Both the position numbers and the translations under genes were made by a program. Under the pieces are notes generated by a model. It made no database searches and had not been told where the DNA came from. It saw only the letters and a list, made by a program, of their open reading frames with translations. This document shows, one piece after another, positions 1 to 64,000 of a DNA stretch of 64,000 bases. Where the stretch lies: positions 25,730,001 to 25,794,000 of the forward strand of contig JBHGNT010000003.1 of NCBI GenBank assembly GCA_043228905.1. Direction: 5' to 3'. This stretch comes from Azolla caroliniana. Taxonomy: Eukaryota; Plantae; Polypodiophyta. How positions within the stretch are numbered: position 1 is the stretch's first letter; each line of letters opens with the position of its first letter.

Positions 1-522
1 CAAGTAGATGTTGCTATGTCAACATTTTATTAATCAATTGGGAATAAGGATCCTCGAGGATTTGTTTATATTCCCTCAAATGTCCCTATGTTTTCGATAT
101 CTCATTACATATGCCTTTTGGTCAGCCACATCTTGAGCAAATACATGTGCAATCTTTGATCAATTAAACATACATACATCCATACATATATGTATACATG
201 TCCGCAATTCATCCACTTTTTTTCTCAATTAAATGCGCTGTTCCAATGATTCCTATAGTCAAGTAATTCCCATCTAAAATTCAAAATGTGGCCTATGACC
301 GTGCCGACCAATTGTTATCCTTTCATGTGTATTATTTCATGTATACTTACAAGCTTATGGTAATTTTTATTCTATACCTTTGCGCGTTTAAAGGATATCC
401 TTTTTGCTTTCCTCTTCTTCTTGTATGAAATCCATGGCAGAACTTGCCATCTGAAAGAAGAACAAAAGGTCCTGTCTCCTTTCACAGAAAGAAAAGAAAG
501 ATAGATATATTAACAGAGAACA

Positions 523-2253
523 ATGTCGCAGCAACACGAGGAGGGCGCTGAAGCAGAAGTAGTAGGAGAAGAAAGTACTAGGCAAGCAAATCCTTCACAA
601 CCGAAAGAAAATTCAGAGAAGGAGAAGAAAGAGGAACATCGGAGTGAAGCGAATCATACGAATCATCGTTCAATCCTTGTTCCAGAGAAGTTATCATATG
701 AATGCTTGAGAACATCAGGTACACTTAAGCTAAAACACTTCATATTTTCCCCGTGCAGAGCTTTTCATTGCCTAAGAGAAGCAAGAGAAGAGAGATCTAT
801 TATAACGTCTTCTTCTCCTGTCTCATTGCGAGCAGATATAGATCTACCCCTTGTTCGTGAAACCAAATGGGAAGATATGAAGAAAACTGTGAAAGCATGG
901 CTGAGAAACCCCAAAAATCTAGCATTGCTGCTATGGGGCACAGCCGTAGGTATCTCAGGAGCTATGCTTTTCCTTATAATGGTAGGGTTTTTAGATGGAA
1001 CGCTACAACCGAAAAGCAAAAGAGATACTTGGTTTGAAATAAATAACCAAATCTTGAATGCATTGTTTACCCTAATGTGTCTTTACCTTCATCCAGTAAG
1101 GATTCTTCACCTTTACTTTCTCTATCGGTGGCAACCCGACGATATCAAACAACTCAGAAAAATCTATTGCAAAAATGGAACATATAAGCCACATGAATGG
1201 TCTAACATGCTTATCGTTGTGGGCTTGTTGAATCTGAATTGTTTTGGTCAATATGCTTTGTGTGGATTGAATTGGGGCTATAAGAGATCCAATAGACCCA
1301 TAGTTGGAGTTGGTTTGTGTTTAGCTGTAGCTATTGGCGCTCCAACCATAGCTGGAATTTACACTAGTGTGAGCTCTTTAGGGAAAAATTACGAAGAAGA
1401 CGAAGAGCAGGAGAGAATTGAGAGTAAAGAAAGGAAGGTACTTGAGCAAAAGCCCTCGATTAAGATCAGTCAAATCGCCAAGCTAACTAAAAAGTTCACA
1501 TTTGCCGATCGAGATGGATCACTGGTGGAGAATCCTGAGTGGATTGGTGGGATTTTCGAGGTTAAAAAGGATACGAAAGTAGCTCTATTGACCACTTTTT
1601 GTGGGTTTTGTGTGTTTGGCTACAATATGGAACGACTAGGTTTTGGTAACCGATTTGTTCACATTGCTACATTCATACTACTATGCACTGCTCCTTATTG
1701 GATATTCTTCTTAGCTGCGACAAATGTGGATAATGATTATGTTCGTCGTGGGATGAGCTATGGTGGAATATTGTTATGTGTGTTTGGGCTTTTGTATGGA
1801 GGATTTTGGAGGATTCAGATGCGAAAAGCCTTTGGGTTACCACCTCAGACATGGTGTTTTGGTAAAGCTTCTTTGACTGATTGCACTCAATGGCTATTTT
1901 GTAGTCTTTGCTCTCTTTGTCAAGAGGTTCGAACCTCAGAAGCTTATAAAATACGAGATAGTAAGTTCTACGAGAGAAAGAAAGTTTCTCATGCTCTGCC
2001 AGAAGGCTCATCGAGGCCCATTTTTGAAGAAAATGGCATGAATAACATTCAAGGCAATGGGCTTAAAGTGTGTAACAATGAAATTGTTCATCACGATTAT
2101 TCAGAAAAGGTTATGGAAGGTCATGTAGAGCTTCATGCACCAAAACCTTTGGAAATTCGAATAGACACTTATCCATCAGATCCCCAAAAATCATATGTGG
2201 AAGGCACTATTGTGGATTCTTCAGCTTTGGTGGAACCGAAAATTTGTGTATAG
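523..2253 (+). CDS. PLAC8-family (DUF2985 + PLAC8-like) membrane protein, single exon
   Basis: 576-aa ORF with hydrophobic segments and plant PLAC8-family motifs: WFEINNQILNALFTLMCLYLHP, YCKNGTYKPHEW, CVFGYNMERLGFGN, WLFCSLCSLCQEVRT. Confidence 0.88.
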   Translation: MSQQHEEGAEAEVVGEESTRQANPSQPKENSEKEKKEEHRSEANHTNHRSILVPEKLSYECLRTSGTLKLKHFIFSPCRAFHCLREAREERSIITSSSPVSLRADIDLPLVRETKWEDMKKTVKAWLRNPKNLALLLWGTAVGISGAMLFLIMVGFLDGTLQPKSKRDTWFEINNQILNALFTLMCLYLHPVRILHLYFLYRWQPDDIKQLRKIYCKNGTYKPHEWSNMLIVVGLLNLNCFGQYALCGLNWGYKRSNRPIVGVGLCLAVAIGAPTIAGIYTSVSSLGKNYEEDEEQERIESKERKVLEQKPSIKISQIAKLTKKFTFADRDGSLVENPEWIGGIFEVKKDTKVALLTTFCGFCVFGYNMERLGFGNRFVHIATFILLCTAPYWIFFLAATNVDNDYVRRGMSYGGILLCVFGLLYGGFWRIQMRKAFGLPPQTWCFGKASLTDCTQWLFCSLCSLCQEVRTSEAYKIRDSKFYERKKVSHALPEGSSRPIFEENGMNNIQGNGLKVCNNEIVHHDYSEKVMEGHVELHAPKPLEIRIDTYPSDPQKSYVEGTIVDSSALVEPKICV

Positions 2254-2641
2254 AGAGATATGGTTAATGGAATCAAAGTGTATATATTTGTCACTATATG
2301 AATATTCATTCATCAGGTAATGTGTATAATTCAACTGTGCATTTTTGGGTATTCTGAACATAATGACTAATTACCATTATTGAAAAAATCACTCTTGGAA
2401 TTGATTTGATCACATTTGAGTTAGATTTAAAATGTAATGCTTAAGTCATTTTCTGCCTTTGGATTATATAATGTTTTGGAAAATGTTTGAAATAGTTATA
2501 GCTTTGAACTATGTTTTGAAACTTATTTTATGATCTTCTCTATGAAATAATGTGACAAATTTCTTGCCATCATTTCAATTTGATCAAATGTGTGCTCGAC
2601 TCGAAATGAACTTTGACAAGCTAGAAATTTACAAAAGAAGG

Positions 2642-2746
2642 GGTAAGGAGATTCAAGAAATTTTATCTACAACACTTGTTGCACTGCTATATAGGTAAGG
2701 AGATTCAAGAAATTTTATCTACAACACTTGTTGCACTGCTATATAG
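2642..2746 (+). repeat. Tandem duplication of ~53 bp within a degenerate repeat region (~2600-3380)
   Basis: GGTAAGGAGATTCAAGAAATTTTATCTACAACACTTGTTGCACTGCTATATA occurs twice in a row; related degenerate units (TGACCAAAGAAGAGC..GGAATTCAAGAAAATGTAA) follow. Confidence 0.75.
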
Positions 2747-4444
2747 GAAGACTGATCCATTTTTCAAGAAAATCTAATCTAAGACTCACGTTGCACTAAG
2801 ATTCACAAAGGTCTATCACTTTTTCAATAGATCCTGCGTTTATTCAATTAAAAGAAACATTTGCATGACTAAATATGAAATTGATCAATTAGCAATTAAC
2901 CAAAGAACAACAAAATGAATAAAAAAAAATGTAACTAAAACCCATCACTTTTCCAACACTTATGATTCATTCAAATTGAAGAAATGTATGTTTAACTTAA
3001 GATGAAGTTTGATAAATTCATAATTGACCAAAGAAGAGCCAAGGGAATCCAAGAAAATGTAATAACTTTTTTAGTACTTCATGTGATTCTGAAAACATGC
3101 ATGCATGACTCAAGATGAAATTTGATAAATTAATGATTGACTAAAGAAGAGCAAAGGGAATTCAAGAAAATGTAATCCAAGACTCCTGTAGCACTACGAT
3201 ACAAGATGGCCCATCACATTCTTGGCACATCTTGTGATTCATTCAATTCAAAGAAATGTATGCGTTGCTCATGCTTCAATTTGAAAATTTTGTATTTGAC
3301 CAAAGAAGATAAAAGGTATCTCAAGCAAACATTAAGCTAAAACTCTTATCACACAATTATATAGGAAGACCCATTCATTCACTTCTTCAGCCCTCTTCCT
3401 CCGTTTGTGGACCAACTATTGAACAAAACGTTCATTAAGTACAATCTGGTATGGTTATTTCACACACAAGTAGCATACTTTATCTCATCGCTTTGTACCT
3501 TATGTTTTGCATTTTTCTACATCCAATGAAACCTTAAAGTGGCATCTCTCTATTGGAGCAAGTATAGGTGGAGCGAATCTGTCTTTTTGATGGGACCAAT
3601 GTATTTGTTTTTCTTCTTATATCACTTGAGGTGCAAAAGTAGGCCTCACACGTTTTAGGATTTTTTTTTTTTTGGGGGGGGGGGGGGGGGTGGGGCAGCC
3701 CCTCTCGTGTGTTTAGTTTTTATTAGTGAAATTTCCGAATCACTCAATAATGATTTGTATCTTTGTTTTTCAGTCTCTCCCATATGTATGTGTGTGTGTG
3801 CGCGTGTGCGCCCATGTGTGTATTTATATATTAAGAAAAGAAAAAATAGGCCAATTGGAAATTTTATAAGGACCTCAATAGGTCATTCGCAAGACTTTTT
3901 TCATAATTTTGCAAAGATTATAGAACATTCAAGCAACGATAAAGAATCAAGTGAGTAGGAGGATCTTGATTCATTCATATAGAGTCAAGACTACCCGAAC
4001 AACAACTAATTTTGTTGTAAGTATTACGAAATAGAACATATAACTAGCAAACATAGGCATTGGTTTCTCATACCAAATCAGGCAATCTATTGAGCCATTT
4101 TGTCCTTTGCATCTTTCGTAATATCAAACACATGATCTCTTTGCATATCGTGAATTTCTAGCCCATTCAATGATACTCACATAAGATCATCTAGATGTTC
4201 TACGTCCACTTAGTATTTTCATCGCCTTAATGACAAATTGCATAGAGAACCCGCTCTCCTGAACAACAATGCTAGATGGAATAATAAAAATAGCTTGGAA
4301 CGGATTCACTAAATATGGGAAATTATCTTGCCAATCATTCATTTTCCAAACAAATGCCAAGTTCATGCACAATATAACCATATTTTCTTTTTAAAGCTTC
4401 AAAGCCCCTCTAGTGTGTTTAGTTTTTATTTGTGAGGCCTTCAA

Positions 4445-5230
4445 TGTAACATTTTATCTTGGAACCTTCAAGGATTAGGTGTGAGTCGTTGTAATAGAGT
4501 AAATTGTAACTTGAATCAAGAACTATCTTTGTCTTCTATAGGTAGACTTGATATGCTATGTTTTCAAGAACACCATCTTAATTCGCGAAGAATGGTGTCG
4601 ATTAGAAACAATTTACTACGTGGTAGTTGGATTTACAAATGGGTTTCGGCTTTTGGACCCTTTGGTACTCAAGGTGGCCTTTGTATTGCTCTTAGAATAC
4701 AATGACAATTTCATGTGCAAGCTAAAGGAGTCTTGCACGGTGGTAGAGTTCAATATATGCTTATTCTTATTTTTGGAAAATTGATTGGTTTTTTGAATGT
4801 CTATGCTCCAAATTCTTCTACTGGAAGAATTCATTTGTGGAATATGTTTTTGCAAGATCTTCCTATGGCACAACATTGGTGTATGTGTGGTGATTGGAAC
4901 ATGATTGAAAGCCCTACTAATAGATTAGGTGGATCTTTTGTTACTATCTCGGGTTTGGAATTGCGTGAGTGGGAGAAACTAATTTTCCAATATGAAGTTA
5001 CTTATTTGTGGCATATACTTTCTCTCGCATGCATGATTCCTTGTTATATTCACGTTCCAATCGAAGAAGTGTTGCTCTCAATTTGTCCCAGAATAGATAG
5101 GTTTTACGCAAATTCTTTTTTTTGGGATCATGGGGGATATGTGGGTATTATATCTGGCACTTCGTTCTCTGATCATTCTTCGGTTCTGCTTAAATTTTGT
5201 ATGGACAGCTGTCAAGGACACGCCAACCGT
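4445..5230 (+). mobile_element. Degenerate LINE (L1-like) ORF2 endonuclease fragment
   Basis: APE-endonuclease motifs across frames: NILSWNLQGLG, LCFQEH, LNVYAPN, MCGDWNMIE, RIDRFY, FSDH; frameshifted. Confidence 0.85.
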
Positions 5231-5379
5231 AGACTCGGATGGAGCATGGCTGATGGAGCTACGATGGTGGTGTGGGGCCTGAAGCATAATCTCTTGAGAA
5301 GACTAGACTCGTTTAGTTGTTTGTATGTACATGATTTTGGCATAATCGGCGAGATGTTTGATGTGGAGTTGATGAAGTA

Positions 5380-5830
5380 GAATGTATGTTTTTGGATAAG
5401 GATGAGTGATGAGAGTGTTGGGGGCCGAAGCATATTCTCACGAGGAGATGAGGAAACAAGATTCATTGTATTGTTGTGTGTGAAAGATTATGGTGGTATT
5501 CGACGAGATGGTTAATGTGGACTTAATGAAATAGACTTTATGTTTTGGATAAGGATGAGTGATGATGGTGTGGAGGTTGAAGCATATTCTCATGAGGAGA
5601 TGAGGATTTAGACTCATTTTATTGTTTATGTGCGGGAATTTGGTGGTAATTGACGAGATGGTTGATGAGGACTTAACAAAGAAGTTTTTATGTTTTTAAA
5701 GGACGAGTGATGAGGTGTGGGGCTGAAGAATAAGCTTAGAAGGAGAGGAGGAAACTTGACTTAATTTGTTGTTGTATGTACAAGAATTTGGTGGTGATCC
5801 GGCGAGATGGTTGATGTGGAAAGAGGAAGC
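5380..5830 (+). repeat. Degenerate ~140-bp tandem repeat (3-4 copies)
   Basis: Recurring TTTTGGATAAGGATGAGTGATGA...GAAGCATATTCTCA.GAGGAGATGAGGA...GACGAGATGGTT.ATG.GGA. Confidence 0.6.
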
Positions 5831-6932
5831 ATAGTTGTTGAGTTTACAGTCACGAAGGTGAAATGTGGTTCTAACTTCTCTTAAAAAAGCACATAACATA
5901 GTTGATTGCCTTCGAATCCGAGATGCACATGCATGGAATACATTGTTATCTACCTTGAAAGCTTGTGGTAGTGTTCAGTTTTTTGGATAAAGATTATGTT
6001 GAACAAGAGCAAGTTGAAGAAGTATTGAAATGGTTCATAACTATGACCTGCGAGGGCTTGTTTCCGAATAGAGCTACTTTTGTTGTTGTCTATGGATATG
6101 GATAGCTTGCAATGTGTCAATGGAATTGCTTGAATTACTGGATTGTTTTCTTTGCTTTGGAGTACATAGATTTGTTTCCTCAACCATTGTCTTACACAAG
6201 ACGGGCTTGGGGAAAAAATACTTTGTATGTTGTAGCCATTATGACCTTTTTATATAACTAATGTAAGGATATTCTGTTTTGGAAAAAATATGACTAGGTT
6301 TGACTTGGATGCACATGTGCACAACATGATTAAAGAACAATGTCTTCACCGAGCTTACAATTCCCCTAATGAGTAGTAGCTCCCATTGAACTACACATCC
6401 ATAGAAAACCATAATGATAAATAAGAGTAACAAAGTTTTTTTAAATAATTCATTAAAAGGGCAATGCCAAAACTATTTTGAAATTTTAAAGGTTACAAAA
6501 TGCCCTTCATTTTCTCCCTCGATTGCATGAATGTAAATTTGTAACACTTGATATTGACCTTGACATTCTCATCCCATATTGTTGCTTTTGAAAACTGCAG
6601 TCAAGCATGGTTGAATTTTATCTTATCAAATATGGTGTCCTTCATTAGGTAACATTGGAGCCCATTAGAATGTCCTGAGCATAAAATTGTAAGAATTTTC
6701 CATTTTTTTAGGCCTTCCAATGTGTCATGACCCCTGTCCTAGATAATGAACATTAAAATTTGACCACTATGATAATAGATCTCAACGAAAAACAATTTAT
6801 TCCATAATTTAGTAATCACAACAAAATATAATCAGTCCTACATGTATTAACTATTGGGGGAATCCAATGTGCACATGGATATGCTAGACCACTTGAACAT
6901 TGGAATGACTCACTTACGCCTTTGGAATGGTT

Positions 6933-8781
6933 TCACCGCCATGTATTATGCATATACCACCCTTCGGTGTTGCGACGAAAGCGATGCTTATTTATTTGAG
7001 CATTTTGGAATGCACAACAAGCAATCACGTAAACCACGATGATCACAACTAACACGATCACACTTAGCAAGGCAATTTTCCTCCATGGTTGTTTCACATT
7101 GGCTAGGACACTAGCTCGACACGAGTCACAAGCGTAGCACAAATCAGTTAAACCATTGCTCCAACGTGAACAATCAGGTGAAGCTAAGCTATTGCTTGGA
7201 TTGGTCCACATGGTAGTGTTGTTTGGCTCGATCATTATTGTGAACCCACAAATTTCTGGTGGGATACAACATCCATGCTACACAAAACATATTATTCAAA
7301 TCAATGCACAAATTTGGCAATCACCCTCTTTTTATGCGAATTATTGCCTTTTAACATGACAAAAACTTCCAAGTTTTTTCTTTTCTGTGTATATCTTTGG
7401 TCTTTATGAATCATGATGCAAAATTAAATGATAAAGAATTGTGTAGAAAATAGGTGTCAAATGATGAACAAAGCATGCTTCGACATGTGAAATGGCCGGA
7501 AAAGTGACATATGAAGGGCTACTAGGTTGGGGCACAAACGATGATTCTTAATATTGATTCAAATTCTAGATACAAACTTTGTTCTTTTCTTTCGAGTTAG
7601 TTTAGGAGGCATACATCTCACAATGCATGGTAGCATTTGTCTTGTCTCACTCATTTAGTGATTCCTTGAACTTGCTTCACACATACACAATAATAGAAAT
7701 TGTTTTTTTTTTTTTTTTTTTTTTCAACATGGTAAAAAGTTTTTAAAATTTGGATATATTAAACATAACAAATTTGGTGGACATGCTTTTAAATTTTGGA
7801 TTTATTTAACATTACAAATTTGGTGTACATGGAATTAATGGTAGTAACAAATGTAATACATAGTCTCCTTTATAGATAGATTTCATTCCACAAAGTTTTC
7901 CTTATGTTCCTTGAAAATTTCTTAGGGTTTTTTTGTTGGGGCTCAAAACGTTTAGGGTTAGGGCTCAAAAACTAGTAGGGGCAAAAGGCTTTGGATATCT
8001 TTTAGGGTTAAAAAACCTTCAGTGTTCTACTTTGAGTTTCAAATAACTTTTAAGGTTGGGGGGCTCAAACACGTTTAAGGCTTAAAGGCTCAGAATATCT
8101 TTTACTTCGGGTTTCTAAAAACTAGTCTTAATGTTAGGCTTGGGCTACACGTATTGTTTTGGTTCTACCATCACACTTGGGTTTTTAAACCTAAGGGTAG
8201 GGCTAAATTTGGGATTTTTACACATACACTTGGTTTACAAGTTAATGCTATGTATTTTCAAATAAGGGTAGGGCCAAGTTTAGGATTTTTACCTGCAAAG
8301 ATGAGAGATCTATGGCATAAAAATTGGAGATACTTTTGACATCTTGGTTCACCTCTTTGCATATTTTTGTGTCCTGGATACAACTCTCAATCTTGGCCCA
8401 ACTCTTCGAATTCTCGACTTGTTCACGCAACCACCACGAGTAATCTTTCACCTCATAATTTGTTTGTCCAACCAAGTCCCTTGGTCCGTCTTTTGTCACG
8501 ATGAACGTAAACACAATAAATGAGAGAAGTAGCAAAATGATGAAAAACATAATGAAGAGGTAGATGTAGAGAAGCCACACTACACGATTGAAAGCACCAA
8601 GGCAACCAAGAAGAGAGATAACGAGGATGAAGAGGCCAAGGCCAATGATTGACCATTGGAGGAACTGCATACACTCGGTGCTTGGCCTCGTAGCTAGCCA
8701 TATCCCGCCTCCAATGAGAGGGATTGAAAGCAAAAATGTTGTGATGTTCACCACTCCCGTGATTATATTGCTAAGAGGCAT
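6933..8781 (-). CDS. Tetraspanin, 2 exons (8781-8293, 7277-6933)
   Basis: Plant tetraspanin motifs: LSIPLIGGGIWL, C..FLQW, three N-terminal TMs, and W.KI.SC. The GT-AG intron joins LQ to HGCCIPP (canonical GCCKPP). WSN...LCY.CDSCRA.VL and a fourth TM follow. Confidence 0.93.
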
Positions 8782-11174
8782 ATTTGTTAGTGGAGATTTG
8801 TGTGGTTTATTATTACATCCATGTCTTTGGTAGGAGATAAATAGTTTCCTATTTTTTTTCTATTAGTGATATATCGTTTGTGTTGTGTGAATCCACTCCT
8901 TATAAACATCTTTGCTCTGTCCCTTTCTTGAGAAATATCTTTGCTTCTTCCTTTCAAACATAAACTTTCCATTTCTTCAGAAATAAAGTTGTGATTACGT
9001 TCGCAGGATTCCTCAAATCTATATGGGACCAAAAGTTGATACACCAAATAGGGGGTGGGGATATAGGTATCCTTACACACATGGAACCACATTACCCTAA
9101 ACCCTAAACCCAATTCCTGGTGTCCACTCAATATTATCCACCAAGTCAAGCTCATATTTATTGTATATCTAGATTCTAAACTTTATTGAGGAGGCACCCC
9201 CTTAGTCTTTGCCTCGCAAGTGGCATCAACTAGAGCCTACCACTTCTACTCATATACACCGTTGATCATATTGCATAGGGTTGAGTCAACTTTATTTCTA
9301 TCCTATCTACAAACTTTGTTGGAGCTATGACTCAATGGCATGATTTAGAGTCATGCTCATATATCACCTTGAATAGGACAATAAAATACACAACTCACCA
9401 AAAACATTATTTTCAATGTATCTATATGAGAAACAATGATATGTCTTAATTTTGAACAATACCAAAATATGTTTGGTCAAACAATGCTCATGACTAGTTA
9501 ACCTTAGTATTTTGCTAATAACCTATTTAATAACTGAGATCATGGCCATGGAGAGGATTGTGGAATATAATTTGAAAACGAAAATAGATTGCATCAATTT
9601 CTAAGAATCACATAGTAGTATTTACAAAAGCCCAAAAAACACACCAAAGAGATCGAGTTCTAGATGGATCCAAGCAATGAATAAGTAGTTTTGACGAAGC
9701 TGAGATGGATTAGAATCCCTTTATGATGTGTTCAATATAATCCTTGGATGGTTGAAGGCTTTTTGCAATGCTAATACATTATAGCTTGGGGTTGTTGAGG
9801 TTAAGGCTTATGCATCATATTGTGTATATTGCACCAAGCTACAAAACCACGTTTTTTAAATTAGTAAACTGTAATCGCTCATGCATGTTAGAGTCCACCC
9901 CTCTCTCTCCAACTTGTGCTATTGCTTCCAAATGACTAAGCTCACATTTCTTTTGTTTGAGTCAAGGCATCAAGACACGACGAGGAAACTCATAGAGTAT
10001 GCAAGATTTTCATCAAAACTAATCATCACATGCTGCTGCAATGTTGGACCTTTGATCATGTTTGGCCTTCCTTTCTAACAATAGGGACTGATTCAGTTTG
10101 GGAATCTCAAACTCAAACCATTTTAAAAATTTCAAATGTAAACAAAATTGAACCGCAAAACGTTTAAGCCAAAATAGTTTAAACCAAAACCATTTAAACA
10201 AAATTGTTGCTATACGCACATTTCCCTATTTTCCCCAATATGTACTCTTAGTTGTGTCATTCATTAAGAGTACAATTCTAAGATACTAAGAGTCAAATTT
10301 CAACTCATAATGTTTCAAGTTCGTCCCAAGGGAAATGTTAGACCACTTTGAACAAGAATCATCTTTATCTAAATCTTTCTCCCCCTAGAATGATAATATA
10401 CCATCATGATTTAGTATCTAGTTATATAAAACAAGGCACGGATCATCCACATAAAAAGATATCATGTTATCTTCATTTACTAGAGTGGGAGCTTACTCAA
10501 TAGTGAGCACTACGAAATATGAATAATCAAGAACTCAATATATAATTACGTGTCTTGTTTTCTCACAAACACAATGTAGACCCAATTTCGATAGATGATG
10601 CAAACGTCCCTTTTCATGTGACCACTTGTAAAAGTTTCTTTTTCCTACTTGCTTTTCTTACTTCATTTATGCAACATAGTAGTATTTCCTAGGTCAATTT
10701 CTTTTTCTTTATGGATTGCCAAGTAAGGATGGATTATGCACATTGATACACTTTCAAAGTGATAATATATGGGTATCTATTGATGTATACATGCACACAA
10801 TCCTCCAAACTTCAAAGCAACAATCTTGCATTTCATGGGTGTGACAATGGTCGGCCCACCATCATATGGTTGATATGCGATTAAGATTCATCCCAGTTTA
10901 GTATTATTGGATTTGTATTGCATACATATTTACATATCATGATTAAGAACAAACTCACCGCCTTTATTGGAATGAATGCTTTCTTGGAGAAATATTATTT
11001 TTATGGAACGGATCCTTGTTGCATTAAGTCATGCAAAGAAAGACTAGTGCAATCGATTACTACAGCGTGCAAGGACATGGCAAAGGAATGCCCCCCCCAC
11101 CATCCACCAAACAAATAATGAAACAAATGCCTTTAGTGATGAACCACAAGCATGCAATTAGGTAAATTGACAAG

Positions 11175-11401
11175 GATGCCACAATTTTTGTTGTTTGACC
11201 ACCTATCAGCAATATTGCCTAAAAGCATGTGGTAGCATTAGAGCTACATTAGCAGGCAATGAAATTCACAAGGAAATTGTACAAAAAGGTGTTGAAAGAG
11301 ATTATTTCATTGGCAATACATTAGTAGATATGTATGCTTAATGTGGGTCACTTGCCGAGGCATAGGTGGTATTTTACAGGCATTCAGTCAGGAATGGATC
11401 T
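11175..11401 (+). pseudogene. PPR (PLS-class) gene relic, left part, split by transposon
   Basis: Translates as LKACGSIRA...GNEIHKEIVQKGVERDYFIGNTLVDMYA*CGSLAEA*VVF...VRN with in-frame stops; continues at 20729. Confidence 0.85.
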
Positions 11402-11437
11402 AACACGTTCGCGTTCACAAGTGGAAGGATTGCGCAT
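11402..11437 (+). repeat. Left terminal inverted repeat
   Basis: AACACGTTCGCGTTCACAAGTGGAAGGATTGCGCAT is the reverse complement of 20693-20728 (35/36). Confidence 0.95.
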
Positions 11438-11768
11438 TCCACTTGTAGAATCTTCTTAAAACGAAGCAAATACACCCTCTCTACAATAATTGGATGCACT
11501 AGTAACACATGTTCCTCAACTTGATAAGAATTTGCAAATATAAAAATACATGATAGATCTACGAGTGGAGATCATTAGAAATCATGCAAGTTTAGACATG
11601 TTGATAAGTTAATGTATCTAAATAAAGTTCAACTATGGCTCAATATGGCACTATTGTGCGACAAGGGAAACACTAACTTAAAGACTTATATTAATTAGGT
11701 AGGTTTTACAAAATTATGAGGTGTACTTGTATCCATACTAATAAAATGAGATATAATTTATACTTTGA

Positions 11769-12055
11769 CCCATACGTGCATGTATGTAATTGTCGAAAAT
11801 GTAGGATAGTGCACATTAGGATAAGTGATTGGAATAACTAACTTATTAAAGTATTCAATACTTATATTAAAAGTTGATCTAATCTATTCCTCAGTTTGTT
11901 CATATGGGATCAAACCATATGTGTATATAATTGTGCACAATGTAAGGCAGTGAACTTTAGGATAATGTCGTGGAAATAACAAACCTATTAGGCTTTCATA
12001 CCTGTATTTAAAATTGATCTACTCTATTGCTTAGGTGATTCACACAAGATCAAAC
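11769..12055 (+). repeat. Degenerate ~145-bp tandem duplication inside the transposon
   Basis: CCATA.GTG.AT...TAATTGT...AATGTA.G..AGTG.AC.TTAGGATAA...TTGATCTA.TCTATT...GATCAAA occurs twice. Confidence 0.55.
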
Positions 12056-12448
12056 TCCGAACGATAACGCAACTGGAACCATTATCAACACACTACACAA
12101 TCTAAGCAGCAATGGAATAGAAACATAATAGTTTTAACAATATAAGACAAAGATCCATAATAACAACATGGACAGTCATGGCAATAATTATAGGGCCATG
12201 TTCTGTTAAGGTTAGCTTGGACCAAAATCAGCCTCCATTTAAGCTAGTTCATGTTTCTCCATAAGTTTGGTAGTCAGCTATGCACGCGGTGAAACCAATA
12301 TCATAAATCTACTAATGAGGTATATAAAAATAAAATTGAAACATATAGATGATTATAAAGAATAGAATCCACTAGGTAAAACCCAAAATTTGTATTAATA
12401 ATGTGAAATCTTAACAAATCGTTAGTGTCATATTCTTTATAGAGTCTA

Positions 12449-15400
12449 TTACATAGCAATCAATTCATCTACGTCATTTTCTTCATCATCTTGTGTAGAA
12501 CTGTCTTCGGCTATACGTGCATTGGTTTCCCCTGTTAGCCGGGCCAACGAAATATCTTCTATAAGCTCATCATCAAGCTCTATTAGCTCTCCCGGTTCGC
12601 CGGCTAACGGAGGAATAGGCTCTCGCGAAGCGGGTTGAAACCTTTCTGTATTGGCGAGGTTCTTTGCACCGACCTCCTCATCCTGGTCTGGGTACTCCCA
12701 CAAAGCCTTAATCCGCATATTAATAAATATAACTTGGTCCTCGTCCTTCTCCAATGCAACTGTATTCCTAAACAGCTTCAATGCACATGCTGACGTAGTT
12801 CCTATGATGTAAGTAACAAGAAGATTTAGTTGTCAAACGAAAAAAGTGATTGGTTATCTCAAGATCGTTACCCTAGTTCGAGGAATACCTGTGCCAGAAA
12901 AGAGATCTAATATCCAGTCTCCTTCGACAGAAAACATCTCGATCAAGCGCATCATAAGTCGTTGAGGTTTTTGGTATGGGTTGACAAGTCCCCGTTCTGT
13001 CGTGGTGACATGTCGCAATTTCCGAGTCACTGCTGGATATACCAACAGATTTGAACCTCCCACTTCATTAGAATGCTCTTTGATTCTCTGTTTTTTAATT
13101 TCATCGAAGTAGCCAACCGTTATGTATTCAATGGCATTAACGAACCGAAAAGTTGGCCCTCTATTTACATTGGTCTTGATCCTATAAAAAAGAATTCATA
13201 GAGTTAAAAATAGATTCAACAACCTTAAGAATTGCAATATAATGAAAGACACCTATAAATAATCCTTACCATGCAAGGTTCTCGATGCCATGGCAACGAG
13301 ATCTCAAAGCTTGAGCTACCGAGTACCCTTGGTCCATACTATGAAAGACAACTATTCGCCACAAGGATGCGGTCGTTAGCTCAGCGAAATCCTTGACCAT
13401 CTTCTCCAATTGTTTAAACCTAAACGGTTCATCGTCGTATGATGACCCAGCCATTCGAAATCCGTAAGGAATATCCGCAATCATTAGCGTATATTCCTTC
13501 TTTGGCACCTTCTGGATCAAGTCGATGACATCACCGCAAACCACATTGTAGTAAAGATCTCTCGTAATATCTTTCTTGTGGCTAAATTTTTTAAACGAGC
13601 CATCTTCCTCCATTTCGTACGCCTTGACTAAGCGACGATCCTTTTCTTTTCTGGCTCGCTCGAGATGTGCAAGGAAGGATGTAGGGAAATCGTGTATATC
13701 CTTAACTTCTCCTTGTTTCTTGCCTCGACACGGTTTCTAATAGAAGCAATAGGACATCAGGTATTATTATACAAGCTCTACATATGATGAAAGGGTAATG
13801 AAAAAATATCAATACTAACCCAATCCTTGAATGCAATAAAATACTCTGATAACGCCTTATACGAAGACGTTAGAGGATAATCCTCGGTCACTTGTTCCCA
13901 AGTTATACATCCAAGTTGTTTCATCATTACTTCTTGGATCTTCATGTACACCTTATGACTGTAAAATTAGAAATCAAGATTAGAACTTTGAATTACACCA
14001 GATAGACTACAATTTCAGTATTTGAAAGACTTACTTATTGAACTCGGTGACCATTTCTTCAAGGCTTAAATCTTTCGCCACAACCCTTGACAAAACGGAC
14101 ACAAGAAGCTGCTCGTCCTTAATACCTTGCATCGCTCTCCATAGAGACAGCTTCATGTCGTCTGCCGCTTCTTCAATTGTCAAGTCAATTTTCTTGGCGG
14201 CTTGTGACTTTAATTCTAGTTGAGGGTCAACCCTACATTTCTTTTGTCGTTGACCCTTTACCTCCTTATTCTCCCACATTGAGAAGATTTGATCTTGGAG
14301 GTCCCATACTTCTCCATCTCTAAACGCCAATTGAAACCAAGATTCATACTTTCGAAGACCATCGGACCTAACATTATCATCTACCACAATGCCGACTTCA
14401 TGCAGACATTGACGTCGAAGGCCTGGATGTAACTTCACACCAAACTTTTGTTTCACATCTAAATACTCGTGGTGGAAGAACCGGATACGCTCAATAGACG
14501 ACATTTTCTGCCTATAGTCATTATCATTATTATGGTCCCATGCCAACAGCTTAGCCTCTTCGGTTGTGAGCCCAACATATATTTTGCACTCGGCATACTT
14601 GAAGAAGAAAGTGGTTGGATGTTCTCTTACAAGTTGTCGACGTGCCTCTGCTGAATGCGATCCACCAATGACAAAATAATTATATTGATCATGCTTTCTG
14701 ATATCAAAATCTTCAATGGTTTCACATTCTTCAGGATCCACCATAACAATAAAAGGCACCACTGTGGCATGAGGATTAATTTTCATTTTCTTCTTGAGAT
14801 TTTGAACATGCATGCGATGAGGCTCTCTAATCTCAAGTGGTCTTCGACCTGTTTTTTCATCAATAGGGGGCCGATGGATGTGTGTTATAGGCAAATTAAA
14901 TACTTGCCCTTTCCTGACCAGCTTCCGTTGCATTAACTCTCTTCTTATTTTATTCTGCTCGGATGACAAAACACCCGAGGCCAGCTCGGCTCCTGGCGTC
15001 CCCTTATTATCCTCTTCTTCATTTTCACTTGTCGAATCCGTATCCGACATTTTCGTTGTCTTCTTCTTGGCTGGTCTTGACTGGACTTTGGATACCTTTT
15101 TAGTGGCCTTCAAGTGGGAGGGCTCTTCATCTCGTAGAGTTACATGGCCTTGTATATAAGGCCTCAAGGTAACAATCAGGTTTTGTGAGTTATCAAGTGC
15201 TTTTTTGAACACTTCAGGCCCACAAGATTCCTTTACTAAAAGATCTTCTGAAAGGAACACCCTGCGTACCCCCTTGGAGCACTCTATCATTACCAGTATG
15301 TTGGCCGAATCTGCATCTTCGTAGTCAAATCGTAGAATTCGGCCATACATAAATGGAGTTTCTTTTCCTAGCTGCCCCTCACCCTTCTTCTTTGCTGTAT

Positions 15401-16767
15401 ACAATACGACTTTTTTCTTTGAGTCAACATATTGCATACACCATTCCTTGTCCGTTAGATCTCGGTCAGGAAGGTCTTCGCCTCCAGTAGCGGCGACAAT
15501 TTTCTTTTGGCTTACATCACTATGGGGCTGAGATTTTGTCTCTTCGTTAAAGAGAAGCTTTTTTCCTCTCTTCATGGTCTCCGGAGTTACCTTGGTCTGG
15601 GCTTCGATTGGAGAACCTTGTATGCGAAGCTTAATTTTCTTCACGGGTCGGTCTGACAGATTCTCAAACGACCTATTTAAGAAAGTATATGCAAAAACAT
15701 AAGTTAGACAGTTACGTAGATTGAAGTTGTTATTATAATGAAGAACAGTTTCTAGGAGCAGTAACATATTCAAAAATCTATTCTAGGCAGGGCTATTCAA
15801 CCTAGAAAATATATATCGTAATAAGTAAAATGGGTTATATATTCTTTTAAATAGTAGGTATGACTTACATAGATTCTAAACCTATATTGATGAGAATTTG
15901 CCATAGTGAATGCAATTTGTAGATCATTTTCTACTATTTTAAGCTAAAGTAGGTCAAAAAACACCTATAATTAGAGCATGTATTTGTTTAGAAGTAAGTA
16001 AACTCAAAATAAAAAGACTGATTTTGACAGACAATTTGATAACATTTCCACCCCGTAAACGATTTTTCTCTCTCAAAGGCTACACTTTAAACACGAACTC
16101 GATACGGCGTATCGAGTTCGTGTTTAAAGTGTAGGTTTTAAACACGAACTCGATACGCCGTATCGAGTTCATGTTTAAAATTCAAACTTTAAACACGAAC
16201 TCGATACGCCGTATCGAGTTCGTGTTTAAAACCTATACTTTAAACACGAACTCGATACGGCGTATCGAGTTCGTGTTTAAAACCTACCCTTTAAACACGA
16301 ACTCGATACGGCGTATCGAGTTCGTGTTTAAAACCTACACTATGACTACGAACTCGATACGCCGTATCGAGTTCGTGTTTAAAACCTATACTTTAAACAC
16401 GAACTCGATACGACGTATCGAGTTCGTGTTTAAAACCTACACTTTAAACACGAACTCGATACGGCGTATCGAGTTCGTGTTTAAAACCTACACCATGAAC
16501 ACGAACTCGATACGCCGTATCGAGTTCATGTTTAAAACCTATACTTTAAACACGAACTCGATACGGCGTATCGAGTTCATGTATACAATACAAATATTTA
16601 TACACGAACTCGATACGGCGTATCGAGTTCGTGTATAAATATTTGTATTGTATACATGAACTCGATACGCCGTATCGAGTTCTTGGGAAACGAAACATAT
16701 TTACAAAAATGTCCACAGTGTCAGAGGCCTACCTGGACTCCTCGCGCTCGACTCTCTTGGAAGACAT
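12449..16767 (-). CDS. ParB-like domain + beta-class N4-C/N6-A DNA methyltransferase fusion, 6 exons (16767-16733, 15672-14035, 13958-13820, 13736-13270, 13181-12889, 12801-12449), ~974 aa
   Basis: Five GT-AG introns join in frame (2925 nt, no internal stop). The MTase has GDVIDLI...LMIADIPYG (motif IV), WIK...EYI, YQKPQRLMMRLIEMFS.EGDWILDLFSGTGTTSACALKLFRNTVALEKD (motif I FxGxG). The ParB-like region reads LPITHIHRP...IRE...HVQNLKKKM...PFIVMV...YFVIGGSHSAEARRQL. Confidence 0.85.
16080..16682. repeat. Array of 12 palindromic units (51-52 bp period) in intron 1 of the MTase gene
   Basis: Unit TTTAAACACGAACTCGATACG-N-CGTATCGAGTTCGTGTTTAAA plus an 8-bp spacer. Centres at 16107, 16158, 16209, 16260, 16311, 16362, 16413, 16464, 16515, 16566, 16618 and 16670. 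Confidence 0.97.
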
Positions 16768-16819
16768 GGTTGATCGTGTTGTGTGGAGGCGGAGATCGCG
16801 CTTTCGTGCTTTGTGCCTT

Positions 16820-16884
16820 GAGTGCTCTGTGTGCTCTGTGTGCTCTGTGTGCTCTGAGTGCTCTGTACGCTCTGTACGCTCTGG
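16820..16884 (+). repeat. 9-bp minisatellite (TGTGCTCTG-like) in the predicted 5' UTR of the MTase gene
   Basis: About 7 tandem GTGCTCTGT / ACGCTCTGT units. Confidence 0.8.
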
Positions 16885-16907
16885 TGAGTGAAATATGATG
16901 AGGTCTT

Positions 16908-16920
16908 CCTATTTATAGGG
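16908..16920 (-). promoter_or_regulatory. Putative TATA box for the ParB-MTase gene
   Basis: Minus strand reads CCCTATAAATAGG, about 140 bp upstream of the ATG at 16767. Confidence 0.55.
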
Positions 16921-17590
16921 ATTGAACCCATGGTTAAAGTAACCATAGTCATCTTAACCAATGTTGGTAACTTTGAGGATAGTTAGTTTGTAACCATAGT
17001 CACATTAACTATAGTAACTTATGATTGTATTAATGATTACAAAGGCAAACTAATATATTGATGAATCTTTTATACTCATAACAACCTACAATCACTTCAA
17101 AGGTTATGAAGGAGACAATGATAGAGGTTCATGAATGTACCAATGATTGATTACTAAAAGCAAAAATTTTTATGACTCTCAATAGTTATGTATTAAAGAT
17201 GTGGGCATGAATTAACTAATGATTGATAAGTCTAACATTTAAAATGGTGAGCATTAAAGAATCAATGAGTGAGACGTTCTATATCAAAATGGGTGTCATT
17301 AATTAGCCAATGATTTTAACATTAATCCAACATATTCAACGCTTGTTAATGATTAGTTTTATATTTTACTTGATTTAACATCATTTAGATCTAGTTTATA
17401 TAATGATTGATAATTTAAGTTAAATTACTTTATTAAAAATAATTTTTAGATGTATTGTATTTTAATAGAATATTACATAATATAGACATTCTATTGATTT
17501 GGCTTTTGTTTAGAGAGAAGTTTATGTTTAGGGAGGAGTATATGGTTAGAGAGGAGTATAACTTAGAGAGCCCTATCTAGACCTTAAGCC

Positions 17591-19531
17591 ATGAGTGAAG
17601 ATTCACCGTTCTCGATTGAAGAATATTGTTTGTCATCAGACCCATCGTTTTCTACTGAAGAGTATTGTTTATCAACAGAGTCACCATATTCGATTGAAGA
17701 ATATTGTCTTTCGACCGACTCACCATATTCTATCGAAGAATATTGTCTGAGCTCATCTACAGGGAATGCAAATAATGACACATGTGAAGAGTTCTCTATT
17801 GAAGAATACGATATTAATAAAGATACCGGGAATGAAGGAAGTGCCCAGGAAACATTGAATAACATTGGCGATGGTCAGAACAGAGAATTAGACTGTAACA
17901 AGGTTACACCAACCTCTATGCAGGAAGAGAAATCTGGGAGCCCTATGCATATTAGAAGAATCCCACGAAGAATTCGTCTGGCTAGATTTAGCTTGGTGAC
18001 ATCAGATAAACAGATTGGATTTGATGTCAACAAAATATGTTGTGCCCGTGGTTGTATGTCTATGATTGGAAAATCAAAGTTGCGAGAATTAAGGCGATAC
18101 TATTTTTCGATGACCGGTGATGAGCAAGACACTTACCTCGGATCACATATGCAACTAGTATCTGACAAATGTACGGGGATCAAAGTATCATTCGAGTATT
18201 ATATCTTCCATGCGCAACAGATATGTAGAGTTGCATTCAAAATTGTGTTATGTGTTAGTAACATGCGGCTACATAGAGTACAACAACGTCTACTTAGCGG
18301 GGATCAGATGCTCAATTGTAAAGAGGTTCCAAGTATGAAAGGTGCAATTGGAAGACTAGCTATTGGCTGGATGAAAACTTACTTTCAGTTAAATTGTGAA
18401 GTAATGCCCACTACAGGTAGGATGCATCTTTCTGATAATTATACCCGTCGGGAAGTTTATGATGTCTATCGATCTGAAATGCTGGGCTCACGTAATAAGT
18501 CTATCACCTATAGCCAATTCACAAGATTATGGAGAGCTCGGTTTTCAAATGTTATTATTCCTCGTAAAGTACGTATGGGTTATTGCTCCATTTGTGCAAA
18601 TCTTAAAAGTTTGGCTAAAGGTGCAAAGACATCAATGGAAAAGGATACGAGTAAGAAGTTACTACAAGAGCATCGTGAGGCACAATCCTTAGAACGAAGG
18701 AAGGCGATGCATCATAGAGAGAAGTGTTTGAAGAGGCCTGAACAATACATGTGCTTAATGATAGATGGCATGGACCAGAAGAAGACATGCTTGCCGCATA
18801 TGCGGAGGCTCCCCAAAGATGTCAATGATGAGTGCCTTGTTCAAATGCACTTGGTGGGATGCTTGGCTTATAATAGGTCTGTTCGACCTCACGTCTTCAT
18901 TACTTACCCCAATGTTCACAATGACCCTAACCTAACAGTTACAGTGATTCACCGAGTTTTGATGTCTTGGGGACAACCTTTCCCCCCTGTTCTATACATT
19001 CAATTGGACAATACTGCTAGAGAGAACAAAAATTCAACTGTATTTGGCTATCTAAGTATGTTGGTCAACCTAGAATTGTTTAGGAAAGTGAAAGTCAATT
19101 TCCTTTTGGTTGGCCACACACATGACCATATAGATCAGATGTTTAGCACATTCTCCAGACAGTTGTCTCGGCATGATGCTTTCACTTTACCTAAACTATT
19201 TGATGTCATTTGTGATGCATATACACCACGCCCAAAAGTGTTACACTTGAAGGAGGTATATGACTTTAAGAGATATATATTAGATGGGGGTGGTGGGAAT
19301 GTTAAAGTGCTTGCTCAGTTAAACAATATAAGTTTCAATCACATTTTTTTGATAAAGAAAAATGGAATAAGTGGTTCTACACTTTTGTATGCTAAACAAT
19401 ATTCATCTTCTACAACATGGGAACCTGAAGGTGGTTGCCAGTTATTACTTTGTATGCCGAGTACATTGTCCATGGAGCTAAGCAAATGCCAATTGAGAAG
19501 AAAGGACAGTTGCAGAGCGACTTGGTATTAG
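17591..19531 (+). CDS. DDD transposase, Sola-like (N-terminal and catalytic part)
   Basis: Cys cluster CSIC...H, then catalytic-type motifs CLMIDGMDQ, LYIQLDNTARENKN and FLLVGHTHDHIDQMFS; lies within TIRs. Confidence 0.85.
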   Translation: MSEDSPFSIEEYCLSSDPSFSTEEYCLSTESPYSIEEYCLSTDSPYSIEEYCLSSSTGNANNDTCEEFSIEEYDINKDTGNEGSAQETLNNIGDGQNRELDCNKVTPTSMQEEKSGSPMHIRRIPRRIRLARFSLVTSDKQIGFDVNKICCARGCMSMIGKSKLRELRRYYFSMTGDEQDTYLGSHMQLVSDKCTGIKVSFEYYIFHAQQICRVAFKIVLCVSNMRLHRVQQRLLSGDQMLNCKEVPSMKGAIGRLAIGWMKTYFQLNCEVMPTTGRMHLSDNYTRREVYDVYRSEMLGSRNKSITYSQFTRLWRARFSNVIIPRKVRMGYCSICANLKSLAKGAKTSMEKDTSKKLLQEHREAQSLERRKAMHHREKCLKRPEQYMCLMIDGMDQKKTCLPHMRRLPKDVNDECLVQMHLVGCLAYNRSVRPHVFITYPNVHNDPNLTVTVIHRVLMSWGQPFPPVLYIQLDNTARENKNSTVFGYLSMLVNLELFRKVKVNFLLVGHTHDHIDQMFSTFSRQLSRHDAFTLPKLFDVICDAYTPRPKVLHLKEVYDFKRYILDGGGGNVKVLAQLNNISFNHIFLIKKNGISGSTLLYAKQYSSSTTWEPEGGCQLLLCMPSTLSMELSKCQLRRKDSCRATWY

Positions 19532-20370
19532 AACAAAAACGGTCATGGCTCCAAGCCTTAGAAGAAAAAAGAAAACATATTGAGGCCGCCAAGAAATATG
19601 CCACACAACAAGACACGTCATGGTGGGATGTATTTTATAGTGATCAGAAAGAAATTATAGACAATTGTGTATCTGTTGATAATTGGAATTTGGAAACGCC
19701 ATTCACATGGTCGCTGCAACATGATCGCGTAAATAGAAGTCCGGAGCGACTAGTAAATGCGATTAATGACAGCTTGGTCCATCCACAACAAAGAGACATT
19801 TATGTGGGACCAAGGATGACCAAAGCAGCCGAAGCTAGATGGCAAGGAAATTTGCATGAGCTCACCGCGGGGATGTTGATTGCAACGCCGGCTGATGAGA
19901 ACTCACATGGCCACCAATTTTGGGTTGGTAAAATTCTAGAAGTGCTAATGCATGAAATAGATAACACGATCAAGTCTATAAATGTTCATTGGTACAACAC
20001 TAGAAGTGCAAATGCTTTTACAGGTAAGTATACATTGGAGATGATTGAATGCCAAACAAGAAGGGGAGGTAGGAAGAGGAAGCGAAACATTCGTAACACC
20101 TCGACCCTTGATATCTCTGATGTGGATATCATCGTGTACGACTTCACACTTACAAAAGCCGGACGATTAAGGAAGTCAACAATAGATATAATAAAAGAAA
20201 AATTACCAGGTCTACAAGGTGGCTCGAGTCAAAGGCAAACGAGATCTGCTACATATAATCTAGAGTCAAACCATTTGGTTTATGACGAAGATAATGCACT
20301 GATTGGTACATCCGAGGATGATGAGGAGGAATCGTCATTGTATATTAGTTATAGTAGTGATTCTCCGTAA
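19435..20370 (+). CDS. Probable frameshifted C-terminal part of the transposase (possible BAH/Tudor-like beta domain, NLS, acidic tail)
   Basis: 311-codon ORF overlapping the transposase end. One added base near 19461 would fuse ...LLCMP to EYIVHGAKQMP.... Contains FWVGKILEV...VHWY and RRGGRKRKR. Confidence 0.6.
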   Translation: MPVITLYAEYIVHGAKQMPIEKKGQLQSDLVLEQKRSWLQALEEKRKHIEAAKKYATQQDTSWWDVFYSDQKEIIDNCVSVDNWNLETPFTWSLQHDRVNRSPERLVNAINDSLVHPQQRDIYVGPRMTKAAEARWQGNLHELTAGMLIATPADENSHGHQFWVGKILEVLMHEIDNTIKSINVHWYNTRSANAFTGKYTLEMIECQTRRGGRKRKRNIRNTSTLDISDVDIIVYDFTLTKAGRLRKSTIDIIKEKLPGLQGGSSQRQTRSATYNLESNHLVYDEDNALIGTSEDDEEESSLYISYSSDSP

Positions 20371-20692
20371 AGGAGTGATCATGAATGTATATTTGGCTAT
20401 TAAGTGTAACTACATTCCGCTTGTAACAAATCGAGTAATATAAAATCATGTGTTTTGAATTCTTATGATTTCCCAAAAATCGTTTCTTATAAAATAACAT
20501 TGGTTGTAAAGTTTGTGATATAAATTGAGAATGTATGTTTTTGAAATTCGTCTTTTTTTAGTTACTTCTAAATCACGAAAATAGTGGATTTTTAACCTTT
20601 TTCATAGTATGTTTGAACTTGTATGATACTGGTATCAATGTGTTTTGTAAAATCATTGAAAAACCCCTAAAATTTCACTTATCCTTCCATTT

Positions 20693-20728
20693 ATGCGCGA
20701 TCCTTCCACTTGTGAACGCGAACGTGTT
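20693..20728 (+). repeat. Right terminal inverted repeat
   Basis: ATGCGCGATCCTTCCACTTGTGAACGCGAACGTGTT followed by the ATCT target duplication. Confidence 0.95.
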
Positions 20729-20790
20729 ATCTCTTGGAATGCACTTATTGCAGGATATGCGGAGAATGGGAAATTTGAGGAAGTGCACTA
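20729..20790 (+). pseudogene. PPR relic, right part
   Basis: ISWNALIAGYAENGKFEEV, the direct continuation of the motif broken at 11401. Confidence 0.85.
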
Positions 20791-21374
20791 TCAAGTCTAT
20801 CAAACGAAGGATTCATGGCTAGCCATTGTCTTACACAAGACGAGCTTGATAAGGATAGTTGCGTCCTTTCCATCTATTTTATATTTTGTAGCTAATATGC
20901 TTTTTAAAACTAATGGAAGGATATGTTCTTTTGGTCCAGGATATGTTTCCCTTGTTCTGGATTGAAAATCTCCATTCTTAGGACTAATAGTCGGCGACGG
21001 TTCGCCGAACCAAACTGCGTCTTCGATCGCTCATTCTTGTGGGCATGAGCATGGATCCTCAAAATGTAGAAGTTATGTATATACGTATATGATATATATA
21101 CATATGTATGGCTTATTAAAGGAAAAAGAAATGGAAAGAGAGAGAGAGAGAGAGGGAGAGAGGAAAAATGCGACGACATTTCAAGAATAGTGTTGAAACA
21201 TGTTTCTGATGTAACTTTGTCCTCAGAACTCCATTTTTATGATTTTTGGCTCGTTGCGAATCTCGTTCAGAGGGCTTTCCAAGGATTATTTGGACGTTAT
21301 GTTTCATTATAATTACAAGAAGATACAAGCAAAAATGTCATCGTCTCAGGTTAGTTCTCTCAATCTCTATTAGG

Positions 21375-24300
21375 ATGGCTGACACAACAATAGGAAGTGA
21401 GTTGATGATTGTTGATGGATGTGGTAGTGATGATGGTTATGAAAATTACAAGAGGCAAAAGTGTATTGATTCTACAAAACATGAGAAAACATCATATGCT
21501 GCTATTCTTGGTGGGAAATATGTTATTGGAGATGATTATGATATTGACAGTCATCGTGATTTTGTTAAGGCTTTGCTTTCCGATTTTATGGAAAAAAAAG
21601 AGAAAGATGCTAAAGATTGTGTGGAGGAGGATGTTGTTGAGGTGGTGATGGAGACCAACTCTATGTTAGCAACTTTTGACAGGTTCTATGATCGTGGTGT
21701 TATTTTGTATTTCACTAGTAAACTTCCTTTGGTATCATGGATTAAGTAGTGGTTGAATTCATTCATAATGCCTAATTGTGTTGAGGATGTGTATGTGGGT
21801 CCAAGAGGTTTCTATGATGTAGTTTTTCGATTGTCAAACCACTGTACAGCTTTGATGGGAAAGGTACCAATCTTTTTTGATAGAAGATTAGTGCATGTGA
21901 TGGAATGGGTTCCAGCGGTGGATTATAAAGATTTATTAAAACAACAATGTCCAATTTGGGTGACCGTTGATTGTAGTAACTCATTCTTTTGGGATTTACT
22001 ACCAGGATTGATGTCCCAAATTGGTAACATTTTGGTTGCTCCTCATGTTAATTCGTTGAACAAATGTAGATATTGCATGTTATGGGATACAAGTTGTAAA
22101 CTTCCAAGATGGTTGAGTATCGATACATCTCGATTTGGTTGATTTCGTTTTAAGCTTCAATGGGAAACTTTTGCAGGACATTGTTTTAAATGTGGTAAAT
22201 TGGGGCATTTTATGGCTGAAAGCCAATATCATGGTGAACTATCCCCAAAAAATAATGTCAAAGGGAAAAACAAGGAAGATGTTGAGAAGGATATTGTTTT
22301 GATATGGTCATGGATGAGGGAATATCTCATGGGTTAGAGCGAGATCCTAAAGTTCATGGTCATGTTAGAGGTGTTGGGGAGGAGAATGGAGTATGTAATA
22401 ATGATGGCCCAAATGTTGAAGATAGAGAGTGGCATCAAGTGAAGCATGAGATAAAAGGGAAGGGTGTTGCCATACAAAGGGGGAAAAAATACTTATTGTA
22501 CGACATTACCAAAAGATAATTTGAGATTGAAGGAGGGGTTTAAGAAAAATCCTTGGCAAAAACAAGTGCGAAATCAGATATTGTCCAACCAATTACAATT
22601 CGATTCTTCAAGAAGGGTGGTACGACCTCAATTAAATCAAGGACTTCATTCTCGTGGAGCCAGACAACAAAACCCTAATATTGGTGGAGGGGATGCAGTA
22701 CACACAAATCCTTATGCAGCTCTTGAACAAGTAGTTAGTACATTCATGAATACACTTGCTCATAAAGAGCAAGTTCTTACCAAAGGTGTTAAATGAAAGT
22801 TGTATCATGGAATGTGAGAGGGGCATCTTCTCCTCATAAGAAATATATATTATGGAAAACTTTATTTGATAAAGATTGGGATGTTTTATGTGCAATTGAA
22901 CATAAGTGTCATGATTTAGTAGGATCTATGTTACATTTGCGTGGATATTCCACATATTATCCAAGACAATTATCACATTATTACTCAAGGGTTGTCATGA
23001 TTATTTGTGATTCGTTTTGTCCACATATAGTCTATAATGATCCATATGGACGTTTTTTGGTGATGGAAGTCAAGTATTTTGAGGATTTGATATGGTTGGT
23101 TGGAATCTATGCACCTAATAATGCTAATCAACGCATTGAGTTATGGTCTTCAATGTATCCACGGTTATTAGTGGGACATGTTGGTTTGTTAATGGGTGAT
23201 TTTAATATGTGTGTTGATGCTTCACAATCTACTTTGCGATTCTCAGTGATGGATTCTCCTGAGCAAGCAGTTTGGGACAAATTGGCATCAGAGGTTTTGA
23301 AGTATCAAGATGAGGTTGGGTTTACATTTCAGTCTATGCAATACAAAGAAACATGGAGTAGGTTAGATAGAATGTATGTTATGCATGATGAGTCCTTTTT
23401 GCCAGAGATGCTTAATATGTCAATTATGCAAGAGGTTGTGACATCAGATCATTTTCCCATATGTTTTGAGTTTAATAAACATGGGGTAGATATGTACAAA
23501 ACATTGCTTCAACGAGTTCCTTTGAGGTTTAATTCTTCTTTATTATTACATTCTTTATTTGATGCCTATATGCAACAAAATTTTGGCATGTTTTCAGAAC
23601 AAGTTATTTCAAAAGGATGGCATGCATGGGATACAACACTACAAAACATCAATGATATTCATCGTATGTATGGTATGACTAATGCTAAAAGACGTAGGAA
23701 ATTGATTGATAAGTTTTCATATATTCTTATGTGATGCAATGTACTATTGATGAATAATCCACATGATGAAGAGCTTTTGGATGTTCAAGTTCAAGTACAT
23801 GACATTGTGAAGAATTTGTCTTGTCAAAGTTATCAACATACAAGACTACGCCAATTAAAGGAGGGATTTATAGATAATCAATCACAATCTCATATGTTTT
23901 TTCAAGGATTAAGACCACCATATGCTCGTTCAAATGTGGTACAAATTAAGATAGGGGATGCCATTGTTGTAGACCCAGTCAAGGTTATTGAGTTATGTAT
24001 TACTCATTTTAAGAATTTGATTGGGCCAGAGTTAATTATTAATGAGGATGTCTTGAAAGCACGACAAGAGTTTTATAACGTAATTGGGAGTGTTGTGAAT
24101 ACAAATATTTGTCAAGAATTGGATGTTGATTTTGAAGAAGCTGAGGTGGAAAATGTATTGTTACACCTTCCAAATGGTAAAAGCCCTAGCTCGGATGGTG
24201 TTACAAATGAAGTTTTTAAGAAGTATGCTAGCATGCTTAAGAGTTCATTCACACAAATGTTTCAACGATGTTGGGATTATGGTTTCATGCCTGAGAGCTA

Positions 24301-26745
24301 GAAGGTGGGGTTAATCAAATTGATACCAAAGGTACCATCTCCGGAGTCATTTCATCAATGGAGGCCTATTTCATTGATGGGAGGGTTGTACAAAGTGTTT
24401 GCAAATATATTATCCAACAAACTTAAGAAGTTCTTACCTCAACTTATTCATCCATCTCAATATGGTTTTATTACAGGTAAAAATATATTGCATAATGTTT
24501 TGAATGTTCAAATGGCGACTAATTATACTCGACATACACATCAAGAAATGGTTATGGTGCAATTAGATTTGGAAAAAGCATATGATCATGCTAATTGGTC
24601 TTTCCTCTCAGGTGTGATGTATAATATGGGGTTTGGTCCTCGTATGTGTTGACTTATCTTTTTGTTAGGGCAAAATGCAACCTCCCGTGTGATGCTTAAT
24701 GGTGGAGTCACTCCGAAAGAGTTTCTTACTAGATTCGTGTGGCAAGGATGTCCACTAAGCCCATTGTTATTTGATATTGTTACACATCCTTTGTTAGTAA
24801 TGTTGTCACATCTTGCGACCAATGGTGATATTGTGGGTTTGCATCTTCCTTCTGGTGGACAATTGGTGGCACAAGCATTGACAGATGATTCTTTTATGTT
24901 TTTACAAGCCTCAAAAGAAAATCTTAAAAGGAGTATGCAAGTTTGGGATCAATTTGTTTTGGCTTCAAGGTTGTATATAAATTGGAGGAAGTCTCGCCTT
25001 ATTTCTTGTACCGAGAGTGATTTGGAATGTTTGGGATGGCGAGGGTCAATGATTACACGAGGTTCAATTTATCGACATTTGGGTTATCCATTAGGCATTG
25101 ATGTCACAAATGTTCAATTGATTGATTGGATTGGTAGTAAATTGAGGGACAAATTTATGTATTGGAAGCCTCAATTATGGCCCTTTCATGCATGACTCAA
25201 AGTGGTGCAATGTATCTTGATACCCATGTTATTATATTTGTTGCCTTTACTTTCTTGGACTAAGAAGGCATTACAAAGCATGTTACAACCTATTATTCGG
25301 TTCATGTTGTGGCGGAAGGGAGAAATGATGGGAGTTACATGGATTTCATGGGACCATTTGGCTACTCTTAAAAGGTTAGGTGGTGCAGCAATATTGGATT
25401 TGGAAAGGCATTTGATGGCTCGTAGATTTACATTATTATGAGATATATGTCAACAAGATCAACCATGGATATCTATGATGCAATATTTTATTGAGCATGA
25501 AGGATTGGTGCATGGGAAAACAAAGATTTAAGCATCATGGTGGTCACTACTAAATGGAAGTATTCCTCTAAAGATTCGACATTCTGTATGTGGACAACAT
25601 TTGGTAAGATCGTGGCAAGATGCATTATCTCTTATTGAATGGGGACCATCAAGTGATCAAGAATATTGTAATTCATTACAAAACGAATTGCTTGTTTATT
25701 CTCGAGTGTTGTTTTGGCATGGGAAAGAGAAGTTGAGATCTCAATTCAATTGTTTATTTTGATTGGGAATTGTACATTTAGAAGATATGGTTGATAATGA
25801 ATCTCAAAGGTTGTCGGATTTTGAAGATGCCAAGAGATGGTTATGTATTCCCCCAAATTATGGATTTATTTGGGAGAAATTACATGATAAACCATTGTTG
25901 CAAGGATCTTTGCCATTGAAAACCAATTTTGCACCTTGGGTAGATTGGCGGTTACAAGATGACACACGCTTGTTACAGGTCACTACAAATATATTGTATT
26001 ATAATGCGATGATATTATTATCTTGGCTATCTCCTAAAGCAACGAATGTGTGGAATGTATATAAGTTAGATGTAAGGTGGTGGAAAATATTACAACGTGG
26101 TTGGCATTCCCATCTACCATTTCGTGCAAAGGTATTAATATGGAGAGTCATGATTGGTGGGCTCCCATTAGGTTCGGCCTTAAAGCGACGAGGACTAGGG
26201 TCTATCACTTGTTTCTTTTGCACCGTTCCATTGGAGGATAATACACATAGGTTCATTAAATGTCCTATAGCATGTACCATTTGGAAGTACTTATCGGACA
26301 TTTGACAAGTTTTACCTGTTGTTGTTTGTGACCTCAACAATGGGTTTTTTCTTAATATGTTCAAAATGGATCAAATGATGAGATGGAGATATTGTTCCAA
26401 TTTTTACGTTATTGGGGTCTACAACACAATTGGAATATACGTAATGCTTTAATGTTTGATAATAGACATGGGGTGAAAGCCTATATAAAGAAGCTTAAAG
26501 GTATTCTTATGTGGAAATTTTGGATGTTAGAGCATGTGGGGATCATTTCCTCAAATGCATATTCAGGTTTTTTAGTAGCATTACAGAACGTCCCTCTCCC
26601 TACATAGGCATATGATAGGTAGAGGAGACTAAGAAGTGTTGTAACTAAGTGGATTTTACATACAATTAATATAATTGTGTGCTTTTACCCAAAAACAAAA
26701 AGAAAAAAAAGAAATGGAAAGAAAGAAAGGAAAATAAAAAACAAA
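21375..26745 (+). mobile_element. Near full-length degenerate L1-type LINE (ORF1, then ORF2 with EN, RT and zf-RVT; A-rich tail)
   Basis: ORF1 fragments have PIWV and the zinc knuckle CFKCGKLGHF. ORF2 from 22793 reads MKVVSWNVRG, GIYAPN, GDFN, SRLDR, SDHFP, WRPISL, QYGF, LDLEKAYDH, QGCPLSPLLF, LTDDS and CFFC...HRFIKCP. Many stops; A-rich 3' end. Confidence 0.93.
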
Positions 26746-26779
26746 TTCAAAACCTCTTTCTTTCCCTTTGTTAACGTGG

Positions 26780-27140
26780 AAGTGACTGATTGGTGGCCAG
26801 AGCACACACATACACGTACATGCCCATACGCTGATACGCGTCCATATACATATGTAGGTACATACCATAGCCGTATTTTATATGTATAATGATAACAAAG
26901 ACATATGTATAATTTACTCATGGGTGGCACATATGGCGTCATGCTCCTCGGAAAAGAACGTTTAAGTGACTGATTGGTGGCCGGGGCACACACATACGCG
27001 TACGTGCTCATACGCCGATACGCGTCCATATACATATGTACATAGGTTCATACCGTATTTTATACGTATAATGATAACAAAGACGTAAGTATAATTTACG
27101 CCCGGGTGCCACATACGGCGTCATGCTCCTCGGAAAAGAA
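26780..27140 (+). repeat. Tandem ~183-bp duplication directly upstream of ferritin
   Basis: AAGTGACTGATTGGTGGCC...ATGCTCCTCGGAAAAGAA at ~26780-26958 and ~26964-27140. Confidence 0.85.
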
Positions 27141-27271
27141 GCGCGTGTCATGCGTATCTTCGCAGGCACCCTAACCCCTCCTTCTTCTGCAAACCCTAAT
27201 TCTACTTCGTCTTCTTCTCGCGTTTCGTCAGAGTATCACTTTTCTTCCTTCCTTCTTTCTGCATCGTCGCC

Positions 27272-29424
27272 ATGCTTCTGCTCAAGCCTTCCTCCATCGC
27301 TTCTGCACACCAAAGCTTGTATTCACATTCCCCTATACTCCTTCGCCTTAGCCAGAAAAACTGCACTGTTTCTACGTCTTCTTCTTCTTCGCCATCCTCC
27401 ATTTCACCTCTGATCGTTTCAATGCGTAGTGGCATTTCTATGGCTGCAATATTTTCATCCTCGACTTCTTCTGATTTCCAAGAAGATAAGCAAACTCTAA
27501 CAGGCGTAACTTTTCAGCCTTTTGTGGAGATACAAGATCATCTCGTCATGGTTCCGTCCTCTTCTTCTGTGTCTTTAGCTCGCCAGAACTTTAGCGAGTC
27601 GTGCGAATCTGCTCTTAACGAACAGATCAAGTATGTTCTCTCTTTACGTTCTCTTCTCCGTTGATTTTTACATTTGTTTTAATGAAAAATCGCCGAAGTA
27701 CTCTGAAGTTCTGCTTTATTTCTCCCAAATAAACACACCTGGTCAAGAGTATTAATATTTGCTGTTCGAACAAATTTTATAAACCAAAGTTTCTCTCTTT
27801 ATACTACATTCATGCATTAAAATGTTAAGAGATACCTTCATTTAGCATCCGTTTCTTTCTACAGTATTTTGATTTTAGGTTTTTAAAGTTTTTTGTATTT
27901 TCACTGTTCCATTTTATTGCAAAATCTACATTTCCCCCCTACATTTGCAACCTGAGTTTCTCGCTTTATGTTTCACTCTTTCAATCAAATGCCTCTAAAA
28001 GTGCAATTCATTTTCACAGTATTGAGTACAATGCGTCTTATTTTTACCATAATCTTTTTGCTTATTTCGATCGCGACAATGTTGGCCTTCCTGGATTTGC
28101 AAAGTGAGTAACATTGCTTTGTTTTCATACATTTCTATTTTTTTCCTCTTTGTCGTACCATGTATGATAATGTTTTACTAACCAATTCCAGGTTCTTCAA
28201 GGAATCTAGTGACGAAGAAAGAGAACACGCCAAGAAGATAATGAAATATCAGGTCTATATGTTTAAAATATTTTAATAGAATGTGAATATTTGCCTTTAA
28301 TGTCTTCGTATAATTTCTGGTTTTATATTTAATCCCTTAGTATTTGTTATTACTCTCCTGCCTGAATATCACTATTTTTGGCTTATATCATGCATGTGGT
28401 TGATGTTTGAGTAAATCATTGCTGTTTGATGTTATTATTTGTTTGTCTTTAGTGTCTGAATTCAATTTTCAGCATTTGTACCTAACTGAATGCTGATAAT
28501 TGATGTCACCTTAGTGTGTGTGGAATATTTGAGTGGAATATGGTGATAACTCTGATGGTCAATGTCACCAACCCTACTTACTCTGTGAGTTTATTTGCGC
28601 CCATAAGTGGATGCTTATGTCTGAATAGAATACCACAACAATAGTCCATGGATCTTATATTCTTATAGTGTTTTGTGTCATGTCTATAGCTAATAGATGT
28701 ATTTCGTTTCTTTGCAGAATACGAGGGGAGGTAAGGTTAAGTTAAACAACATTAGCTTTCCAACCATAAGGGAATTTGATGATGCAGAGAAGGGAGTTGC
28801 CCTTAGTGGTAAGCTTGAAATCTTGGTTATTTCTCTCCATTTCTTTTTTATTTTTCACACTTCAAAATTTTCATTGGTGCTCACGTTCGTGATTGTATGT
28901 GTGTTAGCAATGGAGCTCACCTTAGCAATGGAGAAGCTTGTGAACAAGAAGTTACTTAAGCTTCATAAGGTATGCATTCTTTTTATGAGGTAGTACCTCC
29001 TATTTGTGTGTTCAGCTTAGTACTTGATCTTGTCTGAAGTAGTACAGAATTCTTTGAATAATCTTTGAAGTTGCAATGCCTGTTCACAAATAGGTTGCTG
29101 AGGTGGCTGGTGATCCACAGTTAGCTGATTTTGTTAAAGTAGAGCTTTTAAAGCCTCAGGTTATATATTTACTGATAATCTTGTACTGATAATGTTTATA
29201 TATTTTTTGTTTGCTAATAATGAACTCGTGTTACAGGTTGATGATATAAAGAAGATCTCAAGTTACGTTTCCCAACTCAGAAGAATCGGGAAAGGGCATG
29301 GTAAGTTGATGCCATGGCAATGAATGATTAAGTGTTCATTTTTTTTGTCCTAGAATTTAAGGTTTTTATTATACTGTCTTTTAATGTTTCAGGAGTGTAT
29401 CATTTTGATCTCATGTTGCTCTGA
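27272..29424 (+). CDS. FER: Plastid ferritin, 8 exons
   Basis: Ser-rich transit peptide, then [25 protein letters not shown]...[75 protein letters not shown]. Seven GT-AG introns, as in plant ferritins. Confidence 0.93.
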
Positions 29425-29505
29425 AAAGAGCAAACCCTTTGTGCAGAAAGTGAGATTTGATATGATCAAGATGTCTTCCTGTACAAAATGGGAAGCAGCT
29501 CCAAA

Positions 29506-29550
<45 letters not shown>

Positions 29551-29753
29551 TGTCTCATAGTACTAATATAGATATATGCCCTGCCTAATCTGTCTAAACA
29601 TTAGACTTGCTTTGCTTTAGAAGTTGGAAGATATGTGGTTTGAAGTTTGTTAGGGGCCCCCTGAAGAAATGGCCTCATGTAGCAAGTATTAAGTTGATGT
29701 TGATATACATGAGATTATTGGTATCATGACCATTTTGGAATGGTTGTTTCAAG

Positions 29754-29918
29754 CATAGTTCTAGCCATACGTCTCATTCGTGTCATACTCAAACGCCAAT
29801 ATTCGTATCATACTCATACGTGAAAAGGCTCCAAGTATGATTGAAATCCATACGCGGTACATAGATATATTATATATACATATGGTGTATATGGTGTACA
29901 TAGTGTGTGTGTGTGAGG

Positions 29919-29953
<35 letters not shown>

Positions 29954-30891
29954 TGTGTGGTCTAGAGAGAGAAGCCCTGTTTTGCATGTGTGAGGAGACA
30001 GTGATTGAGTGTATATCTAGACTCTAGAGAGAGAGAGAGAGAGGAGCTATGGGTTTTGTCTGTGTGAGGGAGTATGTAATATGTATATTAGATATCTAGA
30101 TTTTGTAGAGAGAGAAAATCTGTCAGTTCTCGTGTGAGAGAGAGAGAGTGTGTGTGTATGTGTGTCAGATGTCACTTCTATTCACAAAATATTATGAATA
30201 TCAAAAAAAAAAAAACCAAAAAAAAGTCAAAAAAAAAAAAAAAAAACCAAACGAATATCGCGTATCATACGCGTACGTTTGCAAACGTTCGCGTACGTCC
30301 AGTAAATTGGACGTACGCGAATATTAGGAACTATGGTAGTTCCTAATATTCGCGTACGTCCAATTTACTGGACGTACGCGAACGTTTGCAAACGTACGCG
30401 TATGATACGCGATATTCGTTTGGCTTTTTTTTTTTTGACTTTTTTTGGCTTTTTTTTTTTTGATATTCATAATATTTTGTGAATAGAAGTGACATCTGAC
30501 ACACATACACACTCTCTCTCTCTCTCTCACACGAGAACTGACAGATTTTCTCTCTCTACAAAATCTAGATATCTAATATACATATTACATACTCCCTCAC
30601 ACAGACAAAACCCATAGCTCCTCTCTCTCTCTCTAGAGTCTAGATATACACTCAATCACTGTCTCCTCACACATGCAAAACAGGGCTTCTCTCTCTAGAC
30701 CACACACGCTCTCTCTCTCTCTCTCTCTCTCCCCCTCACACACACACACACTATGTACACCATATGTATATATAATATATCTATGTACCGCGTATGGATT
30801 TCAATCATACTTGGTGCCTTTTCACGTATGAGTATGATACGAATATTGGCGTTTGAGTATGACACGAATGGGACGTATGGCTAGAACTATG
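29754..30891. mobile_element. Inverted dimer of a hAT-type MITE forming a 1.14-kb palindrome, 8-bp TSD GTTTCAAG
   Basis: 29754-30335 and 30337-30891 are near-exact reverse complements. Unit termini are CATAGTTC...GAACTATG. GTTTCAAG lies at 29746-29753 and 30892-30899. Confidence 0.9.
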
Positions 30892-31809
30892 GTTTCAAGT
30901 AGGCGAATATATGTATAAAATATCTTTTGATTGGGACTCGAGAGCATATATACAATTTTAATTGAAATGGAGAAGATAGTTCCCAGACCTTTGCCACAGA
31001 AAAATCTCGAAGACATGTCTTCTCCTGGTCTCATCATGTTCAGAATACTTGGTTTATTTTGTTCCAATTTATTACACACAACATTAGTGTTTGTAATTTG
31101 TAATCATAAAATACGATGTCCTAGTAGATTACATCCCATGCCCAATATTTGTTGGTGCATTTGTTTTTGGTCATGCATTGTGTTGTTTCTCATGGTACAT
31201 GCTTATTTCATTGTTAACCGTTAATTATGTTCCTTCATTGTAACCACGTTGCTCTTTCTTCCCATGATGATGATGACGGTGCTTCTCTTACCTGCAATGT
31301 TGATCACACTACAATGGAAGTTGGCAAAGTGAAAACTATTCTGTGATTCTTGTGGGTAGTTTAAATACTACTTTGTGGTGCAACACGGGGAGTGGCCCAA
31401 GGGCATCAAAATTTGGTATGTCAATGTATTTATGTGATGTTTGTGAAGATCTTGAAGTGAATGTGCATCATTGGTGATCGAATTGTGTGAATTCTGATGA
31501 CTTCAACAGGCTAAATTGTGGACAATGTGTAGTAGGCTGACATCCCCTTAGTAGATGGCTAAGATTCTATTCAAGACATTGGTGATCAAGAATTAGAGCT
31601 CATTATTTTGCAGGTTGGTTAACAAGGGAGAAAATGAATGATTATATCAATAATTGGAAGTTTTGATATTTGATAATTTGATAGTTTTTCCCTGAAGAAA
31701 CTAACGATACTACGTAGGTAGTGCACTCAATTATGGACAAGGATTCCACATAGGAGTAATGGAATTATAATGAATAAAAAACATGGATGTTGAAATTGCA
31801 TTTGAGTGC

Positions 31810-34800
31810 TTATGAGTAAATTTGGGAGAGATTGATGGGGCTAATTTCAGAAGGGGAACCAAAAAGGCTGCGTTGAGAGATGATCTTGTGCACTCGCTCT
31901 GTAGGATGAAATGGGTCCCAAAAAATGTATGAATCTCGATCCTCACATACAGGTGTCTTGGGTCGACAAGGCCAGAAACCCTTATAGCGAGTTACTGATC
32001 CACAACAAGCTGTATTCACATTTTTGAATCCTGCATTCAATCCCAATTGATCATGATAGTAACGAAAATTTCACTATCTAATGAAAGAAATACCTTTAAA
32101 CCATTTAAAAGTTTAATCAATTTGTGACATTATCAAATGAGTCTTGATTCAATTCTACCTTTTTTATTGTTCCAAATATAGTAGTTCGTTTTTAGTAAAT
32201 CCTCTTTCTTCATTTATGAATCTATTAAACATGGTAATCTCATCTATAATATCCTATTGCTTAACACAATTAGGATATTTGGTTTCACAACAATAAGATG
32301 TTATTTAGTCGATAAGTGTTTCAATCATATCCTTTGAGTTCATTATTAATTGTAGGATTAAAACATTGTCAAATGAACATCAAGTACTACTTACCAAAGT
32401 TTGATGGATTTTGGATCAAATCCATGGCTATGCCAAACACGTTAGAATAGAGAAAGACGGAACCAGGAAGCTCTTGTTGCAACTCTTCTGCCATTGATTT
32501 TAGTCTTTGGTTGAAGGTAATGGCCACCTACCAGGATATTAAGGTTCAAAATTCACGTGAGCATGATATCTTATGCAAAAAATATCAATAGATTTCCGTC
32601 TCAAATAGTGAATTTCCGAAGCACTAGTAGATCTACAAAAGCAATGATATTCAATCGAGTGGTAAATGTTGAAGTTAAGTAATCAATGCATGGCAATTTT
32701 AACTAGGGGAAGTACACCCTTATAGTATTCAGGAGTGCTTAACTCATCTCTTTAGTTACTCTCTTTATTATCTCTGTTAGCTGAGGAAGGAGCCAATCAA
32801 GGGGTTCACTTGCACATGCTCAAGAGTGCTTGTCACTCGTGTCTTGTGGTATCTTCTCTTTCTGATAATCCTAGCTTAACACTTTTGAGTGGAAGTTTTA
32901 AGATCCATTATTATCAGCATGGTTAGTTCAGAATTAACACAATGATTAGTTGATATATGATTTCTTGTTGCTTTCTTTAAATTTAAGTGTGGGTCAAGTC
33001 ATCTTTTAAGTTAATCTTGTTGTTATCTTCATTAGTTGTGCAAGGATGATAAAATTAGGGAGTCACTTAGGTAGCCCAGAATTGTTGGTTTGATACTCTC
33101 AAGAATTATTGACACTCACTTCTTGTGCGCTTTGCTTGCAAAACGGTGCATGTCCACTGAATCCCTTGCAATGTTTTAATGCCAACCTACCTATGCAAAT
33201 CTTTGGTGAAAATATTTTATCATGAAAAGGATGCCAATGATTTCATGTTATGTTATAACCCTTGGACAATATTGAACTTTGTAACCTTTTGGTTTTTCGT
33301 GGTTGGTGAGTTGTACATGCTAGAACATACACCCATTATACAAAAATTGGGATATTGACGCTGGAGGAAATCATTGGCATGTTTTTCACTACAATTTGAA
33401 TGCACATAGAGAGGTGATTCAAATCTAACAGTATATTGAAAGCTTAATTCAAGGAGGTTCAAAAGTTAGTAATAATGACCATGATGCCAATTGATATTGC
33501 CTATTTAACATAAAATTTGGCACCTGTTGCATCATTTCAATGCATTGGCCCGTAGTATCACCAAGGAAATGTCGGCTGATAACATGAGGCATGCATCCAA
33601 TTGGACCTAATCCGACAATCAATACATTGCGTGCTCCATATCCATACATTACCTATCAATTCATTAACCACATGAAATAAATTATAATCCAAAGAAAATA
33701 TTATTATCCAAGTTAACATGATTAACCATATTGCAAACCTAAGCATAAAATATCCGAAAGAATCCTTATAAACTTTTACCTTGATTTGTTCGTTAAGCTT
33801 GTAGATAAGGAAATCTTGGAATTCTGGAATTGTGAACTCGATCATGCGAGGGTTGGTTAGGGGCAGAAAATAGTTGCTAAGAAAATCATTTGCTCCGACC
33901 GTAATGGAGAAAAAGGCATTTCTTATAATGTTTGATGCCTTGCCCTCACCCACCATCGCTTGTAACTTCTCCACGTACTCACCCATTAATTGCATCTGCT
34001 TGCTCATTGGGAAACATTGAATCTAGACATGACATAATGTACACTAAGTTTACCTATAAGGTTATGTGGCATACACCTCAAACTAATGGAGTAGCTAAGA
34101 GAAAAAATAGTCGGACATTGTTTGCCTTACATAAGTAGCTATGCACCAATGTCTACTAAGAATGAACATCTTATAGCCACAAACAAAACATTTTATGCTC
34201 AAGCACAATGTGAAAGCATTGCCTTTATAAATGATATTAAGAACTTCTGTATATATATGCTTTGCCCTCATTCTCTCTCTCTAGCAAAACACTATAATTG
34301 ATGTCTAATAGTAGAGCTTGTGCTTCCTAACCTTATGGTAATGCATTTAAGTTCCAAATGATGGGTTCCAAGCAACCTTTGGTATGTTTTCTTTGATTTG
34401 GTGAATGATGCTTAGAAACTCTTAAAAAAAAAAATCAAGTTTCAAATTCGCTTTCCATAATCAAGTGTTGAAAAGCTGATGAACGGCAAAATATATAACA
34501 ATGTTCCAAGAACAGAAAATTTTAAACTATGTTTGACGAAAAGAAAACTTTAAAATGGTGAGGGTTGAACAAACAATGGAGATAAAGTGGTTTGAGATTT
34601 GGAACTACATATTGGGTTTGTCAAGGAATGGTCATATCACGTACGGATGTTGGCCTTCATACCTTACCATTATCTATCTACCTATAGCCAAACTTTTAAG
34701 AAATAACAACCATCTACCTATAGCCAACCTTGTATTAAATATCTATCCACACCAAAGACGCTGTTCTTTTGATATTAATACCAAAAGGCAAATGTTTTCT

Positions 34801-35927
34801 TTTTCATCATATCTTGGACATCCCAAAAGTTTGTACCTTCCTAGTGGTTGGCATATGGGTTATTGGGAATATGAACAAGTTCAAGACGTTAGGTGCACCC
34901 ATAATTGCAATATGAATTATGATTAGGTGTTTAAATTATGGTGGTTAGTAAGGCTAAACCCTAATGTTGCTGCATACTCTCTCATGAATAGTTAACCACC
35001 ATTAAACCACTAGTGATGTGAGTGAATCTTAATTTTTGTTAGGGTTTTTAAAGTCATAAATGGAAGTAAGAGGGACTTTGGGTGGGGTCTTTGGGGTCTT
35101 TACATGAAATTGTCTTCGTAAACATTTATGATTGAGGGAAGTGATTGGATGCAAATGCAAATTGTATCTAATGGCATGCGATTATCCAAGTTAAACCACC
35201 AATATATTCTGAGTATGTGTAAAAATTGGGTTCTAGTCAATACAAAGATTAAGCCAGTGTCATTGAGGATGCCAGCTCCAGCCGATGCAAAATTGGCTCC
35301 ACGAAGCAACATTTCGTGGGTGTTGGTGGGATCGGTATAAGCTAGTGGTGACTCCATGCCCCAATGCTCACCTATGATGAAATCCATCATATAATGATGT
35401 AAAACCCAAGTAATAATATATGCGATAGACATACAGTTGAGACTCGATTAAACGGACAATAAATTGCAAATTCTCATAATCCATATGAACAATTGTAACA
35501 GTCTAAAATGAATGCTAGGAATGGATTGAAAAAAAAACTATAATAGAGTTCACAACAAGTTACCGAGGAAGTCGAAGAGGAGGCGACCATTGTTAAAACG
35601 GCCGGTGGCAGTGTGGCTCGGGAAGTCGATACCATTGGGCAAGAAGTTGGCCTTTGCAATGCTTTTGGGGAGGTGATTGTTCATGCCCACGTCAACTTGA
35701 GAGTCCCCAAATATGAAAATGGCCGTGGGACGTTTCCCACCTGAGGGTGTTGTATAGTTTCTATTGTTAGTACTAACCATCCTATCATCATCCAAGGGAC
35801 CAGCACACCTAATAGCCACAATGAAAGAACTGCACATTATCATTATCATGGCTACCATTAATCCTACACTTCCAAACAACAAATCCCTCCTATCACGTCC
35901 ATGGAACTCCCTCTCCATGTTAATCAT
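31810..35927 (-). CDS. GDSL esterase/lipase (copy 1), ~6 exons
   Basis: [17 protein letters not shown]...[48 protein letters not shown]. Confidence 0.92.
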
Positions 35928-36243
35928 GACATAGAGAAAAATATGTATGTAACTAACTATATACACTAGACTACACTATACTATTTACTAGTACTACCAC
36001 TATTATCTATCTCTAAGACTAATGGGTTTTTACTCCACTTCACATGGTCATTTATATATACTCTTCTATTAATAGAGTTCCCATTTGTATGTATGTATGT
36101 ATGTATGTATGTATGTATCGCATGTGCGTATATGCATGTATGTAGAATTTAGCTAACAAAACTCCAAGACAATTGTCTCACAATTATTTGAGTTGATTCA
36201 CTTAAGTTCAAAAATAAAGAGGGATGGCATTTCTTGCTAATAC

Positions 36244-36289
<46 letters not shown>

Positions 36290-36458
36290 AGATTTCTACC
36301 GGGGTCCGAAAGTACATACTGCGTGCATTCAATTCTTGTTGTTCTGCAGAAATGATCATAAGTTAAAAATTCATTTTAGCTGTATATCTACCTCACCCGA
36401 TACATAATACCTTGCTTTTCTTTTTTATTTACCTGTTATGAGCTCTTGGGATCATATA

Positions 36459-37880
36459 CAGTAGACATTCGGTTAAGTGCGTGCCCACTTAAATGTGCCA
36501 TTCTATTAAGTGCGCTTTTTATAGAGGTCAAAATAGAGATCATAAAAATTTCATTATTTCATGATGAAATTACATAAAACCAAATTGAAACTATATTCTA
36601 AACATTCAAAAAACAACAAAATGATCAACATTTAATAAAATTGATGTTGTGAACCACAAAATGAATTGAACTTAGATCTTGCATTCCTACCATTGCATAG
36701 GTTGGGTGAGGGTCAATGAAGTGAAAACTATCGATTGGTTAATCAATTAATAGCTCATTATGTGGACTCATATTAGGGGAAAGCTATTAATTGATTAATC
36801 GCTCATTATGTGAGCTCACATAAAGGAAAAACTATTAATCGATTAATAGCTCATTATGTGGACTCATATTAGGGAAAGCCATTAATCGATTAATAGTTCA
36901 TTATGTGAGCTCACATAAAAGAAAAACTATTAATCGATTAATAGCTCATTATGTGGACTTACATTAGGGGAAAGCTATTAATCAATTAATAGCTCATTAT
37001 GTGGATTCACATTAGGGGAAAGCTATTAATCGATTAATAGCTCATTATGTGAACTCACATAAAGGAAAAACTATCAATCGATTAATAGCTCATTATGTGG
37101 ACTCACATTAGGGGAAAGTTATTAATTGATTAATAGCTCGTTATGTGGACTCACATTAGGGGAAAACTATTAATCGATTAATAGCTCGTTATTTGGACTT
37201 ACATAAAAGAAAAACTATTAATCAATTAAAAGCTCATTATGTGGACTCACATTACTGGAAAGCTATTAATTGATTAATAGTTTTTCTTTTATGTGAGTTC
37301 ACATAAAACAAAAACTATTAATCGATTAATAGCTCATTATGTGGACTCACATGAAGGGAAAGCTATTAATCAATTAATAGCTTGTTATGTGGACTCACAT
37401 AAAAGAAAAACTATTAATCGATTGATAGCTCGCTACTCTTAGGTATTTTTGTAGCACTATCTCAACCAAGTACGTGGATCGTTTCTCCTAAACCACATGC
37501 CACAATTCAAACTAACGACATCACGCACAATCTCTAAACGATTACAATCTAAAATATGTAGAGAATCAGGCCATCTAAACTATCCACAAGACCTCCCTTC
37601 TCTTCCGAATCTTTCTCTCGTATTCATAGCATAGACACCAAAAAATAGACATAAGAAAGAAACGTGGTGAGTGACATGGATTGCAGCAACGTGGGAGCGA
37701 TTATAGCAGCAAGGAGGGCCTCAACGATGGCTGTTGGGGTTGGGCTCTCTCAAAATTAGAACAGGAAAGAAAAAATTGGGATTTTTTTTATTATTACTAA
37801 AAAAGCCCTAAATGCGCAGCTCGGTTAAGTGCGCACTTTTCCCTTGCGTTCAAAGTGCGCACTTAACCGAATGTCTACTG
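36459..37880. mobile_element. Non-autonomous Tc1/mariner-pogo-type TIR element with TA TSD
   Basis: TA|CAGTAGACATTCGGTTAAGTGCG ... CGCACTTAACCGAATGTCTACTG|TA (23-bp perfect TIR); no coding capacity. Confidence 0.88.
36727..37433. repeat. ~15 x 48-bp tandem array with palindromic core CTATTAATCGATTAATAG
   Basis: Unit (A/G)CTATTAATCGATTAATAGCTCATTATGTG(G/A)ACTCACAT(TAGGGG/AAAGGA)AAA repeated at a ~48-bp period. Confidence 0.92.
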
Positions 37881-40123
37881 TACATATTGTTCACATAAAG
37901 TTAGCAGGTTTCGCTACCTTTCACTCCATTTGTGTGTAAAATGACCTAAAAGTATATGGAAGAGGCCAGACCGGCTATAGTAGCAATGATTTGGACAAGG
38001 ATATTTGAACTAGAATTTCATCATTGGCTCTGGATATAAATATTCGTGGTAGAAGATTAATATATTTCGATTCTGATCATTCAGGAGGACGCGTCCTAAC
38101 GTACCACACGTAAACTAGTAGGAGTAGTAACTAGCACGTTAGGAATTTAGTGATAGCCATCTCAAAGCCATGTTTGCTTTCACATACATATTGGCTTGGT
38201 AAAAGTGTAAAACAGTTAATATTTTGCATGCGGATTACATATGTATATTGGCAGGACAAACGTGACCTCATCGACATTCACACAATACATCCTCACATGA
38301 TGGTATGAGAGCTAGATGTAGATGGGCATGTCTATGTGTCTATGTGGTGGTGTAGAGGTATTAACAATGGCTCATAATGATAGAAAGAAAGAAAGATATA
38401 TTAATGTCTTCTAAGACCAAAATTGGCCCATGAGACAATTGGTTCACAACAAGAACGGGGTATTTACCCATTCATCGAAAGTAAAATAAAAAATAGAATA
38501 GAATAGAATACACCAATATAGCATATTTTGTAGGGTGTGTTTCTGGTTGGGATTGAATATAAGATTTTAGGGTTATGAACCATTGGATATCTTTTTAAGG
38601 TTTTACTTGTTAGGGTCACGACTCAAGGCTCTTGCTTCAAAGGCCAAAGAGATATCTTCCAAGGGATTATGCACAAGAGTTAGGGCTAGTGTTTTTTTAT
38701 CTTCACAAATGGACAAGGTTAGAGTAGCCTTTTGTTGTGTCTAAAGATAGGGTTAGTGCTTTACCATCACACTTTAAATTTCTAAAACTACTGTTAGGGT
38801 TCGGTTTATATATATGTATATACTAGGATTTATGAATCACTCTTTGTGGAATTTTAAGGGTAATGGAAGATCCTTCATATAGGAACTAATAATTTATTCC
38901 TTGTTTCATTTCACAAGACAACCCTTGATCTCTCCCCAAATTCAAGACCACATGACTTGTCTACACAAGAATGACAACAAATCTTTTAATGTGTAACAAG
39001 AATCCTCAATTATTTGACCATCCAACAATAGACAATCAATTCCCACTGAATAATTTGTTCATCTACCCAAAATGCTTTTCCTCATCTTCCGCCACCATGA
39101 ACATGAACACATTAATTGAGAGACGTAACAAAATGGTGAGTACCATGAAGACGCAAATATAGGGAGGGCATCCATGATCAAAATCACTATTGAGAACCCA
39201 AAAGGGATAGAACGATGTTGACTATGTTGTAAGGCAAATGGTTATATGCAACCAATGATAGGGGAGAAGAAAAGGAGAAATATGACCAAAGTAACCAAAA
39301 AACAAACTCTTAATAAAATAGAGATATAAACTAAAAATGTCCAAAAACATCCAAGCATTTTAAGACCCACTTGTGATCACATTGTCAAAGGCTTTAAAAA
39401 CCTTGAGTCGGGATATTCCGGGTCAGACATTTAAGAATATATATATATATATATATGCAACCATGATTGAGGAGATTGTAAGCAATTACATTAGGATGTT
39501 CCGCATTTGCCAAATGATATCACTAAGAGACATTTTCTTTGGAGATGTGTATGTTTGTGTCAGTGTGTGTGATTTATTGTCCATCTTTGATATATCCTTT
39601 GTATTTGCCTTAATTTGCGTGGGATCCACTTCATATATAAACCATGGCCATAAGATCACAACCTCATCCTCCACTAGTGTCTTCCACTATCCCCTTAACA
39701 TTGTCGACAATCTCATGACCTGCTTCATCTAACATTTTAATGCCCATTATTTCAATAAAATCTTGCTTGATCAACATTTTAGGTTGGCACATGTCCTACA
39801 CTCAAATGTGGAGAAAGGAGAATGATGATAAGATGTAGATTCTTAGAAGTTACAAAAGTGTTCACCTTGTCATGTGAAGGGTTATTTAATTTTCCTAAAA
39901 GTAGTAACTTAAAGTAACATACTAAAACAATTTACAATAGTTCCGATGTTTCTAATGTGACACCGGTTTAGTTAAGAAGTTCATCCACATTGTTGTAGAA
40001 GTGTAATGTAGCAACATTGATTTTGAAACAATTCTCTACTAATGAGCTTTAGGGTGTCAAGTTCTTTGATTATGGTTTTGATCCATAATCTTTCCTTTGC
40101 AATATCACTTAAAGGGCTACGAA

Positions 40124-40475
40124 TACTTGTCATTTGCTTTTCTAAAGACCGTGCCTGATTTTCGGCAAGAGGTATCAAGATCCTTGCAAAAGTAGATATT
40201 TGGCCGCTTGAAGATGATTAAACCATAGAAATAAATGTACAGGTATACTTTCACAACACCAAAACACATTGTTAACTACATTGCTATTGTCATTGCTTTT
40301 CAGTGAGAGGTACTTGTCATTTGCTTTTCTAAAGACCACGCCAGATTTTCAGCAATCCTTGCAAAAGTAGATATTTGACTCCGCTTGAAGATGATTAAAC
40401 CGTAGAAATAAATGTAAGGGTATACTTTCACGACACCAAAACACATTGTTAACTACATTGCTACTTGCATTGCTT
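40124..40475 (+). repeat. Tandem ~185-bp duplication
   Basis: TACTTGTCATTTGCTTTTCTAAAGACC...GTTAACTACATTGCTA occurs twice (from ~40124 and ~40311). Confidence 0.8.
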
Positions 40476-40505
40476 ACATACCATCAATGTGTGTCGCAAT
40501 AAGTA

Positions 40506-40541
<36 letters not shown>

Positions 40542-40619
40542 TATTTAATGTGTCTATGTATGTAGGTATGTCTGTTTGTCTGTCTCTAACCATTAAAATG
40601 GTTTATTATGTCTAAATTT

Positions 40620-42641
40620 AAGCACCCTGGAAATGGCTTATTATGCTGCTCTGTGAAGAATGTTCATAGTGCCTCTTTAAAAGAGGCAAAAACAGAACAA
40701 AATTTGCACATCCCAAAGAAAAGAATATTGTGCCTACCAAACAATCAAAATTGTTGACATCCAAAAGAATATCAGTACATGGTAGATGATTCACTAAATT
40801 TGTGAGATACAAAAAGTTTGAATTGCAGGAGAAGTACGGCAATGCAGAAAAAGATACAAGTTTCGATCACATATTACATGAATTAATGAGAAATTTACTC
40901 CCCCATTAGCCAATAGACAAAGAGAACTGCAAGAGATCCTTTTCCTGAAAACTGAATAAATTGCATCCTTAAATTTTATTCATAGTGGACAAGTCACGTT
41001 ATTGCTCTAAGTTTGTGGGCTAAAAACAATCCTCGTCCTACAAATCCTCATAATCTTTATTAAGTAGAAGACAAATGCACCTGCTTCCTCAAAATAACAG
41101 CTGATAATGGGGGTATATGTACATGAAACACCACCACCCAATGCCAAACTTTGACTAACTTCATAGCAGTCCTTATGACTGTAATGCAGGGCTTTGTAGA
41201 TCAAATGGCTAGCTTCAGCTTTATAGATAACATATATTTATCCTCCTGTTTTACCATGCTTCATCCCAGATTTGTTTGACCACAATAAGCATGGGAGATC
41301 ATCTGTTATCAGGAGGCTGGAAATGCTGTACTATCTCTCTTTGTATCAAGGAGTTGGTGATTTACTATAGCTTTAGTTTCTTTCGATGCAGTTTTTTTTC
41401 CTTCCCATGAAGAATGTTTGGAAATCATCATCGAAAAAGTTCCAAACATGGAGAATATGAGAGGTGTAGCAAACAATTGCTGATAAATCACAAAGTACCC
41501 AAGTTGACCAAACTTGAACAAAGTGATTCAATGTAGAGAATCTTGAGAGAGAGAGAGAGAGAGAGAAAATGAAAGAGGACAATAGAATTTCCAGTTCCAG
41601 CAATAATTGTTGTAATTGGTACTGCAACAAAAAGTCACAATGCATCATGGAATGTATTGACTGCGAGAGTGCCATCTCTAGCATCCTACAAATGAAATGA
41701 ATCATAATAAACTAATTCAGATGAGCACAGCTGCATCTAATGGATAACATAAAAATGAAAGTATATTTGGAACGAATAGGAACAAAAGGGTGCATTTTAT
41801 TTAGGTAAAAAAAGCATGTTCCAAATAAGTGACAAATCGAAGGAAGTGACATTGTTTGGACATAATAAAATTCATAGGCAAAATTCTCTTGTTCATTATA
41901 AATATGGGAAAGATTATTTAAATAAAGTGCTGATACATTGTTTAGAAATAGATACATAAACCATGAACACATCATTTTGTCTTGTTCATTCCAAATATCA
42001 GTGACAAATAAAAGGAAGTGTGACACAGTGTTTGGGCATAATAAATAAATAAATAAATATTCATGATTATGAAAAAGGATTATATTCCATAAGCTCTTTT
42101 CTTTGCCCATTGATGATAATAACAAAAATGCCTACAGAGAAAAAATGAAAGACAGGAGAATAGACAAAAAAAGATATTAGTACCTGCCATCTGAAGCAAA
42201 CATTCTTGTAACAAAGAGGCTGTTTGAGGAGCCACGCACAAGAAAGATACTCAACCAACGAGAACAAACCCAAAGCAATAGAGCCCAGGAGGCATGAGTG
42301 TGATGCCTCTGTTGCTGAAGCCTGAAAATACCACAAATTTGATATGGCATTACCAGAGAAAATCCCGGGAAAAACTTTACAGCAGAAGATGAGGATGGCA
42401 ACCGGTATTATCCCAGATGGTGCCCATATTGGAGATGATTGTGACCTTAACATAGGAAGAGTCTCCTATAACTGCCCTGCCCGTACATATACACATACAA
42501 GCATAATGTTCACTAAAAACCACAGACCTTGCTGAACCCCGCCTCAGATCTTTCATACTTTGGGACTTTGTATGTTTTCAGCCTTGAGACAGAATTGGCA
42601 GGAATGATTTGAGCATTTAAGTTGATTCATAGCATCAAACC

Positions 42642-42687
<46 letters not shown>

Positions 42688-43137
42688 TCCTTATTCATGT
42701 CATTCATGATGCTAACATTTTGTTGATCTGGTGATACAACCTCTCATGATGATGCCGTTTGCTTGGTCTAGTGATGAATAGCCAGTTGGGAAAAGAGAAG
42801 AGATGGGAAAAGGAGGGAGATGGAAGTACCTCGACAAAATTGCAGAGAGTCTTAGCGGATCCTCGAGAGGAGGTGAGCAGATCTTAGACCCCAGCAAGGG
42901 GCAAGCCGAACAGTGGCTATACACGACGGATTGGGATAACAGAGAGCTTGGACATGGTGATGGAGCCTCGAATGGCGGTCGCCAAATCTCCTTGCCAACG
43001 AAGTGTCCATTGATGGATGTCCCCCCTACAACAACGAACGCCTTGGAACGAGTCATCTGCTCTGCGTCTGGACTCTGTACTGCCATGATCTTCATGACCT
43101 CGCCCTTAGCGCAGAACCGAGGAAGAAGAAACTCCAC
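40620..43137 (-). pseudogene. Degraded gene with a MASE1-like membrane sensor domain (possible histidine-kinase N-terminus)
   Basis: SSPIWAPSGIIPVAILIFCCKVFPGIFSGN and VWSTWVLCDLSAIVCYT resemble the MASE1 motifs (PIWPP.G...WPGIF.G; W..WW.GD). In-frame stop and microsatellite disruption; no kinase domain seen. Confidence 0.5.
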
Positions 43138-43739
43138 GATTTCATGGATCCGTTCTGTTGTGGACGCAGGCTTCCTGCAGCACCTATTCTGTTGTGATAT
43201 TGTACATATTTGAATAGAATTGTTTTAAGTTTTAACCCATGAAGAAGGCCCAATTTTGGTATTATATAGCCTTTAGAAGACGTTAATACGTATAATATTT
43301 TTCTTTCTTTCTTTCTAGGGTAAGTCAGAAATTGGAGTATGATCATAAAATATATGTGATTGATCAATGTCATATTATTAGCTAATAGCCAATACCATTT
43401 CAATTTGTTTACTCATCTCCTTCAGTTCATTAATTTTCCTTACATTTTCTTGGTTATTAATTGTTGGAAATACTCCTCCTCATCTCCATCCTTAAGATTT
43501 TTGAGTTTGTTGGTGCGTTAAGATTTGACAGCCATGAGTAGAACACCCCCCTTCTGCTTATGCTTATGTTTGAGTAGAATACCACCATTAACAAGAGTGT
43601 ATTATGGAAAAGAAAGTTTTACTTAGTTGACATGCATTCAATGGCGGTCCAAACACCATAGATCTCTTATTGTCTTTCAATTTCCTTTATGTTTATAGCT
43701 TATGGATTTATTTAGTTGCTTTTCAATATAGGAGGGGAG

Positions 43740-44312
43740 TAAAGTACCCTTGCACATGTGTTGATTTTCTTCTCCTCTCTGATGGAAGACATGTGTTGGA
43801 GGCCTCTTATACTACACCAAATCCATTGTTTGGAAGAAGACAAGGTTTGGTCTACTATATCTTCTTTAGTAGTTTGGATGTTATGGAAGGCAAGATATAA
43901 GTGTGTATTTCAGAATGTCAAACCAAATGCGGTTGAGTTAGTCAAGGAGATATGGTTGATGCTCGTGCATACTCTAACAGGTCAATATGAGGCAATACAT
44001 GGTGAGCTTGATGTTGTGTTTCGCAAGCAACAACAATTTCGAGAATTTTGGATAAAGGCAGAGGTCTTCACCTATTTTGGGGACAGAATAAAATGGAGAT
44101 ATGCTCCACCAAGATGGCTTTTTCCGCCCCCTGTCTTAAAAAGACCATGTATGAGGGTTTCGGCTACTAGACATGTCCATTCATGTGGGTAGGAGGGTTG
44201 TAATAGATTGTATGGATACTTTGTAGCCTTTGTAGCCTTTGGGCATCTTTTCATTAATACCACGATGAATCTTGACTTAAAAATAAATAAAAATAAAAAT
44301 AAAAATAAAAGT
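43740..44312 (+). mobile_element. 5'-truncated LINE 3' end
   Basis: VVWMLWKARYKCVFQ motif typical of the plant L1 ORF2 C-terminus, followed by an (AAAAT)n tail at 44280-44310. Confidence 0.75.
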
Positions 44313-44635
44313 ACACTTGCACAACGTTCTAACCGTAGCTGATTTTGATGATGTAGATAAGCGAAACACCCTCAATGGTAAGCTTGAAATCTTGGTTTTT
44401 CTCATTCCTTCACTTTTTCCTTTTTCATTCTGCAAAGTTTTCGCTGGTGTTTGCTATCTGGATCATGCAAACTTTTCATTGGTGCTCACGTTCTTGATTA
44501 TATGAAGCGTGTAAAAGGAGAATTTAGTTTAGCTTCATAAGTTGTTATTTCTACCATAATTTTAAAAGTTTATATATAATTCTCTTGTTTTTTAAGTTTT
44601 AGGGGTGTACCATTTTGATCTCATGTTGCTAGAAA
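44313..44635 (+). pseudogene. Truncated ferritin paralogue (3' exons only)
   Basis: DFDDVDKR..|GTAAGCTTGAAATCTTGG matches the exon 4/intron 4 junction at 28808. GGTGTACCATTTTGATCTCATGTTGCT matches the last exon, and the 3' UTR and flank match 29425-31340. Confidence 0.85.
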
Positions 44636-45415
44636 AGACCAAGTCATTCTCACTTTGGTCCAGAAAGTGATGTTTGATACAATCAAGATGTCTTCTCATA
44701 ACCATATGGAAAGCAACTCCAAAGTGTATATAAATGGGTGGATAGATACACATATGTACAAGTAGTAGCAATATAGATATATGTATGCCTTGGCTAATAT
44801 CTGTCTAAGCATTAGACTTGCTTTGCTTTAGAAGTTGGAACAAAAGCGGTTTGGAGTTTGTTAATGGTTCCCAAGAGAAGATGGTCTCATGTAGCAAGTA
44901 TTAAGTTTATGTTGATATTATACATGTAATATCCATGAGATTGTTGGTATCATGGCCAGTTTGGAACACATGTTTTTAAAATTTGTGGTTAATAGATATC
45001 TATATGTGCATGTGTGCATGTAGATATATATCTTTTGTATGGGAACATGTATACTTTTTCGGATTTAAATGGAAAAGACAAAGTTCTGATGGTTGCCACA
45101 TATAAATGTCATGTTTGGAATGTTTGGTTTATTGTTCTCCCTTTCTACTTGAGAAAACATTGGAATTCATCATTGGTTAATTGAAATATATTGCTGACTG
45201 CATCAGCCTCATTTAATGCATATTTTTTGTTCTCTAGAGTGCATTGTTATTTTTAATGAATCCTTATTTTTGTACTTCTGTTTGTTGTAAGCATTCATTA
45301 TGCTGCTTTTCTTTCCCATGATGATGATGGTTGTTTTCTTTCTTGCAATGCTGATCACGTCCCAAAGATAACTGACAAAGTGAAAATCATGTTGCAATCC
45401 TTACATGCCTACCGT

Positions 45416-45452
<37 letters not shown>

Positions 45453-46051
45453 GGAAATTATTACTTGGGATAGTATGGCCTTCAATACATAGCAAGCAAT
45501 TCAACATTTTGTGATCGAGGGCCTCATAGCTGTATTTTAAACCACAATATTGGTTTAAAGACAATTTATGTGGCCAATAATTTGGTTTGTAGGGGTTAGA
45601 CCTTAGCTTCAAATTAAAAACAACACTATGAATTATTTATGTGGTCAATTTTTTTATTTCAAAGGCCTTTGGATGAGGTTGATTGCGTTTAATGGCTATT
45701 ATTTATGGCCATACATAGGGTTCAAGGAATTATTTCATTCATTGTAATTAAATTGCCTAAAAGTTGTTGTGGGGTTATATTAAGATCTTGTTGTTCAAGA
45801 GTTACAACTCATTAATTTGCCCATTGGATAACATGGGAGGGGATAAAGAATATGAGTGATTGTATAAGTGAGCATAATCACAACATGGATATTTGACAAT
45901 TAGAAAAGCAAAATTAGTTTCATTAGGAAGAATAACTTCACTCACTAGGTAGTGCACATTGGTAGAAATGCATCGTACCAAAAAGATTTGATCAAGGATA
46001 GTGGTGAAATTATAATGAATAAACAAGGACATTGACATTGCAATTTGGTAT

Positions 46052-49000
46052 TTAGGAGTATAATTGTGAGAGATTAATGGGGCTAATGTCTGAAGGGGGA
46101 CCAAAAAGGGCGCGTTGAGCGATGATTTTGTTCACGCGTTCTGTTGGATGAAATGGATCCCAAAAAATGTATGAATCTCTATCCTCACAAATTTTCATCT
46201 GGGGTCTACAAGGCACAAGAGACCTATATTGAGTTCCTCGTCCACAACAAGCTGTGTTCACATTTTGGAACCCTGCATTCATTCCGAATCGATCATGATT
46301 CTAATAAAATAATCACTAACTAACCACACCTATCTTTAAATCGTTGGTTGAATTCATATCATATAGCTAATTAGTCTTAAATCAAGGCCATACTTTTTAG
46401 TATTTAGCAAGGTGTATTTATTGATTATTAATCCATTTGTATAACTAAGTTAGTTGAATATGTTAAATATATCTTCGATATTCATGTATATTGATTAACA
46501 TCATAAATATTTATGTCCTTTTTAGTCTCTTTGTTAATTATAAGATTTAAAGATTGTAAAATGAATATTAACTACATACCAAAGCTTGGTGCATTCTGGA
46601 TCATATCCATGGCTACGTCAAATGCATTAGAATAGAGAAAGAGGGAGTCTGGAAGCTCTTGTTGCAACTCATTTGCCATTGATATGAGTTTTTGGTTGAA
46701 GGTGATAGCCACCTATTAGGAAATTAAGGTTCAATATTCATGTGAAACATGAGAATATATGCAAAAAATATTTGTTGCTTTACATCTTAAATAGTGAAAG
46801 TTTAAAACAATAGTGAAATCAACCAAAGCAATGCTAGTGGAGGTTGTGGTAAATGTGAAAAATATGAAGGTGTGGTTAGCAATGCATTGAAACACAAGGG
46901 GAAGTACGTCCAAAATTATGATAGCCAAAATTATTACAAGAATCTTCTTGAAAACATCTATCATGACTACGAAGAGGCCAATGATTTCATTTCATAACTT
47001 ATGTCATCATCTCTACAGTGTCATTCTAAGGTTTTCACTTTTCGTAGTTGGTGAGCCTTTGTGTGCTTGAACTTGCACCCATCCTACAAAAGTTGGCATT
47101 GCACAACCCTAAGAATGCTTTCACATGTTTTCCACTACGATTACATGGGGGGATATGAACAAACATGGGGGGATATGAACAAACATTACATGCTTCTATT
47201 TGTAACTAGCTAACTATTGCTAGTCCTTGTAAGTAAGGTTTCGGTAGTATTGAAATCCTATTAGAAGAATATTCAAAAGGCATTAATGATGGAAATGATA
47301 ATAATTAATATTGTCCATTTAAGTAAACATATAAATGGGCACCTGTTGAAAGTTGTCAATACACTGGCCATTGGGATCGACGAGGAAACGTTGGCCTATG
47401 ATGACAGGCATGCATCCGATCGGACCTAATCCAACAACTACAATGGTGCGCGCTCCATATCCATATATTTCCTATTAATTGATTAACCACATGAAAGAAA
47501 TTATAATCAAGATTGATTGTTAATCATGACACCAATCTACATGATAAACCATGAGAACTGTAACTAGAAGAAATGATATGTTTACATTAATATCATCCCT
47601 ATAAAGTTAGTACCTTGATTTGTTGGCTAAGCTTGGTAATAAGGAAATCGTGGAATTCCGGAAGTGTAAACTCAAGCTTGCGAGGGGTGGCCGGAGGCAC
47701 AAAATAGTTACTAAGAAAATCATTCGCTCCAATGGTGATGGAGAAAAAACCATTGCGCACGATGTTTGATGCTTGTGCCTCACCCACCATTGCTTGTAAC
47801 TTCCCCACATACTCGCCCATTAACTCCACCTGCTTGGCCATTGGGAAACGTTGGATCTAGCAAAGACATAACATTCAATAAGTATACATACAAAGTTTTA
47901 CAATATACCCCTCAACATAATGGAATACCCAAGATGAAAAACAATTTGACATCACATGCCTCATGTAAGTAAAAATGAAAACTAAGAATCCAGATGTTTA
48001 TGCAAAAAAACAAAACACGCCCTAAAGCAAAGTCGTAAAAGCGATGCCTATATAAATTACATACGTTTTTTTGTAAATATACATACACGTACATTCTTTG
48101 TCTGCCGAGAAAAACACGATCAACATTGCTCTACTAATCCAATGCACGTGCTTTCTAACCTCAGATTTATGCATTTTAATTCCAGGAGATGGATAGAGTT
48201 CTACGTAATAATGTCTACTTAGCTTCGGTCGATGGCACTAAAAACTCTAGAGTTTCCGTTTGCATTAACGAATTTTTACTTTCTACAATCCTGTAAAGCT
48301 TATTAATTAAAAATATGAATATTGGAAGAAAAGAAAACCTTTAACCGGTAAGTGTACAACAAGCAATCGAGATGAGGTGGAAACACAAATTGGGCTCAGT
48401 AAAAAAGGTGACACTCAATTTGTGCTCTAAGTACGTACACTTATGTTGCCTTTATCCTTTATCACTAAGGTGCATCTACCTACACCCAGCTATTGAAGAA
48501 ATAACTACATATCTACCTACATATTAGCCAACCTTGTAAGAAATGACTCTCTATCTACACCAAGACACCTTTGGTTTCTTTCTACCTTTGCCCTAAAGGC
48601 TAGTGTTTTCCCTTTCCACCGCATCTCAGAACTTTCCCAAGAATTTAGTGTTGGCATGTGGGCTCATTGGTACCATGAGCAGGTTCACACGTTAGGTGCC
48701 CTCACAACATGAATTATGACTAGATGCATAAAAAGTTATGGTGGCTAGATCGACTAAACACTAACAACATTGTGTTGCATATATCATCTCATGAATAGTT
48801 AACCCTGATGAGCCCATTAGTGATGTTAGTGAATTTTATCTTTGGTTATAGTGATTTTCTTTATAAGGGGTGGGATATTTAGACCTAAATGATATAGATG
48901 TGGATGGGAATTGGTTGTGTTTTATTAAAGTTTGGACAGAAGGCTTTTGGTGACATTGTGAAGCTATATAGCAAAACATGGCATGTGATTGTCCTCGTAA

Positions 49001-49711
49001 GTTCAACCATCAAGCTAAGTTGGCCTCGAAATAAATTGGGTTATAGTCAATACAAAGATAAAGCCGGTGTCGTTGAGAATGCCGGCTCCTGCGGATGCGA
49101 AGTTGGCCCCACGCAGCAACATTTCTCCGGTGTTGGCCGGATCAGTATAAGCTAGTGGTGACTCCATGCCCCAATGTTCACCTATACATAAGTATTATGT
49201 CCACACGAGCCGAGTATTACAAGCCAATTGACGCATGGATATTAATGGACTAAACTTACAATGATAATATCTTAAGACTTATACAAACAGAATGTAGTGA
49301 AAAACATTGCAAATCAGATTTCATTCATTAAATGGTATAGGAAATGTTACCAAGGAAGTCGGAGATGAGTCGACCATTGCAAAAACGGCCGGTGGCAGTG
49401 CGGCCTGGGTAGTCGATACCATTGGGCAAGAAGTTGGCCTTTGCAATCGATGCCGGGAGGTGATTGTTCATACCCACGTCTACAAGTGAATCTCCGAATA
49501 TGAATGTTGCCGAGGGACGTCTACCTCCCGAGGGTGTCCTAAAGCTAGTATTGGTACTAACCATCAGGCTACCATCATCTAATGGACTAGTAGAGCTAAA
49601 AGCCACTATGCAAGGGTTGCACATTATGATGACCACCATTAATCCTACATTTAAAAATAATCCATTGATCTTACAATGATGGAACACCACCATCTCCATA
49701 TTCTTCATCAT
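46052..49711 (-). CDS. GDSL esterase/lipase (copy 2), ~6 exons
   Basis: [53 protein letters not shown]; exon structure parallels copy 1. Confidence 0.92.
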
Positions 49712-49878
49712 GTATAGAGAATATGTTTCTAAGTAGCAGCCTACACTATACTTCTGTTGCTGCTCTACTGCTCCTGCTGCAAAAAATTGGTGCCTCTATA
49801 GAACACTGGGGTTTTACTCTAGCTCATAAAATGGTCACTATATACTCTTTGAATTTATAGAGATCCCATTTGTATGTA

Positions 49879-49930
<52 letters not shown>

Positions 49931-52814
49931 GTCTCCATCAAAATATTTCTTCCTTGTTAACTAACTACTCCATCACAATCGTCTCATTATTTGAGTTGAT
50001 ACACTAAGGTTAAAATAAAAAGGGTTGTGTTTTCCTGTTCAGACTAGAGTGTAGGAGGGAAGGCTAGGAAGCAGTTGTAAAGCAACCGAAAGTGCATCAT
50101 GAGTGCATTGAATGCTGCTTGTTATTGTTGTTGTATGGAGGAGCAAAAAAATCAACTACATACTCCCTTTCTATGTGTATCTAGCTCACTACATAATATA
50201 TTACTTTCTTCATCTCTTATCAACTATAGGATGACCGATAAAGGTCCCCTCCATCCCATGTTGTGCTCCTACCACCCACTCCAGTTGTGTGTATTGAATC
50301 CAAACGACCTAGAAATATCTCGAGGGACCCATAAAAAGAAATAGAAAACTTCGGATGCCAAGTAGTCAAGGCTTTTAAAAGCTCCCCCCCTCTTCATATC
50401 TGTAGCATTTGTTTCGAATACGGTGCGGTAGATATTCTCGAATCCTATCGGCTCAATGGTATTTTAGAACACGAGTATCAAGGCTACCTTTCGAGATAGT
50501 GACACTTTCACCTTTTCTTGTTCTAATAAGTGAAACATGTAATGGAAATGATTTCAACAAAAGATGTTCTGACTGGAATGCTAACATTGCTTTTGGAAAT
50601 AAATATTCGTGGGAGAATGATGACGAGAAAATATGTAGTGATCATACACCTCTAGGAAGACGTGATGTAGCATAAAACATGTAAACTTGAGTGGTGGGGA
50701 GTCAAGCCTAGCACCTTGGACCAACATAGGACTAAAGAGGCTGTAAATTTGGTTGTTGCCCGTCTGAGAGCCATGTTTTATTTTACATATTTGCTTGGTA
50801 AATGAAAAATCTAAAAGATAGTATACTATATGGTGGGCACTATGCATGCATTGCTAGGATAAAGGTGGATTCACCGTCACTCACACAAAATATCATGACA
50901 TAATAATATGGGCTAGATGTAGATGGATATGTTTGTGCAACATAGAGTCCTCGAAATGGCTCACACTTCTAGCACAAGAAGAACATGCCATATTATGCTT
51001 TCCAAACACTTTCTTTAATGCATGTATGATTTGCCAACTCTTTATTGTTGAAGTCTCTTTATTATCTGAGTGCCATTATTCACATATTGTTTTGCTAACA
51101 CTTTACAACAATTTGCTTGCTAACATTTTGTTGTTGGGGGTTCTTTATTATCATAGAGTATTATTATGAGGTTAGTTTAGAGCTGAAAGAGTAAAATATA
51201 TTGTCGGATTCTCTCGTAATAGTTGAAGTCTCAAAATGTTGCTACAATAAATGTAGTATCAATGAATAAAACGATTTCATTTTATATATGTTAGGTCTAT
51301 TTATCTATAATAGCCCACTAGATATATAAAGCTTATGTAGCATTTAATTGTTTCCCTAAACAATCAATGATAAACATAGATACTTAACAAAAATTACGGT
51401 GTTGCAGTTATTTGGAAAGGGGAACCCCAAACCCTATGATGAATTTGCTAAGTAAGACTTCAAAATATTCATGTGTATATGCAATGTAGGACAAGCTCCA
51501 GAAATTTCCACCAACTACTTGGAAATGTTTAACTTAATCCATTTATGTGTTTGAGCATATGTAAATCCAACTCTTGCAAGTTCATGGCTCGATAATGGCT
51601 AAATTTTCCTGTTTAGGCTTGTCACCTTTTGTTTGATTGCACATGTACGAATACAAGTTTACATTTGTGTGTGTGTGCATGCCTCTATGTTTGTATGATG
51701 ATGGGTTATGGCGCGTGATAAGAAAAGGGAACTTGTGAGAACGAAACGTGTACTTTAGTGTCAGGAAAGATGCTTTTTGTAACTAAAAGTTTTATTAGCT
51801 TTTAAAAAAATGCAGGCAATGTAAACATGTCCCACACACATTAATGGCACCGATATGTCGGGTAGTTCGTATATTACGACGCACAATATCATAGGATAGT
51901 TATTAAAACCAATAATTCAATAGCCTCAACCTTTCTACATTTGTGTTTTACACAAGTAAGTCCCTCGAGGGAACAAGTAACATGGGCCCTAAAAGGAGTA
52001 TATAATCACAATGCCTTGGAACAACATCGTGGCGATTTGCAGGAATAACTTCATTTCCTCGCATAAACTTAGTCAACAAATGGTTAAACACCACTGCATA
52101 CGTTGCGTGAGAAGACTAACCCTTAAGATACATGTTATTACTCACCATTAAGCATCCTTTCTCATTGATGACCTAACAATACATTGAATGTGATTAGTTT
52201 CCAATACTAGCATATATGACATGGCAAGGAATCTATTTAATGCCTAGAGAATGTAGTACCAAAGTAGGCAATTAGCTTTATTTGTAGCCGTATTTATAAG
52301 TGGCATCTGAATATACGAGTGTCCAAGAGGACATATATTCCCCTGTATTTGATAGCAAACCTAAGGTAGAGTTTCAGAAAGACTTCTACAAACACTAAAA
52401 TGAAGCAATAGAGGTTGATTCACCTCTTCAATAGTTATCACATCAGAATGGAATAAGACGATTCGTGGAGACACGATGCCCCTCATTTGATACTTAGACA
52501 TCTAAAAGAATCTTTCATATTTATGTGGATGTCCCAGAGAAAGACTTATTATGGTCCTTCTCCGAAGTCAATATGTATTATGACAAGATGCATCGTAATG
52601 AGTGTTAATTTAGACCATCATCCAGAATGAGTTTGGACTCTTACACTCTCATACTGCATATCCACAAGCATGTGATATATTAAGAAGACAAGAAATATTC
52701 ACAATTTACATATTTATAGGACAACCAACACTATTGATATTAAAAAATATCCTCCATTGGTATTAAAATTAAGGTAGGAAGAGGCAATATACAAAATAGT
52801 CCACTATTACAATG

Positions 52815-53330
52815 AATATTACATATCTTGTTATTAGTGATGTCCACGAGGCACCATCTTTAATTGGAAAATTGTTGAACACTCATGTAGCTTCAACAAC
52901 CCATCCATATTTAGCATCCATATCAAGCAAGGAATTGCCACCAACAACATTGGTTTTAAAAAAACCCCTCTTTTACAGGCTGACTACGGATTTCTTGGCC
53001 TTTATCAATGGATTCTATGCCATTGCAAGCTTGAAACCCAAAGAAAATGTTATCACATCCGGAGACACTCCCTCAACTTGTGAACAAGCTTTTATAAGGG
53101 CCACAAAGCATGACAACAAACACCTTCTTTGTGATTATGACTCCAATTATTGATGAACCAATATGCTTTGGAATGTGTTAAGAGAAGAGATTTTTATATT
53201 ATATTGGTTATATGTAAAATTTCCTCAATGTGTATGTCAAAATGCTTATCTAGTCATTATCCGAAACCATTTTGTAGCATACTCTTGCAACTGTTTATCA
53301 TTATTTGTCCTTGCATAATGGAAGCTTTTT
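52815..53330 (-). pseudogene. PPR gene relic
   Basis: Minus strand reads GVSPDVITF ... NVVGGNSLLDMDAKYGWVVEAT*VFNNFPIKDGASWTSLITRY, with stops and frameshifts. Confidence 0.7.
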
Positions 53331-56300
53331 TTGGAGTACTAGTGTGTATGGATGTTTGACATCATAAAAGTGATACAGTTGATTTTATTCAAATATATTA
53401 CTTCAAGGTGACTCATATCATATGAGTGGATTTGACAAAGTGCAAAAAGTTTGGGGTCTTCTTACCTCAAATTCAAAGAGTAACAAGAGAGTGCCATATA
53501 CCGAATAAACTTATTAATAAATGTGTAACATGGAACATGTAACCTCCTTTGAGAGTAACAATCGACAACGGTTCAGTTTGAGCCGAACCGAACTACGAAA
53601 CCACGGCTTAACGGTTTAAATAGTTCGGTTTTAAAAATTTTTAATTGGTTAAAGAAATGCAAAATGAAAACAAAATTTGATGAAAGCATAAAAAGTTTCC
53701 ACCAAGATCTAAAGCTAATCATAAATCATATTACATGCATGAAAAGGAAACTGGACAATAACATTATCCTAAGCATATCTAGTTGATTTCTTCACATTTT
53801 CTCTACTTCGTTACAATTATTACAATCTTGCACTTTAGTCACATTAAACAATTCACATGAAACTCCAAACATATAATTATGGTCTCACACACATCTTTAT
53901 CGAAACAATCACCAACTTCTTGTGTGATAACCATTTGTAAAATAACCTCAAGAAAAAACAATGACATATGTTTCCCTTCCCAATATGATCTTGTTATCAT
54001 TGATTAGAAGACCCAAGAATTTGTTTAACATACCATGCAATGCCATTTTTGCTCTTTGCAAGGATGTTGATAAGGTAGAAAAACATAGAGAGTGATGGAG
54101 AATTAATTCTCAGAAATGTTATCATGGGTTGCTATTTGTATGTGCAATTAAATTATGCACATGATTACTTCCCACACAAATGTATTGGGGATTTCTCGTT
54201 ACCATGTATTTTATTCTTATGTCCAAAAGTGTGAAAGTATGTACATGTGTTTTGTTTAGTCAAAGGCAAGGACATCCAATCACACCTTGCACGGAATATA
54301 AGTGTAGACTAGACTTGTACAAACTCATCGTTACCAAGCTTATTTTCTTAGATTCAAGAAAAACAAATAGAGTGACGATGCACGTGATTCTAGTAGATCG
54401 AATAAAGAAAAGAAAGGAGGTACTAAGGGAAGCCATCCAAAAATGATGTAAGGAACATGTCTAAATGTCTCGTCAAATCCAATTATGTAAGGGAAGTAAT
54501 TTATGTTTTTGCAAGGTCTCTTGACGCTTGTCACTATTCAAGCATTATAGTAAATTTACATTCTAATCATAGTGGCCTCAAATTCCGTTGAACCTTGTTG
54601 CTTTCATCTAAAAAAACATAAAGTGGACTCCTAAATTTTCGTTTAAACACTTTCAATGTACTCTCACATCTTAGGCTTAACTTTATCAATTCAATAGTTA
54701 CACATCTTTTAGTACAATATATGTGCATGTGTCTAATTCAACTTTTCAAGGTTAAAGCATTACTCTTTCTTTTTTTCCAAAAGAAATTACTACTTCCATT
54801 AGTTAAGTCTATGTACATAGGATAATATACAACTCATATCTTACAGGCAAACTTGCATGGCTACAAAGAAACCAATATATATAAAGGAATCGACAAAAAA
54901 CTCATAATCACTGCATCATCCAATGAGCATACAATTACTCAGCCGCACACCCTCAACGTGAGCCTCATACATCCCTAATTCAACAAAGACATTTTCCAAT
55001 CTCTTCATGTGGCAACACCCATCTATATGTTTGGTACCTAAACCATTATTTTTTAGCTATTGTTCTAACAATTGAGGGTCTTTAAATTTCATTCAAAGTT
55101 GCCATCTCTAAATACATCTCGTAGAGCCTTAAAATTTTATTTAAACTTGCTATCATCTCAAGAAAACCTCATGTGTGCTCCATGTATGCTCCTTTAACAT
55201 CATTGAAACATGTTTGATCTATTATCGCATCTTAGGCTTAAACTTTATCAATTGAATAGTTTAGGCTAACCTTTTAGTACATGTGTATGCATCTAATGTT
55301 AGATATAATCAATTATCAGCTCCAAGTTGTAAATCTATCCCCATATGTGCTCTTAGAGTCCACATTTTGTGATAGTGCCCCAAATGAGGAGCGACTAGTG
55401 TGCAACTCGACCATATGGGTCGATAAGGTGTTAATCTAGGAAACCATAGATGCGTACAACACAATGGATTTAGGAAAGAGCGAAATAGGTAATAGGATTG
55501 GCTAATAATGTCAACTAGAATATTTTGTGGGCAAGTTAGAATGTACATAGTCTTGAAGTATGTGTTATTGACTTCAAGATAAATATTATCTAGCACTAGC
55601 CTGTGTTTAGGGAGTTGGGTCATATTAAATGACAAGTTAGTTGATAGAAAAGGAATATCTCCACTACTATTAAGTGACTTGCACATTTAATGTTATACTC
55701 AGACCAAACATAGAATATAATCCACTTTCTTGCACAATGGTTGGATTGATCATCAGTCCCCACTAATTTTGTAGTGAGCTGCAGATCCCACCTAAGCTGT
55801 AAGGTGTGAGCGCATAGGTAAACTACCATTGTGGGCTACTCTCATATTTAATAGAAGTTTTGTTTTCATATATCTATCTTTGTGGTTGTAACTCTATATA
55901 CCTATCTAATCGATTCTCAATATTTCTAACATGGTATCAAAGATGAGAGGATATAGCTCGACGGTGCATTCGATTACTTCCTTCCAAGTATGATGGCATT
56001 GTAACAAGAGAAGGAAGGGAAGATTCGGCATTTGTCTCTAGGACTAAGGGTAAAGGGGCATCCAATTCAAACAATGCGAATAAGATACCAAAGAAGAAGA
56101 AGTTGAATGGATCGTGTTTCTACTGTGACAAGAAGGGTCACACAATCAAGGTTTGTCGAAAGAAGATGGGGGATGAGAAGAATGGTTCTAGTAAGACTTC
56201 TTGGACAGAGCACGAGTCCGCCAACAATGTCGTATATGAGTTTGAGTTATGGGTTGCAACTGAAGAAGTGTGTTCTTCAGTTGACACTCAAGTTGTCGAC

Positions 56301-56502
56301 GACTCTTGGATTCTTAATAGTGGAGCATCCTGACATATGACTAGTAATCGTGACTGGTACAACTCTTGGACACCTCTACAAGAGCCCATCAATGTTGTGG
56401 TCGAGAACAATGCTTGATGTCCATCCAAAGGAACAAGAACCAGCTCCCTCAAAACAACGACCGACGGGACAAAGCATCTCTCTCAAATGGTGTACTTGCC
56501 AG

Positions 56503-57111
56503 TAACAATGGGCCTGGTTTCGACTCAAACTGAACCGAACGGTTTATTGGTTCAAAGATAAATAAACCGTTTGGTTTGGTTTCAAATGTTATGATTTGGT
56601 TTGGTTTCGGTTCGGTTCGATTTTGAATTTCATGGTTTATCGGTTTCGGTTTATGTGGTCCGGTTTAAAGGTTTATAAGCTAAAAATATTCTTAAATTTT
56701 TATCACTAGGTTCTAACTTTCAAATTTTAATTAAAAACCTCTAGGCTCTAACTTATTAAATTTTATAAGCATTATAAGTAGAGTGTCCTTTTGATGTATG
56801 ATTATCAAATTTATGATAAGTATGATAACCAAATTTATAATATGTATGATGACCAAATTTATGACAAGTATAATGACCAAATTTATAATAAGTGTGATAA
56901 CCAAATTTATGATGATTTTCTCACACAAATTCATAATATGTATGATAATCAATATCTTTAAAAAATGGTTTGGTTTGGTTTTAATTTTTAATAAACCAAT
57001 TTGGTTTGGTTCTAAATTTTCTGTAAACGGGTTGGTTTGGTTTTTATTATAAATAAATGGTTTGGTTTGATTTCAAGTCCAAGAAACCAAACCGAACCAG
57101 GCCCATTGCTA
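56503..57111. mobile_element. hAT-like MITE inserted in copia A
   Basis: TIR TAACAATGGGCCTGGTT...AACCAGGCCCATTGCTA; degenerate 8-bp TSD CTTGCCAG/CCTACCAG; subterminal GGTTT/AACCG repeats. Removal restores YLP-DLKKNLLSIS. Confidence 0.85.
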
Positions 57112-57632
57112 CCTACCAGATCTCAAGAAGAATCTATTGTCCATTTCTACACTAACCGACAAGGGTCTTGATGTTCGATTCACGAAGTTGGGTGTAGAAA
57201 TAACAGATTTTGCTGGCAAGGTTGTAGGAATAGGGGTAAGGTGCAACAATCTTTATGAGCTGAGCGCGTTTACAATTTCTACATACCACAACACAAGTAT
57301 TAATACAAAGCAATGACATGCGAGATTTGGGCATCTCAATGTTGTGTTGAAGTAGATGAAGAAGTCGAATATGGTAGTTGGGTTGTCAACCCTATTTGAC
57401 TTAAGACATGTTTGTGATGCTTGTATGATGGGCAAGCATCAAAGATCACCCATTCTAAAAGATAGTCAAAATCGGACAAAGACTCTTCTACAACTAATAC
57501 ACATCAACCTCTCTGAAAAAATGGTGACTCTTGCAATGGGTGGATCTCTCTACTACATGGTAGTAGTTGACGACTTTAGTAGAAAGATGTGGGTTTACTT
57601 CCTTCAGGAGAAGGCTTGTTGAGAATCAAACT

Positions 57633-58627
57633 CAACTTCTTGAGTGTGGGAACACACTTTAGGATACTCAAGTGTGTGAACACCTCACCTCCTTGTATAG
57701 TAACTAGTGTGTCATAGAAGTTAATGTTCTATGACACATATTCTTTAAGTACTTAAGACTCAACCTCTTCCCAAGAGGTGACTCTAGTGAGAGAATCTAG
57801 AGAGAAGGTGACTACATAGGCACCTTCTCCTTCTTTTTGTAATGTTTCCCTCTCTCTCTCTCTCTCTACACAGACACAATTCTTCTGTTGCACAGAATCC
57901 ATCCGATTCTTTACAAGGCTAAAGCTTTTAAAATCCTCAAAAGATGGCATAAGTTTGTCGAGCGGGAGTCTAGAAAGTTAGTGAATGAGTTACGTTGTCA
58001 TGAAGATTCATGACCATAGTGAGAAAACCAGAGAAGTTACTGGCATCGGCGAAGTGCATCATGTGCACTTACCCTTTATGGCGCCGAATAGGAGTTAATT
58101 CGGGACAGAGGATCCCATGTACAACGGGATTTATCCCACATTGTCACGCATCCCTCTCCTTGTTCTATAAAAGGAAGGGAGTGCCCCTTGTAAAGGGTTG
58201 CCCATTTTGAGTTAGGAGGGTATACCATTAGGTCCAAGGTGTGATAATCTTTCTTCTTCTTACTTTCTTGTTTTCTATTAGGGTTCTTCGAGTTCTTCTT
58301 CTTCTTCGTCGTGTGGGTTGAGTCTTCGTGTTTGTTTAGGGTTTAGTCTAGTTAGGAGCTCGTATGTCCTAAGGGGTTTAGGCTTTTGCCATTCTCCTGT
58401 GCAAGACCCTGCTCGATGCGACGAGCCCGAGAGCTCCCCGATCGGCGGCTTGGCAACAGACTGTTGTTGTAACCTAACCTCCCTTAGTCCGGCTCGAAGC
58501 TGGAGTTGTATCTTGCCCTTGTACATATATAGAGAAATTATGTGCATCTATGTCTGTGTCTGCGTCTTCAGAGTTTCTTCTTTCCTTTTCTGTACATAGG
58601 TAGTGTGCGATGAGTCGGTGTTGCACG

Positions 58628-58678
<51 letters not shown>

Positions 58679-58838
58679 GTTAGATAGCCTCCAGTACGCG
58701 TCCGGAATCGTTCTGGTTTGCGCCACAACCAGTGCAGTCAGGACCGGAGAGGGTCGGTCTCCTGACATCCATCTCTTCCTCATTCGAGACCCTCGTGGTC
58801 ACGCCCCTTTTGACACATACTCGCAGATCTCCGCGACA
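57633..58838. mobile_element. LTR-like insertion interrupting the copia A integrase
   Basis: Sits between the integrase segments LVENQT and RSDRGGEF. Contains TATAAAAGG and (CT)n, and ends ...CGCGACA. Boundaries approximate. Confidence 0.55.
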
Positions 58839-59253
58839 ACGCTCTGATCGAGGTGGAGAATTCTTATCAATAGAATTATGTGAGTATTGCAAAGAGCATG
58901 GAATTAAGCGCCAACTTACAACTGCCTACACCCCACAACAAAATGGCGTTGTCGAACATCGAAACCGAACCATTGTCGAGATGGCTAGGTGTAGAAGGCA
59001 CAAGCGTTGCCCGACCCATTCTGGGTTGAAGCAGTGAATACAACAGTTTACATCCTCAATCAGAGCTACACGAAGGCACTTCAAGGTAAAACCTTCAGAC
59101 TTCAGAACCTTTGGGTGTGCGTGATATGCACATGTTCTAGATGTGAGTAGAAAGAAGTTGGATGCTAAAAGTAAGACGTGTATCTTTCTCAGATATAGTG
59201 AAGAGTCAAAGGCCTATCGACTCTACGACCAAGAGGCAAGAAAGATATTGACA

Positions 59254-59660
59254 AGCCATGATGTGGTGTTCGATGAGGAACGACCACAACCAGCTGAGAA
59301 CAACGATTCTCAAGTTATTTCATCAACCAAAGAAGTATTCCACCCAATCTTGATCCACTGTCCAGAAAAGGAAGCTGAACCATTTGAAAAGCCGCGATGT
59401 GGTGTTTGATGAGGAACGACCACAACTAGCTGAGAACAACGATTCTCAAGTTATCTCATCAACCGAAGAAATATTCCACCCAATCCTGATCCACTGTCCA
59501 GAAAAGGAAGTTGAACCATTTGACAAGCCGCGATGTGGTGTTCGATGTGGAACGACCACAGCTAACTGAGAACAACGATTCCCAAGTTATCTCATCAACC
59601 AAAGAAGTATTCCACCCAATCTTGATTCATTGTCTAGAAAAGGAAGCTGAACCATTTGAT
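59254..59660 (+). repeat. Three tandem ~130-bp copies in the copia A integrase-RT linker
   Basis: AGCCGCGATGTGGTGTT.GATGAGGAACGACCACA...GAACCATTTGA occurs three times. Confidence 0.9.
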
Positions 59661-60102
59661 GGTAGTGGCTCGATAGTTCAGCCTATGTCAGTGCCACATG
59701 TAAAGAAAATACCTAAGTGGGCTAAACAACTCTTCAATGACCATACTTCTAAAGTTGAGTCTCCTGAAATTTCAACTGATGGGTTACGAAGATAAAGAAG
59801 AATACATGAGTAAGGGAGAACCTTTGATCACATTGTCAACATGGCTCTGATGGTGGACATCATAGGCTTAGTGAGTGAGCTGAGCTCGGTGGAGGAACCC
59901 ATGGCCGATCCGAAGTGGAAAGAGGTTATGATATCAGAATACGATAACATCATGAAAAATGACACGGGAGTTGGTAGAGAGGCCAACAAAGAAGAAGGTG
60001 ATAGGCACCAAGTAGGTGTGGAAAGTAAAGTAAAAAGTTGATGGTTCTTTGGAGAAATTTAAGGCCATCCTAGTAGCGCAAGGATGCTCTCAAATTGAAG
60101 GG

Positions 60103-62386
60103 TGTTAAGATATCAAGCTCAAATAGTTTAATCTAGTTAGTCAACACATGTAACTTAGTAGTTACCTAGATCGAATCTAGTTAATGTGTTGACCTTAAGC
60201 CTTTAAATAGGACCTTGTACTGAAGTGGGATATTCTAGATCCTCCACTCCTTAGTACATTTAATGTAGGACTTACACATAAGTACCTATGTTCTACCCAC
60301 ACATGTGCACCTTTGCACATGGGTTGTATATATACCTCATTGTGGGTATTTTTGTATGTTGATGACACTTTTCAATATAGTCAATCATCCCCCATTTATC
60401 TTCGTGTTCATAACTGTAACATTCTCTCTCTCTCTCTTCGTCTCACACCCTCTCACGTGCATATCATACTAATCTTCCGCTGCTTAACGTAACCATATAA
60501 TTAGTCTGTAAATAACCCAAGTTAATTACATAATTACTTAACATGGTATCAAAGCGCGTGGTTTAGGAAATCCACTAAGCCCACCGCTTATTCGTGATTG
60601 TGTGTTCGAGACGCCGACGAAAATCCCGACTATCCGTTATCCGCTACCGTAGCGCCGCTATGAAGGACGTGTACGTGACCAAGAGAAGAAAAACAAAACA
60701 AAACACACAACAATCAACATGAACACACAAATGGGAAGCTCACTCCCTAGCGAAAAGCTGGACTGAAGCAACTACTCATCTTGGGAGTACAAGATGAATA
60801 AATACCTTGTCGGCCAAGGGTATTGGAGCTACATTAACGACGCACAAGAAAACAAACTCGAAATCACACACGCCAACTACCCAACGTGGGAGCAAGGCGC
60901 AAGTCGGGTAATGTAGTGCTTGACAACATGTGTAAACGACCACATGCTTAGCCACATTCGTGACGCCAAGACGCCCAAAGAGGCGTGGGAAAATCTCAAG
61001 AAGATTTTCGTCGCGGACATATCGCGCGCAAGCTTCAACTACGGCAAGAGTTGAACAACATACGACAAAAAGAAATGTCCGTGACGAACTACACTGCCAA
61101 GATCAAGAGCATTTGCGACTCTCTTGGCTCCATCAACGTCAACATCGACGAGGACGAGATGGTGCAAGTATGCTTGGGCAGCCTCACACAACGATTCAAC
61201 ACGTTGAGAACGGCAATCTTGGCGAGAGATACCCCTCGCTCGTTTTTCAACCTCCAATCAATGCTATTGGTCGAAGAAAACCACGTTCAATCGAAGACCA
61301 ACACATCGGAAAGACAAATTCTCTTCTCCGATACGGATGGTACCCATAGACGAGGTCGAAGCGGAAGAGGTCAATTCGACCTATCCCAAGAAGGGAATTC
61401 ACAATTTCGGCAAGTAAACGGAAGCCATTGAGGAACCTTCACAAGAAGGGGGAGCTTCCACGCCGAACAAGGTCGGCGAAAGAGGCCACCTACGTGCAAT
61501 TAATGCGGCAAAATCGTCCATCGCGAAGAGCAGTGCCGAAAAAGACGAAGTGAGTCGGCCTCAACAAGCCGACAACTCACAAATTACGTCGCGAACGCAA
61601 AATACGCGGACTACAGCGGACTCTCCGTGATGAGGCATAGAGTGAACTCTATGATGGCCTCCGATCCCGCAAACTCCGCAAGCACCTCCAACTCCGAACA
61701 CGCGTGGTTCGTAGACTCCGACACCTCACACCACATGACGTCGCACCAAGAGTGGTTTCGCGACTTGCGAACGCCAGATCGACCCGGCTACATAGAGACT
61801 GGAGACGACACTCTGCATCCCATTCGGCACATCGGCGATGTCCCATTCGGGAAAGAAGGCGAGCAAACTTGCATCAAGAATGTCTTGCACGTGCCCACAA
61901 TAACAAAGAATTTGGTCTCGGTCGGCCAAATTGTGGAGCAAGGCATGCAAGTCCGCTTCAACAATGAAGGTTGCTTTATCAAGAAAGACGACCGACTCAT
62001 AGCTAAGGGACGGAGAGACAGTCGCTTGTTCATCCTCGACTCGAACGAGGTAAAATCGGCCATGTACGCCAAAGGTCTCAAGACCAAGACAAACATCAAG
62101 TTGTGGCACAACCGAATTGGCCACATAAACCTCCAACGGCTTCGCGGAATGCAATCAAAGGGAGTCGTAATCGGACTTCCGACCTTCAAATCGAAACGAG
62201 TCGACCGAGTGTGTGAAACATGCTAACTCGGCAAACAACATCGACTCCCATTCCCGAAGGAGAGCTCTGCAAGCTAATGACTCCTTGACATAATCCACTC
62301 GGACGTATGGGGACCGACTCAAACGCCAACGCTCGGTGGATGCGGCTACTACGTCACCTTCATCGAAGACCACTCGCGCTACGCAT
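60103..62386 (+). mobile_element. Ty1/copia element B nested in the RT of element A (LTR 60103-60543, PBS, gag-pol)
   Basis: LTR TGTTAAG...CTTAACA, then PBS TGGTATCA at 60544. Gag (AKTPKEAWENL, RKLQLRQEL), protease WFVDSDTSHHMT, NVLHVPTITKNLVSV, LWHNRIGH, IHSDVWGP, YYVTFIEDHSRY. Confidence 0.9.
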
Positions 62387-64000
62387 TGTCGCGAAGATGC
62401 GCGTGCGAGCGTGCTTCGCTTGAGCGGGACCACCGGGGTCTTGGACCAAGGAGGATGTCCGTCAAGGTATTGAGAAGAGGACGATGTGAATGTAAGATTG
62501 GAGGAAGACCTATTACACTTGAGAAGATTGAAGATTGTACACTTTGAGAAGTAGATAAATAATTACAAGATAGATGCGAAGAAGAAGAAATAGAAGCTTA
62601 TATTATTGATGGTGATGATGATGGTCATATCATATTGAGCCCCCCCCTTTACACAAGCCATACTAGGGGTTTTATAGGTTTGTCCATGCACAAAACCATG
62701 GGCTTGGAGCCATGGTTTCTGTGCACACAGTTTTGCTTTGTGACATGCAAAAAACCATGGGCTTAAAACCGTGGTTTTGTGTACATGGTTTTGTACGTTT
62801 GTTTCCTATGGAATACTGAATATGAGAAAGAAATATAGAACATCTAAAGCACTTAGTAGTAGCTTTAGTGGTAAGGTAATTGCCTCTTATCTTAGAGGTG
62901 CAAGGTTCAAATCCTACTTGCAACCCTCTACATGCACTCAATGCCATTGTGACCTAGGTTTATTTATTTTCATTTTTACAAGTATTCGTGAAATGTGTGT
63001 GGATCCTCAATTTTTTACTTTTTCTCGCACTAGACATGCCACATCACGACATCCACCCCCACCAAACCGCACATCCTCCGGTATGTGCCAAGTAGAAAAG
63101 AGTGATGTGGAAGGGTCAAAGGTGGTTGGTGTTTGATTTCCTCCTTTCTTGTGCCTCGTCCGCACCGTCTTTTTGTCGTATACTTCGAACTGTCGTTGCC
63201 ATCCGATCCACCATATCGTTCGCTCACCTTTTTTATTGCCATGTCTAGTTGTCATGGCTCCCTTTGCTCCTCCCGAGCATAACGCTTCATGCCTCATGCA
63301 TGTGCCACCTTCATCTCGACCATCTCCTTGGTCACCTAACTTTCCTTTATCATCATTTCTCGTCTCATGCTTGCCTTTCCTTATGCTCACTAGCCTCAAC
63401 CGGGTGTCACGACTCGTCTGCTTTGACCTCCGCCTAGGCCGGTTCAACTTTTGTCTGTCTCGACCAATCAGCTTCTAGCTTGGTCAGCCTTCCTCCGGAT
63501 TCACATTCGGCCGAATCAGACTCAGACGATCGACTTTCGTCCGGGTCAGTTTCCATCCGGTTTTCGGTTGGGTCGGGCCCGTTTGATCAACTCTCGTTCG
63601 GGTCGGCTTCCGTTCGGGTCGGAATACCAACCGCGTCATCTTCCATCCGGATTCTATTCTGGTTCTTCCTTTCTTGCCGCTATCTGGCTCTTCATCGAAC
63701 TCTATTGTAGCTTTGTTTTTGGCGTCCTTGTTGGCCACCGTTCCTCTGTATGCGCTGGCGTCGACCCTCATCTCCTCGCCGCCACCTTCCATCTCTTCGG
63801 TCTTATGTTCGCTCTCAGGCACAACTGCCAAAGTCTCCAGAATCGGTGTGGAGGGATTCCGTCGTCTGTGGCCATCTTCCTCATCGTTGTTTTGGTCCTT
63901 CGATTTCCAGCCGCCACCTTCCGTCTCTCCGGTCTCACGTTGACACTCGGGCACAACTGCCGAAGTCTCAGGAACAATTGTGGGGAGAACCTCGACACCA
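62387..64000. mobile_element. Third nested insertion (probable LTR retroelement) truncating the copia B integrase
   Basis: The integrase reading stops abruptly at TGTCGCG...; unrelated, partly GC-rich sequence follows to the window end. Confidence 0.5.
62853..62922 (+). other. tRNA-like / Pol III box A-box B remnant (SINE head or tRNA pseudogene)
   Basis: TAGCTTTAGTGGT (A-box-like), stem-loop GCCTCT-TATCTT-AGAGGT, GGTTCAAATCC (B box). Confidence 0.45.

Follow-up and report, generated by a model that had tools for sequence, protein, structure and literature searches.

The window, the whole stretch of 64,000 nucleotides that we analysed, contains an entire DNA transposon with two divergent genes (Table 1). 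One encodes a DUF7869 transposase. The other, which runs on the minus strand from 16767 to 12449 in six exons separated by five introns, encodes a protein of 974 codons in which a ParB-like region precedes a DNA methyltransferase domain; an array of spaced palindromes lies between the two genes. That the fusion gene is real and is cargo of the transposon is well supported, and it adds a land plant to a known kind whose layout has been described in algae.

Table 1. Features of the transposon and of its ParB-methyltransferase gene (window coordinates).
Feature	Position	Strand	Remarks
Left target-site duplication	11398-11401	plus	ATCT
Whole DNA transposon (Sola-type, probably Sola1)	11402-20728		9,327 bp; terminal inverted repeats (TIRs) and target duplication; termini as in L002
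Left TIR	11402-11437	plus	36 bp; 35/36 match to right TIR; starts AACAC
Exon 6	12801-12449	minus	End of SAM-binding loop (G|TT), motif II acidic residue (ALEKD), acidic tail, stop codon
Exon 5	13181-12889	minus	NPYQKP segment and motif I (DLFSGT); PF01555 match above cut-off
Exon 4	13736-13270	minus	Linker, start of methyltransferase domain, catalytic motif IV DIPY at 13475-13464
Exon 3	13958-13820	minus	139 nt, 46 codons; conserved helical linker
Exon 2	15672-14035	minus	1,638 nt; N-terminal region, acidic/basic linker, ParB/Srx-fold domain, helical region
Helical DNA-binding-type region (predicted)	~14540-14037	minus	Within exon 2, after ParB/Srx fold
ParB/Srx-fold domain	~14930-14505	minus	Within exon 2; GGSH where ParB has GxxR
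Array of 12 spaced palindromes	16080-16682		Core TCGATAC-N3-GTATCGA (17 bp), 51-bp period; within the first intron of the fusion gene
Exon 1	16767-16733	minus	35-nt start exon with ATG at 16767, MSSKRVEREES; counterpart in L013
DUF7869 DDD-type transposase	17591-20370	plus	Divergent from methyltransferase gene; frameshift at ~19459-19468
Right TIR	20693-20728	minus	36 bp
Right target-site duplication	20729-20732	plus	ATCT

The terminal inverted repeats share their initial AACAC with those of the related loci L002, L005 and L035, and in silico excision of the element joins its flanks into a continuous, decayed PPR-like stretch. Bacterial contamination is ruled out by the spliceosomal introns, the flanking plant genes and the target duplication within the PPR pseudogene. 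The transposase matches DUF7869 (E-value 1e-51) and conserves the motifs DGMDQ, QLDN and GHTHD; these DDD-type motifs and the 4-bp duplication point to the Sola class. At three of four positions the duplication agrees with the AWWT target preference of Sola1 (PMC3845634), a comparison limited to a single site, with chimeric flanks in the metagenome copies. The Sola1 subgroup is probable, with ATCT one base off AWWT. Because the transposase is frameshifted once relative to the single 890-aa open reading frame of L005, this copy is probably non-autonomous, with an intact methyltransferase gene next to a broken transposase.

Across three DNA runs (two from the best-matching organism and one from a second organism), 4,856–7,060 contigs per run match 5.9 kb, mostly at 90–99 per cent identity. 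By these matches the element is therefore present in many diverged copies, the contig figures being no copy number. A search for the stretch found it in no RNA run, and one probable RNA run, searched for transcripts of the element, returned contigs only on the flanking PPR sequence and no junction read. CpG ratios are 0.68–1.05 in the element, 0.44 in a LINE and 1.27 in a copia element, so that CpG depletion does not separate the element from other repeats and the ratios do not show protection from 5mC.

The original prediction placed an intron-split, beta-class methyltransferase domain at 12449-13736. Profile searches of the window gene were run exon by exon, and phases and stops were checked for each exon. 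Two GT-AG introns, 88 and 87 nt long, separate exons 4–6, whose phases agree and which have no internal stop; this bears out the proposed splicing into one in-frame domain. Motif IV (ADIPYG, at ~13478-13461) lies upstream of NPYQKP and WILDLFSGT in exon 5, and the intron at 12888-12802 interrupts the second glycine codon of FSGTG in the SAM-binding loop, just as had been claimed for the motif order and for an intron inside that loop. Exon 5 alone matches Pfam N6_N4_Mtase (PF01555) with 31 bits (cut-off 26.7; E-value 3e-7), and relatives with the full domain match it with E-values of 8e-18 to 2e-14. The permuted Rossmann fold is seen in a model of the Ginkgo homologue P0037 (pLDDT 88), which stands in for the spliced window protein in the fold comparison and superposes on CcrM over 216 residues (Z 25.0, rmsd 2.4). 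By motif order and profile match, the interval thus encodes a domain of a beta-class amino-methyltransferase, with motif IV before motif I, and the assignment to the N6_N4_Mtase family stands. The limits and the setting of the domain needed revision: the exons are real, but the interval ends too early, with three further exons upstream to the ATG at 16767, and what was read as an enzyme forms the C-terminal part of a fusion with a ParB-like region, which travels in a transposon and is not a free host gene. Exon 1 has a counterpart of equal length, phase and matching sequence in L013. We rejected three open reading frames as genes of their own, one of 155 aa at 16171-16638 (a translated repeat) and two of 110 and 115 aa (pieces of exons).

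Homologues with a named source are those of Ceratopteris richardii (71 per cent across the ParB-like region), Ginkgo, two Adiantum species, Riccia sorocarpa and Chara braunii, which makes a fern the probable host. All intron positions of the window gene recur in diverged relatives; in L002, L004, L005, L013 and L015 the introns occupy identical codon positions and phases and have GT/AG ends, while the intron sequences are 49–63 per cent alike and synonymous sites are near saturation. Because position and phase are conserved while the intron sequences have diverged, the junctions are not due to chance, and evolutionary conservation supports the splice model. The intron in the SAM-binding loop is absent from Riccia, Adiantum and Chara, and on this distribution the introns were gained stepwise after an old acquisition. 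Comparison of the window gene with L004, L013 and L015 gave dN of 0.03–0.15 and dS from 1.6 to saturated, that is, strong purifying selection on the exons, with the motif I exon among the most constrained (dN ~0.03). By these rates the protein is kept by selection across long-separated families.

The same relatives qualify the earlier claim of horizontal acquisition. Prokaryotic ancestry of the domain is likely, but a recent direct transfer from bacteria can be rejected, because phage methyltransferases are only ~26 per cent identical and the domain is common to Chara, Riccia, Ginkgo and intronless marine elements; the plant would have received it with the transposon, in an old event. Viral contigs yielded no relatives of the ParB-like region, a search with a marine relative of 981 aa matched only its own cluster, and Marchantia DN4MT1 is absent from the named matches (about a dozen named, among 30 of 150 matches looked up).

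In exon 2 the N-terminal region is followed by the acidic/basic linker. The ParB-like part in the rear half of the exon had no Pfam match. Its predicted structure (pLDDT 80) matches Noc and ParB in Foldseek with an E-value of 1e-5 and aligns in VIA-align with PadC (Z 10.3), KorB (9.5) and pNOB8 ParB (8.4), and the structural match covers both the ParB/Srx fold and the helical DNA-binding region behind it. The arginine of the GxxR motif, by which ParB proteins bind CTP, is replaced, however: the window protein has GGSHS, and all relatives shown have GG(S/N/G/T/C)H with S, T, C or Y as the next residue. The region that we call ParB-like therefore fails a defining feature of the CTP clamp, and since the replacement extends throughout the family, clamp loading and sliding are doubtful.

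The head-to-head arrangement with a DUF7869 transposase recurs in the metagenome loci L002, L003, L005 and L007. Adiantum (L008) and Riccia (L037) have it too, as do two marine elements that lack introns and have DPPY (L035 and L036). The flanking sequence examined around the Ceratopteris gene, a broken copy, and around the Chara gene contained no transposase. Most families have, on the loci compared, a palindrome of their own. The window type is found also in L002, L004, L011 and L013 and does not occur in the other 54.7 kb of the window; a TCGATGC variant occurs in L003, L005 and Ceratopteris, TGTATGC-N2-GCATACA in Riccia (10–11 copies), GGATTC-N2-GAATCC in Adiantum (4–5 copies) and a 17-bp near-palindrome in the two marine elements. 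Against the 12 copies in the window element and 7–9 in L002, L004 and L013, shuffled sequences contain at most 1–2 of any palindrome. L005, in which both genes are intact, has one copy, and no enrichment was found in L009 or around the Chara gene (L038). An unrelated 48-bp palindromic array lies outside the element at 36739-37431.

From the anatomy of the element, the predicted folds, the selection on the protein and the co-occurrence of gene and palindromes, we infer a self-marking accessory protein, a reading to which we give a probability of about one half. The ParB-like part would bind the palindrome of the element as ParB binds parS, and would thereby recruit the methyltransferase to elements of the same family. 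There the enzyme would write an amino-methyl mark, with N6-methyladenine likelier than N4-methylcytosine, at or close to the promoter region that the two genes share. The likeliest benefit would be that the two divergent genes stay expressible although the host silences with 5mC; VANC proteins do similar work, but here it would be achieved by adding a mark. The window copy itself would be mobile only with a transposase from another copy, although its accessory gene may still work.

A variant that we consider unlikely keeps the self-targeting but has the enzyme write N4-methylcytosine, which would occupy the CG sites of the element and exclude host 5mC. The original prediction had held that the target base cannot be read from the sequence; in our comparisons it leans to adenine. 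The family profile matches N6-adenine enzymes best (M1.HpyAVI, E-value 4e-20; CcrM, MboIIA and RsrI, 1e-16 to 9e-16) and N4-cytosine enzymes by 13 orders of magnitude less well (rotifer, 4e-7; PvuII, 4e-5). The Ginkgo domain model gives the same order, with CcrM ahead of rotifer N4CMT (Z 20.2) and PvuII (Z 19.3), although the beta class does include writers of 4mC and both of these align. Almost every relative has Asp as the first residue of motif IV and none has Ser, and the SPPY of the N4-cytosine type is absent, with DIPY here against TSPPY in DN4MT1. We favour adenine over cytosine by roughly three to one, known exceptions leaving some probability to cytosine. The variant also draws on the CG-rich palindrome of the window and on Marchantia, in which 4mC and 5mC were not found on one base (bioRxiv 2021.02.12.428880).

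We regard as just as improbable that the mark regulates transposition, through transposase binding, end pairing or timing, with the palindromes serving perhaps as transposase sites rather than ParB sites. Dam methylation controls the transposition of IS10 and Tn5, and the gene accompanies a transposase in most loci long enough to tell. Moreover, the flanks of the array share AACACG with the terminal repeat in the window copy, and Riccia contains another DUF7869 element, with a separate set of palindromes, for which the sequence examined includes no methyltransferase. Yet the conserved palindrome core is missing from the terminal repeats of the window element, L002 and L005, whose ends carry another motif, TGGAAGGAT, and in L035 one palindrome type is located in the terminal-repeat sequence and a second, different one only internally.

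Somewhat less probable still is a weak, dead or RNA-acting methyltransferase domain that has been retained for binding or scaffolding. The first proline of motif IV is indeed missing: DIPY is the commonest form in the family, next to DAPY, DLPY, DFPY and DIPH, and I, L, A, V or F takes the place of that proline in most relatives, with DPPY in the marine ones. This proline probably acts via its backbone carbonyl, which any residue supplies. DIPY is, on the family comparison, no lesion of this copy, because it is the commonest form and retains the Asp and the second proline; DLPY also occurs in unfused matches of the HPTQKP type. D34 and P36 are conserved, the aromatic residue is usually kept, conservation extends to the FxGxG loop and the motif II acid, and the constraint on the motif I exon likewise speaks against decay. 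The earlier description of the enzyme as probably active is thus reasonable, given the retained catalytic Asp, second proline and Tyr and the strong purifying selection. What lends some weight to an inactive or RNA-directed domain is that METTL3 and METTL14 belong to this fold class and that the methyltransferases of DIRS1 retrotransposons are considered inactive (PMC4738411).

Genome-wide methylation confined to a particular cell type, for example sperm, by a domesticated host gene or drive factor, has a precedent in Marchantia DN4MT1 and would fit the named hosts (Chara, Riccia, ferns and Ginkgo all have flagellated sperm), but host sampling is biased, the gene has many diverged copies and sits in an element bounded by TIRs and a target duplication, the methyltransferase is fused to a binder of sequence-specific type, and no kinship to DN4MT1 was found, which makes this the least probable alternative and a very improbable one.

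Self-marking is favoured by the defined limits of the element, the ParB fold, the N6-adenine-like methyltransferase, the low dN, the head-to-head layout and the family-specific palindromes, as well as by the separation of terminal and internal palindromes in L035. Weighing against it are the missing transcript in the RNA run, the replaced GxxR arginine, the single palindrome of L005 and the lack of enrichment in L009 and L038. The array outside the element, the AACACG shared by array flanks and terminal repeat, and the uninformative CpG ratios also count on that side. A broader proposition is that a high-copy transposon family of ferns, Ginkgo, liverworts and stoneworts encodes an active writer of 6mA (or 4mC), which a ParB-derived reader steers to family-specific palindromes; it is a tentative one that we think rather more apt to fail than to hold. 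If true, it would amount to a self-marking system against silencing and would supply land plants with a defined enzyme that methylates DNA other than as 5mC.

Enzyme-made 6mA and 4mC in land-plant DNA are disputed outside Marchantia sperm. In this family a candidate enzyme comes together with a candidate site of action and with numerous copies in the genome on which these marks can be sought, and the self-marking idea, so far proposed only for algal elements, becomes testable in workable plants (Ceratopteris and Riccia). Should each ParB-like reader turn out to be paired with its own palindrome, the families would provide a natural collection of DNA methyltransferases directed to specific sites. 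Our literature search, thin in subscription journals, found no paper on such elements in land plants, whereas both the layout and the self-marking hypothesis are already published for algal elements.

The closest published counterpart is an accessory gene of Sola1-1_Ec32 in Ectocarpus, which encodes a 1104-aa protein with ParB-like and N4/N6 DNA methyltransferase parts and for which self-binding and self-modification were proposed (PMC12477816). Both elements have a fused ParB-like methyltransferase of ~1,000 aa (974 here) on the strand opposite a Sola-type transposase; the algal element, however, measures 21.5 kb and belongs to a brown alga, whereas the one described here measures 9.3 kb, belongs to a fern-type land plant and has five introns and a 12-unit palindrome array. 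The architecture suggests homology of the two proteins. In Bostrychia, Plavaka elements (PAG2/PAG3) carry a PF01555 methylase and a ParB-like protein beside tandem inverted-repeat arrays, and self-modification was proposed there too (bioRxiv 2025.02.11.637652). The likeness extends to the transposon-borne methylase and the ParB-like protein near repeat arrays, but the transposase is of the EnSpm/Plavaka type, and methylase and ParB are encoded by separate genes, fused to SET and to a 2OG oxygenase, respectively.

The bacterial N6-adenine enzymes CcrM, M.BceJIV, M.MboIIA, M.RsrI and M1.HpyAVI share the order of motif IV before motif I, are the top profile matches and have the same fold (Z 20.6–25.0, rmsd 2.4–2.8). 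They are only ~20–26 per cent identical to the domain described here, which differs in its replaced first proline, spliceosomal introns, ParB-like fusion and location in a eukaryotic transposon. The likeness to ParB, Noc and KorB is one of predicted fold, an N-terminal ParB/Srx fold followed by a helical region of DNA-binding type, with palindromes of 14–17 bp co-occurring nearby; here the GxxR arginine is absent and there is no ParA. A eukaryotic amino-methyltransferase joined with a helix-turn-helix of the ParB type is known from the chlorophyte-type Dam family, which belongs to Group 2 of the M.EcoKI/M.TaqI type (PMC4738411), whereas the present domain is of the circularly permuted beta class and is accompanied by a whole ParB-like region. 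Marchantia DN4MT1 and bdelloid rotifer N4CMT are, like the present domain, eukaryotic beta-class amino-methyltransferases of prokaryotic origin. Both, however, are host genes that write 4mC, DN4MT1 has TSPPY and N4CMT scores far below the N6-adenine enzymes; there is no sign that either belongs to the same family, and orthology to DN4MT1 can be rejected. As a transposon accessory protein, finally, the fusion resembles VANC of the Arabidopsis VANDAL elements, which exerts sequence-specific anti-silencing via tandem motifs, with loss of methylation (PMC5735166). In both cases family-specific motifs are arrayed in tandem in non-coding parts of the element, but VANDALs are Mutator-like elements, VANC has not been described as a ParB or a methyltransferase, and the anti-silencing that is documented for VANC would, for the element described here, follow from the mark that its methyltransferase may write.

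The Sola-type element lies in a decayed PPR-like gene (see the table below): when the empty site is read through, it yields a PPR motif that is broken by stop codons and by a frameshift, and the left flank is matched by RNA contigs from other PPR genes. Host genes in the window include those for a PLAC8/DUF2985 protein and a tetraspanin, together with what we take, from the sequence, to be a ferritin-like first exon and GDSL-lipase-like exons. Within the element itself, two short repeats were found, one of 39 bp at the transposase N-terminus and one of 9 bp upstream of the methyltransferase start; the metagenome locus L002, which carries the same element type, has a similar repeat at the equivalent place.

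Coordinates of relatives, repeats and neighboring features
Feature	Location	Remark
Intronless ParB-methyltransferase versions	L035:630-9803 and L036	Metagenome contigs; L036 labelled marine
Second palindromic tandem array	window 36739-37431	48-bp period, 14 copies
Second DUF7869 element, Riccia	L037:18074-22091	Adjoins first Riccia element
Ceratopteris palindrome array	L001:11791-12064	31-bp period
39-bp repeat	window 17612-17746	Encodes SIEEYCLS units; transposase N-terminus
9-bp repeat	window 16822-16883	Upstream of methyltransferase start
Host genes	window 523-2253, 6933-8781, 27272-27664, 33558-35966, 49328-49711	
Broken LINE-like elements and copia-like element	window 21246-26364, 4715-5380, 43758-44192, 58732-62226	Copia-like element with 136-bp repeats
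Decayed PPR-like gene	window about 11200-11401 and 20729-20800	Host site of element insertion

Palindrome arrays also occur elsewhere. The Ceratopteris array sits in a later intron of a ParB-methyltransferase gene copy that contains frameshifts and a stop, and the second Riccia element has its own palindrome set (TCCATGA-N3-TCATGGA, nine copies); any partner gene of that element would lie outside the sequence covered. The second array in the window, whose core is a long palindrome centered on ATCGAT, is unrelated to that of the element; no transposase was seen beside it, and the GDSL-lipase-like exons are nearby.

The intronless relatives of the ParB-methyltransferase gene in L035 and L036 encode proteins of 981 and 1059 amino acids, respectively, with DPPY as the catalytic motif IV, and telomere-like repeats (TAACCCTAA) are present in L035. 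At least four paralogues are annotated in Ginkgo (P0027, P0033, P0037 and P0038); their motif IV, where annotated, reads DIPH or DISQ. For the ParB-like region of the protein (window 14037-14990), a language model retrieved fungal DUF3723 proteins as look-alikes (score of 0.96), and this resemblance hints at a wider eukaryotic group of ParB-like proteins.

Follow-up and report, generated by a model that had tools for sequence, protein, structure and literature searches.

What is known about the systems that come closest to a transposon with an array of palindromes and a candidate protein to read them? First, VANC proteins bind tandem repeats in the introns of VANDAL elements and remove silencing, which has been shown experimentally (PMC5735166). 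Second, in Plavaka elements of the red alga Bostrychia, tandem inverted repeats adjoin the gene for PAG3, a protein with a ParB domain, and binding followed by self-modification has been proposed (bioRxiv 10.1101/2025.02.11.637652). Third, Sola1-1_Ec32 from the brown alga Ectocarpus carries, opposite its transposase gene, a gene for a ParB-like protein with an N4C/N6A methyltransferase, again with a proposal of self-modification (PMC12477816). The idea pursued here is therefore already in print, as a proposal, for red-algal Plavaka and Ectocarpus Sola1. Fourth, fusions of ParB to PF01555 (N6/N4 methyltransferase) are described as common in phages (bioRxiv 10.1101/2025.10.10.680097), and Iyer et al. 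described a clade of Dam enzymes fused to ParB-HTH, different from the protein considered here (PMC4738411). Fifth, retrotransposons that carry a DAM gene have raised 6mA in some hosts; such DAM-LTRs are reported absent from streptophytes, which are said to lack abundant 6mA (bioRxiv 10.64898/2026.05.21.726589).

The locus described here lies in a 64-kb window (64,000 nucleotides, the whole stretch of DNA that was analysed) from Azolla caroliniana; its features are collected in Table 1. Within a plant DNA transposon of 9.3 kb, the palindrome array forms a conserved component; this transposon has 36-bp terminal inverted repeats and ATCT on both sides. This target duplication is visible only in the window copy, not in the related elements L003, L004 and L007, which are possibly chimeric assemblies. 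There are two genes only between the termini. One encodes a transposase of the DUF7869 family (PF25273, E 1.1e-51), whose nearest named relative is from Ceratopteris (57%); the transposase of the related locus L012 has an open frame of 933 codons and served as the reference for the frameshift in the window copy. The other is predicted to encode a ParB-methyltransferase fusion, with the methyltransferase domain (PF01555, E 3.5e-8) at the C-terminal end of the model. No ParA family was found in the six element ORFs scanned. The element seems to have inserted into what we take to be a decayed PPR-like fragment (about 11200-11401 and 20729-20800, with readings such as ISWNALIAGYAENG). Elsewhere, the window holds a PLAC8/DUF2985 gene (514-2253), a tetraspanin exon (8248-8859), a decayed LINE with endonuclease, RT and zf-RVT (21243-26305) and a Copia-type element (about 59000-64000).

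Table 1. Features of the element, its genes and its palindrome array (window coordinates)
Feature	Position	Strand	Details
Left terminal inverted repeat	11402..11437	+	ATCT precedes (11398-11401)
ParB-methyltransferase gene, predicted, six exons	12449..16767	-	974 codons + stop; no internal stops
Exons 1-3, predicted	16767-16733, 15672-14035, 13958-13820	-	
Exons 4-6, predicted	13736-13270, 13181-12889, 12801-12449	-	
Motifs of the predicted fusion protein			GGSH (aa 348), DIPY (692), QKP (830), FSGTG (854)
ParB N-terminal fold and predicted HTH-type helical domain	14271..14966	-	approximate limits
Intron 1, predicted	15673..16732	-	1060 bp; GT at 16732 to AG at 15673
Array of 12 palindromic units	16086..16691	.	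cores 16095-16682; 8-bp spacers
Common unit motif	16086..16691		roughly TTTnnACAn(G)AACTCGATACG-N-reverse complement
TATA-like box, function inferred	16910..16917	-	seen in sequence upstream of exon 1, between the divergent genes
DUF7869 transposase gene	17591..20370	+	frameshifted near 19465 in the window copy
Right terminal inverted repeat	20693..20728	-	followed by ATCT (20729-20732), giving a 4-bp target-site duplication

How does this locus compare with the described systems? Like Plavaka PAG3, it combines a transposon accessory gene for a ParB-like domain plus a DNA-modifying domain with adjacent tandem inverted repeats. The Plavaka elements belong to a red alga and have an EnSpm/Plavaka transposase, whereas the transposase here is DUF7869; their ParB domain is fused to a 2OG oxygenase, with the methylase on a separate protein (PAG2), whereas here ParB and methyltransferase form one protein; and their arrays stand beside the PAG3 gene, whereas the array here falls in a predicted intron of the gene itself. 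No analysis of site conservation was found in the accessible text of the PAG3 paper (bioRxiv 10.1101/2025.02.11.637652). With Sola1-1_Ec32 the element shares, judging by the published description, a 4-bp target duplication, terminal repeats and a ParB-methyltransferase gene on the opposite strand. The termini are alike (AACCG..CGGTT there, AACAC..GTGTT here). Host and size differ, the brown-algal element being 21.5 kb long with 282-bp terminal repeats. The main text of that paper gives 0 matches for "palindrom", and its table row for Sola1-1_Ec32 lists no palindrome array (PMC12477816). As in VANDAL, there is an accessory protein and there are tandem repeats in non-coding parts, including an intron of the protein's own gene, here as putative targets; VANC acts in trans on related copies, as the fusion protein may do on gene-less ones. 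However, VANDAL elements are Mutator-type, with non-palindromic, fast-diverging motifs of 8-9 bp, whereas the site here is a long palindrome with a core that is fixed across subfamilies, and the element here has a ParB fold, an enzyme domain and a DUF7869 transposase. As with DAM retrotransposons, a prokaryote-type methylase, probably for adenine here, rides on a mobile element; the DAM elements are retrotransposons, and the accessible text of the paper on them has 0 matches for ParB. Like bacterial ParB-parS, Noc-NBS and KorB-operator systems, the element has a ParB fold with a helical domain, a modelled dimer and palindromes clustered near the gene. Unlike ParB-parS, it has no ParA, no Box II arginine and a eukaryotic gene that is predicted to be spliced, and its palindrome, 25-43 bp with a one-base centre, is longer than parS, which is 16 bp. 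No land-plant report of such an array or of a ParB-methyltransferase transposon was found in the literature searched, with subscription journals and supplements largely outside the search, and the 12-bp half-site turned up there in four papers, a single time in each, all of them about unrelated matters.

The array consists of twelve exact 25-bp cores, GAACTCGATACG-N-CGTATCGAGTTC, with centres from 16107 to 16670. Nine core-to-core intervals are 51 bp and the last two 52 bp, and TRF reports 16080-16682 with period 51, 11.8 copies and a score of 864, which bears out the recurrence every 51-52 bp given in an earlier note on this DNA. That note equated the period with about five helical turns. This holds only at 10.2 bp per turn; at 10.5 bp per turn, 51 bp is 4.86 turns (-51 degrees per unit), so that helical phasing is approximate and strict phasing is not supported. 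The units had also been described as 43-bp palindromes around a nearly invariant core. The core arms are in fact fully invariant, with all 24 bases fixed in the window around a variable centre (G in 6 units, C in 5, A in 1), but perfect arms of at least 21 bp occur in only 7 of the 12 units, the remaining units having 12-14. None of the 288 bases in the cores diverges from the consensus, compared with 22 of the 216 in the flanks. Nine of the spacers measure 8 bp, as had been said of all of them, one of these being unlike the others and the first inverted; two are 9 bp and derive from a 67-bp fold-back at 16551-16685, formed by the last units. An array with spacers of 8-9 bp that are related to one another is not a CRISPR array, as the note had already stated, and no cas family was found among the 34 window ORFs scanned. 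A loxP-like arrangement (inverted arms around an 8-bp spacer) was also considered and set aside: no recombinase family was found among the element ORFs scanned, and the arms across the spacer agree at 77%, compared with 75% in shuffles. A second tandem array lies at 36739-37431 in the window (48 bp x 14.4 copies, with a 12-bp palindrome per copy, consensus TTAATCGATTAA); the ORFs near it gave no Pfam match that convinces and do not resemble ParB or DUF7869 proteins.

The CpG density noted earlier, with two TCGA sites per unit, is confirmed: there are 24 TCGA sites across the 12 units, and CpG o/e over the array is 2.91. This richness, together with the position in a first intron, would suit a site that is read by a host protein, either a transcription factor or a sensor of CpG methylation, with the element keeping an enhancer. 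Such a reading is quite improbable. The core half-site, taken as an 8-, 10- or 12-mer, has no other occurrence in the whole 64 kb, and the adjacent gene encodes a palindrome-binding fold. An invariant half-site of 11-12 bp with outer TTT and ACA blocks is longer than a typical plant factor site.

The gene around the array is a prediction, and so is the placement of the array in its first intron, although the splice sites listed in Table 1 yield a stop-free model of 975 codons, stop included, and L001, L009, L011 and L012 also contain exon 1 followed by this donor. The array occupies the 5' end of this predicted intron, with the last core 50 bp short of the donor. In run X15, unspliced pieces were seen. 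Two further repeats lie close by: a 9-bp repeat of 6.9 copies (16822-16883) in what is predicted to be the methyltransferase gene's 5' leader, and, at 17612-17746, a 39-bp repeat of 3.5 copies that codes for an acidic repeat of 13 residues at the transposase N-terminus.

Is the array conserved in other copies of the element? Metagenome contigs were scanned with the exact core, which gave 12 loci in 8 assembly accessions; because loci were collected via the core, derivatives without one could not appear. All 12 loci also hold parts of the element (a terminal repeat, methyltransferase exons, exon 1 or transposase). The earlier note had asked for sister copies and for unrelated satellites or MITEs: the array is present in the metagenome loci of the element family, and no exact core was found outside that family. 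A free-standing satellite or nested MITE was rejected on the same 12/12 association, and inspection of the window sequence at the array edges showed no termini of its own. Neither the exact core nor relatives of the ParB region were found in the viral contig collection, and a 23-bp core was not found in prokaryote genome contigs. Sequence look-alikes in other genomes were set aside, with 3/87 words in common.

In seven gene-bearing loci, within the reach of each contig, the units occupy the corresponding position between the first two exons, and across all units listed for six gene-bearing loci 23 of 29 intervals are 51 bp. Between the window and L005, the unit-1 core is identical at 25/25 positions and its flank at 5/9, while the intron-1 body is 55% identical and the small introns are 66-76% identical. 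A wider comparison used 52 half-sites of relatives, drawn from units in 50-64-bp series only (off-series units and L004-L007 are omitted), with one exact seed per locus taken out; these are not independent trials, since an array consists of related units and some units are common to L002 and L008, which also inflates the significance given by Fisher tests on them. In this set, positions -11, -8 and -3 are kept in 52/52 half-sites and the inner 11 bases in 45-52/52; the outer TTT and ACA blocks are kept in 42-50/52 and -12 in 35/52, while -13 matches in 21/52, its commonest base varying by locus. Spacer identity is 3.95/8 between loci, 6.04 within them and 2.69 at random, so the spacers called near-identical in the window are not so between relatives, although their length stays. 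Thus, as far as these alignments go, the core is fixed while the intron body, the spacers and one flanking base drift. Joints from unit to unit were found in contigs of runs X3, X8, X17 and X19 (four organism labels). Three of the four public runs have thousands of contigs on the element, mostly less than 99% alike, which indicates many divergent copies; contig depth is no measure of copy number and was not taken as one. The contig comparison in runs X3, X8 and X17 used one array unit, to which deletions of a whole array are invisible. In run X17 the array unit is covered and the intron-1 body almost without cover, missing cover being uninformative there. In L012, two different exon-1 copies, at 9381(+) and 10071(-), face the array from both sides, which reflects either two elements that recombined at their palindromes or a chimeric assembly.

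Could such an array be a neutral palindromic minisatellite, grown by slippage and template switching and homogenised by conversion? The window does have signs of inversion and fold-back (the inverted first spacer and the 67-bp fold-back), and unit number is variable. Indeed, symmetric changes at -12 exceed those in shuffles (5 vs 2.1, P 0.011), so some arm-to-arm copying occurs. At -11..-1, however, there are 0 symmetric changes among 29 mutated bases. Homogenisation spreads the locus-specific bases at -13 and in the spacers rather than the inner core, and the cores are the same in elements with about 50% identity in what is left of their genes. The neutral reading is already weakened by these data, and its chances are slim.

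A different explanation starts from RNA. The earlier note had suggested that the spliced intron might be a hairpin source of small RNAs, which could be the selected product, for self-silencing or as a decoy. The array strand folds at -445 kcal/mol (z-score -46, vs 20 shuffles), and small RNAs may well arise from it as a by-product; VANC target repeats are themselves described as RdDM targets (PMC10398659). As the reason for conservation, however, the hairpin is not supported. In the variable flanks, the arms within a unit agree at 314/414 positions, compared with 310.1 +/- 4.6 after shuffling, so that it is the sequence rather than the pairing that is conserved. There is no Rfam match at gathering score among the 84 listed. 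Finally, cores persist outside the gene, where the intron context needed by a hairpin-RNA role is gone. Selection for small RNAs is thus very improbable.

The copies in question are gene-less derivatives. L003, L004 and L007 are elements of 2.9-3.5 kb with both termini, 96-98% alike, in unrelated flanks, and L006 and L010 are partial relatives of them. Of the genes there are remnants only, which match the proteins encoded in the window at 44% and 51-56% of amino acids. The termini are near-identical, and there are 1-3 exact cores along with older, CpG-depleted units; the period is lost, with intervals of 50-587 bp and units mostly unphased. The L007 stretch is covered in 30/30 bins in four runs. 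Keeping exact cores in an element without genes is the behaviour expected of a cis-acting site that is read in trans. In L007 (about 3020-3140), L003 (3040-3645), L004, L006 and L010, the exact cores adjoin a tRNA-like segment with A-box- and B-box-like motifs. The segment recurs, both direct and inverted, in modules of about 220 bp; ARAGORN and Rfam called nothing in it. Its contig cover is the deepest in four runs, so that it could also be part of a different, SINE-like repeat.

The gene-less derivatives bear on two further readings. In the first, the fusion protein binds the array as a repressor, a self-limiting switch comparable to a KorB operator, and its binding or methylation near the start of intron 1 would lower expression from the element and keep copy number in check. 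The last core does lie 50 bp from the exon-1 donor, with the TATA-like box at a distance of about 230 bp, KorB is among the structural neighbours of the protein, and arrays do decay at CpG: among changes at CpG positions in relatives' cores, 19/21 are C>T or G>A, which implies that many arrays were cytosine-methylated and then decayed. A purely repressive site, however, should vanish where there is no gene left to repress, and the derivatives keep exact cores. This switch is an unlikely explanation. In the second reading, the array serves the transposase, as a binding or enhancer element for end pairing or transcriptional activation, and the methyltransferase gene merely hosts it. Cores and termini retained in non-autonomous elements would fit any cis-element for transposition, and a preprint reports, in its accessible part, that transposases can act as sequence-specific activators. 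Yet 4.7 and 4.0 kb separate the array from the two ends of the element, and its sole likeness to the terminal repeat (AACACG) requires the base at -13, a position that varies freely among relatives; the likeness was rejected for that reason. In Plavaka, moreover, tandem inverted repeats beside a ParB gene occur under a different transposase and with a different effector, so that arrays go with the ParB domain there. A transposase site is accordingly improbable, and the reading that we prefer remains one in which the fusion protein itself recognises the array.

What is known about this candidate reader? The domain model of the second exon has a pLDDT of 85, and its best Foldseek matches are ParB and Noc (E 1.6e-5), with 12 matches at E<=0.001. 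For the ParB fold, the structural neighbours are PadC (Z 9.5, rmsd 3.0, 99 aligned) and KorB (Z 8.9). The helical domain matches the DNA-binding domains of KorB (Z 4.8, rmsd 4.1, 105 aligned), SopB (Z 3.7) and ParB (Z 3.6) weakly, at scores level with those of unrelated helical bundles; it stands at the expected position behind the ParB fold and is strongly conserved. A homodimer was modelled through the N-terminal fold with 0.54 vs 0.00 for the best control, with contact agreement among runs of at least 68% and pLDDT of at least 75. The mark applied is reached by 21/30 solved homodimers and 0/23 monomers in a microbial benchmark and by 17/29 homodimers and 0/30 monomers in a eukaryotic one, although the pass may stem from likeness to solved ParB dimers. 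Over the ParB and HTH codons, comparison with L005 and L002 gives 67 and 95 synonymous and 11 and 10 non-synonymous changes, a sign of strong purifying selection on these codons. The subfamilies compared have the same core, and their N-terminal 245 residues drift. Chara, Ginkgo, Adiantum and Riccia provide named relatives for the ParB region (7/10 proteins looked up). In Riccia sorocarpa, the locus tags of a ParB-methyltransferase (R1sor_010796) and a DUF7869 protein (R1sor_010795) are consecutive, which suggests the same two-gene element in a liverwort.

The earlier note had proposed parS-like loading, or cognate binding or methylation sites for the fusion protein, with autoregulation. The Box II site of the protein reads G-S-H-S-A-E-A, with Arg in 0/32 aligned rows that have a residue there, the column having been located by motif spacing rather than by residue-level structural alignment. 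The Box II spacing used is GxxRxxA. In other ParB-fold proteins this arginine is described as required for nucleotide binding (bioRxiv 10.1101/2025.10.10.680097). Its absence makes CTP clamp loading and sliding doubtful, and with them the parS-like loading. Cognate binding has fared better: it is supported indirectly by the ParB fold, the modelled homodimer, the conservation of the core only, its retention in gene-less copies and the red-algal precedent. As for the enzyme, the catalytic motif is D-[I/F/A]-P-[Y/H], which differs from the canonical DPPY, and DIPY ahead of FSGTG is presumably the order of a beta-class methyltransferase. The enzymes closest to the methyltransferase of the Ginkgo relative are RsrI, MboIIA and CcrM, all acting on adenine, and N4-cytosine enzymes rank much further down, which weakly favours 6mA as the mark.

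How might the parts work together? The array is real and conserved, and it probably has a function. Its units are likely sites at which the ParB-methyltransferase of the element binds, and this enzyme would mark the element to its benefit; we give this combined reading an even chance. Its parts fare better separately: the fusion protein probably binds the palindrome array and, given binding, a marking step in favour of the element would be a good bet. First, one dimer would bind each palindrome, with contact through the helical domain behind the ParB fold. Second, several bound dimers would concentrate the methyltransferase beside the promoter region between the two genes. Third, the enzyme would then modify element DNA, probably on adenine. 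Fourth, the protein may act in trans on non-autonomous copies, which would explain why cores are kept there. Fifth, by analogy with VANC and VANDAL elements, the mark or the bound protein may offset host silencing, and methylation would likely help to keep the element active. So understood, the array would work like parS or a VANC-type target array, without being a partition site or belonging to a VANDAL system. CpG o/e is 0.7-0.9 in the element vs 0.4-0.6 in host DNA, but this is not above the bin at 60-64 kb that contains Copia (1.04) or one L012 flank (0.85) and so is no specific sign of protection. Since the arrays decay by CpG transitions, any shielding from cytosine methylation by the host would last for a time at best. 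Core words are not enriched elsewhere in the element (TCGA 146 seen vs 159 expected), and k-mer enrichment in the element gave no candidate methylation motif.

What does this mean for the element family and its hosts? New here is the conservation evidence that defines a testable site: the family supplies a defined, highly conserved candidate site together with an apparently intact gene in a land plant. The intergenic DNA between R1sor_010796 and R1sor_010795 of Riccia sorocarpa is the obvious place to look for co-variation of site and protein. A broader picture is possible, and we hold it only tentatively: a family of cut-and-paste transposons across the streptophytes might use a phage-derived ParB-methyltransferase on its own array, with 6-methyladenine licensing transposition of the copies that have the palindrome, and gene-less parasites might keep that palindrome as a password. 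If true, the marking described here would be a second, enzymatic route of transposon self-marking, possibly with local 6mA in land plants, and it would provide a compact module of site plus writer for targeted epigenetic marking.
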